Origin: Mycolicibacterium smegmatis
GTDB lineage: Bacteria > Actinomycetota > Actinomycetes > Mycobacteriales > Mycobacteriaceae
Assembly (NCBI RefSeq): GCF_001457595.1
Contig: NZ_LN831039.1
Location: forward strand, 1,470,001 to 1,502,000
Reading direction: 5' to 3'
DNA length: 32,000 nucleotides
Translations under genes and position numbers: made by a program
The notes under the pieces: model-generated
Databases searched by the model: none
Seen by the model: the letters and a program-made list of their open reading frames with translations, nothing else
Told to the model about the DNA's origin: nothing
Part shown: one piece after another, positions 1 to 32,000 of the stretch
How the letters are laid out: the number at the start of each line of letters is the position of its first letter
How positions within the stretch are numbered: the stretch's first letter is position 1

Positions 1-1981
1 CATCGCCGGTGCCCTCGAACACTTCGACCACCGCGCCGTGAGTGGCATTCGAGAACGTGCCGTCATTGTCGACGTCGAAACTCGCCGACGCGCGCAGCCC
101 CGGTTCCAGACCCTTGGGCAGCAGATGTGCCTTCGCGTAGGCGATGTCGGCCAGCTGTCGGTAGGACAGCGACACCGACGGATCGTCGACGCGGCGCACC
201 CGCCCCTTGTCGAGCTGCACGTTGTCGATGTGCGTGTCGAGGAGATGCGCCGCGATGTCGCGGAGTTTGTCGCCGAGCTTGACCGCGGCGAGCGCGACCG
301 CGCTTCCACCGATGGTGATCGAGCGGCTGGCGAAACTCCCGTACCCGTACAGGATTCGGTCCGTGTCGCCCTGGTGGATCTTGACCTGCTCGATGTCGAG
401 GCCGAGTCGGTCGGCGACGATCTGGGCCATGGTCGTCTCGTGGCTCTGCCCGTGGCTGAGGGTCCCCGTGGTCACCACGACGGTCCCGTCCATGTCCATC
501 GTGATGTCCGATACGTCGAACCCGGGCACGACGTCCATCTTGCGCGCCGCGAACGCCGCCGAACCGTAGCCCGTGCGCTCGTTGAAGCATGAGAAACCAA
601 TTCCGATGTGCCGACCGGCTTCTCGGTCACGCAGATCGAACCAACCCTCGCGGCGCAACGTTTCCTCGCACAGGTTCAGCGATTCGAGGTAGGACCCGGG
701 ATCGTAGGTGATGTTGTTGACCCCGGTATAGGGGAACACCGTGATGAGGTTCCGGCGTCTGATCTCCACCGGGTCGATGTTCAGCTCGCGGGCTGCGCGC
801 TCCATCAATCGCTCGACGACCATCACGTACTGGGGCCTGCTGACTCCCCGGTACGGCGCCGACGGTGCCTTGTTGGATGCGATGGCGCGGCCACGTACGC
901 GATAGTCGGGCAGCTTGTAGACCCCGGGAAGCTCGGAAGAGGCCATCAGCGGCTCGATGGCGGCGGTGAACGGGTAGCACGAGTAGGCGCCCATATCGCA
1001 GACCACATCGGCGTCGATGGCGAGCAGGCGGCCGGTTTCGTCGAAGGCCGCCCGAACGTCGTAGCGCTGCTCACGGGCCAGGAACGACGCCGTCAGCGCT
1101 TCTCGCCGATCCTCGGTCCACTTGACGGGCCTGCGCAGGCGCAGCGCCGCGGCGGCCACCGCGATCTCCTCGCGGCCCACCACGCACTTGATCCCGAACC
1201 CACCGCCCATATCGGGCACGATCACCCTGACCTTGCGTTCGTCGAGACCCAGCGATCTGGCGGTGACGGTCCGAACCAGGTGGGGGACTTGGCTGCAGGT
1301 GTAGAGAACCAACTGCTCGTCGCGGTCGTCCCAGTACGCCAGCGCGCCGCGGGTCTCCATCGGAAGTGCGTTCTGCCGGCCGGTCTTGCTGTGCACGCTC
1401 ACCACGACCGCTGCCGAGGCGAAGGCCTCATCGGTGCCTGCGCTGTCGAACAGGGACACGTCGACGAGGGTGTTGTGGGCGGCCTGCTCGTGCACGAGCG
1501 GCGCCCCGGTCGCGAGTGCCTCGTCGATCGTGGTCACGGCGACGCCCGGTTCGTAACGGACGGTCACGGCTTCCAGGGCATCCTCGGCGAGATACTGGTC
1601 GGTGGCCACGACGATCGCCAGCGGCTCTCCCACGAAGCGCACCGTGTCCGAGGCGAGGATCGGCATCTCGGTCGGCACGAACTCCGTCAACGGCCGGTCA
1701 AGGGTGGCGACCATGTTCCCCAGTGCGAGGTCGTCGGCGTCCCACGCGGCCCGCACCCCCTTGATCGACTGCGCCGCACCGAGGTCGATCGAGAGGATCT
1801 TGCCCGCGGCGATCGTGGAGCGGACGAACTGCGCGTGCACCATTCCGGGCAGGGAGATGTCGTCGACGAAGCGACCGGTGCCCGTCAACAGGCGCGGGTC
1901 TTCCCGGCGGCGGACCGAGGTTCCGACCCAGGAACCGCCACGGGCGAGCAGATGATCACTTGTACCGGCGTGAATTGTCAT
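1..1981 (-). CDS. xanthine-dehydrogenase-family molybdopterin-binding large subunit (CoxL/NdhL-like); 3' end runs off the window
   Basis: Absent from the ORF track because there is no in-window stop. My own minus-strand translation from ATG 1981-1979 gives MTIHAGTSDHLLARGGSWVGTSVRRREDPRLLTGTGRFVDDISLPGMVHAQFVRS... It stays open for 660 codons to the window edge (..ALPMETRGALAYWD.., ..VPDMGGGFG.., ..SFASRSITIGGSAV..). This is typical of aldehyde oxidase/xanthine dehydrogenase large subunits. The start shares one base with the upstream TGA (1983-1981). Confidence 0.85.
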   Translation of the reverse strand, partial: MTIHAGTSDHLLARGGSWVGTSVRRREDPRLLTGTGRFVDDISLPGMVHAQFVRSTIAAGKILSIDLGAAQSIKGVRAAWDADDLALGNMVATLDRPLTEFVPTEMPILASDTVRFVGEPLAIVVATDQYLAEDALEAVTVRYEPGVAVTTIDEALATGAPLVHEQAAHNTLVDVSLFDSAGTDEAFASAAVVVSVHSKTGRQNALPMETRGALAYWDDRDEQLVLYTCSQVPHLVRTVTARSLGLDERKVRVIVPDMGGGFGIKCVVGREEIAVAAAALRLRRPVKWTEDRREALTASFLAREQRYDVRAAFDETGRLLAIDADVVCDMGAYSCYPFTAAIEPLMASSELPGVYKLPDYRVRGRAIASNKAPSAPYRGVSRPQYVMVVERLMERAARELNIDPVEIRRRNLITVFPYTGVNNITYDPGSYLESLNLCEETLRREGWFDLRDREAGRHIGIGFSCFNERTGYGSAAFAARKMDVVPGFDVSDITMDMDGTVVVTTGTLSHGQSHETTMAQIVADRLGLDIEQVKIHQGDTDRILYGYGSFASRSITIGGSAVALAAVKLGDKLRDIAAHLLDTHIDNVQLDKGRVRRVDDPSVSLSYRQLADIAYAKAHLLPKGLEPGLRASASFDVDNDGTFSNATHGAVVEVFEGTGD

Positions 1982-2856
1982 CAGGCCGCCACGCTTTCGG
2001 TGGCCGCCGCCCGCAGCAATGCGGTCACCACCAGGTGGTGGGTGAGACCGCGGAGGTATTCCGTACCGCCCGGGGTGGCAACCTCGTCGAACTCGAGTTC
2101 GGCGACAATCCTGTCGGCGCAACGTTTGGCAAGATCGGGCGTCATCGGTCCGGCGAATTCCAGGCTCGCCCGTGCCGCGTCACACACGATCGGCACGGGT
2201 GCCACACCGCCGAGCGCGACGCGGCCCGACACCACCTCGCCGTCGGCCACATCGAGATCTGCCGCAGCCGCGACCACCGCGAAATCACCGTGGCGTTGGG
2301 CGTATTCGGTCAATGCCGCGTGCGGCGCAGGGCGAGGGAAGCGCACCGCGATGATCATCTCGTCGTATTCGAGTGCGGTGGTGTACAGACCGAAGAAGAA
2401 GTCCGAGGCCGCGATGGTCCGTTCTCCCCGCGGTGACGCGACGACGATGTCGGCGTCGAGCAGGACAGCGAGCAGACACCACTCGGCGGTGGCGTCGGCG
2501 TGCGCGATGCTGCCCCCGATGGTTCCCCGCGTCCGGATCGGCAGGTGCCCGACCCACTGCATCGCGTCACCGATCACGGTGTAACCGTCGGAAAGAACCG
2601 ATTTGAAACGCCGTTCGACGTCATGGTGCGTGGTGAGGGCACCGATGGTCAGTGTCTGCCCTCGATCGACGTAACGGAGGTCGGCGATGCCGGACACGTC
2701 GACCAGGCTCGCCGGGCGTGCCAACCGGAAGTTCATCATGGCGACCAGCGACTGTCCGCCTGCGATGATCTTGGCATCCTCACCCAACTCCGACAGCAGA
2801 TCGACGGCCTGCGCGACGCTGTGCGCCCGATGGTACTGGAAGGCAGCAGGTTTCAC
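1981..2856 (-). CDS. FAD-binding medium subunit of a molybdenum hydroxylase (CoxM-like)
   Basis: 291-aa ORF. MKPAAFQYHRAHSVAQAVDLL...IIAGGQSLVAMMNFRLARP...RTRGTIGGSIAHAD is the FAD-binding-5/CO-dehydrogenase flavoprotein pattern. GTG start overlaps the upstream MFS stop (2853-2856). Confidence 0.9.
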   Translation of the reverse strand: MKPAAFQYHRAHSVAQAVDLLSELGEDAKIIAGGQSLVAMMNFRLARPASLVDVSGIADLRYVDRGQTLTIGALTTHHDVERRFKSVLSDGYTVIGDAMQWVGHLPIRTRGTIGGSIAHADATAEWCLLAVLLDADIVVASPRGERTIAASDFFFGLYTTALEYDEMIIAVRFPRPAPHAALTEYAQRHGDFAVVAAAADLDVADGEVVSGRVALGGVAPVPIVCDAARASLEFAGPMTPDLAKRCADRIVAELEFDEVATPGGTEYLRGLTHHLVVTALLRAAATESVAA

Positions 2857-4271
2857 GCACCGCTCCGCACGTCGGGGGCAGAGGTGAGGGCGGGTTCTTT
2901 CGCGATGGGTGCCAAGGTGTCGAGTTCACGCCCCTTGGTCTCCGGTGCTCCCACACTCATCCACACGACAGCCGCCACGACGGCGCCACCGATGATGGCG
3001 AAGGTCATCGGCAGGCCGAAGGTCGGCCACAGCAGCGTGCCGAACAACAGCGGGACGAAGCCCGACGCCACCCGGCTCACCGAAGAGGCCCAGCCGAATC
3101 CGCTTGCGCGCACAGGCGTGGGGTACAGCTCCGACACGTACGCATACAGCACCGGAATGGTCAGCTGGATGACAAAGCCGAAGATTCCGAGGAAGATCAG
3201 CGGAACCGTGTCGATCGACAAGGTGAGGCCGAACAGCACCAACGCCAGCGCCGCCACCGGACCGGAAACTCCGATCACCCACTTGCGGCCGACTTTCTCG
3301 CACAACCACGACGACACCAGGACACCGATGATGCCCACGCCGGTCATCAGGGTGGTCCCGGCGAACGCCGCGTAGCTGCCGTACCCGCTCTGACGGAGGA
3401 TGGACGGCATCCAGCTCAGCGCTCCGTAGTAGAGCAGCATGATGGTGATGAACAGGGCCCACGACGTGCTGGTGATCCGGGGGCTGAACCGCCAGATGTC
3501 ACGCAATTGGGCCGCCGCACTGGCGAAGGTCATCTTCGCCACGACCTCGGGAGGGCTGAACCGGTACGGAACCGGCGGTGTGCCCGTGCGCGCGACCAGA
3601 TCGTCGACGACCGCCCGCGCCTCCTCTTCACGACCGCTGCGGGCCAGATAGATCGGTGATTCGGGAATCGAGCGGCGCACCCAGAACAGCAGGAGGGCGG
3701 GTAGCACCATGAACACCAGCATGATTCGCCAGCGGGCGTCGGGATCGATCGGGACCAGCAACGTTGCGACCAGTCCGCACAACGTTCCTCCGATCGGCCA
3801 CCACACGTCCATCGCCGCAAGCACTCGTCCCCGTAGCCGGGCCGGTGAGAACTCGCTGACGATCGCGTAATCCACGGGGATGCAACCACCCAACCCGAAC
3901 CCGGCCAGGAAGCGGAGCAACAGGAACACCCAGTACGACGGTGCCAGTGCGGCCAGGACCGAGAAGACCGCGAAGATCAGCATCGTGATGCTGAACGCCT
4001 TCTTCCGGCCGACCTTGTCGGCAACGGTTCCCCAGGAGACGGCTCCGATGGCCATACCGATCAGGTTCGCCGTGGCGACCATGCCGCGTTCGGTGATCCC
4101 GAGTCCCCAGAAATCACCGACCAGTGGCGTGAGGAACCCGTTCAGCACCACGTCCCAGGCGTCGAACATGTAGCCCAGTCCGCCGATGATGAAGACACGC
4201 CCCTGAACGTTCCAGCGCCAGGGGAGTTGTTGAACCACTTGCTCAGCTGTTTGCATGGCGAGCCTCGTCAC
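2853..4271 (-). CDS. MFS transporter (sugar-porter/metabolite:H+ symporter type), possibly for the pyridine-carboxylate substrate
   Basis: 472-aa ORF, highly hydrophobic with about 12 predicted TM segments. MFS motif A is GTVADKVGRKKAF. It is embedded in the operon by start/stop overlaps on both sides. The start could be GTG 4271 or ATG 4256. Confidence 0.9.
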   Translation of the reverse strand: MTRLAMQTAEQVVQQLPWRWNVQGRVFIIGGLGYMFDAWDVVLNGFLTPLVGDFWGLGITERGMVATANLIGMAIGAVSWGTVADKVGRKKAFSITMLIFAVFSVLAALAPSYWVFLLLRFLAGFGLGGCIPVDYAIVSEFSPARLRGRVLAAMDVWWPIGGTLCGLVATLLVPIDPDARWRIMLVFMVLPALLLFWVRRSIPESPIYLARSGREEEARAVVDDLVARTGTPPVPYRFSPPEVVAKMTFASAAAQLRDIWRFSPRITSTSWALFITIMLLYYGALSWMPSILRQSGYGSYAAFAGTTLMTGVGIIGVLVSSWLCEKVGRKWVIGVSGPVAALALVLFGLTLSIDTVPLIFLGIFGFVIQLTIPVLYAYVSELYPTPVRASGFGWASSVSRVASGFVPLLFGTLLWPTFGLPMTFAIIGGAVVAAVVWMSVGAPETKGRELDTLAPIAKEPALTSAPDVRSGA

Positions 4272-5113
4272 TTGGATGCGGAAAGTGCCCGGCGAACACT
4301 CGCCAGGGCTGGGGCTGGGTTGTCCCAGAACAACATATGGCCTGCGTCGGGAATGGATTCCAGATTGGCCTGCGGGTTCATCGATCGGGCGTGCTCCACG
4401 CCATCTGCCGGCACCATCGGGCTGTCACTGCCGTAGATCAGCGTGGTCGTCGAGGTGAGCTTGGGCCATACGTCGAAGAAATCGTCTTCTTCGAACCCCC
4501 GGTGCGTCTGCGAGACAGCTTCGACGTCGCAACTGGACAGCCAGTGCGCCCGCAGGCGTTGCTCCGACTGCGGCCAGCGTGGCCACGCCTTCGCCACTTC
4601 GGCGGTGGTGGTGCCGGCGCGCGCCTCGGCGAGCTGGGCGAGGAAGGTCTCGAGCGTGGTGGGGTAGGGTCCGCGGCCGGGCCCGCTCATCGGTGGATCT
4701 GCCAACAGCAACGAACGGATCGGCACCCGGCCGCGTGCGGCAACAACCGCCGCGATGCGGGCTCCCATCGAGTGGCCCAGGATGCTGACGTCGTCGAGCG
4801 CGAGATCATCGACGATGGCTTCCACATCCTCGGCGTAGTCGTCGAGTGTGTAGGAGGTGGCGGAATCCGAGAGACCCCGGCCGCGGATGTCCACCACGTA
4901 GGGGTGCGCGATGTCGGTCAGCTCCACGGCCACGAAGTTCATCGTGATGGCGGGGCTGGTGATGCCCGGCAGGACCAGAAGTGGAGGCACGGCCGGTGCG
5001 GCGTTGTAGTCCAGCACGTGCAGCGCAAGCGAATTGGTGACGACCCAGCGACTGGTCGCGGGTACGGTTGCGAGATCGGCCAGTGCTTCTTGGGTCAGAT
5101 ATCGACGGTCCAC
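4268..5113 (-). CDS. nicD: alpha/beta-fold hydrolase; N-formylmaleamate deformylase by context
   Basis: 281-aa ORF with nucleophile elbow GHSMGARIA and an HG-type oxyanion region (LVLPGITS). The symbol is assigned from context only, between the NicF-like and NicC-like/NicX-like genes. Confidence 0.7.
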   Translation of the reverse strand: MDRRYLTQEALADLATVPATSRWVVTNSLALHVLDYNAAPAVPPLLVLPGITSPAITMNFVAVELTDIAHPYVVDIRGRGLSDSATSYTLDDYAEDVEAIVDDLALDDVSILGHSMGARIAAVVAARGRVPIRSLLLADPPMSGPGRGPYPTTLETFLAQLAEARAGTTTAEVAKAWPRWPQSEQRLRAHWLSSCDVEAVSQTHRGFEEDDFFDVWPKLTSTTTLIYGSDSPMVPADGVEHARSMNPQANLESIPDAGHMLFWDNPAPALASVRRALSASK

Positions 5114-5121
5114 ACGCTGTC

Positions 5122-5790
5122 CTAACCGTTGGCGGCCACGTCGGCCGATTGAAGGTACTTGAGCGCAGCATCGAGCTCGACGACGTCGCCGTATTTGGCG
5201 TTGATGTCGAAAAGGTTTGCCTGGTGGGGGCCCTCGGCCCGGTCGCCGACGCAGTCACTGACCACCATGACGCCGAACCCGTGTTGTACGGCGTCGACGG
5301 CGGTGGCGCGTACACACCCGCTGGTGGTGGCGCCGCAGACGATGACGGTGTCCCGGCCCAGGCTCGTCAGCAGGGCCGCCAGATGCGTACCGAAGAACGC
5401 CGAGGCGCCCTTCTTCACGATCACCTCGTCGGCCTCGGTCACCGTCAGTCTGGGGTCGATCGCCGAAGCCTCCGACCCGTGGCGCATGGCGCGCATACCG
5501 GGCGCCTTGTCCAACCAGGCGATCGATGAGCCATCGGCTTCGGCGGCGGTATAGGCGATCACGGTGTAGATCACCGGAATGTTCGTCGATCGAGCTGTCG
5601 TGCAGAGTGTTTCGGTACGGGCGACCACATCCGTGAGGTCGCAGCCGGTCGGATGATCGGGCTGTGTGAATCCGCGCGTGAGGTCGACGACCACGACGGC
5701 CGGCCGGTCGCCCAGCCGGGCAGGCGAGCCGAAACCCGCGGTGTCGTACACCTGGTCGGTTTCGGGTCCCCAGTGTGTTCGTCCGGTCAC
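5122..5790 (-). CDS. nicF: isochorismatase-family amidohydrolase; maleamate amidohydrolase by context
   Basis: Core VVVVDLTRGF...KKGASAFFGT.L...L...DTVIVCGATTSGCVRATAVDA shows the Asp/Lys/Cys hydrolase pattern. I trimmed the track ORF (5122-6003) to GTG 5790. That start is preceded by GAGGAAGGGA and does not overlap the upstream gene, which ends at 5825. Confidence 0.8.
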   Translation of the reverse strand: MTGRTHWGPETDQVYDTAGFGSPARLGDRPAVVVVDLTRGFTQPDHPTGCDLTDVVARTETLCTTARSTNIPVIYTVIAYTAAEADGSSIAWLDKAPGMRAMRHGSEASAIDPRLTVTEADEVIVKKGASAFFGTHLAALLTSLGRDTVIVCGATTSGCVRATAVDAVQHGFGVMVVSDCVGDRAEGPHQANLFDINAKYGDVVELDAALKYLQSADVAANG

Positions 5791-5824
5791 GTCACGTCCC
5801 TTCCTCGGCTGGAACTCTGGCTGT

Positions 5825-7093
5825 TCATTTCGCGAAGGGGTAGGTGAACGCATGCAGATCGGTGTCCTTGAGGGGTGTCCCGCTCCACAGCCAGTCGTAC
5901 GACACATCCGATTCGCCGTCGAAATTGCGAAGTTGCTCGTCCCGAAGGCGCTGCTGGGGCCCGTCGGGTAGGTGGTAGAACGACATGTTCTCCAGTGATG
6001 CATCCTGCACCATCCCGGCGTGTTTCGCGCGACGAGCGACGTAACGCATCAATGCCGAATCGATGTCGTGGCGGGACACTTCGGCCAGTTCCTCGGCGAG
6101 CACCGCGGCATCCTCCATGGCCTGTGAGGCACCCTGCGCCTGGTAGGGCAGCATCGCGTGGCAGGCATCGCCTAGGAGCGCGACCCGGCCGTCGACCCAC
6201 ACCGGGTCCCGGCGGCGCCGGTACATCGCCCATACCGACGCGTTGCCTTCGGCCTTCGACAGCATGGCCGGCACCCGGTCGTCCCAGCCGGGGAATGCGT
6301 CGGTGAGATCGTCCACCGATGCGGGACCCGACCAGTCCTTCTCGATCTGGGGGCTGCAGGGCACGATGGCGACCACGTTGAGGTACTCGCCTTGTCGAAT
6401 CATGTAGTGCACCAGATGTCGGTCGGGGCCATACCAGATGGTGCTCTGAAATCTGTCCACGAGCCATCGGGTGGCGGGATCCGCGGCGATCTTGTCGCCG
6501 GGAATCAAAGCGCGATAAGCCATTTCGCCTGAGAATTCGAGGGTGTCGGCGAACCCGACGGCGTCGCGGACTGCCGAGCGGATGCCGTCGGCGCCGATGA
6601 TCACGTCGGCTTCGAATCGACGCCCGTCAGCTGTCACGGCGGCAGGCCGCTCGGGCACCGATTGATCGACGTCGACGACGGCGGCGTTGGTATGGACCTG
6701 TACCACCGGACCGGGGTCCGGCTCGAGGCATGCGTCCAGCAGTACCCGGTGCAGGTCTGCGCGATGGTAATGCCAGTACGGTGCGTTGTAGTCGCGGATG
6801 CACCGCGATCCCAACGCTGTCTGAGCGATGATGCTGCCGTCTTTCCAGCGTCTGCGCACCTGATCCTGCGGCTCGGTGTGGATACGCTCCAATTGCTTGC
6901 GCAATCCCAGTCCGATGAGCACGCGGCTGGCGTTCGGTGCGGTCTGGATGCCGGCGCCGACCTCTCCGAGTTCGGCTGTCTTCTCCAAAACGGTGACGCG
7001 AAAACCCTTTTGGCGCAGCGCCAGCGCCGCGGTCAGGCCGCCAAGGCCCGCTCCGGCCACGACGATCTCGAACGACTGACCGATTCTTCCCAT
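5825..7093 (-). CDS. nicC: class A FAD-dependent aromatic monooxygenase (6-hydroxynicotinate 3-monooxygenase-like / salicylate-hydroxylase-like)
   Basis: GxGxxG fingerprint EIVVAGAGLGGLTAAL, DG motif IIGADGIRS, and GD motif VALLGDACHAMLPYQAQGASQAMEDA. Start trimmed to ATG 7093, preceded by CTAGGAGGAAAATCC. The symbol is context-based; see the finding on the GAGIQ motif. Confidence 0.8.
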   Translation of the reverse strand: MGRIGQSFEIVVAGAGLGGLTAALALRQKGFRVTVLEKTAELGEVGAGIQTAPNASRVLIGLGLRKQLERIHTEPQDQVRRRWKDGSIIAQTALGSRCIRDYNAPYWHYHRADLHRVLLDACLEPDPGPVVQVHTNAAVVDVDQSVPERPAAVTADGRRFEADVIIGADGIRSAVRDAVGFADTLEFSGEMAYRALIPGDKIAADPATRWLVDRFQSTIWYGPDRHLVHYMIRQGEYLNVVAIVPCSPQIEKDWSGPASVDDLTDAFPGWDDRVPAMLSKAEGNASVWAMYRRRRDPVWVDGRVALLGDACHAMLPYQAQGASQAMEDAAVLAEELAEVSRHDIDSALMRYVARRAKHAGMVQDASLENMSFYHLPDGPQQRLRDEQLRNFDGESDVSYDWLWSGTPLKDTDLHAFTYPFAK

Positions 7094-7204
7094 GGATTTT
7101 CCTCCTAGAGGCGGCGTGAGACGGTCTGACCGAAGACCGCTGCCGCTGCACACCACAAAGATCCAGGTGACGGGGCTGCACTGCCCGAGCCTGAGCTTGT
7201 CGAG

Positions 7205-7220
7205 GAATTAATCCGAACAC
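7205..7220 (-). promoter_or_regulatory. conserved 16-nt box GTGTTCGGATTAATTC upstream of the nicC-side operon
   Basis: The minus strand reads GTGTTCGGATTAATTC. It matches GTGTTCGGACTAATTT at 7938-7953 at 14 of 16 positions, in the same orientation relative to the downstream operon. Confidence 0.5.
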
Positions 7221-7307
7221 GGACGATATCTGAAGTCAAGACCCTGCATCGATTTTGGTGCAGAGTTTTACATTGAGGCCGACGTGCCGCCTGAACAGCG
7301 GCAACGG

Positions 7308-7805
7308 TCAGGAAACGGGGGCGATCGACTCCCAGTGTTCGGCCAGTTCGCTCAAAAGCGCGATCAGAGAGGCGCGTTCGGCCGCGGTTTTCCCGGCCAG
7401 AAGACGCTCGTCGAGTTCGCGTGCCCGGCGATTTGCCGCACGAAACGTTTTCTCGCCCTTCGGGGTGAGAAACAGGAGCTTCCTTCGCCCGTCGCGCGGA
7501 TCGCTCTTGCGCTCTACGAGCCCACGCTCTTCGAGTCGGCGGACCACGTCGGCCATGGTCGATCGGTCCAGCGAAACCGAAGAGGCCAGAGAGCCTTGAT
7601 CGTGGCCAGGCTGACGGTAGACGGTGTTGAGCACCGCGAATTGCGGGCCGGTGAGGGTGCTGTCGACGTGCCGAACCCACGAGGCGAGATACGCCTGGTG
7701 GAGTCTCCGTGCCAGGTAACCGGGCGCCTCTGCCAACTCCGGAGGTGTGGCCGGGGAGGAGGGGCCGGACTGGGCTGCGTCGGCGACGGATCGACTGTTG
7801 ACCAC
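7308..7805 (-). CDS. MarR-family transcriptional regulator (NicR-like by context)
   Basis: 165-aa ORF with winged-HTH region LTGPQFAVLNTVYRQPGHDQGSLASSVSLDRSTMADVVRRLEERGLVERKSDPRDGRRKLLFLTPKG, typical of MarR. It sits between the two divergent catabolic units. Confidence 0.9.
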   Translation of the reverse strand: MVNSRSVADAAQSGPSSPATPPELAEAPGYLARRLHQAYLASWVRHVDSTLTGPQFAVLNTVYRQPGHDQGSLASSVSLDRSTMADVVRRLEERGLVERKSDPRDGRRKLLFLTPKGEKTFRAANRRARELDERLLAGKTAAERASLIALLSELAEHWESIAPVS

Positions 7806-7895
7806 GTCGCAATGATAGTTCTTCTCTGTTTTGCTCCGATCGCGCCACCGGGTGCGGTCGGGTACGCAGGCAATTTCCTTTTAACAAGAAAGTTT

Positions 7896-7911
7896 CGTCA
7901 ACGCCTTGACG
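7896..7911. promoter_or_regulatory. inverted repeat CGTCAA-CGCC-TTGACG in the marR/nicX divergent region
   Basis: 6-bp perfect arms with a 4-bp spacer. It contains a TTGACG -35-like hexamer. Candidate MarR operator or promoter element. Confidence 0.35.
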
Positions 7912-7937
7912 GAGCAGGGGTGTCGGGCGAATAGTCA

Positions 7938-7953
7938 GTGTTCGGACTAATTT
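7938..7953 (+). promoter_or_regulatory. conserved 16-nt box GTGTTCGGACTAATTT upstream of nicX
   Basis: Second copy of the 7205-7220 box, 54 nt upstream of the GTG start at 8008. It ends in TAATTT, a TANNNT -10-like hexamer. Confidence 0.5.
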
Positions 7954-8007
7954 GGCAGGTGCGTGTTCTGCCGGCCTGCCTGTTTTTGACACCAGGAGGG
8001 GACGCTC

Positions 8008-9039
8008 GTGGACCAGTCTCAGTTGAACGACCTGTTCCTGCGCCAGCTGACGTTGAGTGCCGTGCGCGAGGGGGAAACTGTCTCGGTACTCACCCGTGGC
8101 CATGAACGCCTCGATTATGCCGACGCGGCATTGTGGGCGGCAGGAAAGCTGGGTGCCAACGTTTTTCATCTTCGGCTGCCCACCGCTCAGGACGCGAGCG
8201 GTGCCTGGGCCGTCGGAGATTCCGGACTGGGGACCAATCCTGTTGCGGTAGAGGCGCTCAAGCAGAGTGACATGTTGATCGACCTGACTTTCTTGCTGTT
8301 CAGCAAGGAACAGTTCGCCATTCAAGACGCTGAGACCCGTATTCTCACCGTGGTCGAACCGGCACCCCTGCTGGCCCGGTTGATGCCCACTCCTGAGCTG
8401 CGCGAGCGGGTCGAGGTGGGTGCGGAATTGCTCGCCAAGGCGCAGACCATGAGGATCACCAGCCCTGGCGGCACCGATGTGGTGTACCAGTTGGGCGTCT
8501 ATCCCACCATGAGCGAGTACGGATACACCGACACCCCGGGACGATGGGACCACTGGCCGGCCGCGTTCGTGTTCAGCGGCGGTGCCGACGACGGCGTGGA
8601 CGGGACGATCGTCCTGAGCCCCGGCGACGTCCTGCTGCCGTTCAACACCTATGTGCAGACCGAGGTCACGTTGACCATCGAGAACGGACTGATCACCGAC
8701 ATCCGCGGCGGTCTGGACGCAAGCTTGTTGTCGAGCTACATCGAATCTTTCGACGATCCACGCGGTTACGGGATGTCACACGTTGGATGGGGCCTCGACG
8801 AACGCGCACACTGGCACGGACTCACCCAGTTCCCCGGTGGCATGGGCATGGAGTTGCGCTCGGTGTACGGCAACGTGATGTTCTCGATCGGTCCCAACAA
8901 CGAACTCGGCGGGCCCAACGACACGCCGTGTCACTTCGACATACCGATGCGAAACTGCACCCTCTATCTCGACGACGAGCCGATCGTCGTCGATGGGGAC
9001 GTGGTGGTTGACGATATGAAGCCGGCCGCACGCCGGTGA
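8008..9039 (+). CDS. nicX: 2,5-dihydroxypyridine 5,6-dioxygenase (NicX family, aminopeptidase-T-like fold)
   Basis: 343-aa ORF. MSEYGYTDTPGRWDHWPAAF, HVGWGL and TPCHFDIPMRNCTLYLDD match the NicX motifs I remember (EYGY..PGRWDHWP, HIGWGL, TPCHLDIPLRNC). RBS is AGGAGGGGA, 5 nt before the GTG. Confidence 0.88.
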   Translation: MDQSQLNDLFLRQLTLSAVREGETVSVLTRGHERLDYADAALWAAGKLGANVFHLRLPTAQDASGAWAVGDSGLGTNPVAVEALKQSDMLIDLTFLLFSKEQFAIQDAETRILTVVEPAPLLARLMPTPELRERVEVGAELLAKAQTMRITSPGGTDVVYQLGVYPTMSEYGYTDTPGRWDHWPAAFVFSGGADDGVDGTIVLSPGDVLLPFNTYVQTEVTLTIENGLITDIRGGLDASLLSSYIESFDDPRGYGMSHVGWGLDERAHWHGLTQFPGGMGMELRSVYGNVMFSIGPNNELGGPNDTPCHFDIPMRNCTLYLDDEPIVVDGDVVVDDMKPAARR

Positions 9040-9076
9040 CGGATCACGCAGTAATCGCACCGGAGGAAACCCTGTC

Positions 9077-9874
9077 ATGACCGATTACCACGTCGGATTG
9101 ATCGTCCCCAGCTCGAATCTCACGATGGAGACCGAGCTTCCACGCATGCTGGCCGCGCGCGAGAACCTGTTTCCCGACGAGCGCTTCATGTTTCACTCCA
9201 GCCGGATGCGCATGAAACATGTCACGCCTGAGCAACTTCGGGCCATGAACGCGCAGACCGAGCGCTGCGCCTCGGAATTGGCCGATGCCGATCCCGACGT
9301 TGTCGCGTCGGCCTGCCTGGTGGCGATCATGGCCCAGGGCCCGAAGTTCCACTGCACCGCCGAAGCCGACATTGCCCGCGCGCTCGCCGCCGGAGGGTCC
9401 GCCGCTCCCGTCGTGTCGAGTGCGGGGGCGCTCCTGAACGGAATCGAGGTGCTGGGTGCGCGTCGCGTGGCGATCATCACGCCATATCTCAAACCGCTGA
9501 CGAAGATGGTCGCCGACTACATCGAAGACGCGGGCGTCGAAGTCGTCGATGCGCTCAGCCTGGAGGTCTCCGACAATCTCGCGGTCGCCCGGCTCGATCC
9601 TGCCGATCTCCGATCCCATTGGCGCAAAGTCGATCTGCGCAATGCCGACGCGCTCGTGCTGTCCGCGTGCGTGCAGATGCCGTCACTCGAAGCGATCGAT
9701 GCGGTGGAGCGAGAGGCCGGGCTTCCCGTGCTGTCGGCGGCAACCGCGACCACCTACACCATCCTCGACAGGCTGGGTCTGGCGCCCGTTGTGCCGTCGG
9801 CGGGCAGGTTGCTCAGCGGCGAACCCCGGTCCAGACAACTGGCCGGGTCGGTGTCCCGCGAGGTCGAGACCTAG
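9077..9874 (+). CDS. nicE: maleate cis-trans isomerase (Asp/Glu racemase superfamily, two-Cys type)
   Basis: 265-aa ORF. GLIVPSSNLTMETE, SRMRM and NAQTERC are present. Both catalytic-Cys contexts are there (SACLVAIM and LSACVQMPS), plus PVLSAATAT. RBS is GGAGGAAA. Confidence 0.9.
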   Translation: MTDYHVGLIVPSSNLTMETELPRMLAARENLFPDERFMFHSSRMRMKHVTPEQLRAMNAQTERCASELADADPDVVASACLVAIMAQGPKFHCTAEADIARALAAGGSAAPVVSSAGALLNGIEVLGARRVAIITPYLKPLTKMVADYIEDAGVEVVDALSLEVSDNLAVARLDPADLRSHWRKVDLRNADALVLSACVQMPSLEAIDAVEREAGLPVLSAATATTYTILDRLGLAPVVPSAGRLLSGEPRSRQLAGSVSREVET

Positions 9875-9884
9875 CTCGATCCGG

Positions 9885-11867
9885 TCAGCGTTTCACCACC
9901 ACGTCGCGGTTCGCAATGGTCTGCGTCCGTTTGTACAGCCACAGCATGACGGCGAAGAACGCGACGAGGCCGAAGATCTGCGCGAAGCTGCCGTCGTTGC
10001 CGGAGAAGATCGCCAGCGGGTCCTCGTTGCCGGTACCCGCCACGATGCCCGCGAAGACGACACCGTAGAGGCTCTCGCCGACGATCAGACCGGTCGCCAG
10101 CAGCACGCCGAGACGCTTCTTGCGTTCGACGTCGCCGGTGCGGTACGCCCAGCGGTTGTAGAAGTACCCCATGATCGCGCCGATCGGGATGATCAGCGTC
10201 AGGCTCATCGGCAGGTACATACCCATGCCGACCGCCAGCGGCGGCAGGCCGAACCGTGATGTGCGGATGAGAATTTCGTCGATGATCACCACCACGACGC
10301 CGATCGCGGCGCCCAGCCCGATCAACGACCAGTCCAGCGAGCCGCCGAACACACCCTTGGCCAGCGACGAGATCAGCGCGGCCTGCGGTGCGGCGAGCGC
10401 GTTCTCGGTGGCACCAGGCGCGCCGAGGAACCCGAACGCGGTCTGCATCAGATCGAGCACCGGCGGGATGATGGCCGACCCGAACAGCACGCCGATCACC
10501 AACGCCACCTGCTGCTTCCACGGCGTGGCACCGACCAGCTGACCGGTCTTGAGGTCCTGCAGGTTGTCGTTGGAGATGGTGGCCACGCCGAACGTGACGG
10601 CCGCCGCGAACAGCGTGAACGCCACCAGCGCGGTGGAGCTGGTGTCGTCGGTGGGGCCGTACACGAACTTGATCATCAGCGCCGCGACCACCACGGTGAG
10701 GATGCCGACGCCGGAGATCGGGCTGTTCGAGGACCCGATCAGACCGGCCATGTACCCGCACACCGCGGCGATCACACCGCCGACGACGAAGATGAACACC
10801 AGGCTCGCGGCGATGATCGCGGCCGACTTGCCCTGCAACGCGGTCCCCAGACTGAAGTCCCACATGAGCAACCCGATCGGGATGAGCATCACCACGATCG
10901 TCGCGATCACGATGGGGAACGGGATGTCGCGCTGGGTGATGTCGACAAGTTGGCCCTCGCGGCGCTCGCGGGCCGACACCAGCGCCTCGGTGATGCCCTT
11001 GACGATCGGGCGCAGGATCTTCAGCAGCGTCGACACCGCGCCCACCGCGATCGCGCCGGCACCCACGAACCGCACCTCGTTGGCGAACGCACTGGAGATG
11101 ACGTCGGCGACGGATTCACTGCCCGCGAAATCGCCGATGGTGCGGAACGGCAGGATGATTCCGAACGAGATCACCAGGCCGACGAGCATCGCGATGCCGA
11201 CGGTCATGCCCACCAGATGTCCGACACCGATCAACGCGAACGACAGGCTCGCACCGAACATCGATCCGCCCGCGCCGACGCGGAAGTACGCGGTGATCGA
11301 ATTGGCCAGCACCTTCAGATTGGCGAGCAGTGCGAACGCGACCGACACGATCGAGCCGAACGTGATGATCCGCAGACCGATCCGGTTGTCCTCGGCACCC
11401 TCGGTGCGCTCACCGACCTTGAGCACCTCGGCGGCCGCGACGCCTTCGGGGTAGGGCAGGTCCGATCCGGTCACCAGCGCGCGGCGCAGCGGGATCGAAT
11501 ACATCACGCCGAGGATGCCGCCGACGGCGCAGACCGCGACGGTGATCCAGTACGGGAACCCGGTCCACCAGCCGATCATCACCAGGCCGGGCAGCACGAA
11601 GATGATCGCCGACAACGTGCCCGCGGCCGACGCCACGGTCTGCACGATGTTGTTCTCCACGATCGAGTGGTCGCGGAAGTTGCGCAGGATCGCCATCGAG
11701 ATCACCGCCGCCGGGATCGCCGTGGCGAATGTCAGCCCGACCTTGAGTCCCAGGTACACGTTGGCGGCGGTGAACACCAGCGTGATCGCCCCGCCGAGCA
11801 GGATGCCCCGGACGGTCAGTTCGCGCAGCGTCGGGGTGGCGGGGGTTGCAGTGCTTTCCGAGGTCAC
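9885..11867 (-). CDS. OPT-family oligopeptide transporter
   Basis: 660-aa polytopic membrane ORF. The N-terminus LRELTVRGILLGGAITLVFTAANVYLGLKVGLTFATAIPAAVISMAIL is characteristic of bacterial OPT transporters. GTG start is preceded by GGAAGGAAA. Confidence 0.88.
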   Translation of the reverse strand: MTSESTATPATPTLRELTVRGILLGGAITLVFTAANVYLGLKVGLTFATAIPAAVISMAILRNFRDHSIVENNIVQTVASAAGTLSAIIFVLPGLVMIGWWTGFPYWITVAVCAVGGILGVMYSIPLRRALVTGSDLPYPEGVAAAEVLKVGERTEGAEDNRIGLRIITFGSIVSVAFALLANLKVLANSITAYFRVGAGGSMFGASLSFALIGVGHLVGMTVGIAMLVGLVISFGIILPFRTIGDFAGSESVADVISSAFANEVRFVGAGAIAVGAVSTLLKILRPIVKGITEALVSARERREGQLVDITQRDIPFPIVIATIVVMLIPIGLLMWDFSLGTALQGKSAAIIAASLVFIFVVGGVIAAVCGYMAGLIGSSNSPISGVGILTVVVAALMIKFVYGPTDDTSSTALVAFTLFAAAVTFGVATISNDNLQDLKTGQLVGATPWKQQVALVIGVLFGSAIIPPVLDLMQTAFGFLGAPGATENALAAPQAALISSLAKGVFGGSLDWSLIGLGAAIGVVVVIIDEILIRTSRFGLPPLAVGMGMYLPMSLTLIIPIGAIMGYFYNRWAYRTGDVERKKRLGVLLATGLIVGESLYGVVFAGIVAGTGNEDPLAIFSGNDGSFAQIFGLVAFFAVMLWLYKRTQTIANRDVVVKR

Positions 11868-12023
11868 CTCGGGATTTCCTTCCGATGGACGGCAGGCCGA
11901 CGCGTCCCGCCGGCCAGGTGCTTCTACACGTTAGGCCCCGAACCTGGGGATCGTGGGCAGGATCAAGCCGTTTTTGTCGGTGCCCGGTGTCATTCTGAGC
12001 GGCTCTCGAGAAAAGGAGTCGTC

Positions 12024-12620
12024 ATGACCGCACCCAACATCCCTGCCGCCGGCTGGTACCCCGACCCCAGTGGTCAGCCCGGTCAGCGCTATCACGACGG
12101 ACGCCGGTGGACCCAGCATTTCGTGCCGACACCGCCACCCGCACCCGCCGCGCCGCCACCTGCCCCGGTCGCGGTGGCCGTCGCGACCGGCGGTGGGCCC
12201 AGCCACGGCCTGCACGCCGTGCTGACCCTGCTGACCTGCGGAATGTGGTTGCCGATCTGGATCCTGGTGGCGATCTTCGGCGGCGGGGGGACCTCGGCCG
12301 TGGCGGTCAGCGGGGCGGGCGTGGTGCGGACGGCCAACCGCAGGCCGGCCATGGTGGTCGCCGCGGTGATCGGCGGGCTGTTCCTGCTCGGGCTCGTCGG
12401 CCAACATCCTTGGCTGCTGGTTGTTTTCGGTGTGCTCGGTGTGGTGGCGGGTTTCGGTGTGTGGTTGCTGAAGTCCGCGCAGCGACGCGACGAGCATCAA
12501 CGGGCCGAGCAGTTCCATCGCGATATGCTCGCGCAGCGTGCCGAGGATGAGGACCAGCTGTACCAGCAGGGCGATCCGCGGGGAGTTCACGGGCGCTACA
12601 TGCCACCCCCGACACCGTGA
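12024..12620 (+). CDS. DUF2510-domain membrane protein
   Basis: AAGWYPDPSGQPGQRYHDGRRWTQH is the DUF2510 motif. It is followed by a Pro/Ala linker and hydrophobic segments. ATG 12024 is preceded by AAAAGGAG. The long in-frame extension in the track (from 10950) is antisense to the OPT gene and was discarded. Confidence 0.8.
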   Translation: MTAPNIPAAGWYPDPSGQPGQRYHDGRRWTQHFVPTPPPAPAAPPPAPVAVAVATGGGPSHGLHAVLTLLTCGMWLPIWILVAIFGGGGTSAVAVSGAGVVRTANRRPAMVVAAVIGGLFLLGLVGQHPWLLVVFGVLGVVAGFGVWLLKSAQRRDEHQRAEQFHRDMLAQRAEDEDQLYQQGDPRGVHGRYMPPPTP

Positions 12621-12649
12621 GCGGGACCGCAACGAACCCGTCGCTGCCC

Positions 12650-12682
12650 GTTCACCTGTAGGTCCCCATCCGCTCACCTGCC
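12650..12682 (+). promoter_or_regulatory. three tandem 11-nt units resembling actinobacterial PHO-box direct repeats
   Basis: The units are GTTCACCTGTA | GGTCCCCATCC | GCTCACCTGCC. They end 48 nt before the lipoprotein ATG (12730). Compare the Streptomyces PhoP unit G(G/T)TCAYYYR(G/C)G. Confidence 0.4.
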
Positions 12683-12729
12683 CACGCCAAGCTCTTGCGC
12701 GACCTTGGCACAACTGAAAAGGGTGACGA

Positions 12730-15072
12730 ATGACCTGGATGAGCCAGTCGACAGCGCGGGCTGCAACGTTGACGACGCTGGTGGCACTGATCGCGGCGGG
12801 GTGCGCGACCGAGAAGGAGCCGTCGCGCGACGATGCGGCGCCGGGCCCGCGTGCCATCTCGCCCATCGACTGGAACCTGCCGGCGGCCGACCGCTACCAC
12901 CGCACCGCGACCTACCCGGTGTTCCTCAACCGGCCGGCCGAGGATCCCGTCGACGCCGAGACCGTCGCGGAAATCTCGACCGTCACGCCGGACGGCAACA
13001 CGCTGATCTACACCGACGCCGCCGCCAAGCGCATCGGATTCGTCGACATCACCGATGCGGCGAAACCGGTTGGCAAGGGCACGCTCTCGCTCAAGGAGCT
13101 GGGACATCAGGACGACCAGCCCACCTCGGTGGCCGCAGTCGGTGAGTTCGTGCTCGTCGTCGTCGACACCACGGGCGGCGACTTCCCGCACCCGTCGGGA
13201 CGCGTCGACATCGTCCGCGTCGCCGACCGCACGCGCGTGCACAGCATCGACCTGGGCGGGCAACCGGATTCGATCGCGATCAGCCCCGACGGGACATTCG
13301 CCGCGATCGCCATGGAGAACCAGCGCGACGAGGAGTTCACCCCACCCGGCGGTGAGGAAGGTGACCTGCCGCAGCCACCAACAGGTTTCGTGCAGCTCAT
13401 CGACCTTGCCGGTGCGCCGAACACATGGACGCCGCGACGGGTCGACTTCGACGTCGAAGCAGCGCGCGCCGCGGGACTCGACACGCCCGAGGACTTGGAG
13501 CCCGAGTACGTCAGCATCAACTCCCGCGGTCAGGTCGCGGTGACGCTGCAGGAGAACAACGGCATCGCGATCATCGACGGTGCCACCGGTGACGTCATCA
13601 AGATCTTCAGTGCGGGAAGCGAATCCGTCGAGGGCATCGACACCGCCGAGGACGACACCATCGACCAGACCGGATCGATCCCCGAGACACCCCGCGAACC
13701 CGACGCCATCGGCTGGATCGACGACACCCATGTGGCCACGGCCAACGAGGGGGACTGGAAGGGTGGCACGCGCGGCTGGACCATCTTCGACGCCACCACG
13801 GGCGACGTGGTGTGGGACGCCGGCAACACATTCGAACAGCTCGCGGTGCGCACCGGCCTGCACATCGAGAGCCGCGCCGAATCGAAAGGCCCTGAGCCAG
13901 AAGGGCTGGCGATCACCGACCTCGGCGGTCGCCGTACCGCGCTGATCGCCTCGGAGCGCAGCAATTTCGTCGCGGTCTACGACGTCACAGATCCGAGTTC
14001 GCCGGTGTTCCGCCAGATCCTGCCCACCACACCGGGGCCCGAGGGCATCCTGCCGATCCCGTCGCGCAACCTGCTGGCGATCTCGTCGGAGACCGATGAC
14101 GCCGAAAACCGTGTGCGCGCTTCGGTGAGCGTGTACGGCTTCGGTGAGCAGTACGCGAAGGTCGGTGGTAAGCCGTCGTTCCCGTCGATCGTGTCCGGCG
14201 ACATCGACAACGTCCCGATCGGCTGGGGCGCACTCGGCGCGCTGTCGGCGGATCCGAAGAATCCCGACCGGCTGTACACCGCCACGGACAACGCCTACGG
14301 CCCGGCCCGCGTTCTCGGCATCGACACAGCGCAGACCCCCGCGCTGATCGACACCGAGTTGGCGGTCACCGAGGACGGCAAGCCCGTCACACTCGACACG
14401 GAGGGTGTGGCTGCCCGGCCCGACGGCGGATTCGTGCTCGCGGTGGAAGGTGAGGAAGGCCCCGCGAATGAACTCGTGTTCGTCGACGCGAGGGGAAGCA
14501 TCGAGAAGCGCGTGAAACTTCCCGCCGATGTCGCCGCGCAGCTCGGCGGGCAGGGCCTGGAGGGCGTGGCCGTCGACGGGGACGCGGTGTGGGTGGCGCT
14601 GCAGCGTGAACTCAAGAGCGACCCCAAGGGTGTGGTGCGCATCGGGCGCTACACCCCCGAGGGCGACCGGTGGGAGTGGTACGGCTATCCGCTGGAGACG
14701 ACCTCGGTCGACGACGATTGGATCGGTCTGTCCGAGCTCACGGTCCACGACGGTCAGCTGCTGGTACTCGAACGCGACAAGCTCAACGGCCCTGACGCAC
14801 GCGTCAAATCCCTGTATCGGGTGGCCATTCCGGACGGGGACGGTGTGACGTCGGCCGGCGAAGTACCGAGGGTGCTGCAGAAGACGCTCGCGCGCGACCT
14901 GCTACCTGACCTTCAGGCCACACACGGCTACGTGCAGGAGAAAGTGGAGGGCGTGACCGTCGGCGGCAACGGCAACCTGTACGTCATCACCGACAACGAC
15001 GGACTCGACGACGCCAACGGCGAGACGGTGTTCCTCGATCTCGGGCCGGCCTCGGAGGCACTCGACGGGTAG
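12730..15072 (+). CDS. secreted lipoprotein with an N-terminal beta-propeller-like domain and a C-terminal phytase-like esterase domain
   Basis: 780-aa ORF with high GC3. The signal peptide has a lipobox-like LVALIAAGC. The C-terminal part (DTEGVAARPDGGFVLAVEGE.., LEGVAVDGDAVWVALQRE, LSELTVHDGQLLVLERD, VEGVTVGGNGNLYVITDNDG) resembles the 'esterase-like activity of phytase' family. The N-terminal part resembles 'choice-of-anchor I'-type repeats. Confidence 0.8.
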   Translation: MTWMSQSTARAATLTTLVALIAAGCATEKEPSRDDAAPGPRAISPIDWNLPAADRYHRTATYPVFLNRPAEDPVDAETVAEISTVTPDGNTLIYTDAAAKRIGFVDITDAAKPVGKGTLSLKELGHQDDQPTSVAAVGEFVLVVVDTTGGDFPHPSGRVDIVRVADRTRVHSIDLGGQPDSIAISPDGTFAAIAMENQRDEEFTPPGGEEGDLPQPPTGFVQLIDLAGAPNTWTPRRVDFDVEAARAAGLDTPEDLEPEYVSINSRGQVAVTLQENNGIAIIDGATGDVIKIFSAGSESVEGIDTAEDDTIDQTGSIPETPREPDAIGWIDDTHVATANEGDWKGGTRGWTIFDATTGDVVWDAGNTFEQLAVRTGLHIESRAESKGPEPEGLAITDLGGRRTALIASERSNFVAVYDVTDPSSPVFRQILPTTPGPEGILPIPSRNLLAISSETDDAENRVRASVSVYGFGEQYAKVGGKPSFPSIVSGDIDNVPIGWGALGALSADPKNPDRLYTATDNAYGPARVLGIDTAQTPALIDTELAVTEDGKPVTLDTEGVAARPDGGFVLAVEGEEGPANELVFVDARGSIEKRVKLPADVAAQLGGQGLEGVAVDGDAVWVALQRELKSDPKGVVRIGRYTPEGDRWEWYGYPLETTSVDDDWIGLSELTVHDGQLLVLERDKLNGPDARVKSLYRVAIPDGDGVTSAGEVPRVLQKTLARDLLPDLQATHGYVQEKVEGVTVGGNGNLYVITDNDGLDDANGETVFLDLGPASEALDG

Positions 15073-15080
15073 ATCCCGTT

Positions 15081-16031
15081 GTGAGCGGCGCTCGTAGTGG
15101 GTATGCGGACGCCATCATGGATGTCTACAACGTCGCCTTCGAATGGACCGACACCAACCGGCACTGGTTCATCGAGGTCCCGATCCGGATCACCGCCTAC
15201 ATCGTCATCGTGCTCATCGCGCGGTACGTGCTGCACCGGTTGATCGACCGTGCCACCACGGGCCGGTCCCACCAGGAACGCGAGGAGGGCAAGCCGCCCA
15301 GCCGACGGCCACCGCTGCTGCGGTATCTGCGTGAGCGGGCCCCCGCGGCCGCGTCGAGTTCACAGACCGCGAAGCGGCGTCAGCAGCGCGCGCAGACGAT
15401 CGGTTCGGTGCTCAAGTCCACGGTGTCGATCGTGCTGCTCGGGTGGATGGTGCTGGGCGTGCTCAGCGTGCTCGGTGTCAACATCGCGCCGTTGATCGCC
15501 TCGGCGGGTGTCGCCGGTGTGGCGATCGGTTTCGGTGCGCAGAACCTGGTGCGAGATTTCGTCACGGGCATGTTCATGCTGTTGGAGGACCAGTACGGCG
15601 TGGGCGACACCGTCGATCTGGGTGCTGCGGTGGGCCAGGTGGAAAGCGTCGGCCTGCGCATCACCACACTGCGCGACATCGACGGCACGCTCTGGTACGT
15701 CCGCAACGGTGAGATCGCGCGCGTCGGCAACATGAGCCAGGACTACGCCGTCGCGCGCGTCGAGGTGCCCGTCGCGGTGACCACCGACCTCAACCGCGCC
15801 GAGGAGATCGCACTGCAGGCCGCCGAAGAAGCGCTCGCCGACCCCAAGGTGTCCGACAAGACCCTCGGCGAACCCGAGATGCTGGGCGTGCAAGACTTTT
15901 CGGCCGATCACGTCACGCTGCGGATGACCGTGAAGACCCGGCCCAACGCGCAGTGGTCGGTGCAGCGACGGCTACGTCGCGAGATCCTGCGTGCGTACGA
16001 CGAACACGAGATCTACGCGCCGAACGCCTAG
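15081..16031 (+). CDS. small-conductance mechanosensitive channel (MscS family)
   Basis: 316-aa ORF. GVAIGFGAQNLVRDFVTGMFMLLEDQYGVGDTVDL is the MscS pore-helix/beta-domain signature. The start could be GTG 15081 or ATG 15118. Confidence 0.9.
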   Translation: MSGARSGYADAIMDVYNVAFEWTDTNRHWFIEVPIRITAYIVIVLIARYVLHRLIDRATTGRSHQEREEGKPPSRRPPLLRYLRERAPAAASSSQTAKRRQQRAQTIGSVLKSTVSIVLLGWMVLGVLSVLGVNIAPLIASAGVAGVAIGFGAQNLVRDFVTGMFMLLEDQYGVGDTVDLGAAVGQVESVGLRITTLRDIDGTLWYVRNGEIARVGNMSQDYAVARVEVPVAVTTDLNRAEEIALQAAEEALADPKVSDKTLGEPEMLGVQDFSADHVTLRMTVKTRPNAQWSVQRRLRREILRAYDEHEIYAPNA

Positions 16032-16120
16032 CCCGCGAGGACGGAGCGGGGGATCGCGATCGACGGACCGCCGGGGTCGACCACCAGGCCGCTGTATCCG
16101 CTCTGCAGCACCATGTCGGA

Positions 16121-16148
16121 AGTCCGATATCACCGGTGATTTCAGTGG
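16121..16148. repeat. partial copy (AGTCCGATATCACCGGTGATTTCAGTGG) of the 28-bp palindrome
   Basis: It shares a 16-nt identical run, CGATATCACCGGTGAT, with 16551-16566. It lies 5 nt beyond the stop of the 120-aa gene. Confidence 0.7.
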
Positions 16149-16152
16149 GGAA

Positions 16153-16515
16153 CTAGACGACGAACGCCAGCCAGAAGCCGATGGGAATCATCGCGAGATA
16201 GGACAGGACGCCGACCGGCAGGCCGAACAGGGGCGAGCGTTTGAAGTGATTGGCCACCCCTGCCGCCACGACAGCCGTGACTCCGCCGGCTGCCAGGGAC
16301 ATCCACGGGATGAAGACGAGCACGTTCTGGCCATGGCCGGACAGCTGGCACACACGGTCGGTGGTTCCCTCATGGCAGGCGTCGGTCGCCATGGCGAGCG
16401 GCAGCATCGCCACCACGGCGACGGCGAAGCCGACGAACAGCATTGCGATGAGAACAGCCGCGAACCATCCCCAGTGCTTGTTACCGGGTGCGCGTCGTTC
16501 GGTCGGCTCGGCCAT
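16153..16515 (-). CDS. hypothetical small integral membrane protein (120 aa)
   Basis: High GC3. There are three or four hydrophobic segments and a Cys-containing loop (ATDACHEGTTDRVCQLSGHG). No family recognised. Confidence 0.7.
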   Translation of the reverse strand: MAEPTERRAPGNKHWGWFAAVLIAMLFVGFAVAVVAMLPLAMATDACHEGTTDRVCQLSGHGQNVLVFIPWMSLAAGGVTAVVAAGVANHFKRSPLFGLPVGVLSYLAMIPIGFWLAFVV

Positions 16516-16546
16516 CGGGTGTCACGGTAGATGCAGTCTCTTCGAC

Positions 16547-16574
16547 AGTGCGATATCACCGGTGATATCGCACT
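16547..16574. repeat. perfect 28-bp palindrome AGTGCGATATCACC|GGTGATATCGCACT
   Basis: I verified base by base that it is its own reverse complement. It lies 32 nt upstream of the 120-aa gene start and 23 nt downstream of the prfC stop. Confidence 0.9.
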
Positions 16575-16596
16575 TTCGATGCATATGTGTGCTCCC

Positions 16597-18246
16597 CTAG
16601 GAGGCGACGAGTGACCGCAGCTTGATGTCCGGGTTGTCGCGCTGGAACCCTTCGAGCCGCCACGGCGTGGAGAACAACACGAGCATGACGCCGTCGCTGC
16701 GGGTCATCACCTCGGCCGACGGCTGGCGGTTCATGAAGTCGGCGTCTTCGGGATCGACGATCCGCGCGACCTGGTACGGCAGCGGTTCCAGCGAGATCGG
16801 CGCGCTGAGCTCGGTCGCCATGCGGTGCGAGGCCACCTCGAACTGCATGGGGCCGACCGCGGCGAACACCGGGGCCTGCTCGCCACGCTTGTCCGAGCGC
16901 AGCACCTGCACCACGCCCTCCTGCTCGAGCTGCTCGATGCCGCGGCGGAACTGCTTGTGCTTGCTGGGATCGGTGCCGCGGGCCACCGCGAAATGCTCGG
17001 GCGAGAAGCTGGGGATCGGCGGAAACTGCACGGGCACATCGCGATACAGCGTGTCGCCGGGGCGCAGCGCTTGGGCGTTGGCCAACCCGATCACGTCGCC
17101 GGGCCAGGCGTCGTCCAGCGTCGAGCGCTGCTGGCCGAACACCGACTGCGCGTACTTGGTGACGAACGGCTTACCGGTGGCGGCGTGGGTGAGCACGTCG
17201 CCGCGCTCGAACGTGCCCGACACGACGCGGGCGTAGGCGATGCGGTCGCGGTGCGCGGAGTCCATGCCGGCCTGCACCTTGAACACGAATGCGCTGAACG
17301 GCGCGTCGGGGACGCGGCGCTCGCCGTCGACGTCGACGGCGCCGTTGGGCGAGGGTGCGAGCTCGACGAGCACGTCGAGCAGCTGGTTCACGCCGAAGTT
17401 CAACGCGGCCGACGTGAACAGCGTCGGCGAGGCCGTCCCGGCGAGGAACGCGTCGCGGTCGTAGTCGCCGCCGTCGGCGCTCAGCAGCTCGGACTCCTCG
17501 ACCGCGGTGTCCCAGTCGTCGCCGGCGGCCGCATGCGCGGCGTCGGCGGGGATGTGCTCCTCGGGCGCGGCGGTCGCGCCGCCCGCGGTGCGGGTGAAGC
17601 GGATGAATTGCCCGCCCCGGCGGTCCAGCACACCCTTGAAGTCACCGGCGATACCAACGGGCCAAGTCAGGGGAGTGGGCTTCAAACCGATGCGCGTCTG
17701 GATCTCGTCGATCAGCTCAAGGGCGTGGCGGCCGGGGCGGTCCCACTTGTTGATGACCGTGATGATCGGGATGCCACGGTGCTTACACACCTGGAACAGC
17801 TTGAGGGTCTGCGGCTCAAGGCCTTTCGCGGCGTCGATGAGCATCACCGCGCAGTCGACGGCGGTGAGCACGCGGTAGGTGTCCTCGGAGAAGTCGGCGT
17901 GGCCGGGGGTGTCGAGGAGGTTGATCACCGAATCGCGGTACGGGAACTGCAGCACCGTCGAGGTGATCGAGATGCCTCTGGCCTTCTCCATCTCCATCCA
18001 GTCCGACACCGTGGAGCGCCGGCCCGCCTTGCCGTGGATCGCACCGGCCTCGGTGATGACCCGCGCATGCAGCGCCAGGGCCTCGGTCAGCGTCGACTTA
18101 CCGGCATCGGGGTGGCTGATGACGGCGAAGGTCCGGCGGCGCGTGGCTTCGGCGGCGATGCGGCGGGAAAGAGAGGTGTTGGCGGAGGGAGCAAGGGCGG
18201 GGGTGTCGGTCATGTCGTCATAAATGGTATGGGCGCGCGCGGGCAA
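16597..18246 (-). CDS. prfC: peptide chain release factor 3 (translational GTPase)
   Basis: RRTFAVISHPDAGKSTLTEALAL, SDWMEMEKARGISITS, LLDTPGHADFSEDTYR and NKWDR align with E. coli RF3 as I remember it. The track start at 18246 is a TTG; ATG 18213 (MTDTPAL..) is an alternative. Confidence 0.95.
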   Translation of the reverse strand: MPARAHTIYDDMTDTPALAPSANTSLSRRIAAEATRRRTFAVISHPDAGKSTLTEALALHARVITEAGAIHGKAGRRSTVSDWMEMEKARGISITSTVLQFPYRDSVINLLDTPGHADFSEDTYRVLTAVDCAVMLIDAAKGLEPQTLKLFQVCKHRGIPIITVINKWDRPGRHALELIDEIQTRIGLKPTPLTWPVGIAGDFKGVLDRRGGQFIRFTRTAGGATAAPEEHIPADAAHAAAGDDWDTAVEESELLSADGGDYDRDAFLAGTASPTLFTSAALNFGVNQLLDVLVELAPSPNGAVDVDGERRVPDAPFSAFVFKVQAGMDSAHRDRIAYARVVSGTFERGDVLTHAATGKPFVTKYAQSVFGQQRSTLDDAWPGDVIGLANAQALRPGDTLYRDVPVQFPPIPSFSPEHFAVARGTDPSKHKQFRRGIEQLEQEGVVQVLRSDKRGEQAPVFAAVGPMQFEVASHRMATELSAPISLEPLPYQVARIVDPEDADFMNRQPSAEVMTRSDGVMLVLFSTPWRLEGFQRDNPDIKLRSLVAS

Positions 18247-18288
18247 AACCGTAATCGAGCCGATCTCGAGCGACGGCGCCCACAGTCC

Positions 18289-18497
18289 TCAGGCGGTGAC
18301 CGCGGCCGCCATCGCGGCCAGTTTGTCGTCCAGGGCGGTGGCTGCGGCCTCCAGATCGGGGTTGGGTTCGACGACCATGAGCGACGACGGCTTGACGTAC
18401 GTCAGCGCACTACGCCCCTCGTCTTCGCTGGTCAGCAGCAGTTCTACGGGCGCGAACAGCCCGGCGGTGACGTCGTGGAAGGCTCTGGCCGGTCTAT
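18289..18497 (-). pseudogene. possible C-terminal remnant of a DUF302-like gene
   Basis: The minus frame reads ..ARAFHDVTAGLFAPVELLLTSEDEGRSALTYVKPSSLMVVEPNPDLEAAATALDDKLAAMAAAVTA*. An in-frame TGA lies just upstream, and no canonical start occurs before the internal Met. The resemblance to DUF302 C-termini is from memory only. Confidence 0.3.
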
Positions 18498-18499
18498 TC

Positions 18500-18523
18500 C
18501 TGAGTATGGCGAGCCATACTCAG
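18500..18523 (-). terminator. hairpin CTGAGTATGGC-GA-GCCATACTCAG downstream of gntR
   Basis: 11-nt perfect arms, 7 nt after the GntR stop (18530-18532). There is no U-tract, which is common in high-GC actinobacteria. Confidence 0.4.
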
Positions 18524-18529
18524 ATGAGT

Positions 18530-19219
18530 TCATCCCAGCTGTGAGCGCGCGGTGCCGGCGCCGAACAGGGTCTGCAACGTGGTCGTGCGATTGCGGTCGG
18601 CGTGGTCTTTCGCGAGCTTCTCGGCGGCGCGCGCGTCCCGATCGGCGATGGCATCAACCAGGCGATGGTGATCGTCGGAGACGGCGTGGGGGTCCGGGAT
18701 CTGCCGGACCAGCCACTGCACGCGGTACAGGATCGGCGCCATGATCTCGCCGAGCGTCCGGTTGTGCGATGCGGTCACCAGCAACTGATGAAACAGCGCG
18801 TTCGCGTCATGGGCGGCCGTGAAGTCATTGCGCTCCGCGGCGTGGTCGGCGGATTCGGCCGCACCACGAAGCGCCGCGATGTCCTCATCGGTCCGGTTCT
18901 CGGCGGCCTCGCGGCAGGCCATGGCTTCCAGGGCCTGCCGGATGTCGAAAAGTTCGGTGACGTCCCGCTCGGTCCAACCGCGGACCACCAGACCGCGCGT
19001 CTTGCGTACCTCGAGAAAGCCCTCGGTCTTCAGCGCCTGCAGGGCCTCGCGTGCGGGGAGTCGTGAAACCCCGTAAGCGTCAGCCACATCCCGCTCCACC
19101 AGCCGGTACCCGGGTGGGTACCGGCCGCGGATGACGTCGGAGCGCAGCGCGTCGATGAGCCGGCCGCGCAGCATCAGGTTGCTGGGCGAGCCTTCGTCGG
19201 CGGACGGCGTCGAGGACAT
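18530..19219 (-). CDS. GntR-family transcriptional regulator (FadR/FCD subfamily)
   Basis: 229-aa ORF. The N-terminal wHTH is RYPPGYRLVERDVADAYGVSRLPAREALQALKTEGFL. The C-terminus is an all-helical FCD-like domain. Confidence 0.9.
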   Translation of the reverse strand: MSSTPSADEGSPSNLMLRGRLIDALRSDVIRGRYPPGYRLVERDVADAYGVSRLPAREALQALKTEGFLEVRKTRGLVVRGWTERDVTELFDIRQALEAMACREAAENRTDEDIAALRGAAESADHAAERNDFTAAHDANALFHQLLVTASHNRTLGEIMAPILYRVQWLVRQIPDPHAVSDDHHRLVDAIADRDARAAEKLAKDHADRNRTTTLQTLFGAGTARSQLG

Positions 19220-19228
19220 GATGTCCTC
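19212..19228 (-). promoter_or_regulatory. 17-nt palindrome GAGGACAT(C)ATGTCCTC spanning the SD and start codon of gntR
   Basis: Perfect 8-nt arms. In the mRNA, GAGGAC could pair with GUCCUC (codons 2-3), with the A and U of the AUG lying in the 5-nt loop. Confidence 0.4.
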
Positions 19229-19270
19229 AGCTTAGCCATCGGCCGTCGCGCTTCGACGCTGATGTGAACC

Positions 19271-20182
19271 TCAGCGTCCCACGTACTCAGGGCGTGTCGG
19301 CTGATCCAGCGGATAACGCGACCGGAACTGCTCGGCGGCGTCGGCCATGGTGACGAATTCGACGCCGTCGAAGCCCGCCCACCGGTCCAGCAGGCGCTCG
19401 AGCATGAGCAGCACCTGGGGACGTCCCGAGACGTCCGGATGGAGCGTCATGGGGATGACGGCGTAGTCGAGTTCGCGGTACACCCAATCGAATTGGTCGT
19501 TCCACATCTGTTCGATGTCGCGGGGGTTCACGAAGCCGTGCGAGTTGGCGTGGCCCTTGATGAACATCATGGGCGGCAGGTCGTCGACGTACCAGTTGCC
19601 GCAGAACTCGACGAGGTCGATCTCGTGGCCGTGCTTGAGCGGCTTCATCCAGTGCTCGGCCGGTTTGGTGGTGTCGATCGGGGTCCACTCGTCACCGACA
19701 CGCGCGTAGAACGGGACGAAGTCGTTGTAGTTCTGGGAGTGGTCGTAGGAGAAGTCGTACTCCTTGAGGATCGACGCGGTGTGTTCGCTCATCTCCCACC
19801 ACGGCGCGACATAGCCTTTCGGGCGTGCGCCGGTGAGTTGTTCGACGAGTTCGACGCTCTTGGCCATCACGGCGCGTTCCTGCTCCTGGGACAGCGAACG
19901 CGGGTTCTCGTGGCTGTATCCGTGGGCGCCGATCTCGTGTCCGGCGTCGACGCACATCTTGGCCTGCCTGGGAAAGGTCTCGATCGAGTGGCCGGGCCAG
20001 AACCACGTCGACACGATGCCGCGACGCTCGAGCAGTTTCAGCATGCGCGGCACACCCACCTCGCCGGCGAACACGCCGCGTTGCATGTCGTTCGGCGAAT
20101 CCTGACCGCCGTACGACCCCAGCCAGCCTGCGCACGAGTCGACGTCGATCCCGACACAAACCTGAATCTTCTTGTCCGTCAT
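19271..20182 (-). CDS. polysaccharide-deacetylase (CE4/NodB) fold hydrolase, probably a small-molecule amidohydrolase
   Basis: The 303-aa product starts [16 protein letters not shown]... A His-His metal motif [14 protein letters not shown] is present. ATG 20182 is preceded by GAGGAA. The track ORF extension to 20347 overlaps the upstream gene and was discarded. Confidence 0.85.
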
Positions 20183-20195
20183 TCGATGTGATTCC

Positions 20196-21350
20196 TCACT
20201 TGTTGTTGAGCAATGCGTGCAGCTTCTCCTGGGCGTCGGCCATCGCCGCGAGATCGTCACCCGTCCACGCTCGTTCGCCGATGCTGTGCGCGGAGAGCCA
20301 GGCCGCCATCTCGTCACCGCGCTCGACGGGGCCGAGCACCTGCGCACTCACGCCGTACACCTCGCGAAGTGCCTGCGGGGGATATGGGGCCTCGGTGAAC
20401 GCTGGTTGGACCAGTACCTTGCGGTGTTGCTCCAACCAGCTGACGGTCTCCAGCTTGCGCTGATCCAGCGACGGGTCGTGCTGTATGGAACGTACACCGG
20501 GAGCGCAGGATTCGGCCGCGCACAGATCGACATGCAGGCCCAGATCCGCGTCGTCGATCCGCGCCGTCGTCCGGTCGCAGCCGGTGCGCACCCGCAGTTC
20601 GGTGACGATCTCCTTGACCCGGTGCCGCAGCGGTCCCTGCTCCAGCAGCAACCCGGCTGCGGGGATGCGCGCATCAGATCCGGTGAGCTCCAGCGCCCAC
20701 CACAGCGTGGCGGCGATGCTGTCGATCACCGGGATGCCAAGGCTCTGCTCCACCTCCCGCAGCACCGTGGTGCCGTCGACGTTCGTGCAGATGAGCGCGA
20801 CGCCATGCGGCGCGGGATCCCCGTTCTTCGCCGCCGCCGTCAGCAGTTCGGCCACCTCAGCGGAACTCGCCTTCGCGAACGAGAGGTTGTCGGTGAGTTC
20901 CCATTCCGCGTGCGAGACGATGCCGACGTCATGACGTGCGTACTCCCGCGAGATCGCGTCGACGACGTCACAGGTGTAGGGCGTCGCGCAGGCAAGTGCG
21001 GAGATCCCGAAGTCGACGCACGCCTGCAGAATCGCCAGTGTCGACGTCGTCGCCGGAATTCCGGTCGCCTCGGTGATCGCGTCACAACACCGGCGGTCGT
21101 GCTCAAGCCCCAACCATGAACCCGCAGTCCCGTTCCACACGATGCAGTCCACCTCGGCGTCGGCCAGCAGCCGCGCAGCAGCCACCATGGTGTCGGCGTC
21201 GAACGCCGCACCGCCGCCGTCAAGGGTGATGGCCCGCACGGGAATCCGCGTGTAGTGGACGGTGACGTCGGGGCGGTCGGTGAGCAGCCGGGTGGTGGCC
21301 GGTTCGAGCGCGGTGTTCGAGGACGGGACGATCATGCCGATGCGGGTCAT
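20196..21350 (-). CDS. fusion protein: arylmalonate-decarboxylase/maleate-isomerase-like (Asp/Glu racemase superfamily) N-domain plus GAF-like C-domain
   Basis: 384 aa from ATG 21350, with an ATGA overlap on the MFS stop. The N-domain is [16 protein letters not shown].., with [10 protein letters not shown] at residues 70-79 and ALICTNVDG containing Cys188. The C-domain (about residues 245-384) is [24 protein letters not shown]...[38 protein letters not shown], which looks GAF-like. Confidence 0.85.
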
Positions 21351-22648
21351 ACCGACGCTCCCTTCGTGGTGGACAGCGGTGCGGCCTTGGGTGCCAACCG
21401 CTTCGAGTAGTCGAGGATGAGAACGGCCGCGGTCATGATCACGCCGGCGCCCACGAAGTACAGCAAGGCCCAGGTGTAGGCGCCGGTGGCGCCGACGATG
21501 AACCCGACGGCCATCGGGGTGACAAACCCGGAAATGTTGCCTGCCAGGTTCATCGCGCCACCCAGCACGCCGGCGTCCTCCCGGCCACCGAGGATCGACG
21601 GCACCGACCAGAACAATCCGACCCAGCGCAGGAAGAACAGCACGGTGGACAGCAGCAGCACCGCCGCCAGCGGGCTGGGCATGAGCACGACGCCGACCAG
21701 TCCCGCGACCACGCACATTCCGGCGAAGCCGAGCAGTGAGCGCATGACGCGGTTGGTGCCGTAACCCTTCTCTTTGAGCCGGTCCGCGAGTTGCCCGCCG
21801 ATGATCTCGCCGACGAACCCGGACCCGAAGATCGCGAACGTCGACCAGCCGATGGCCTCGAGCTCGAAACCCTTGCTCTCGGAGAGGAAGAGCGGGCCCC
21901 ACGTCAGCAGGCCGTAGAAGACGCCGTTGAAGCCCAGCCAGCCGGCGCACATCGCCCAGAAGCTGCGGTACTTCATGTAGTAGACGAGGCCCGCGCGCTC
22001 ACCGGTGGACTGGTGGCGTGCGTTTTCTTCGCGGTGCGCCGAGACCAGGTATTCGCGTTCGGCCTCGTCGACTTTCGGGTGCTCCTCGGGGGTGTCGCGG
22101 ATGGCTCGCCACGCCCAGATGCCCAGGAGCACGGTGACCGCGCCGGCGATGATGAACGCCCACCGCCAACTGCCGGTGGCACCGATCAGTGCGGCGATCG
22201 CGATACCTCCCACTGCGGAGCCCAGGGGCGCGCCGGCGTCGAGAATCGTCGCGCCCCGTCCGCGTTCCTTCTCGGTGAGGAACACCGCGTTGAGCTTGCC
22301 GCCCGCGGGCATGATCGGTGCTTCGGTCACACCGATCAGGCCGCGCGCGACGGCCATGGTCCCGATGTTCGGTGCCATGCCGGAAAGTGCGGTCGCGGTG
22401 CCCCACCCCGTGCAGGCCGCGGTGATGAGCTTGCGCGGACCGAACCGGTCGATGAGCCACCCGGCCGGGATCTGCATGGCCGCGTAGGCCCAGAAGAAGG
22501 CCGAGAGCAGCAGGCCCGTGACCTCGGCGCTGATGTGGAAATCCTCTTTGATCGCGGGCAGCGCCACCGAGAGTGAACCGCGATCGACGTAGTTGACCGT
22601 CACCAACAGGAGCAGCAAGGCGAACATCCGCCAACGGGTGTTGGACAT
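21347..22648 (-). CDS. MFS transporter, anion:cation symporter (ACS)-like
   Basis: NYVDRGSLSVALP and motif A WLIDRFGPRKLI are present, with 12 hydrophobic segments. ATG 22648 is preceded by GAAGGGGA and is preferred over the TTG at 22687. Confidence 0.9.
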   Translation of the reverse strand: MSNTRWRMFALLLLLVTVNYVDRGSLSVALPAIKEDFHISAEVTGLLLSAFFWAYAAMQIPAGWLIDRFGPRKLITAACTGWGTATALSGMAPNIGTMAVARGLIGVTEAPIMPAGGKLNAVFLTEKERGRGATILDAGAPLGSAVGGIAIAALIGATGSWRWAFIIAGAVTVLLGIWAWRAIRDTPEEHPKVDEAEREYLVSAHREENARHQSTGERAGLVYYMKYRSFWAMCAGWLGFNGVFYGLLTWGPLFLSESKGFELEAIGWSTFAIFGSGFVGEIIGGQLADRLKEKGYGTNRVMRSLLGFAGMCVVAGLVGVVLMPSPLAAVLLLSTVLFFLRWVGLFWSVPSILGGREDAGVLGGAMNLAGNISGFVTPMAVGFIVGATGAYTWALLYFVGAGVIMTAAVLILDYSKRLAPKAAPLSTTKGASV

Positions 22649-22662
22649 CCCATCCCCTTCAT

Positions 22663-22687
22663 TTGGTATACCGAGTTGGTATGCCAA
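22663..22687. promoter_or_regulatory. tandem palindromic boxes TTGGTATACC-GAG-TTGGTATGCCAA (candidate GntR operator)
   Basis: The two units are 13 bp apart in the 122-bp divergent region between the MFS and FAH genes. GGTATACC is self-complementary. The 27-nt span TTTGGTATACCGAGTTGGTATGCCAAA matches its own reverse complement at 22 of 27 positions. Confidence 0.5.
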
Positions 22688-22770
22688 ACAACCTAGGGCT
22701 CGCGTAGGTCGCCTTCAACCCTTGCGCGTAACCACTACGTAAACGATCCGACGGACACCCGGGAGAGCGC

Positions 22771-23409
22771 GTGAACCGAGCACCTGACGTGGGGACGATC
22801 TGGGGGACCGGTCGCAATTTCCCGGTCGCTGACGGTGGACCGCCGGACGTCCCGCAACTCTTCGTGAAGAACACCCACTCCGTCATCGGGCCGGGCGAAC
22901 CGCTACAGCTGACGGGCAGCGTGGCCACGCGCGTCGTCGCCGAAGGTGAGCTGGCGATCGTCATCGGCGACCAGTGCCGCGATCTCGTCACTGCTGAACA
23001 GGCCCGCGCCGTCATCGCCGGGTACTGCGTGGCCAACGATGTCACTGCCCGCGACCTTCAAGAGGTGGACGACCACTGGTCGCGAGGTAAGGGTCTCGAC
23101 GGTTTCTGTCCGCTCGGCGTCGAGATGGTGGCCCCGCGCGACATGCCGACGTGGAAGGACGTCATGATCAGGACCTGGGTCGACGACGAACTGGTCCAGG
23201 ACGAATCGGTGGCTGCGGCATACGTGGGGCCCGAGGAGCTCGTCTGCTGGGCCTCGCAACAGTTCACCCTCCACCCCGGAGACATCTTCTTGCTGGGGAC
23301 GCCGGCCTACCGCCCGGCCGGTGACGAGAGCCGCGCCGTACTGAAACCGGGCCATACGGCCAGGGTGGAGATCACCGGAATCGGCGAACTGATCACACCG
23401 GTGATCTGA
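22771..23409 (+). CDS. fumarylacetoacetate hydrolase (FAH) family protein
   Basis: 212-aa ORF. EGELAIVIG.., GYCVANDVTARD and SRGKGLDGFCPLG match the FAH-family metal/substrate motifs. Confidence 0.88.
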   Translation: MNRAPDVGTIWGTGRNFPVADGGPPDVPQLFVKNTHSVIGPGEPLQLTGSVATRVVAEGELAIVIGDQCRDLVTAEQARAVIAGYCVANDVTARDLQEVDDHWSRGKGLDGFCPLGVEMVAPRDMPTWKDVMIRTWVDDELVQDESVAAAYVGPEELVCWASQQFTLHPGDIFLLGTPAYRPAGDESRAVLKPGHTARVEITGIGELITPVI

Positions 23410-23582
23410 GGCTTTGTCTCGTATCGACATCCTCGGATCTACCTGTCGCAACGGCGGGGTCAAGACTCGCACACACCACCGAGCCCTCGCGGCGAAGTTG
23501 CGGGCGTGCGGCTACGATTGAGCCACTGATCGGTTCCCGGTCAGCAACCCCATCAAACTGGCTTTCGCCGAAGCACATTGGA

Positions 23583-24845
23583 GTGATGTTGTCGTCTGTT
23601 CGTCGTGCCTGCCTCGCGGCCGTTCTTGCCGTGCTGGCGGTGTTGGGTGGCGTCGTCGTCACGGCCCTGCCGGACTGTGTGCACGAGCACTGCCAGACGA
23701 TGGCCGCCGCGCCGCAGGGAGTTCCGCAGCCCTCGCCGACCGAGCCGGCCAAGCTGACGATCACCCCGAAGAACAACGCCGAGGACGTCGAACCGCTCGC
23801 CCCGGTCGCGGTGACCGCTGTCACCGGAACCGTCACGAGCGTGCGCATGCTCAACGACGCGGGCAAGGAGATCGCGGGTGCGCTGAGCCCCGACGGCAAA
23901 GTGTGGAAGCCGGCCACCGCGCTCGGCTACGGCCGCACCTACACCATGAACGTCGTCGCCCGCGGGCCCGGCGGCATGCCGACGCGGGCCAGTTCGACGT
24001 TCACCACGGTGACGCCCACCTATCAGGCCAACGTCTACCTCAACGGCACCTCGGGGGCGCCGCTGAAGGACGGTGAGACCTACGGCGTCGGCATGGTGAT
24101 CGTCGCACGCTTCGACCAGGCCATCACCGACAAGGCCAGCGCCGAACGCCGCATGAAGGTGACCACATCGCCCAAGGCCGTCGGCTCGTGGAACTGGATC
24201 GACGACCAGACCGCCCACTGGCGTCCGCGGGAGTACTACGCGCCGGGCACCAAGGTGACCGTCGACGCCGACATCTACGGCGCACGGCTCGGCGAGGACC
24301 TCTACGGCGCGCAGGACGAGAAGGTGTCGTTCGTGATCGGCGACTCGCACGTCTCGATCGCCGACGACAACACCAAACAGGTGAGCGTCTACGAGAACGG
24401 CAAGCTCGTGCGCACCATGCCGACCTCGATGGGCATGGGTGGCACCGAGACCGTCAACGGCGTGACGCTCAGCTTCTGGACCCCGCGCGGCATCTACACC
24501 GTGATGGACAAGGCCAACCCGGTCGTCATGGACTCCTCGACGTACGGTCTGCCGGTCGGATCTCGACTGGGCTACCGGACCACGATCCCCTACGCCACAC
24601 GCATCAGCGTCGACGGCATCTACCTGCACCAGCTCAACGACACCATCTGGGCGCAGGGCAACACCAATGTGAGCCACGGCTGCCTCAACCTCAGCGGCGA
24701 GAACGCGCAGTGGTTCTACAACTTCTCCCGGCCGGGCGACATCGTCGAGATCCGCAACACCGGCGGCGAGCCGCTCAAGCCCGACAACAACGGCGACTGG
24801 ACCATCCCGTGGGAGCAGTGGCGTAAGGGCAGCGCGCTCAACTGA
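23583..24845 (+). CDS. ldtB: L,D-transpeptidase (LdtMt2/LdtB-like: N-terminal anchor, Ig-like domains, YkuD domain)
   Basis: 420-aa ORF. The YkuD catalytic region is IYLHQLNDTIWAQGNTNVSHGCLNLSGENAQWFYNFSRPGDIVEI. The start could be GTG 23583 or ATG 23586. Confidence 0.88.
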   Translation: MMLSSVRRACLAAVLAVLAVLGGVVVTALPDCVHEHCQTMAAAPQGVPQPSPTEPAKLTITPKNNAEDVEPLAPVAVTAVTGTVTSVRMLNDAGKEIAGALSPDGKVWKPATALGYGRTYTMNVVARGPGGMPTRASSTFTTVTPTYQANVYLNGTSGAPLKDGETYGVGMVIVARFDQAITDKASAERRMKVTTSPKAVGSWNWIDDQTAHWRPREYYAPGTKVTVDADIYGARLGEDLYGAQDEKVSFVIGDSHVSIADDNTKQVSVYENGKLVRTMPTSMGMGGTETVNGVTLSFWTPRGIYTVMDKANPVVMDSSTYGLPVGSRLGYRTTIPYATRISVDGIYLHQLNDTIWAQGNTNVSHGCLNLSGENAQWFYNFSRPGDIVEIRNTGGEPLKPDNNGDWTIPWEQWRKGSALN

Positions 24846-25031
24846 GTTCCCCCCGGCCCACATATGTCTGGACGGGGCCCTGTCGTCGAGATGGACATGA
24901 GGGTTGTTGATTCTCCGGGTGTGTGCCGTGAGCACAGCCGTGGGGTCGGTCTCGGTGACAGGGCGCTGCACGGCTATATGCATGGGTGAACGCGTGATCG
25001 CCCCTACGCTGTAGGCACTCGAAGGGGTGAG

Positions 25032-25346
25032 ATGCCGACACGACACAGATGGGGCTCGGTGGCCGGGCGCAGCGTGGCGGGGATCGTCGGCGTCGCCTCA
25101 GGCCTCATCTGGCTGTTGATCGTCTTCGTGATCCTCAAGTCGGCGTTCCCGAGCAGCGCGAGCGCCGACCCGCACGGCTACGGCCGCATCTTCGGCGTCC
25201 TGATGTACGTGCCGTTCGGCGTGTTGTGGGTGCTGACGCTGCCCCGTGCGCTCGCGCCGCGATCGCGTCGACGGGGTTTCTCCGTGGCGGTGCTGGTGCT
25301 CGCGGTGACCACGGTGCTGTTGGTCATCGCGCTGGCGTTGTCGTGA
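25032..25346 (+). CDS. hypothetical small membrane protein (104 aa)
   Basis: High GC3. RBS is GAAGGGG before the ATG. There are three hydrophobic segments. No family recognised. Confidence 0.6.
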   Translation: MPTRHRWGSVAGRSVAGIVGVASGLIWLLIVFVILKSAFPSSASADPHGYGRIFGVLMYVPFGVLWVLTLPRALAPRSRRRGFSVAVLVLAVTTVLLVIALALS

Positions 25347-25745
25347 CCCGCCAGATGGGATCACTTAACTTTGCTAGCTGATTAGCCGACGCTGGCGCGC
25401 TCACGTGTGGAGGCGCCGTCACCGGTGGTCGGCACGGCATCGGTGCGGCGACGGTTGGTGGGTGGCCGTGCATGTGATCCAGCGGAATTATCAGCCATTC
25501 TTGGCTCGCGAATCGATCCAGAACAGGCGTTTTGTAGCGACGGAGAAAGTTACCGTGTATTCCGCGACTGCCTGCGATTTCTCGGTTTGTGGGAAATTAG
25601 TGCGCGAACCAGGCCCTGAATGCATTCAATAAGATCAGCTATACATTTTGCCGCCCGCGTGTTAACCAAAATGCCGCCCAATCCGCCTGTGATTCAGCAC
25701 ACCCGAGAGGTACAGTGTGAGCACAGTCATAGAAAGGGCGAGCCA

Positions 25746-25895
25746 ATGGTTGGTGCATTTGTTGGCGTACTGATGCTGATTCTCGGCGTCGGTGCGGTTG
25801 CTGGTGTAGTCGTGGCCGTTTCGATGGGCTTGCCCACCCTGGCCATCGCGATCGGGCTGATCTCCGGCGCGTTCTTCGCCGGACGGGCGGTCTAA
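25746..25895 (+). CDS. possible 49-aa two-TM hydrophobic peptide
   Basis: MVGAFVGVLMLILGVGAVAGVVVAVSMGLPTLAIAIGLISGAFFAGRAV. The ATG is preceded by AGAAAGGG. GC3 is mixed. Its stop lies inside the IS target duplication. Confidence 0.35.
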   Translation: MVGAFVGVLMLILGVGAVAGVVVAVSMGLPTLAIAIGLISGAFFAGRAV

Positions 25896-25896
25896 A
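25892..25896. repeat. left copy of the 5-bp target-site duplication CTAAA
   Basis: An identical CTAAA directly abuts both IS ends (25892-25896 and 27558-27562). Confidence 0.65.
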
Positions 25897-25913
25897 CCTC
25901 GATCCACCGATGG
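25897..25913. repeat. IRL CCTCGATCCACCGATGG
   Basis: It matches the reverse complement of 27541-27557 (CCTCGATCCGTGGATCG) at 13 of 17 positions, including the first 9. Confidence 0.7.
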
Positions 25914-26016
25914 AAAGCCTGGATAGGCGGGTGTCGATATAAGGAAAGTGCCTTCTGAGCTGCGATGATGAGTGTTCCTTACGCACTTATCGGCACAACT
26001 TCGAAAGGCACTTCCG

Positions 26017-27420
26017 GTGAAAGTGTCGCACAACTTCATGGCTGCGTCTGCAGTGTTCGATGATGAGCATCTGGTGTCGTGCGCCGGCCTGGTGCCGGTG
26101 ATGACCCTGGCCAGCCAGACCGGGCTATCGGACCTGATCGCGGACAAGGTCGAAATCGTTGAACCGCGGATCAAGTCCGGCTCGGCCAATCCGTCACCGA
26201 AGCTGCTCACCGTGGTCGCCGGAATGTGCGCCGGCGCCGACAGCATCGACGACCTCGACCTCGTGCGCTCCGGTGGAATGAAAGCCCTCTTTGGCGGCGT
26301 GTACGCGCCCTCGACCATCGGAACACTGTTGCGGGAGTTCACCTTCGGACACGCACGCCAACTGGAAGCAGTGCTGCGTGAGCATCTGGGCGGGCTCTGC
26401 GAGCGCGTCGCGTTGCTACCCGGCGCCGATACCCAAGCGTTCGTCGACATCGATTCACTGCTGCGCCCGGTCTACGGCCACGCCAAACAAGGAGCCTCCT
26501 ACGGACACACCAAGATCGCCGGCAAGCAGATCCTGCGCAAAGGCCTCTCGCCGCTGATCACCACCATCAGCACCACCACGGGTGCCCCGATGATCACCGG
26601 AGCCCGGCTGCGGGCGGGCAAGACCAACTCCGGCAAGGGCGCAGCCCGGATGATCGCCCAAGCAGTCACCACCGCCCGCGCCGCCGGTGTCAACGGGCAG
26701 ATCCTGGTGCGCGGAGACTCGGCCTACGGCAACAGCACCGTGGTGGCCGCCTGCCGCCGCGCCGGCGCCCACTTCTCGCTGGTGCTGACCAAGACCCGCG
26801 CCGTCGCTGCGGCCATCGAGGCCATCAGCGATAACGCCTGGACCCCGGTCAACTACCCCGGCGCAGTGCGCGACCCCGACACCGGCGCCTGGATCTCCGA
26901 TGCCGAAGTCGCCGAAACCACCTACACCGCTTTCAGTTCCACCAACACCCCGGTCACCGCTCGGTTGATCGTGCGCCGGGTCAAAGACGCCCGATACCTC
27001 GATGCGCTGTTTCCGGTGTGGCGGTATCACCCCTTCTTCACCGATTCCGACGAACCCGTCGACGCCGCTGACATCACCCACCGCCGCCACGCCATCATCG
27101 AAACCGTGTTCGCCGACCTCATCGACGGACCTCTGGCGCATATGCCCTCAGGGCGCTTCGGCGCGAACTCGGCCTGGATCCTGTGCGCGGCGATCGCCCA
27201 CAACCTGCTGCGCGCCGCCGGGGTGCTCGCCGGCGGTGCCCATGCCCTCGCGCGCGGAGCCACACTGCGCCGCAAGATCGTCAACATCCCGGCTCGACTG
27301 GCTCGGCCCCAACGCCGACCCATCCTGCATCTACCCTCGCATTGGCCGTGGGCCCAGCAGTGGCTCACATTGTGGCGCAACACAATCGGCTACAGCCCGC
27401 CAACTGCTGCGACCCACTGA
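26017..27420 (+). CDS. IS1380-family DDE transposase
   Basis: VKVSHNFMAASAVFDDEHLVSCAGLVPVMTLA...LLTVVAGMCAGADSIDDLDLVRSGGM...YAPSTIGTLLREFTFGHARQL...DIDSLL...GDSAYG is the typical actinobacterial IS1380 transposase pattern. The GTG at 26017 is preferred; the track ORF starts at 25972. Confidence 0.9.
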   Translation: MKVSHNFMAASAVFDDEHLVSCAGLVPVMTLASQTGLSDLIADKVEIVEPRIKSGSANPSPKLLTVVAGMCAGADSIDDLDLVRSGGMKALFGGVYAPSTIGTLLREFTFGHARQLEAVLREHLGGLCERVALLPGADTQAFVDIDSLLRPVYGHAKQGASYGHTKIAGKQILRKGLSPLITTISTTTGAPMITGARLRAGKTNSGKGAARMIAQAVTTARAAGVNGQILVRGDSAYGNSTVVAACRRAGAHFSLVLTKTRAVAAAIEAISDNAWTPVNYPGAVRDPDTGAWISDAEVAETTYTAFSSTNTPVTARLIVRRVKDARYLDALFPVWRYHPFFTDSDEPVDAADITHRRHAIIETVFADLIDGPLAHMPSGRFGANSAWILCAAIAHNLLRAAGVLAGGAHALARGATLRRKIVNIPARLARPQRRPILHLPSHWPWAQQWLTLWRNTIGYSPPTAATH

Positions 27421-27540
27421 CCACCGGACCCACAGGCCCCGACCCGAACATCACAGGAAAAGCTGGGCAGACCAGCGGCTACAGGCTGCCCACGACCTGG
27501 GCGCACGACAAAAATCAGCCCCAAACAACCTCAACAGGGT

Positions 27541-27557
27541 CGATCCACGGATCGAGG
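27541..27557. repeat. IRR (reverse complement CCTCGATCCGTGGATCG)
   Basis: See IRL. Confidence 0.7.
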
Positions 27558-27562
27558 CTAAA
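27558..27562. repeat. right copy of the target-site duplication CTAAA (contains the recD stop codon)
   Basis: CTA at 27558-27560 is the TAG stop of recD on the minus strand. Confidence 0.65.
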
Positions 27563-29222
27563 CCCCCGCCGGCCGTAGCCGCTTGCGTAGTCCGGTGGCG
27601 CGCACCGCCTGCCGTTCTATCGCAGCGCGCACTTCCGCTTCCGCGCCCACGACGCGCACCCGCGTCTTGGCGCGGGTGACCGCGGTGTAGAACAACTCCC
27701 GCGTCAACAACCGCGAATCCTCCGACGGCAGCAGCACCGTCACCTCGTCGGCCTGGCTGCCCTGCGACTTGTGGATCGTCATGGCGTGCATGGTCTCGAC
27801 GTCGGTGAGGCGACCCGTCGCGAACGTTCCCGCATCGCCGATCACAGCCCGCATCCCGTCCGGTGTGGCGACGACGACGCCGGTGTCCCCGTTGTAGAGC
27901 TTGAGCCCATAGTCGTTGGCGGTCACCAGGATCGGACGCCCGACGTACCACGAACCCCACAGGGGTTCACCGGTTTCCTCACCGAGCCAGCGCTGCACCT
28001 GCCGGTTCCAGTGGTCGACGCCGGCCGGCCCCCGTCGGTGCGCGCACAACAACCGGTGCTCGTCGAGCGTCGCGAGCGCCTCACGCTGGTCACCGAGGAT
28101 CGCGGCCTGACGCAACCGCATCGCGTGCGGCACCACCACTTCGCGCAACTGCTCGACCGGATCCTCGTGCACCCACTCGATGTGCTCACCACCGGCCGCG
28201 AGAACCGCCAGGGCTGCGTCGGCGTCACCCGTGCGGATGGCCGACGCCAGCGCGCCGATCGACTCACCGAACCGGTGCGACGTCTTCAGCTCCGCGACAC
28301 CGCGCGAACCAAGACCCTCGACCAGGTCCGCCAGCACCGCGCCGGCCTCGACCGACGCCAACTGATCGGGATCGCCGACGAGCACCAGCCGTGTCTGCGG
28401 GCGCACGGCCTCCAACAACCGCGCCATCATGGTCAGCGACACCATCGACGTCTCGTCGACGACGATCACGTCGTGCGGCAACCGGTTGGCGCGGTGATGA
28501 CGGAACCGCGACGACGTATCGGGCCGCGGACCGAGCAGCCGGTGCAGCGTGGTGGCGTGCAGCCCGGTCAACCGCCTGCGCTCGATGAGGTCGAGCTGAT
28601 CGATTTCGAGCTGCACGGCCTCCTGCAACCGCGCGGCCGCCTTACCCGTCGGGGCCGCCAACGCGATGCGCGGCGACGGTTTCCCCGCGAGCGCGGCCTG
28701 CTCGGCCAGCAGCGCCAACAGCCGTGCCACGGTGGTCGTCTTGCCGGTGCCCGGCCCACCCGTCAACACCGTCAGGCCTTGTGAGAGTGCCACCTTCGCC
28801 GCCTCACGCTGCTCCTCGAAGCCCGCGCCGAACAGTCTCGACACATCCGGCACCGCACCGCCGGGCCGTACCGACACCAACGCCAGCACGTCGTCGCACA
28901 CCTGCTGCTCTTCGAGCCAGTAGCGGTCCAGATACAGCAGATCGCCGAACAGGCGCAGCACGGGTGGCGCACCGAGCAGGGGACTGGCCGCCAGCGCCGC
29001 CAGCCACGCATCGGGATCCGGCCACGGCAGATCCGGTAACTCGACCTGCCCGGCCACCGACCGCAGGTCCACACACACCGAACCGCCGCGCAGCGCGCGC
29101 ACCGCGAGGGCGACCGCGAGCTCGACCGATGCGTCCGGCTCACCGGCCAGCGCGGTCAGCCGTTGCGCCACATGCACATCGGCGGGTTCGAGGATCTCGG
29201 CGAACGCTTCGAGCAGGCTCAC
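27558..29222 (-). CDS. recD: exodeoxyribonuclease V alpha subunit (RecD helicase)
   Basis: Walker A is LTGGPGTGKTTT, Walker B is VIVVDETSMV, with LVGDPDQLASV and HAMTIHKSQGSQ also present. I place the start at GTG 29222, which overlaps the recB TGA (GTGA). The track extension to 29333 lies inside recB. Confidence 0.9.
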   Translation of the reverse strand: MSLLEAFAEILEPADVHVAQRLTALAGEPDASVELAVALAVRALRGGSVCVDLRSVAGQVELPDLPWPDPDAWLAALAASPLLGAPPVLRLFGDLLYLDRYWLEEQQVCDDVLALVSVRPGGAVPDVSRLFGAGFEEQREAAKVALSQGLTVLTGGPGTGKTTTVARLLALLAEQAALAGKPSPRIALAAPTGKAAARLQEAVQLEIDQLDLIERRRLTGLHATTLHRLLGPRPDTSSRFRHHRANRLPHDVIVVDETSMVSLTMMARLLEAVRPQTRLVLVGDPDQLASVEAGAVLADLVEGLGSRGVAELKTSHRFGESIGALASAIRTGDADAALAVLAAGGEHIEWVHEDPVEQLREVVVPHAMRLRQAAILGDQREALATLDEHRLLCAHRRGPAGVDHWNRQVQRWLGEETGEPLWGSWYVGRPILVTANDYGLKLYNGDTGVVVATPDGMRAVIGDAGTFATGRLTDVETMHAMTIHKSQGSQADEVTVLLPSEDSRLLTRELFYTAVTRAKTRVRVVGAEAEVRAAIERQAVRATGLRKRLRPAGV

Positions 29223-32000
29223 GACGCCTCCGCATCCAGCAGCTTCGACAGGGCCACCACCAGTTCGGCCGGCGGTTCCCAGCTGAACACCCCGGCCGGG
29301 TGCCCATCGACGACAGGGGTTGCGGGCCCGCACATGCCACGCACGAACAGGTACAGCACACCACCGAGATGCGTCGCCGGGTCGTAGCCAGGCAGCCGCC
29401 AGCCCAGATACCGGTGCAGCACAACTGCATACAGCAGCGCCTGCAGGGGATAGTCAGAATGCAGCATGGCCTCGACCATGCGGCGGCGCCCGTAGTCGGC
29501 CGCGGTCAGCGTGCCGTCGCCGGTGCCGAGCCAGTTGGTCTTGTAGTCGACGATGACGAACTTTTCGCCGACCCGCAGCACCGCGTCGACCGACCCGGAC
29601 AGATACCCGCGCAGCGGTTGCACTCCGAGGATGCCCGTGCCCAACCGCTCGGCATACACCGCCAGCGGATCGTCGGCGGGCAGGTACTCGCGCAGCAGTT
29701 CACCGACATCCGACAACCGCGCGAACCGCCCACCACGCAGATCTCCACCGGCCATCGGGAACTCGAAGTCCAACTCGCACAACCGGTCACGCAGTCCGAT
29801 CTGCCGCAACGTGAGGCCCGGCGCCAACGGCCCCAGCGGGGTGTCGTGCATGGGCACGAGCGCGGCGGCGAGCTCTGGCGTCTCGACCTCGACCGGCCAG
29901 TGCTGGGCATGGGCGTCGATGTGCGTCGCGAGTTCGGCGGTCAGATCCGCGGCGAGCGGATCGGCGGTCTCCAGCACGGCGTGGACGAGCGAACCGAACG
30001 CCGCACCCGTCGGCAGGTGCGCCATGGGAGAGGGCACGTCGGCACCCTCGGCCGGGGCGACCACGGGAATGTTGTCGAACTCGTCGTCGCGTTCGGTGAC
30101 CTCGGGTTCGCTCGACACCCCGACACCCGCGGCCTCGGCCGCACGCAACAGCCCCGAATAGGACGTGCGCTTCCACGCCATGTCGATCGCCCGCAAAAAC
30201 TTGCGGGCCGCCAGATCATCGGGCGCGGGTTCCGGTGGCATCGGGTTGACCGCACCGATCACCGATTCCTCGATAACCGGCCCACCGGCTGCCTCCCACG
30301 CCCGCAATCGTTCCAGCGCATCCTCATCCGAGATCTTGGGTGGCGAACACTTCTCGGGGACGGTCGCCTCCCCGGGCGCGCGGCCGCGCAAAAGCCGCGA
30401 CAGGCCGCCGTTGGGTTCGCCGTACGACGGCGCCCACCACGCGACCACCTGCGATTGGGCGCGGGTGAGCGCGACGTAGGTGAGCCGGCTGTCGTCGCCT
30501 GCGGCCTCGGTGCGCCCGGCACGGGCGACCGCCGGATCGGGCCCGCCGACATGCAGGCAACGCTGCCCGTCGTCGTGGAACAGCACGATATCCGGTTCGG
30601 GCACATGGCGATTGAACGCGAACGGCAGGTAGACGATGGGGAACTGCAGCCCCTTGCTCACCCACACGGTCATGATCTGCACGGCCGCCGCATCGCTGTC
30701 GAGACGACGGTTGCGTTCCGATTCGCCGCCCTTCTCCGAGCGCTGCGTGCGCAGCCAGTCGCGCAGCGCGGCCAGCCCGAAGCCGTCGCGGTGCGCGGTG
30801 TCCTGCAGCAACTGGGTCATGTGGGCGAGGTCGGTCATCAACCGCTCACCGCCCTGCCACGACAGCACACGCTTGCCCATACCGGCGAGTTGCGCGGCCT
30901 CGAAGATCGCGGCGACACCGCGCTCGCGGGCGTGCCCGGCCCATTCACGCAGCGTGTCGGCCACCCGGTCGGTGAGCGCATCACCGCCTGCGGCAAGGGT
31001 TTCCGCGGTCTCACCGAAGAACATGGTGGCGGCCGCGGCGCGCACCAGACCCGGCCGGTGCGGTTGGTCGAACGCCTCGAGCAGGTACAGCCAGTCCTCG
31101 GCGGCCTCGGAGGTGAACACATCCGAATCCCCGGTGTACACCGCGGGTATGCCCGCCGCGAGCAGCGCCGAGTGACAGGCCCTGGCGTCCTTGTGGGTCT
31201 CGGTGATCACCGCGATGTCCTTCGCCTGCACCGGTTCGTCGCACCACGTCGCGCCGCTCGCCAGCAGCGCCCCGATGTCGGCGGCCAGATCGCGGCCGAT
31301 GTGGCGGCGCAGCTGATCGATCGGGATCACCCTGTTGTTGCCCGGCTTTCGCGGCACCACACGCAACCGGAACGGGTCGTTGCGCGGTGCGCCGACCAGA
31401 CGGTGCCCCTGGTGATGAGCCTGCACGTCGTGCACCACGATGTCGGGTCCGCCGAGTTCGGCACCCCGCAGCACGGCCTGCAGGCGGTCGACCAGCGCGC
31501 GGTCGCTGCGCCAGTTGGTGCCCAGCGTCTGCTTGTCACCGGCCGTCGCGGCGGCCCGCAGATACGTCGCGATGTCACCACCGCGGAACGCGTAGATCGC
31601 CTGCTTGGGGTCACCGATGAGCACCAGTGTCGACCGCCCCGAGAACGCGCGCTCGATCACCTGCCACTGCACGGGATCGGTGTCCTGGAACTCGTCGACC
31701 ATCACGATCGGCCAGCGCTGTTGCATGCGCACCCGCGCCGGGGAGTCCTCGGGTTCCAGCGCGTCGGCAAGTCGTGTCAGCAGATCGTCGTAACCCAGCA
31801 CACCACGGCGGCGCTTGCGGATCTCCAACTCGGCGAGCACATCCCGCGCGAACTTGAGCCGCACCGCGGCGGGGGAATCGGGATCCGGTTCGCGCGGGCG
31901 TAGCTCGGTGGCCGGATTGCCGACGACCATGCGCGCGAGCTCGAGCGCCTCGGGATAGCTGAGCTCGGGATCGTCCTTCTGCCCGCCGAAGTGCGCGAGA
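29219..32000 (-). CDS. recB: exodeoxyribonuclease V beta subunit (RecB helicase-nuclease); 5' end beyond the window
   Basis: UvrD-type motifs are IVMVDEFQDTDPVQW and LIGDPKQAIYAFRGGD. The C-terminal RecB nuclease motif is GSVDAVLRVGEKFVIVDYKTN. The frame stays open upstream of the listed Met (31930) to the window edge, and the Walker A region is missing, so the gene is 5'-partial here. Confidence 0.9.
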   Translation of the reverse strand, partial: LAHFGGQKDDPELSYPEALELARMVVGNPATELRPREPDPDSPAAVRLKFARDVLAELEIRKRRRGVLGYDDLLTRLADALEPEDSPARVRMQQRWPIVMVDEFQDTDPVQWQVIERAFSGRSTLVLIGDPKQAIYAFRGGDIATYLRAAATAGDKQTLGTNWRSDRALVDRLQAVLRGAELGGPDIVVHDVQAHHQGHRLVGAPRNDPFRLRVVPRKPGNNRVIPIDQLRRHIGRDLAADIGALLASGATWCDEPVQAKDIAVITETHKDARACHSALLAAGIPAVYTGDSDVFTSEAAEDWLYLLEAFDQPHRPGLVRAAAATMFFGETAETLAAGGDALTDRVADTLREWAGHARERGVAAIFEAAQLAGMGKRVLSWQGGERLMTDLAHMTQLLQDTAHRDGFGLAALRDWLRTQRSEKGGESERNRRLDSDAAAVQIMTVWVSKGLQFPIVYLPFAFNRHVPEPDIVLFHDDGQRCLHVGGPDPAVARAGRTEAAGDDSRLTYVALTRAQSQVVAWWAPSYGEPNGGLSRLLRGRAPGEATVPEKCSPPKISDEDALERLRAWEAAGGPVIEESVIGAVNPMPPEPAPDDLAARKFLRAIDMAWKRTSYSGLLRAAEAAGVGVSSEPEVTERDDEFDNIPVVAPAEGADVPSPMAHLPTGAAFGSLVHAVLETADPLAADLTAELATHIDAHAQHWPVEVETPELAAALVPMHDTPLGPLAPGLTLRQIGLRDRLCELDFEFPMAGGDLRGGRFARLSDVGELLREYLPADDPLAVYAERLGTGILGVQPLRGYLSGSVDAVLRVGEKFVIVDYKTNWLGTGDGTLTAADYGRRRMVEAMLHSDYPLQALLYAVVLHRYLGWRLPGYDPATHLGGVLYLFVRGMCGPATPVVDGHPAGVFSWEPPAELVVALSKLLDAEAS

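Follow-up and report, generated by a model that had tools for sequence, protein, structure and literature searches.

The locus examined here raises the question of whether four closely packed minus-strand genes and a divergent gene form one functional unit and, if so, what kind of compound that unit handles. It lies in a 32,000-nucleotide stretch of Mycolicibacterium smegmatis DNA, which we call the window. The first minus-strand gene (21347–22649) encodes an MFS transporter of the anion:cation symporter (ACS) type (MFS_1, 192.7 bits); its start was taken as the ATG beginning MSNTRW, a longer open reading frame from a TTG reaching 22687 being unlikely. It is followed by an Amdase/GAF fusion of the Amdase/Asp_Glu_race family (20196–21350), by a predicted CE4-fold, metal-dependent, ring-opening amidohydrolase (CE4; 19271–20182, Polysacc_deac_1, ATG start, MTDKK) and, last, by gntR (18530–19219), encoding a putative repressor of the FadR/FCD subfamily of GntR regulators (Pfam GntR 58 bits, FCD 90 bits). 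The tight packing described in the initial annotation is all present: an ATGA overlap at the MFS/fusion junction (21347–21350), a gap of 13 nt between fusion and CE4 (20183–20195) and one of 51 nt between CE4 and gntR (19220–19270). The fifth gene (22771–23409, plus strand) encodes a short FAH-family protein of 212 aa comprising the catalytic domain only (FAA_hydrolase, 208 bits). It diverges from the operon across a region carrying palindromic boxes, as had been described, although this region measures 121 bp (22650–22770) and not 122 bp. The family assignments of all five products were also correct. The MFS protein, however, scores 249.7 bits against its best NCBIfam match, TIGR00893 (ACS/D-galactonate transporter subfamily), below the cut-off of 395, and that its substrate is anionic is therefore something that we infer.

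A relative of the fusion is encoded in 441 species-level genomes, and our counts out of 80 loci refer to the best 80 of these. CE4 adjoins the fusion in 64 of the 80 loci (61–95% identity), a homologous MFS gene lies directly upstream of it in 64, and a GntR homologue is found within 2.5 kb in 70. The four-gene unit is kept in at least 80 actinobacterial species. By contrast, the window-type FAH gene adjoins the operon in only 2/80 loci, those of M. sediminis (74%) and Gordonia hankookensis (67%), where it occupies the same position, and it is absent from M. agri, the closest relative. The gene-neighbourhood comparison across Actinobacteria thus upholds the functional unit proposed earlier but limits it to four genes, which are co-conserved and tightly coupled; the window FAH is not part of the core and is at best a lineage-specific accessory. 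FAH involvement survives in another form. In Acidimicrobiia-like clusters, unfused Amdase/CE4 pairs show translational coupling with a different FAH paralogue, 32% identical to that of the window, and at locus L074 this paralogue also adjoins the fused operon. The genes flanking the operon in the window are not syntenic with it even in its closest relatives, and the operon therefore travels as a module. We conclude that MFS–Amdase/GAF–CE4–GntR is a real four-gene operon of previously uncharacterised function: as stated initially, the set could not be mapped onto a known pathway, and no published characterisation was found in the searchable literature or profile libraries.

The divergent intergenic region contains two TGGTATACCA-like boxes, TGGTATACCG at 22664–22673 and TGGTATGCCA at 22677–22686, which are candidate operators spaced by 13 bp and stop 14 nt short of the MFS start codon. 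Allowing at most one mismatch, TGGTATACCA has three matches in the window against 0.09 expected from shuffles. The motif is conserved at related promoters, preceding the first operon gene in ~55 of 64 loci spanning genera, and has the consensus (T/C)GGTATACCA. Its density is 3.1/kb in promoter windows and 0.034/kb elsewhere, a ~90-fold enrichment, and most of the matches elsewhere precede fusion, NCS1-amidase or dihydropyrimidinase-like genes. FadR-subfamily GntR operators are of the t.GT.N(0-3).AC.a type in the Rigali classification; TGGTATACCA fits this type, and the operon's GntR has the winged-HTH plus FCD domain architecture of that subfamily. The regulator reaches no NCBIfam equivalog, the best being phnR_burk (113 bits, cut-off 271.5). 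Judged by its sequence conservation, (T/C)GGTATACCA is the conserved operator of this GntR, and in other genomes it stands before genes for NCS1 permeases, amidases and dihydropyrimidinase-like enzymes as well.

CE4 matches Helicobacter pylori HP0310 ("HpPgdA", PDB 3QBU/4LY4) with E 2.8e-124 (3QBU) and is 61% identical to it over 288 ungapped residues, which span the entire CE4 domain. All of the metal and catalytic residues of HP0310 (D12/D14/H86/H90/H247) are kept, as are all the gate residues that close its pocket (Y23/W127/W196/L201; roles from PMC3084791). Like HP0310, CE4 appears to be cytoplasmic and built for a small molecule; it has no signal peptide and its catalytic Asp13 and Asp15 stand at the N-terminus. 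The database annotation would instead make it a polysaccharide or peptidoglycan deacetylase or an acetyl-esterase in a coincidental neighbourhood. It does match Polysacc_deac_1, and HP0310 has been reported as a peptidoglycan deacetylase and as an esterase hydrolysing acetylated xylan and pNP-acetate (PMC3688963), so that an esterase or deacetylase role for CE4 is still conceivable. However, the HP0310 structure has an occluded pocket and no polysaccharide groove, and the protein is inactive on polysaccharides, GlcNAc oligomers among them, and on allantoin (PMC3084791). These properties, the missing signal peptide, the kept gate residues and a co-conservation with the transporter, fusion and GntR regulon too strict to be coincidental make the annotation very improbable, and we reject CE4 as a polysaccharide deacetylase. 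As far as its sequence tells, it belongs to the HP0310/cyclic-imide-hydrolase clade, depends on metal, resides in the cytoplasm and has a closed active site suited to small molecules. The clade (imidase, EC 3.5.2.16) includes the P. putida YZ-26 imidase CIH and Aspergillus nidulans HxnM, a 3-hydroxyglutarimide hydrolase that opens 3-hydroxypiperidine-2,6-dione before an amidase acts (PMC9304392); an amidase belongs to the operon's regulon in some genomes. None of its characterised members has been reported to have an Amdase/GAF partner, a GntR operator or an ACS transporter, and no nicotinate-type upstream enzymes stand beside the operon in related loci. CE4 differs from the allantoinase PuuE: it scores 73.8 bits against TIGR03212 (cut-off 424.6) and has an Asp-His-His triad where PuuE has Glu-His-Trp (PMC11424739).

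Residues 1–~235 of the fusion (20646–21350) form an Amdase/maleate-isomerase-fold domain (Pfam Amdase, 81.8 bits; Foldseek TM 0.90 to 3IXL/3DG9), and residues ~236–384 (20199–20645) a GAF domain. A Pfam search of the window's own protein did not detect the latter, but the initial GAF call was correct: PF01590 matches in most fusion homologues and in 15 of 18 homologous C-domains, the AlphaFold (AF2) model (pLDDT 96.4) matches GAF structures here in Foldseek, and a profile-vs-PDB search matched a cyanobacteriochrome GAF (E 0.003). Its invariant polar residues include R260, R264, D266, R298, Q315, Y332, Q337, S353, H355, R360 and W362. At locus L087 the GAF domain has a gene of its own, which is translationally coupled and immediately precedes an unfused Amdase gene and CE4.

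The Amdase domain has a single catalytic Cys, Cys188, and Gly74 replaces the first Cys. In the alignment to arylmalonate decarboxylase (AMDase, EC 4.1.1.76; 3DG9) these residues stand opposite G74 and C188, a pair that has been named as the feature distinguishing AMDase from racemases with two Cys (PMC4996985). G74 is found in 85/86 fusion homologues, and C188, N12, T75, Y125 and N155 in all 86. The fusion also shares with AMDase its fold and the dioxyanion-hole T75 and Tyr, but it carries a GAF domain, is actinobacterial, departs from most of the 12 criteria published for AMDases (PMC4996985) and reaches 74.7 bits against NF052327 (cut-off 225). Pro15, Gly189 and the hydrophobic pocket L40/V43/Y48/V156/M159 are not kept; N155, N12 and S10 lie where true AMDases have the hydrophobic residues that drive decarboxylation, which weakens the case for a decarboxylase. 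With maleate cis-trans isomerases (NicE/MaiA/Iso) the fusion has in common the PSSN motif, Tyr125, Asn155 and the second Cys (CTN), but it has Gly in place of their nucleophilic first Cys. With this substitution the fusion should be neither a maleate isomerase nor a two-Cys racemase, and isomerisation in the former sense, one of the steps first suggested, is contradicted. By sequence comparison, the fusion has the carboxylate-binding residues of maleate isomerases and the oxyanion hole, but only one catalytic Cys.

The related loci bear on the substrate. Where CE4 is missing, its place is taken by a dihydropyrimidinase-like enzyme or, at three loci of Saccharopolyspora, by the allantoinase AllB, and at some of these loci an NCS1 permease and an amidase are present as well; the transporter in related loci is sometimes an NCS1 permease. 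A dihydropyrimidinase-like enzyme is also the partner of unfused relatives, at no fewer than 30 of 80 metagenome loci and on the Arthrobacter plasmid pZXY21. In Saccharopolyspora the operon forms an insertion between allB and glxK-gcl-glxR-hyi. A recurring cluster with an unfused Amdase has the order GntR-ABC-uricase homologue-(malate synthase)-CE4-Amdase-FAH-AtzD-urease, L074 has AtzD-FAH beside fusion-CE4-GntR, and L091 carries AllFGH. Such ureide-type neighbourhoods are a minority, comprising 8 Saccharopolyspora-type loci, L074 and the Acidimicrobiia-like clusters of unfused relatives; in most Streptomyces and Mycolicibacterium loci no ureide hint was seen. Because of the CE4 clade, the replacement of CE4, the NCS1 permeases and the ureide/purine clusters, a cyclic imide, hydantoin or ureide, the original guess, is the best-supported substrate class.

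We therefore give an even chance to the reading that the operon is portable, is repressed by GntR and serves the catabolism of an acidic cyclic imide or ureide (hydantoin-, pyrimidinetrione- or imide-like). The anionic heterocycle would be imported by the MFS transporter, and the substrate or an intermediate would release GntR from the two boxes overlapping the MFS promoter/5' region. CE4 would hydrolyse one ring C–N (imide) bond to give a ureido- or amido-carboxylate, which the Amdase domain would hold in a T75/Y125/T189 oxyanion hole, while Cys188 alone would donate or accept the proton at the neighbouring carbon. Our tentative first choice for its chemistry is cofactor-free decarboxylative protonation, as in AMDase; nearly as likely, and just as tentative, is a beta-elimination or tautomerisation acting on a succinate-like skeleton, which would correspond to the second of the two half-reactions of maleate isomerase. 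The GAF domain may bind a small anionic ligand, gating the enzyme or helping to capture substrate. The products would be urea or ammonia and a C2–C4 acid such as glyoxylate, finished by unlinked or lineage-specific amidase, FAH, urease and glyoxylate enzymes. Oxidised purine or pyrimidine products such as alloxanate, 5-hydroxyhydantoin, parabanate or barbiturate would fit best, each being unlikely when taken individually. The order first proposed, C–N hydrolysis, then decarboxylation or isomerisation, then C–C cleavage, is likewise one that we infer, and overall the initial interpretation is partly supported.

The operon resembles hyu clusters and PuuE/HpxA allantoin modules, in which an NCS1/MFS permease, a ring-opening cyclic amidohydrolase, a racemase-superfamily protein and an amidase/carbamoylase are under one regulator. 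By analogy with hyu clusters and HpxA+PuuE, the fusion might racemise a chiral cyclic ureide or imide, e.g. a 5-substituted hydantoin or allantoin, and thereby make both enantiomers available to a stereospecific hydrolase that opens the ring, be it CE4, a dihydropyrimidinase-like enzyme or AllB. Its fold is within the Asp/Glu/hydantoin racemase superfamily, its partner is always a cyclic amidohydrolase, often with an NCS1 permease, it stands alone beside allB in the three Saccharopolyspora loci, and CE4 is related to PuuE. However, the known superfamily racemases are all two-Cys (PMC4996985) and the operon's protein has one. A separate PF01177 gene, a homologue of true hydantoin racemases, already coexists with the unfused relatives in 26/80 of the loci of these relatives, a difference from hyu modules. 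Together with the triad of CE4 (PMC11424739) and the failure of HP0310 to attack racemic allantoin (PMC3084791), this makes such a dynamic kinetic resolution rather unlikely.

Two further pathways are less probable still. CE4 could open a (substituted) maleimide, an amidase yield maleate and the fusion isomerise it to fumarate. CIH-type imidases hydrolyse maleimide and succinimide, the databases name the fusion "maleate isomerase family", N12, Y125, N155 and C188 are common to it and a genuine maleate isomerase, and an amidase is within the putative regulon in 17/80 loci; speculatively, tetrapyrrole-derived maleimides would suit a domain whose nearest solved relatives are bilin-binding GAFs. 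Yet the nucleophilic Cys (Cys76/82 of maleate isomerases) is missing, the window operon has no amidase, and a true maleate isomerase is encoded elsewhere in the window, at 9077–9874, inside a 2,5-dihydroxypyridine/maleamate cluster (4FQ7 at E 2e-75, both Cys present, 26% identity to the fusion N-domain), and we regard this pathway as improbable. Scarcely less so is the use of the enzymes as urate-pathway analogues, CE4 as 5-hydroxyisourate (HIU) hydrolase or allantoinase and the Amdase domain as OHCU decarboxylase. A uricase homologue (K/T(S)/R/Q kept) does lie directly upstream of CE4-Amdase-FAH-AtzD, in company with urease and malate synthase; to decarboxylate a substrate and protonate it stereospecifically is precisely what AMDase-type enzymes do, and the N1–C6 bond of 5-hydroxyisourate is formally an imide. 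But in Saccharopolyspora the clusters that carry the fusion, whether CE4 is present or not, have canonical AllB, OHCU decarboxylase (PF09349) and uricase genes too, so these roles would be redundant, and the window operon has its own importer and no uricase. HIU and OHCU are, moreover, too unstable to serve as nutrients. The inactivity of HP0310 on allantoin (PMC3084791) also counts against an allantoinase.

For the protein families concerned, the Amdase/GAF protein is a previously undescribed fusion of enzyme and sensor, and the enzyme family to which CE4 belongs is currently mislabelled as cell-wall deacetylases.

The operon comprises four minus-strand genes, which a six-frame ORF listing places at 21347–22649 (MFS), 20196–21350 (the Amdase-fold fusion), 19271–20182 (CE4) and 18530–19219 (gntR). 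The FAH gene lies on the plus strand at 22771–23409, divergent across 121 bp. Read directly, the MFS/fusion junction is an ATGA stop/start overlap at 21347–21350 and the other gaps in the operon are 13 nt and 51 nt. The gene order, strands, overlap, gaps and divergent FAH described in the initial annotation all match these readings, and its family assignments agree with Pfam and NCBIfam (MFS_1, Amdase/Asp_Glu_race, Polysacc_deac_1, GntR with FCD, and FAA_hydrolase). None of the five proteins, all of which were searched, reaches an NCBIfam equivalog cut-off; the best NCBIfam match of the MFS protein is the ACS-type model TIGR00893, at 249.7 bits, below the cut-off of 395. Promoter and terminator scans of 18200–23700 gave nothing exceeding shuffled expectation.

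An alignment of fusion homologues, run against a single genome for each GTDB species, gave 441 loci, and the best 80 were analysed; their genera include Mycolicibacterium, Gordonia, Williamsia, Saccharopolyspora, Streptomyces, Nocardia, Pseudonocardia and Amycolatopsis. Among these 80, a CE4 gene is found within 300 bp of the fusion in 64, a homologous MFS gene is directly upstream of it in 64 by ORF clustering (40 by stringent tblastn), and 70 have a GntR-FCD gene no more than 2.5 kb away. In loci of the Mycolicibacterium/Gordonia/Saccharopolyspora type this gene is downstream and on the same strand; in Streptomyces it is upstream and divergent. Because ORF clustering in these high-GC loci gave many antisense artefacts, the counts were cross-checked by tblastn. 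CE4 is more conserved than the fusion, with 61–95% identity to the window protein versus 45–87%. MFS, fusion, CE4 and GntR are thus co-conserved across actinobacterial loci (best 80 of 441). The fifth gene of the initial annotation does not belong with them: a window-type FAH in the same divergent position is limited to M. sediminis and Gordonia hankookensis (2 of the 80 loci) and is absent in M. agri, the closest relative, and therefore the conserved unit has four genes and the window FAH is a lineage-specific neighbour outside it. The genes flanking the operon in the window (prfC, an L,D-transpeptidase and a pyridine cluster) are not found with it even in M. sediminis, M. agri or Gordonia, from which we conclude that the four genes move together as a module. 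At 25972–27420, 2.5 kb away on the FAH side, there is an IS1380-family transposase gene that shares 81–90% identity with copies carried by Mycobacterium/Mycolicibacterium plasmids; its presence would fit a variable region around the operon.

The pyridine cluster, at 2853–9874, is a complete-looking set for 2,5-dihydroxypyridine/maleamate (nicotinate- or nicotine-type) catabolism. On the minus strand it has genes for an aromatic-acid MFS transporter (2853–4271), an alpha/beta hydrolase in a NicD-like position (4268–5113), an isochorismatase-family amidase (5122–5703) matching PDB 4L07 (3e-55) and Bordetella 3OT4/3UAO (7e-40), entries named as isochorismatase-family that we take to be maleamate amidases, and a FAD monooxygenase (5825–7156) related to the 6-hydroxynicotinate 3-monooxygenase 5EOW (6e-52). 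On the plus strand follow the 2,5-dihydroxypyridine dioxygenase NicX (8008–9039; 7CN3, 3.5e-90) and a genuine two-Cys maleate isomerase (9077–9874; E = 2e-75 to Iso of P. putida S16, 4FQ7). A molybdenum-hydroxylase FAD subunit (1981–2856, minus strand) adjoins the cluster, and an OPT-family oligopeptide transporter (9885–11867; PF03169, 345 bits) lies between it and the prfC/operon region. Although the operon shares the window with this nicotinate-type cluster, a link between the two was rejected, as none of the genes of the cluster accompany the operon in relatives. Elsewhere in the window, at 27558–31930, one Pfam scan gave a UvrD-helicase/PD-(D/E)XK nuclease ORF (29219–31930, minus strand) with an adjacent long ORF, a predicted pair that resembles an AdnAB/AddAB-type helicase-nuclease.

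The palindromic boxes that the initial annotation had seen in the divergent region are present as TGGTATACCG and TGGTATGCCA, 13 bp apart; the last base is 14 nt before the MFS ATG. The boxes adjoin the MFS start and are 85 bp away from that of FAH. The GntR protein has an N-terminal wHTH and an all-helical FCD domain (Pfam), which with the conserved palindromic operator are features of the GntR/FadR (FCD) subfamily. Three near-matches to TGGTATACCA are observed in the window versus 0.09 expected. The third, TGGTGTACCA at 8480–8489 within the nicX coding region, may be due to chance or may be a genuine extra GntR site. The motif (T/C)GGTATACCA, which conforms to the operator type of the FadR subfamily, occurs in one or two copies upstream of the first operon gene in ~55 of the 64 MFS-bearing loci, across genera. 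When up to one mismatch is allowed, 100 of the 152 matches in 1.55 Mb of loci fall within 32 kb of promoter windows, a density of 3.1/kb versus 0.034/kb elsewhere, and nearly all of the matches outside these windows are also at meaningful sites. Where the MFS gene is missing the site precedes the fusion; in Streptomyces a site is found before an NCS1 permease–amidase pair downstream or upstream of the operon; and in Nocardia sites separate the NCS1 gene from the fusion, and GntR from the dihydropyrimidinase-like gene. This phylogenetic footprint of operator sites defines a predicted regulon: one or more transporters plus the fusion and a ring-opening amidohydrolase, joined by an amidase in some genomes.

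The CE4 protein has a NodB-type domain (PF01522, 69.6 bits versus a cut-off of 23.1) and aligns with HP0310 of H. pylori (PDB 3QBU) over 288 residues, ungapped, with 61% identity (E = 2.8e-124). The alignment equates the metal ligands D14/H86/H90 of HP0310 with D15/H87/H91 of CE4 and the catalytic D12 and H247 with D13 and H248, whilst the pocket-closing residues Y23, W127, W196 and L201 are all identical (residue roles from PMC3084791). HP0310 has neither a polysaccharide groove nor a signal peptide and is inactive on GlcNAc oligomers, acetyl-polyamines, acetyl-dipeptides and allantoin, and its authors concluded that it binds small molecules (PMC3084791). Another study groups it with the cyclic imidases, among them the imidase of P. 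putida YZ-26 and HxnM of A. nidulans; the latter opens 3-hydroxypiperidine-2,6-dione before an amidase acts (PMC9304392). A later report of HP0310 esterase activity on acetylated xylan and pNP-acetate (PMC3688963) is, however, retained as evidence against a small-molecule role. A secreted polysaccharide or peptidoglycan deacetylase nevertheless does not fit CE4, as it lacks a signal peptide, its N-terminus being without a hydrophobic leader and the catalytic Asp being residues 13 and 15, and as it keeps the groove-closing residues of HP0310. An allantoinase of the PuuE type, which is metal-independent with a Glu-His-Trp triad (PMC11424739), does not fit either, since CE4 keeps Asp-His-His and scores 73.8 bits on TIGR03212 against a cut-off of 424.6. 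By sequence, CE4 belongs to the HP0310/cyclic-imide-hydrolase clade and is a candidate cyclic-imide hydrolase. Of 8,000 scored candidates, 7,895 match it at E ≤ 1e-20, the best 120 being 68–89% identical; all of those bearing a name are called polysaccharide or peptidoglycan deacetylases. In a Streptosporangium locus (L094, 5322–9948), a CE4 orthologue (74% identical) without an Amdase partner comes right after a modular PKS and two amine-oxidase-type flavoproteins; here the same hydrolase may have a biosynthetic or tailoring use.

The N-terminal domain of the fusion superposes on arylmalonate decarboxylase (AMDase; TM ~0.9) and on maleate isomerase (TM 0.83). Aligned to 3DG9, its G74 and C188 coincide with G74 and C188 of AMDase, the published mark by which AMDase is told apart from the superfamily's two-Cys racemases and isomerases (PMC4996985). 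Across 86 fusion homologues position 74 is Gly in 85 and Cys in none, and C188, N12, T75, Y125, N155, T189 and N190 are invariant. Beyond G74/C188, however, most of the features expected of a true AMDase (PMC4996985) are missing. Within the dioxyanion hole (T75, S76, Y126, G189), T75 and the Tyr are kept, 189 is Thr and 76 is Ala, a position that is Ser in 35 of the 86 homologues. The hydrophobic pocket L40/V43/Y48/V156/M159 and P14-P15 become P, A, G, N155, F158 and P9-S10, the motifs LMGTSLSF and ILLSCGGL read VWNGTAGSW and ALICTNVD, and the AMDase model NF052327 gives 74.7 bits against a cut-off of 225. Where the AMDase pocket destabilises the leaving carboxylate, the fusion has polar residues, as does maleate isomerase. 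A maleate cis–trans isomerase is nevertheless rejected since the first of its two catalytic Cys is Gly74, even though the second is present, and a two-Cys racemase (Asp/Glu/hydantoin/allantoin) fails on the same missing Cys pair. The two-Cys maleate isomerase at 9077–9874 serves as a control from the same window: it has only 26% identity to the fusion N-domain, N12, Y125, N155 and the second Cys being common to both. Because Gly74 is close to invariant and C188 and the maleate-isomerase residues are kept, the fusion is best described, from its residues, as a putative protein of maleate-isomerase-like binding mode, taking a polar or dicarboxylate substrate, in which the nucleophile is gone and a single acid/base Cys is left. 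Such a site would be compatible with decarboxylative protonation, with beta-elimination, which is the second half-reaction of maleate isomerase, or with stereospecific tautomerisation; cis–trans isomerisation and classical two-base racemisation would not be compatible with a single Cys.

Pfam did not detect the C-terminal GAF domain in the window's own fusion protein. The initial call of a GAF domain is secured by other means: PF01590 is found in 15 of 18 homologous C-domains, the last ~150 residues of the AlphaFold model (pLDDT 96.4) match GAF structures (Foldseek TM 0.66–0.77, target-normalised), and there is a profile match to a cyanobacteriochrome GAF. Invariant residues are numerous in the domain (Arg, Asp, His, Tyr and Gln), and the Arg, His and Tyr among them suggest an anionic ligand. 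In locus L087 (6821–8903), downstream of a SBP_bac_5 gene, GAF forms a gene of its own (163 aa, with 40% identity to the window C-domain) that is translationally coupled to and upstream of an unfused Amdase and CE4, the reverse of the domain order in the fusion. As the GAF domain is a separate gene there and is absent from the Acidimicrobiia-like relatives of the fusion, it looks like an accessory ligand-binding partner and not part of the core chemistry.

The genes that replace or accompany CE4 bear on the substrate. In 16 of the 80 loci no CE4 adjoins the fusion, and these sort into a small number of types. Some have a dihydropyrimidinase(-like) enzyme along with an amidase-signature amidase and a permease of the NCS1 (cytosine/allantoin/hydantoin) type; others have the allantoinase AllB (L060, L068, L078), another amidohydrolase (L015) or a flavin amine oxidase (L012, L024). 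When metagenomes were scanned with unfused Amdase relatives (40–50% identical, same motifs), at least 509 loci were obtained. In the 80 best of these, the gene arrangement seen most often combines an anion transporter (MFS, TRAP or ABC) and the Amdase with a dihydropyrimidinase-like gene (at least 30 loci), GntR (24), a separate bona fide Asp/Glu/hydantoin racemase (26) and an amidase (12). The same five-gene module, flanked by transposases, is present on plasmid pZXY21 of Arthrobacter sp. ZXY-2 (L175, 228579–233718) in the order dgoT-type MFS, GntR, hydantoin racemase, dihydropyrimidinase and ‘nicE’, a single-Cys Amdase-like gene; the plasmid is conjugative and its host is a soil isolate. Since such clusters already have a separate PF01177 racemase, the Amdase-like protein is unlikely to be the racemase.

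Several loci place the operon or its enzymes amid ureide genes. In Saccharopolyspora-type loci the operon is inserted between AllB (582 bits versus a cut-off of 358) and glxK-gcl-glxR-hyi, with a canonical OHCU decarboxylase and a uricase a few kb beyond. With canonical AllB, Urad and uricase in these same clusters, it is unlikely that CE4 acts as an allantoinase or the fusion as an OHCU decarboxylase. A recurring cluster in Acidimicrobiia-like MAGs and soil metagenomes (L084–86, L088–90, L092 and L139; e.g. L089, 641–16756) starts with GntR, an NMT1-type ABC transporter, a divergent uricase homologue that keeps the substrate-binding residues and often malate synthase; it ends with a CE4 ~70% identical to that of the window, an unfused Amdase, an overlapping FAH, an AtzD-family ring-opening amidohydrolase that clears the cyanuric acid amidohydrolase cut-off, and urease. 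This cluster looks like a self-contained pathway from an N-heterocycle to urea and glyoxylate, apparently uncharacterised. In L074 an AtzD–FAH pair is divergent from fusion–CE4–GntR with operator boxes in between, and in L091 CE4 and Amdase are beside a dihydropyrimidinase and the AllFGH oxalurate genes. From the four ureide settings we infer N-rich heterocycles whose breakdown ends in urea together with glyoxylate or oxalurate. Because AllB, Urad and uricase coexist with the operon, a side branch is likelier than a duplication of canonical steps, and candidates would be oxidised purine or pyrimidine products such as alloxanate, 5-hydroxyhydantoin, parabanate or barbiturate-type compounds. In the majority of the Streptomyces and Mycolicibacterium loci the neighbourhood lacks any ureide hint, and a carboxylated cyclic imide is also a possible substrate.

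The window FAH (FAA_hydrolase, 208 bits) is a short protein that has the catalytic domain and no N-terminal domain, as in YcgM/FAHD1-sized proteins, and its nearest structures are HpcE-type isomerase/decarboxylases. It is 32% identical to the FAH of the Acidimicrobiia-type cluster, to which the L074 FAH is 61% identical. The presence of two different FAH paralogues beside CE4/Amdase pairs suggests that the later part of the pathway benefits from an FAH-type step. A 1,3-dicarbonyl acid might there undergo C–C cleavage or decarboxylation; more tentatively, since a Burkholderia ureidoglycolate lyase is a member of the FAH family, the step could release urea from ureidoglycolate.

In its workings the operon is like the hyu hydantoin clusters, the PuuE/HpxA allantoin modules, the imidase/half-amidase pathway for cyclic imides and HxnM/HxnN of the fungal nicotinate pathway, but by the defining features tested it is a member of none of these. 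A literature search found no description of the CE4–Amdase pairing, the Amdase–GAF fusion, the operon or its operator. We therefore read it as a putative cyclic-amide catabolic operon distinct from these, and there is a moderately high chance that its fusion embodies a new reaction. The substrate class first proposed thus stands in spirit, through the CE4 clade and the ureide-type neighbours, with a unit of four genes in place of five. We would put the general mechanism, GntR-repressed import and catabolism of an acidic cyclic imide or ureide, at even chances, and the particular substrates and a decarboxylase role for the fusion well below that. More tentatively, and with the chances against it, the single-Cys Amdase-like protein, with or without GAF, could have a new cofactor-free activity and form with HP0310-type CE4 an undescribed branch of N-heterocycle catabolism. 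The activity would be that of a decarboxylase, or of a ‘half maleate isomerase’ eliminating urea or ammonia, on a ureido- or amido-dicarboxylate, and the branch would cover the catabolism of oxidised purines and pyrimidines or of cyclic imides.

The operon is widespread, with relatives in 441 species-level genomes, on at least 509 metagenome contigs and on plasmids. The CE4 clade is very large, highly conserved and uniformly annotated as polysaccharide deacetylase, and HP0310, its only structurally studied member, is of disputed function. With a defined operator, a four-gene unit and a short list of candidate substrates (cyclic imides, hydantoins, pyrimidinetriones) the problem is directly testable. 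Testing it could uncover a cofactor-free reaction new to the Asp/Glu racemase superfamily; AMDase makes this superfamily of biocatalytic interest, and imidases are used for pregabalin precursors. If the proposal is true, hundreds of Actinobacteria, and many soil bacteria besides, would have the branch, and thousands of ‘polysaccharide deacetylase family’ annotations would be reassigned, including the debated ‘PgdA’ of H. pylori.

Follow-up and report, generated by a model that had tools for sequence, protein, structure and literature searches.

A single-cysteine Amdase-fold protein with a C-terminal GAF domain, encoded next to a predicted HP0310-type hydrolase in Mycolicibacterium smegmatis

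A two-domain protein in a four-gene operon

Within a 32,000-nucleotide (nt) stretch of the Mycolicibacterium smegmatis genome, which we refer to as the window, the minus strand carries a gene (20196..21350, including the stop codon) that encodes a 384-amino-acid two-domain protein, here termed AMD-GAF. The gene is supported by the list of open reading frames, by one protein that is 99% identical and by full-length homologues, of which there are more than 120. The ATG start codon at 21350 overlaps the stop codon of the upstream major facilitator superfamily (MFS) gene as ATGA and is preceded by a GAAGGGAG ribosome-binding site. A 584-amino-acid open reading frame starting from GTG at 21950 was rejected as a mechanical extension running into the MFS gene.

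AMD-GAF is the second gene of an operon that begins with the MFS anion importer, continues with a CE4 hydrolase and ends with a GntR regulator. The MFS transporter (21347..22648, minus strand) is of the anion:cation symporter (ACS) or D-galactonate-transporter type (MFS_1, E = 1e-56; TIGR00893, 250 bits). The CE4 (NodB-fold) hydrolase gene (19271..20182, minus strand) starts 13 nt past the AMD-GAF stop codon, with a GAGGA ribosome-binding site in the gap, and the last gene (18530..19219, minus strand) encodes a regulator with Pfam matches to GntR and to the FCD ligand-binding domain. Sequence comparison revealed a candidate GntR operator 17–37 nt upstream of the MFS start (22665..22685, no strand assigned), composed of a GGTATACC palindrome and a GGTATGCC copy; the palindrome recurs upstream of MFS or GntR genes in approximately 28 actinobacterial loci that encode the fusion and is absent from loci of the unfused type. 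A divergent gene of the fumarylacetoacetate hydrolase family (22789..23409, plus strand; FAA_hydrolase, E = 2e-61) is a possible pathway member, and a gene of this family adjoins or is coupled with the AMD gene in loci L006, L031, L038, L052, L055 and L074.

The CE4 protein is a close homologue of Helicobacter pylori HP0310 (Protein Data Bank (PDB) 3qbu/4ly4; 418 bits, E = 2.8e-124 over residues 4–291) within the PuuE/imidase clade, and it keeps the metal-site His-x-x-x-His, which appears as HGYSH in the HP0310 alignment. Judged by its sequence, it is a putative HP0310-type small-molecule hydrolase. HP0310, a small-molecule amidase, lacks a polysaccharide groove, binds a small molecule and showed no activity towards any of the substrates tested, allantoin among them (PMC3084791). 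HxnM, a relative of HP0310, hydrolyses cyclic imides, and an amidase acts after it in its pathway (PMC9304392). PDB 3s6o, a weaker match of the window CE4 protein (E = 2e-17), shares 91% identity with the imidase BpIH, which therefore falls within the same broad clade. Assignment of the CE4 protein as a PuuE allantoinase was rejected: it scores 74 bits against a TIGR03212 cut-off of 425, the metal-site His is retained and HP0310 does not act on allantoin.

AMD-GAF combines active-site features of arylmalonate decarboxylase and maleate isomerase

Residues 1–233 (20652..21350, minus strand) form a catalytic domain of the Amdase/Asp-Glu-racemase fold. Pfam searches matched the Amdase family PF17645 over residues 4–235 (E = 7.5e-23; 81.8 bits, cut-off 25.9) and Asp_Glu_race PF01177 (E = 2.9e-9; 37.5 bits, cut-off 31). 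The AlphaFold2 model of the full-length protein (pLDDT 95.8, pTM 0.93) superposed in Foldseek on arylmalonate decarboxylase (AMDase; 3ixl, 3dg9) and maleate isomerase (4fq5, 2xec) with target TM scores of 0.84–0.91, as a prior annotation of the same DNA made without database searches (the sequence-only reading) had anticipated. AMDases were the top PDB matches in both sequence and fold, by a small margin. The domain is thus a member of the Asp/Glu/hydantoin racemase superfamily by both family profiles and structure comparison.

Gly74-Thr75 (21126..21131, minus strand) stands where maleate isomerase and racemases have their first catalytic Cys, and Cys188 (20787..20789, minus strand), within a C-T-N motif, is the sole catalytic thiol, pairing with Cys188 of AMDase and with the second Cys of maleate isomerase. 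In the HMMER alignment the three residues lie opposite AMDase Gly74, Thr75 and Cys188. An alignment of 121 family members, which share the motifs WNG74T75[AS]GSW and C188-T-N, revealed Gly74 in all sequences except one and Thr75, Tyr125, Asn155, Cys188, Thr189 and Asn190 without exception; Asn12 is likewise present in each of the 118 members that cover its column, and position 76, Ala in AMD-GAF, is Ser in 48 of the 121. The sequence-only reading had described the exchange of the first thiol for Gly-Thr and the retention of the second, with the correct number for Cys188; its 'Gly73-Thr74' was one residue too low, and its statement that there is no second catalytic Cys agrees with the alignment. 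The Cys/Cys or Thr/Cys pair used by two-base racemases is lacking in AMD-GAF, the first position being Gly in 120 of the 121 sequences. Because the first thiol has become Gly-Thr while the second Cys is kept, a two-thiol racemase or isomerase mechanism is unlikely in AMD-GAF, as the sequence-only reading had argued.

That reading had also proposed an AMDase-type active site. We compared AMD-GAF with the 12 AMDase criteria of Maimanakos et al. 2016 (PMC4996985), who note that the natural substrate of AMDases is still unidentified. Gly74 in place of the first Cys and Cys188 as proton donor are both present. Of the dioxyanion hole (Thr75, Ser76, Tyr126 and Gly189 in AMDase), Thr75 and Tyr125 are invariant in the family, position 76 is Ala here and Gly189 is replaced by an invariant Thr. 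The aryl pocket is altered, with Pro14-Pro15 and Gly189-Gly190 of AMDase replaced by Pro9-Ser10 and Thr189-Asn190, and the hydrophobic pocket residues Leu40, Val43, Tyr48, Val156 and Met159 correspond to Val38, Ile41, Gly46, Asn155 and Phe158. Across the family the Tyr48 position is Gly, Ser or Ala, and Val156 has become the invariant Asn155. Neither of the AMDase motifs LMGTSLSF and ILLSCGGLLT was matched (AMD-GAF has WNGTAGSW at the first), and the NCBIfam AMDase model NF052327 gave 74.7 bits against a cut-off of 225. The proposed resemblance stands for Gly74, Thr75 and Cys188, but AMD-GAF departs from AMDase in most of the published features, and a true AMDase was rejected on account of Pro15, Gly189, Val156, Tyr48, both motifs and the NCBIfam score.

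On the substrate side AMD-GAF resembles maleate isomerase. The window gene at 9077–9874, located in a nicotinate-type cluster, encodes a two-Cys maleate isomerase (257 bits, E = 2e-75 against Pseudomonas putida S16 Iso) with SACLVA and LSACVQ motifs, as the sequence-only reading had recognized. AMD-GAF has in common with it Pro9, Ser10, Ser11 and Asn12 (PSSN), Glu16, Arg35, Tyr125, Asn155 and Cys188. Four of these (Asn12, Asn155, Arg35 and Tyr125), conserved in AMD-GAF and identical in the window maleate isomerase, we take from maleate isomerase structures to be dicarboxylate-binding sites, and we infer that PSSN, Glu16, Arg35, Tyr125 and Asn155 would hold a C4-dicarboxylate-like substrate. 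Of the two maleate isomerase cysteines (the nucleophile Cys76 and Cys194, Nocardia farcinica numbering), the first lies opposite Gly74. According to the title of PDB 2xed, the C194S mutant traps succinyl-cysteine, which identifies the first Cys as the nucleophile; since this Cys is Gly74 in AMD-GAF, the covalent succinyl-Cys route is impossible and identity with maleate isomerase was ruled out. The best NCBIfam match, the EutA model TIGR02990, scored 89.9 bits, far under its cut-off of 318, and no eut genes were found beside AMD-GAF-type genes in 85 loci.

The C-terminal domain belongs to a distinct GAF subfamily

Residues 234–384 (20199..20651, minus strand) form a true GAF domain. The AMD-GAF query itself gave no GAF match in Pfam even at E ≤ 1, nor in NCBIfam. 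However, PF01590 was matched by 40 of 44 full-length homologues that are 44–88% identical to AMD-GAF (best E = 4e-13), a profile including the C-terminal domain detected solved GAF domains in the PDB at E = 3.7e-11, and the domain modelled alone (pLDDT 93) had exclusively GAF domains among its best 50 PDB matches, with query TM scores up to 0.77. The fusion of an enzyme domain to a C-terminal GAF described by the sequence-only reading is thereby confirmed, with two corrections: the long helix with which the domain opens starts near residue 234 rather than 245, and of the Pfam families that the reading expected from the 384-amino-acid product, those of the N-terminal domain were matched directly and GAF solely through homologues. 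No characterized member of the AMD-GAF family was found in PDB sequence searches or literature searches, in line with that reading, which knew of no characterized enzyme of this superfamily with a GAF. Literature searches for GAF with maleate isomerase, or for CE4 with maleate isomerase and GntR, returned nothing; those for arylmalonate decarboxylase with GAF gave irrelevant matches only, and those for barbiturase and imidase combinations nothing linking these enzymes.

The domain represents a distinct subfamily related to cyanobacteriochrome GAFs. Its signature includes R260-x-T262-x-R264 on strand beta1 (20559..20573, minus strand), where Arg264 lies opposite the Tyr of the cyanobacteriochrome DRVxxYRF motif, and S353-x-H355 (20286..20294, minus strand), where His355 lies opposite Tyr153 of the 3w2z chain, which we take to be Tyr352 of AnPixJg2. 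These Arg- and His-rich signature residues may line a ligand pocket. In the profile alignment Pro324-Pro325 (20376..20381, minus strand) lie opposite the Cys-His to which bilin is bound in the 3w2z chain, and a canonical bilin-binding GAF was rejected on this ground. The Asp of the vwED motif of 3w2z, presumably the pyrrole-binding Asp of cyanobacteriochromes, aligns with Asp296, which is semi-conserved in the AMD-GAF family.

The same subfamily occurs in stand-alone and tandem GAF proteins and is fused to alpha/beta-hydrolase, M28 or M20 peptidase, Amidohydro_1, lactonase and epimerase domains, and across 99 GAFs that stand alone and 24 further architectures the conservation of the signature is about 90%. 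As the signature is kept equally in stand-alone GAFs and in fusions to unrelated hydrolases, the domain probably does not sense the specific substrate of the AMD-GAF pathway.

Fused and unfused relatives share transporter and regulator

The fusion is not rare: when proteins are clustered at 90% identity, at least 120 clusters have it, and many of these are labelled 'GAF domain-containing protein' by NCBI. Co-occurrence was analysed in 82 loci, 36 fused (AMD plus GAF) and 46 unfused, with genes called by codon log-odds; this caller recovered the gene calls on record for L001 and L003. A CE4 gene is present in 32 of the 36 fused loci. MFS genes (27/36 fused, 42/46 unfused) and GntR genes (28/36 and 43/46) accompany both forms, and the MFS transporters (approximately 64% identity) and GntR regulators of the two are orthologous. 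The unfused loci contain a two-Cys hydantoin-racemase-like gene (42/46; match to 3qvk, E = 2e-30) and a D-hydantoinase-like gene (39/46; match to 1nfg, E = 1e-70). The hydantoin-racemase partner implies a chiral substrate, so that maleimide or maleate cannot be the full explanation, a counter-point to the leading reading given below.

Other neighbours point variously to imides, hydantoins, the allantoin pathway, cyanuric acid hydrolase and tartrate/D-malate dehydrogenase. An amidase-signature gene occurs in 14 of the 82 loci, and three Burkholderiales loci contain a tripartite (TRAP) carboxylate transporter, a short-chain dehydrogenase (SDR) and an equivalog-level tartrate/D-malate dehydrogenase. 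Because the transporter is of the ACS-type MFS or the TRAP type, the substrate is probably anionic. Cyanuric acid hydrolase is encoded in L031 and L038, and allantoinase and allantoicase genes adjoin L001; these genes indicate other ureides, a counter-point to the addition–elimination chemistry proposed below.

Orthologues without a GAF have an identical active site and are placed in catabolic operons with hydrolases. In a neighbour-joining tree without support values the unfused clade is nested among fused forms, with sporadic losses, and a split version encodes GAF, AMD and amidohydrolase as neighbouring separate genes. These observations suggest that the GAF is an accessory module.

A proposed one-base enzyme of cyclic amide or imide catabolism

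From the observed architecture, residues, operon and co-occurrence we infer a substrate class, a reaction and a role for the GAF domain. Our leading reading, to which we give an even chance, is that AMD-GAF is an active one-base enzyme in cyclic amide or imide catabolism with an accessory, probably allosteric GAF. AMD-GAF would act as an enzyme rather than a sensor, in an operon controlled by its own GntR, with the MFS transporter importing organic anions and the HP0310-type CE4 hydrolase opening small cyclic amides or imides; the compound degraded by the operon would most likely be a small carboxylate that contains nitrogen and belongs to the cyclic imides, hydantoins or ureides. Encoded together with an importer of carboxylates and a putative amidase that opens small-molecule rings, AMD-GAF most likely marks a breakdown pathway not yet described and is less likely to represent a new kind of biology.

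In the proposed mechanism one substrate carboxylate would be held as an enediolate in the Thr75/Tyr125 hole, and Cys188 would serve as the sole proton donor or acceptor. The net reaction that we tentatively favour, at somewhat less than even confidence, is an addition–elimination across C2–C3 of a 2-substituted succinate or maleate-type acid. It would mirror the latter of the two half-reactions of maleate isomerase, except that water, or an O or N group carried by the substrate, would replace the lost thiol; for example, maleate or maleamate might be hydrated, or an N-acyl-aspartate-like ring-opening product might lose urea or an amide. The GAF would be dispensable for catalysis and would most probably bind a general anionic metabolite, tuning activity allosterically, or mediate oligomerization.

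The next most likely reaction, possible but rather unlikely, is an AMDase-type decarboxylation in which a polar, non-aryl malonate-type or beta-carboxy intermediate from the ring-opening hydrolase would lose CO2, with the enediolate at Thr75/Tyr125 protonated on one face by Cys188. The exact match of Gly74, Thr75, Cys188 and Tyr125 to AMDase, the three of five hydrophobic-pocket positions kept as Val38, Ile41 and Phe158, and the slight lead of AMDases among PDB matches are consistent with this chemistry, as is the pairing of PuuE-type hydrolases with a decarboxylase (NCBIfam TIGR03212 describes such a fusion domain). In addition, Gly74-Thr75-[Ser/Ala]76 is an AMDase hallmark absent from maleate isomerase, a counter-point to addition–elimination that favours decarboxylation. 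Yet Pro15 is Ser here, Gly189 Thr, Val156 an invariant Asn and Tyr48 Gly, Ser or Ala, both motifs fail and the NF052327 score is far below its cut-off (74.7 versus 225); the invariant polar Asn12, Arg35 and Asn155 are those of maleate isomerase and would be expected to bind a 1,4- rather than a geminal dicarboxylate, and imidase and hydantoinase reactions give no obvious natural malonate-type product. We consider improbable a single-thiol isomerase or epimerase, in which Cys188 would either attack as a Michael nucleophile and so isomerize a maleate- or maleamate-type double bond between cis and trans, needing no second thiol, or provide one of the two bases of an 'unbalanced' racemase, the other being water or Thr75. 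The missing Cys is precisely the maleate isomerase nucleophile, and Gly rather than Thr at position 74 leaves no side chain at the place of the second base, although the substrate-side residues are maleate-isomerase-like and PMC12661438 cites an unbalanced Thr/Cys racemase, EcL-DER (Thr83/Cys197). An imidase and half-amidase context would supply maleamate or maleate, but a genuine maleate isomerase is already present in the window in its nicotinate-type cluster, and the unfused clusters already have their two-Cys hydantoin-racemase-like gene. Least probable, and to our minds very doubtful, is a non-catalytic pseudoenzyme whose Amdase fold and GAF would both bind ligands, so that it would serve the neighbouring GntR as co-sensor or anti-regulator. 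The loss of one catalytic Cys, the fusion to a classical sensor domain and the constant linkage to a GntR gene would fit such a role, which the sequence-only reading had offered as an alternative; however, the other catalytic residues are invariant across the 121 sequences, the GntR is equipped with an FCD effector domain of its own and has a conserved operator, GAF-less orthologues keep the active site in operons with hydrolases, the gene is translationally coupled between transporter and hydrolase, and GAFs of this subtype are also found on many ordinary hydrolases.

The role of the GAF itself could differ from allosteric sensing of a small metabolite, although we regard this as unlikely: it might receive redox, gas or light input through a tetrapyrrole (haem or bilin), or be a pure dimerization or scaffolding module that assembles pathway enzymes. 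Its nearest solved relatives in both profile and fold (cyanobacteriochromes, phytochromes and DosS) all bind tetrapyrroles, and the invariant His355 aligns with a position that lines the pocket in cyanobacteriochromes. The stand-alone and tandem occurrence of the subfamily, and the fixed domain arrangement suggested by the high pTM of 0.93, point in the same direction. But the bilin Cys-His is Pro-Pro, the putative pyrrole Asp is semi-conserved and the Arg/His propionate partners are unmatched; cyanobacteriochrome GAFs are strongly over-represented in the PDB, which biases what counts as nearest solved; the hosts are non-photosynthetic soil actinobacteria; and the polar, Arg-rich signature suits a small anion.

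Our preferred one-base reading can be extended to a bolder form that we regard as speculative and, taken as a whole, unlikely. AMD-GAF and its HP0310-type partner would constitute a catabolic route, not yet described, for anionic compounds of the cyclic imide, hydantoin or ureide type; in it, the Cys-to-Gly exchange would have converted a maleate isomerase into a cofactor-free C–O or C–N lyase or hydratase, with water or a substrate heteroatom in place of the thiol. The GAF would represent a new non-bilin class, akin to cyanobacteriochrome GAFs, gating many nitrogen-scavenging hydrolases (AMD-like, Amidohydro_1, M20/M28 peptidases, lactonases and alpha/beta-hydrolases) through one common anionic signal, for example 2-oxoglutarate.

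Implications

With a transporter, a regulator with a recognizable operator and a partner hydrolase, the AMD-GAF operon offers a handle on the inducer and substrate of one-cysteine AMDase-like enzymes. The steady pairing of a CE4 homologue with a defined enzyme partner, seen in 32 of 36 loci, narrows the chemistry of H. pylori HP0310, the 'atypical peptidoglycan deacetylase', and the lyase or hydratase with a gating GAF, if true, would reveal the true substrate class of that protein. The occurrence of one GAF subfamily both by itself and in direct fusion with ordinary hydrolases represents a poorly explored mode of metabolic regulation. Cofactor-free enzymes of the Amdase fold, and CE4 and hydantoinase-type imidases, are in use as stereoselective biocatalysts. 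If the reaction proves routine, the gain would be limited to better annotation of several hundred genes labelled 'maleate isomerase family' or 'GAF domain-containing protein'.

Comparison with known systems

Bordetella bronchiseptica AMDase (3dg9, 3ip8, 3ixl), a one-base enediolate enzyme, resembles AMD-GAF in fold (target TM approximately 0.9), in the Gly74/Thr75 oxyanion-hole motif opposite Cys188, in the equivalent of Tyr126 and in the expected absence of a cofactor. It differs in its aryl pocket, where AMD-GAF has Ser for Pro15 and Thr-Asn for Gly189-Gly190, in Val156 and Tyr48, of which the former is an invariant Asn here and the latter is lost, in its LMGTSLSF motif as opposed to WNGTAGSW, and in having no GAF. 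AMDase genes are found in a mandelate-racemase or TTT-transporter context (PMC4996985), in contrast to the MFS, CE4 and GntR genes around AMD-GAF.

Maleate isomerases (N. farcinica 2xec/2xed, P. putida S16 Iso 4fq5/4fq7 and the window protein of 9077–9874) share with AMD-GAF the fold, PSSN, Glu16, Arg35, Pro-Tyr125, Asp-Asn155, the second Cys, a C-terminal G-x-G-x-LL and probably a C4-dicarboxylate-like substrate, whereas AMD-GAF has Gly74 for the first Cys within an AMDase-like surrounding motif, an appended GAF and another genomic context. EutA (TIGR02990) and unbalanced racemases such as EcL-DER belong to the same superfamily and either depart from the two-Cys rule or act in cyclic-nitrogen catabolism; AMD-GAF is separated from them by its low EutA score, the absence of eutBCDE neighbours and Gly rather than Thr at the first position.

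GAF domains act as allosteric ligand sensors in cyclic-nucleotide phosphodiesterases, cyanobacterial adenylyl cyclases and, with 2-oxoglutarate as ligand, NifA. As in these proteins, the GAF of AMD-GAF is fused directly to a catalytic or output domain, and the same model is proposed for it. Unlike theirs, which are N-terminal to signalling enzymes and bind a cyclic nucleotide or 2-oxoglutarate, it is C-terminal on a catabolic enzyme and carries a different signature (R-x-T-x-R, LVQ, PP, YG..AQ, S-x-H and R-x-W). Cyanobacteriochrome and phytochrome GAFs (6bhn, 3w2z, 4glq and miRFP670nano) are the closest solved relatives (E = 3.7e-11, TM approximately 0.75) and share the DRV..., VAE and R-x-W framework motifs; AMD-GAF differs in Pro324-Pro325 for the bilin Cys-His, in a pyrrole Asp that is not strictly conserved and in its non-photosynthetic hosts.

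The operon partner ties AMD-GAF to the CE4 clade of HP0310 (HpPgdA), HxnM and imidases. An SDR and an amidase-signature enzyme are additionally encoded in related loci, reminiscent of the Aspergillus nidulans series of HxnW (SDR), HxnM (imidase) and HxnN (amidase), and the system found here differs from described cyclic imide pathways, which contain neither an Asp/Glu-racemase-fold enzyme nor a GAF.

The AMD-GAF gene and its operon

The gene at 20196–21350 is real, lies on the minus strand and translates to 384 amino acids, the length given in the sequence-only reading; its product, AMD-GAF, joins an Amdase-fold catalytic domain to a C-terminal GAF domain. Its start codon, the ATG at 21350, shares bases with the stop of the MFS gene before it (ATGA) and lies behind a GAAGGGAG ribosome-binding site. 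A 584-aa ORF from a GTG at 21950 was rejected as an over-extension of the gene arising from mechanical listing. AMD-GAF comes second in a compact minus-strand operon of four genes, after an MFS anion transporter (21347–22648) and before CE4, a NodB-fold hydrolase (19271–20182) that starts 13 nt after the AMD-GAF stop codon behind a GAGGA ribosome-binding site, and a GntR/FCD regulator (18530–19219). A candidate GntR/FCD operator, consisting of a GGTATACC palindrome and a GGTATGCC copy, lies 17–37 nt upstream of the MFS start (22665–22685). In about 28 related actinobacterial loci the palindrome again precedes MFS or GntR; Arthrobacter-type clusters, whose AMD orthologue is unfused, that is, without GAF, lack it. 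From the position of the palindrome and its retention in relatives, the operon appears to be under its own regulator.

Public data include a protein of 99% identity and over 120 full-length homologues (44–89% identical, 351–429 aa), of which most belong to Mycolicibacterium, Streptomyces, Saccharopolyspora, Gordonia and Nocardia and a few are proteobacterial. The one-Cys AMD family occurs in at least 589 genomes. NCBI labels these homologues 'maleate cis-trans isomerase family protein', 'aspartate racemase/maleate isomerase family protein' or 'GAF domain-containing protein'. The architecture is thus common, already visible in database annotation and not a new category. No solved structure or paper found in our searches of the PDB and the literature describes the fusion, the AMD–CE4 pair or the GAF subfamily.

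Elsewhere in the window, positions 1–9874 form a nicotinate-type catabolic cluster: Mo-hydroxylase subunits (2–1888 and 1981–2856), an MFS transporter (2853–4238), a NicD-like alpha/beta-hydrolase (4268–5113), a NicF-like isochorismatase (5122–5751), a NicC-like FAD monooxygenase (5825–7093), a 338-aa, possibly NicX-like ORF with no Pfam match (8023–9039) and a two-Cys maleate isomerase (9077–9874). The last had been named as such from sequence and is genuine (257 bits against P. putida S16 Iso).

The catalytic domain

Residues 4–235 match the Pfam Amdase model (E 7.5e-23) and also Asp_Glu_race, and the best PDB fold matches of an AlphaFold2 model of AMD-GAF (44 homologues; pLDDT 95.8, pTM 0.93) are arylmalonate decarboxylase (AMDase) and maleate isomerase (target TM-scores 0.84–0.91). 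HMMER alignment places Gly74, Thr75 and Cys188 on the AMDase residues of the same numbers, so the arrangement proposed in the sequence-only reading, an oxyanion-hole Gly-Thr pair with Cys188, stands, its numbering of the pair as Gly73-Thr74 being off by one. The motifs W72-N-G74-T75-[AS]-G-S-W79 and C188-T-N are essentially invariant in 121 AMD family sequences, which argues for an active site that works.

The first Cys of the window maleate isomerase aligns with Gly74, and the title of PDB 2xed, a C194S mutant with a covalent succinyl-cysteine, identifies that Cys as the maleate-isomerase nucleophile. The substrate-side residues of AMD-GAF are of maleate-isomerase type (PSSN (N12), E16, R35, P-Y125, D-N155 and a C-terminal G-x-G-x-LL), and all are common to the window enzyme. 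Judged by these residues and the alignment of the first Cys with Gly74, the catalytic domain is a derivative of maleate isomerase in which the nucleophile is lost and an AMDase-like Gly-Thr motif is present.

The GAF domain and its subfamily

A Pfam search with AMD-GAF alone gave no GAF match. PF01590 was matched by 40 of the 44 aligned homologues (best E 4e-13), a profile of the query C-terminal domain and 70 stand-alone relatives matched solved GAF domains (E 3.7e-11), and a separate model of residues 232–384 (pLDDT 93) had only GAF domains among its top 50 PDB matches (query TM ≤0.77). Together these results establish the C-terminal GAF domain that had been suspected.

Among solved structures, the GAFs of cyanobacteriochromes and phytochromes are nearest to it. 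The cyanobacteriochrome chromophore Cys-His aligns with Pro324-Pro325 of the AMD-GAF family, and the vwED Asp of the AnPixJg2 chain, in our reading the one that binds pyrrole, falls opposite D296, which is only semi-conserved (the offset used for numbering recovers Cys321-His322 and puts this Asp at 291); we therefore rejected a bilin-binding GAF. The family signature comprises R260-x-T262-x-R264, E280, T302, L-V-Q315, P324-P325, Y332-G, A336-Q337, P341, S353-x-H355 and R360-x-W362. Several of these residues align with AnPixJg2 positions that presumably line the pocket, and the signature also aligns with the Tyr of phytochrome DRVxxYRF. The roles given here to cyanobacteriochrome and maleate-isomerase residues are partly our assumption.

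When 1.84 billion representative proteins were searched in full by HMMER, with only the GAF as query, 240 relatives emerged, most of them stand-alone proteins of 140–200 aa (about 100 of roughly 150 aa) and some tandem GAF-GAF. Others are fused to alpha/beta-hydrolase (GAF N-terminal), M28/M20 peptidase, Amidohydro_1, SMP-30 lactonase or NAD-epimerase; examples of the other architectures are P0165, P0179, P0239, P0203, P0250, P0129 and P0176. This is an enzyme-appended GAF subfamily without prior characterization, marked by R-x-T-x-R ... S-x-H ... R-x-W. The signature is about 90% conserved across all these architectures, which suggests that the ligand or role of the GAF is generic to the subfamily and not particular to the AMD pathway substrate. 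JGI labels stand-alone members 'maleate isomerase', apparently by transfer from fusion-protein annotation. In soil metagenomes (L086–L088, 4257–8751), one cluster encodes Amidohydro_1 (471 aa), an 87-aa ORF, a GAF (157 aa), an SDR, a second, divergent GAF (200 aa) and an unfused AMD-like protein (240 aa) with WNGTSSSF and VCTN; GAF and AMD as separate genes of one cluster represent a split version of the fusion and support a functional link.

Fused and unfused loci

We compared 80 loci from species-representative genomes and five from protein look-up; a codon-model caller, verified on two annotated loci, supplied the genes for clustering. The loci fell into two nearly exclusive types with common AMD (47–54% identity), MFS (~64%) and GntR orthologues. 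Fused loci carry CE4 in 32 of 36 cases and a hydantoin-racemase-like gene in none (0/36), whereas unfused loci (AMD of about 242 aa; Arthrobacter and relatives) carry the racemase-like gene in 42 of 46, a D-hydantoinase-like amidohydrolase in 39 of 46 and CE4 in 1 of 46. The best PDB matches are allantoin racemase 3qvk for the racemase-like gene (E 2e-30) and 1nfg for the D-hydantoinase-like gene (E 1e-70), which scores 357 bits with TIGR02033 against a cut-off of 393.

Active-site residues are identical in fused and unfused AMD, and in a neighbour-joining tree (no support values) the unfused clade is nested in fused forms, with scattered GAF losses; the GAF thus appears dispensable for catalysis. 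Lone unfused genes also sit among fused forms in Streptomyces sp. KL109B (L078), Kribbella (L052) and Pseudonocardia nigra (L063), which in the same tree suggests repeated secondary GAF loss. L052 keeps CE4 without any GAF, so CE4 is not strictly GAF-dependent. Asp64 (window 21159–21161) is present in 36/36 fused forms and is Thr in 42/45 unfused orthologues; as the sole strongly conserved catalytic-domain position tracking GAF presence, it may contact the GAF.

Neighbouring genes fit catabolism of nitrogen heterocycles and C4 acids. Amidase-signature enzymes lie near AMD in 14 loci. Three Burkholderiales loci (L034, L035 and L037; Pusillimonas, Castellaniella and Paraburkholderia) combine AMD-GAF with such an enzyme, CE4, a CobW-type GTPase and a LysR plus tartrate/D-malate dehydrogenase pair (TIGR02089, 555 bits, above cut-off); L034 and L035 add a TRAP carboxylate transporter and an SDR, and L037 has MFS instead. 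These neighbours hint at a hydroxy-C4-dicarboxylate end product. In a Conexibacter genome and an actinomycete MAG (L038, 9158–11209; L031, 3156–5212), AMD-GAF has as direct neighbours a cyanuric acid amidohydrolase (NF052395, 441 bits, above cut-off) and a gene of the FAH family, and in both L038 and L052 the FAH gene overlaps or is coupled with AMD. Other loci have NCS1 permease and formamidase near AMD, and one Streptomyces locus has allantoinase and allantoicase adjoining.

The window CE4 is strikingly like H. pylori HP0310, named HpPgdA (PDB 3qbu/4ly4), across phyla (E 2.8e-124). HP0310 is also the closest structural homologue of A. nidulans HxnM, which shares 64% identity with a P. putida imidase homologue and, from deletion-mutant metabolite profiles, was proposed to open 3-hydroxypiperidine-2,6-dione, with an amidase next in the pathway (PMC9304392). 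PDB 3s6o, which has 91% identity to the imidase BpIH, is a much weaker match of the window CE4 (E 2e-17), so BpIH puts imidases in the same broad CE4 clade and not near the window protein. Glutarimide substrates of BpIH are also hydrolysed by D-hydantoinases. By analogy with these enzymes, it is plausible that CE4 and D-hydantoinase are non-homologous equivalents for opening small cyclic amides or imides.

Proposed reaction and comparison with known enzymes

The MFS importer would take in an anionic nitrogen compound, which would then be processed by the AMD-like enzyme and by a hydrolase that opens rings or removes acyl groups, one after the other and in either order. The catalytic domain would offer a carboxylate/enediolate hole (Thr75, Tyr125) and Cys188 as its single acid-base residue, and the binding residues matching maleate isomerase suggest a 1,4-dicarboxylate-type substrate. 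We tentatively propose addition-elimination across C2-C3 of a 2-substituted succinate- or maleate-type acid or half-amide, a reading that we hold with less than even confidence; this would correspond to the second half of maleate-isomerase catalysis, the lost thiol being replaced by water or by an O/N group of the substrate. AMDase-like decarboxylation of a polar malonate-type intermediate would use the same Gly74, Thr75 and Cys188 and ranks next, though we consider it unlikely; the residues that set AMD-GAF apart from true AMDases speak against it. Isomerization or epimerization by a single thiol, for which the substrate side is suited and the nucleophile missing, seems improbable, and a non-catalytic role, against which the near-invariant motifs argue, very improbable.

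The GAF would be an accessory module whose signature, generic and rich in Arg and His, points to allosteric control and a common anionic effector; oligomerization or tetrapyrrole binding is a possible alternative, the latter set against the Pro-Pro found at the chromophore Cys-His.

AMD-GAF and its operon offer routes to the natural chemistry of one-Cys AMDase-like enzymes, to the substrate of HP0310-type hydrolases, where the steady CE4/AMD-GAF pairing may help to find that of HP0310 itself, and to a class of GAF domains joined to ordinary hydrolases.

True AMDases have been defined by 12 criteria (PMC4996985); of these features AMD-GAF has G74, C188, T75, the Tyr126 equivalent and P14, and it departs at P15 (Ser), G189 (Thr), V156 (invariant Asn), Y48 (Gly/Ser/Ala) and both sequence motifs. 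It scores far under the cut-offs of both the NCBIfam AMDase and EutA models and, by each family's defining residues, is neither an AMDase nor a maleate isomerase. Its likeness to AMDase would lie in one-base enediolate catalysis; on the substrate side its residues are like those of maleate isomerase, whose nucleophilic first Cys it has lost.
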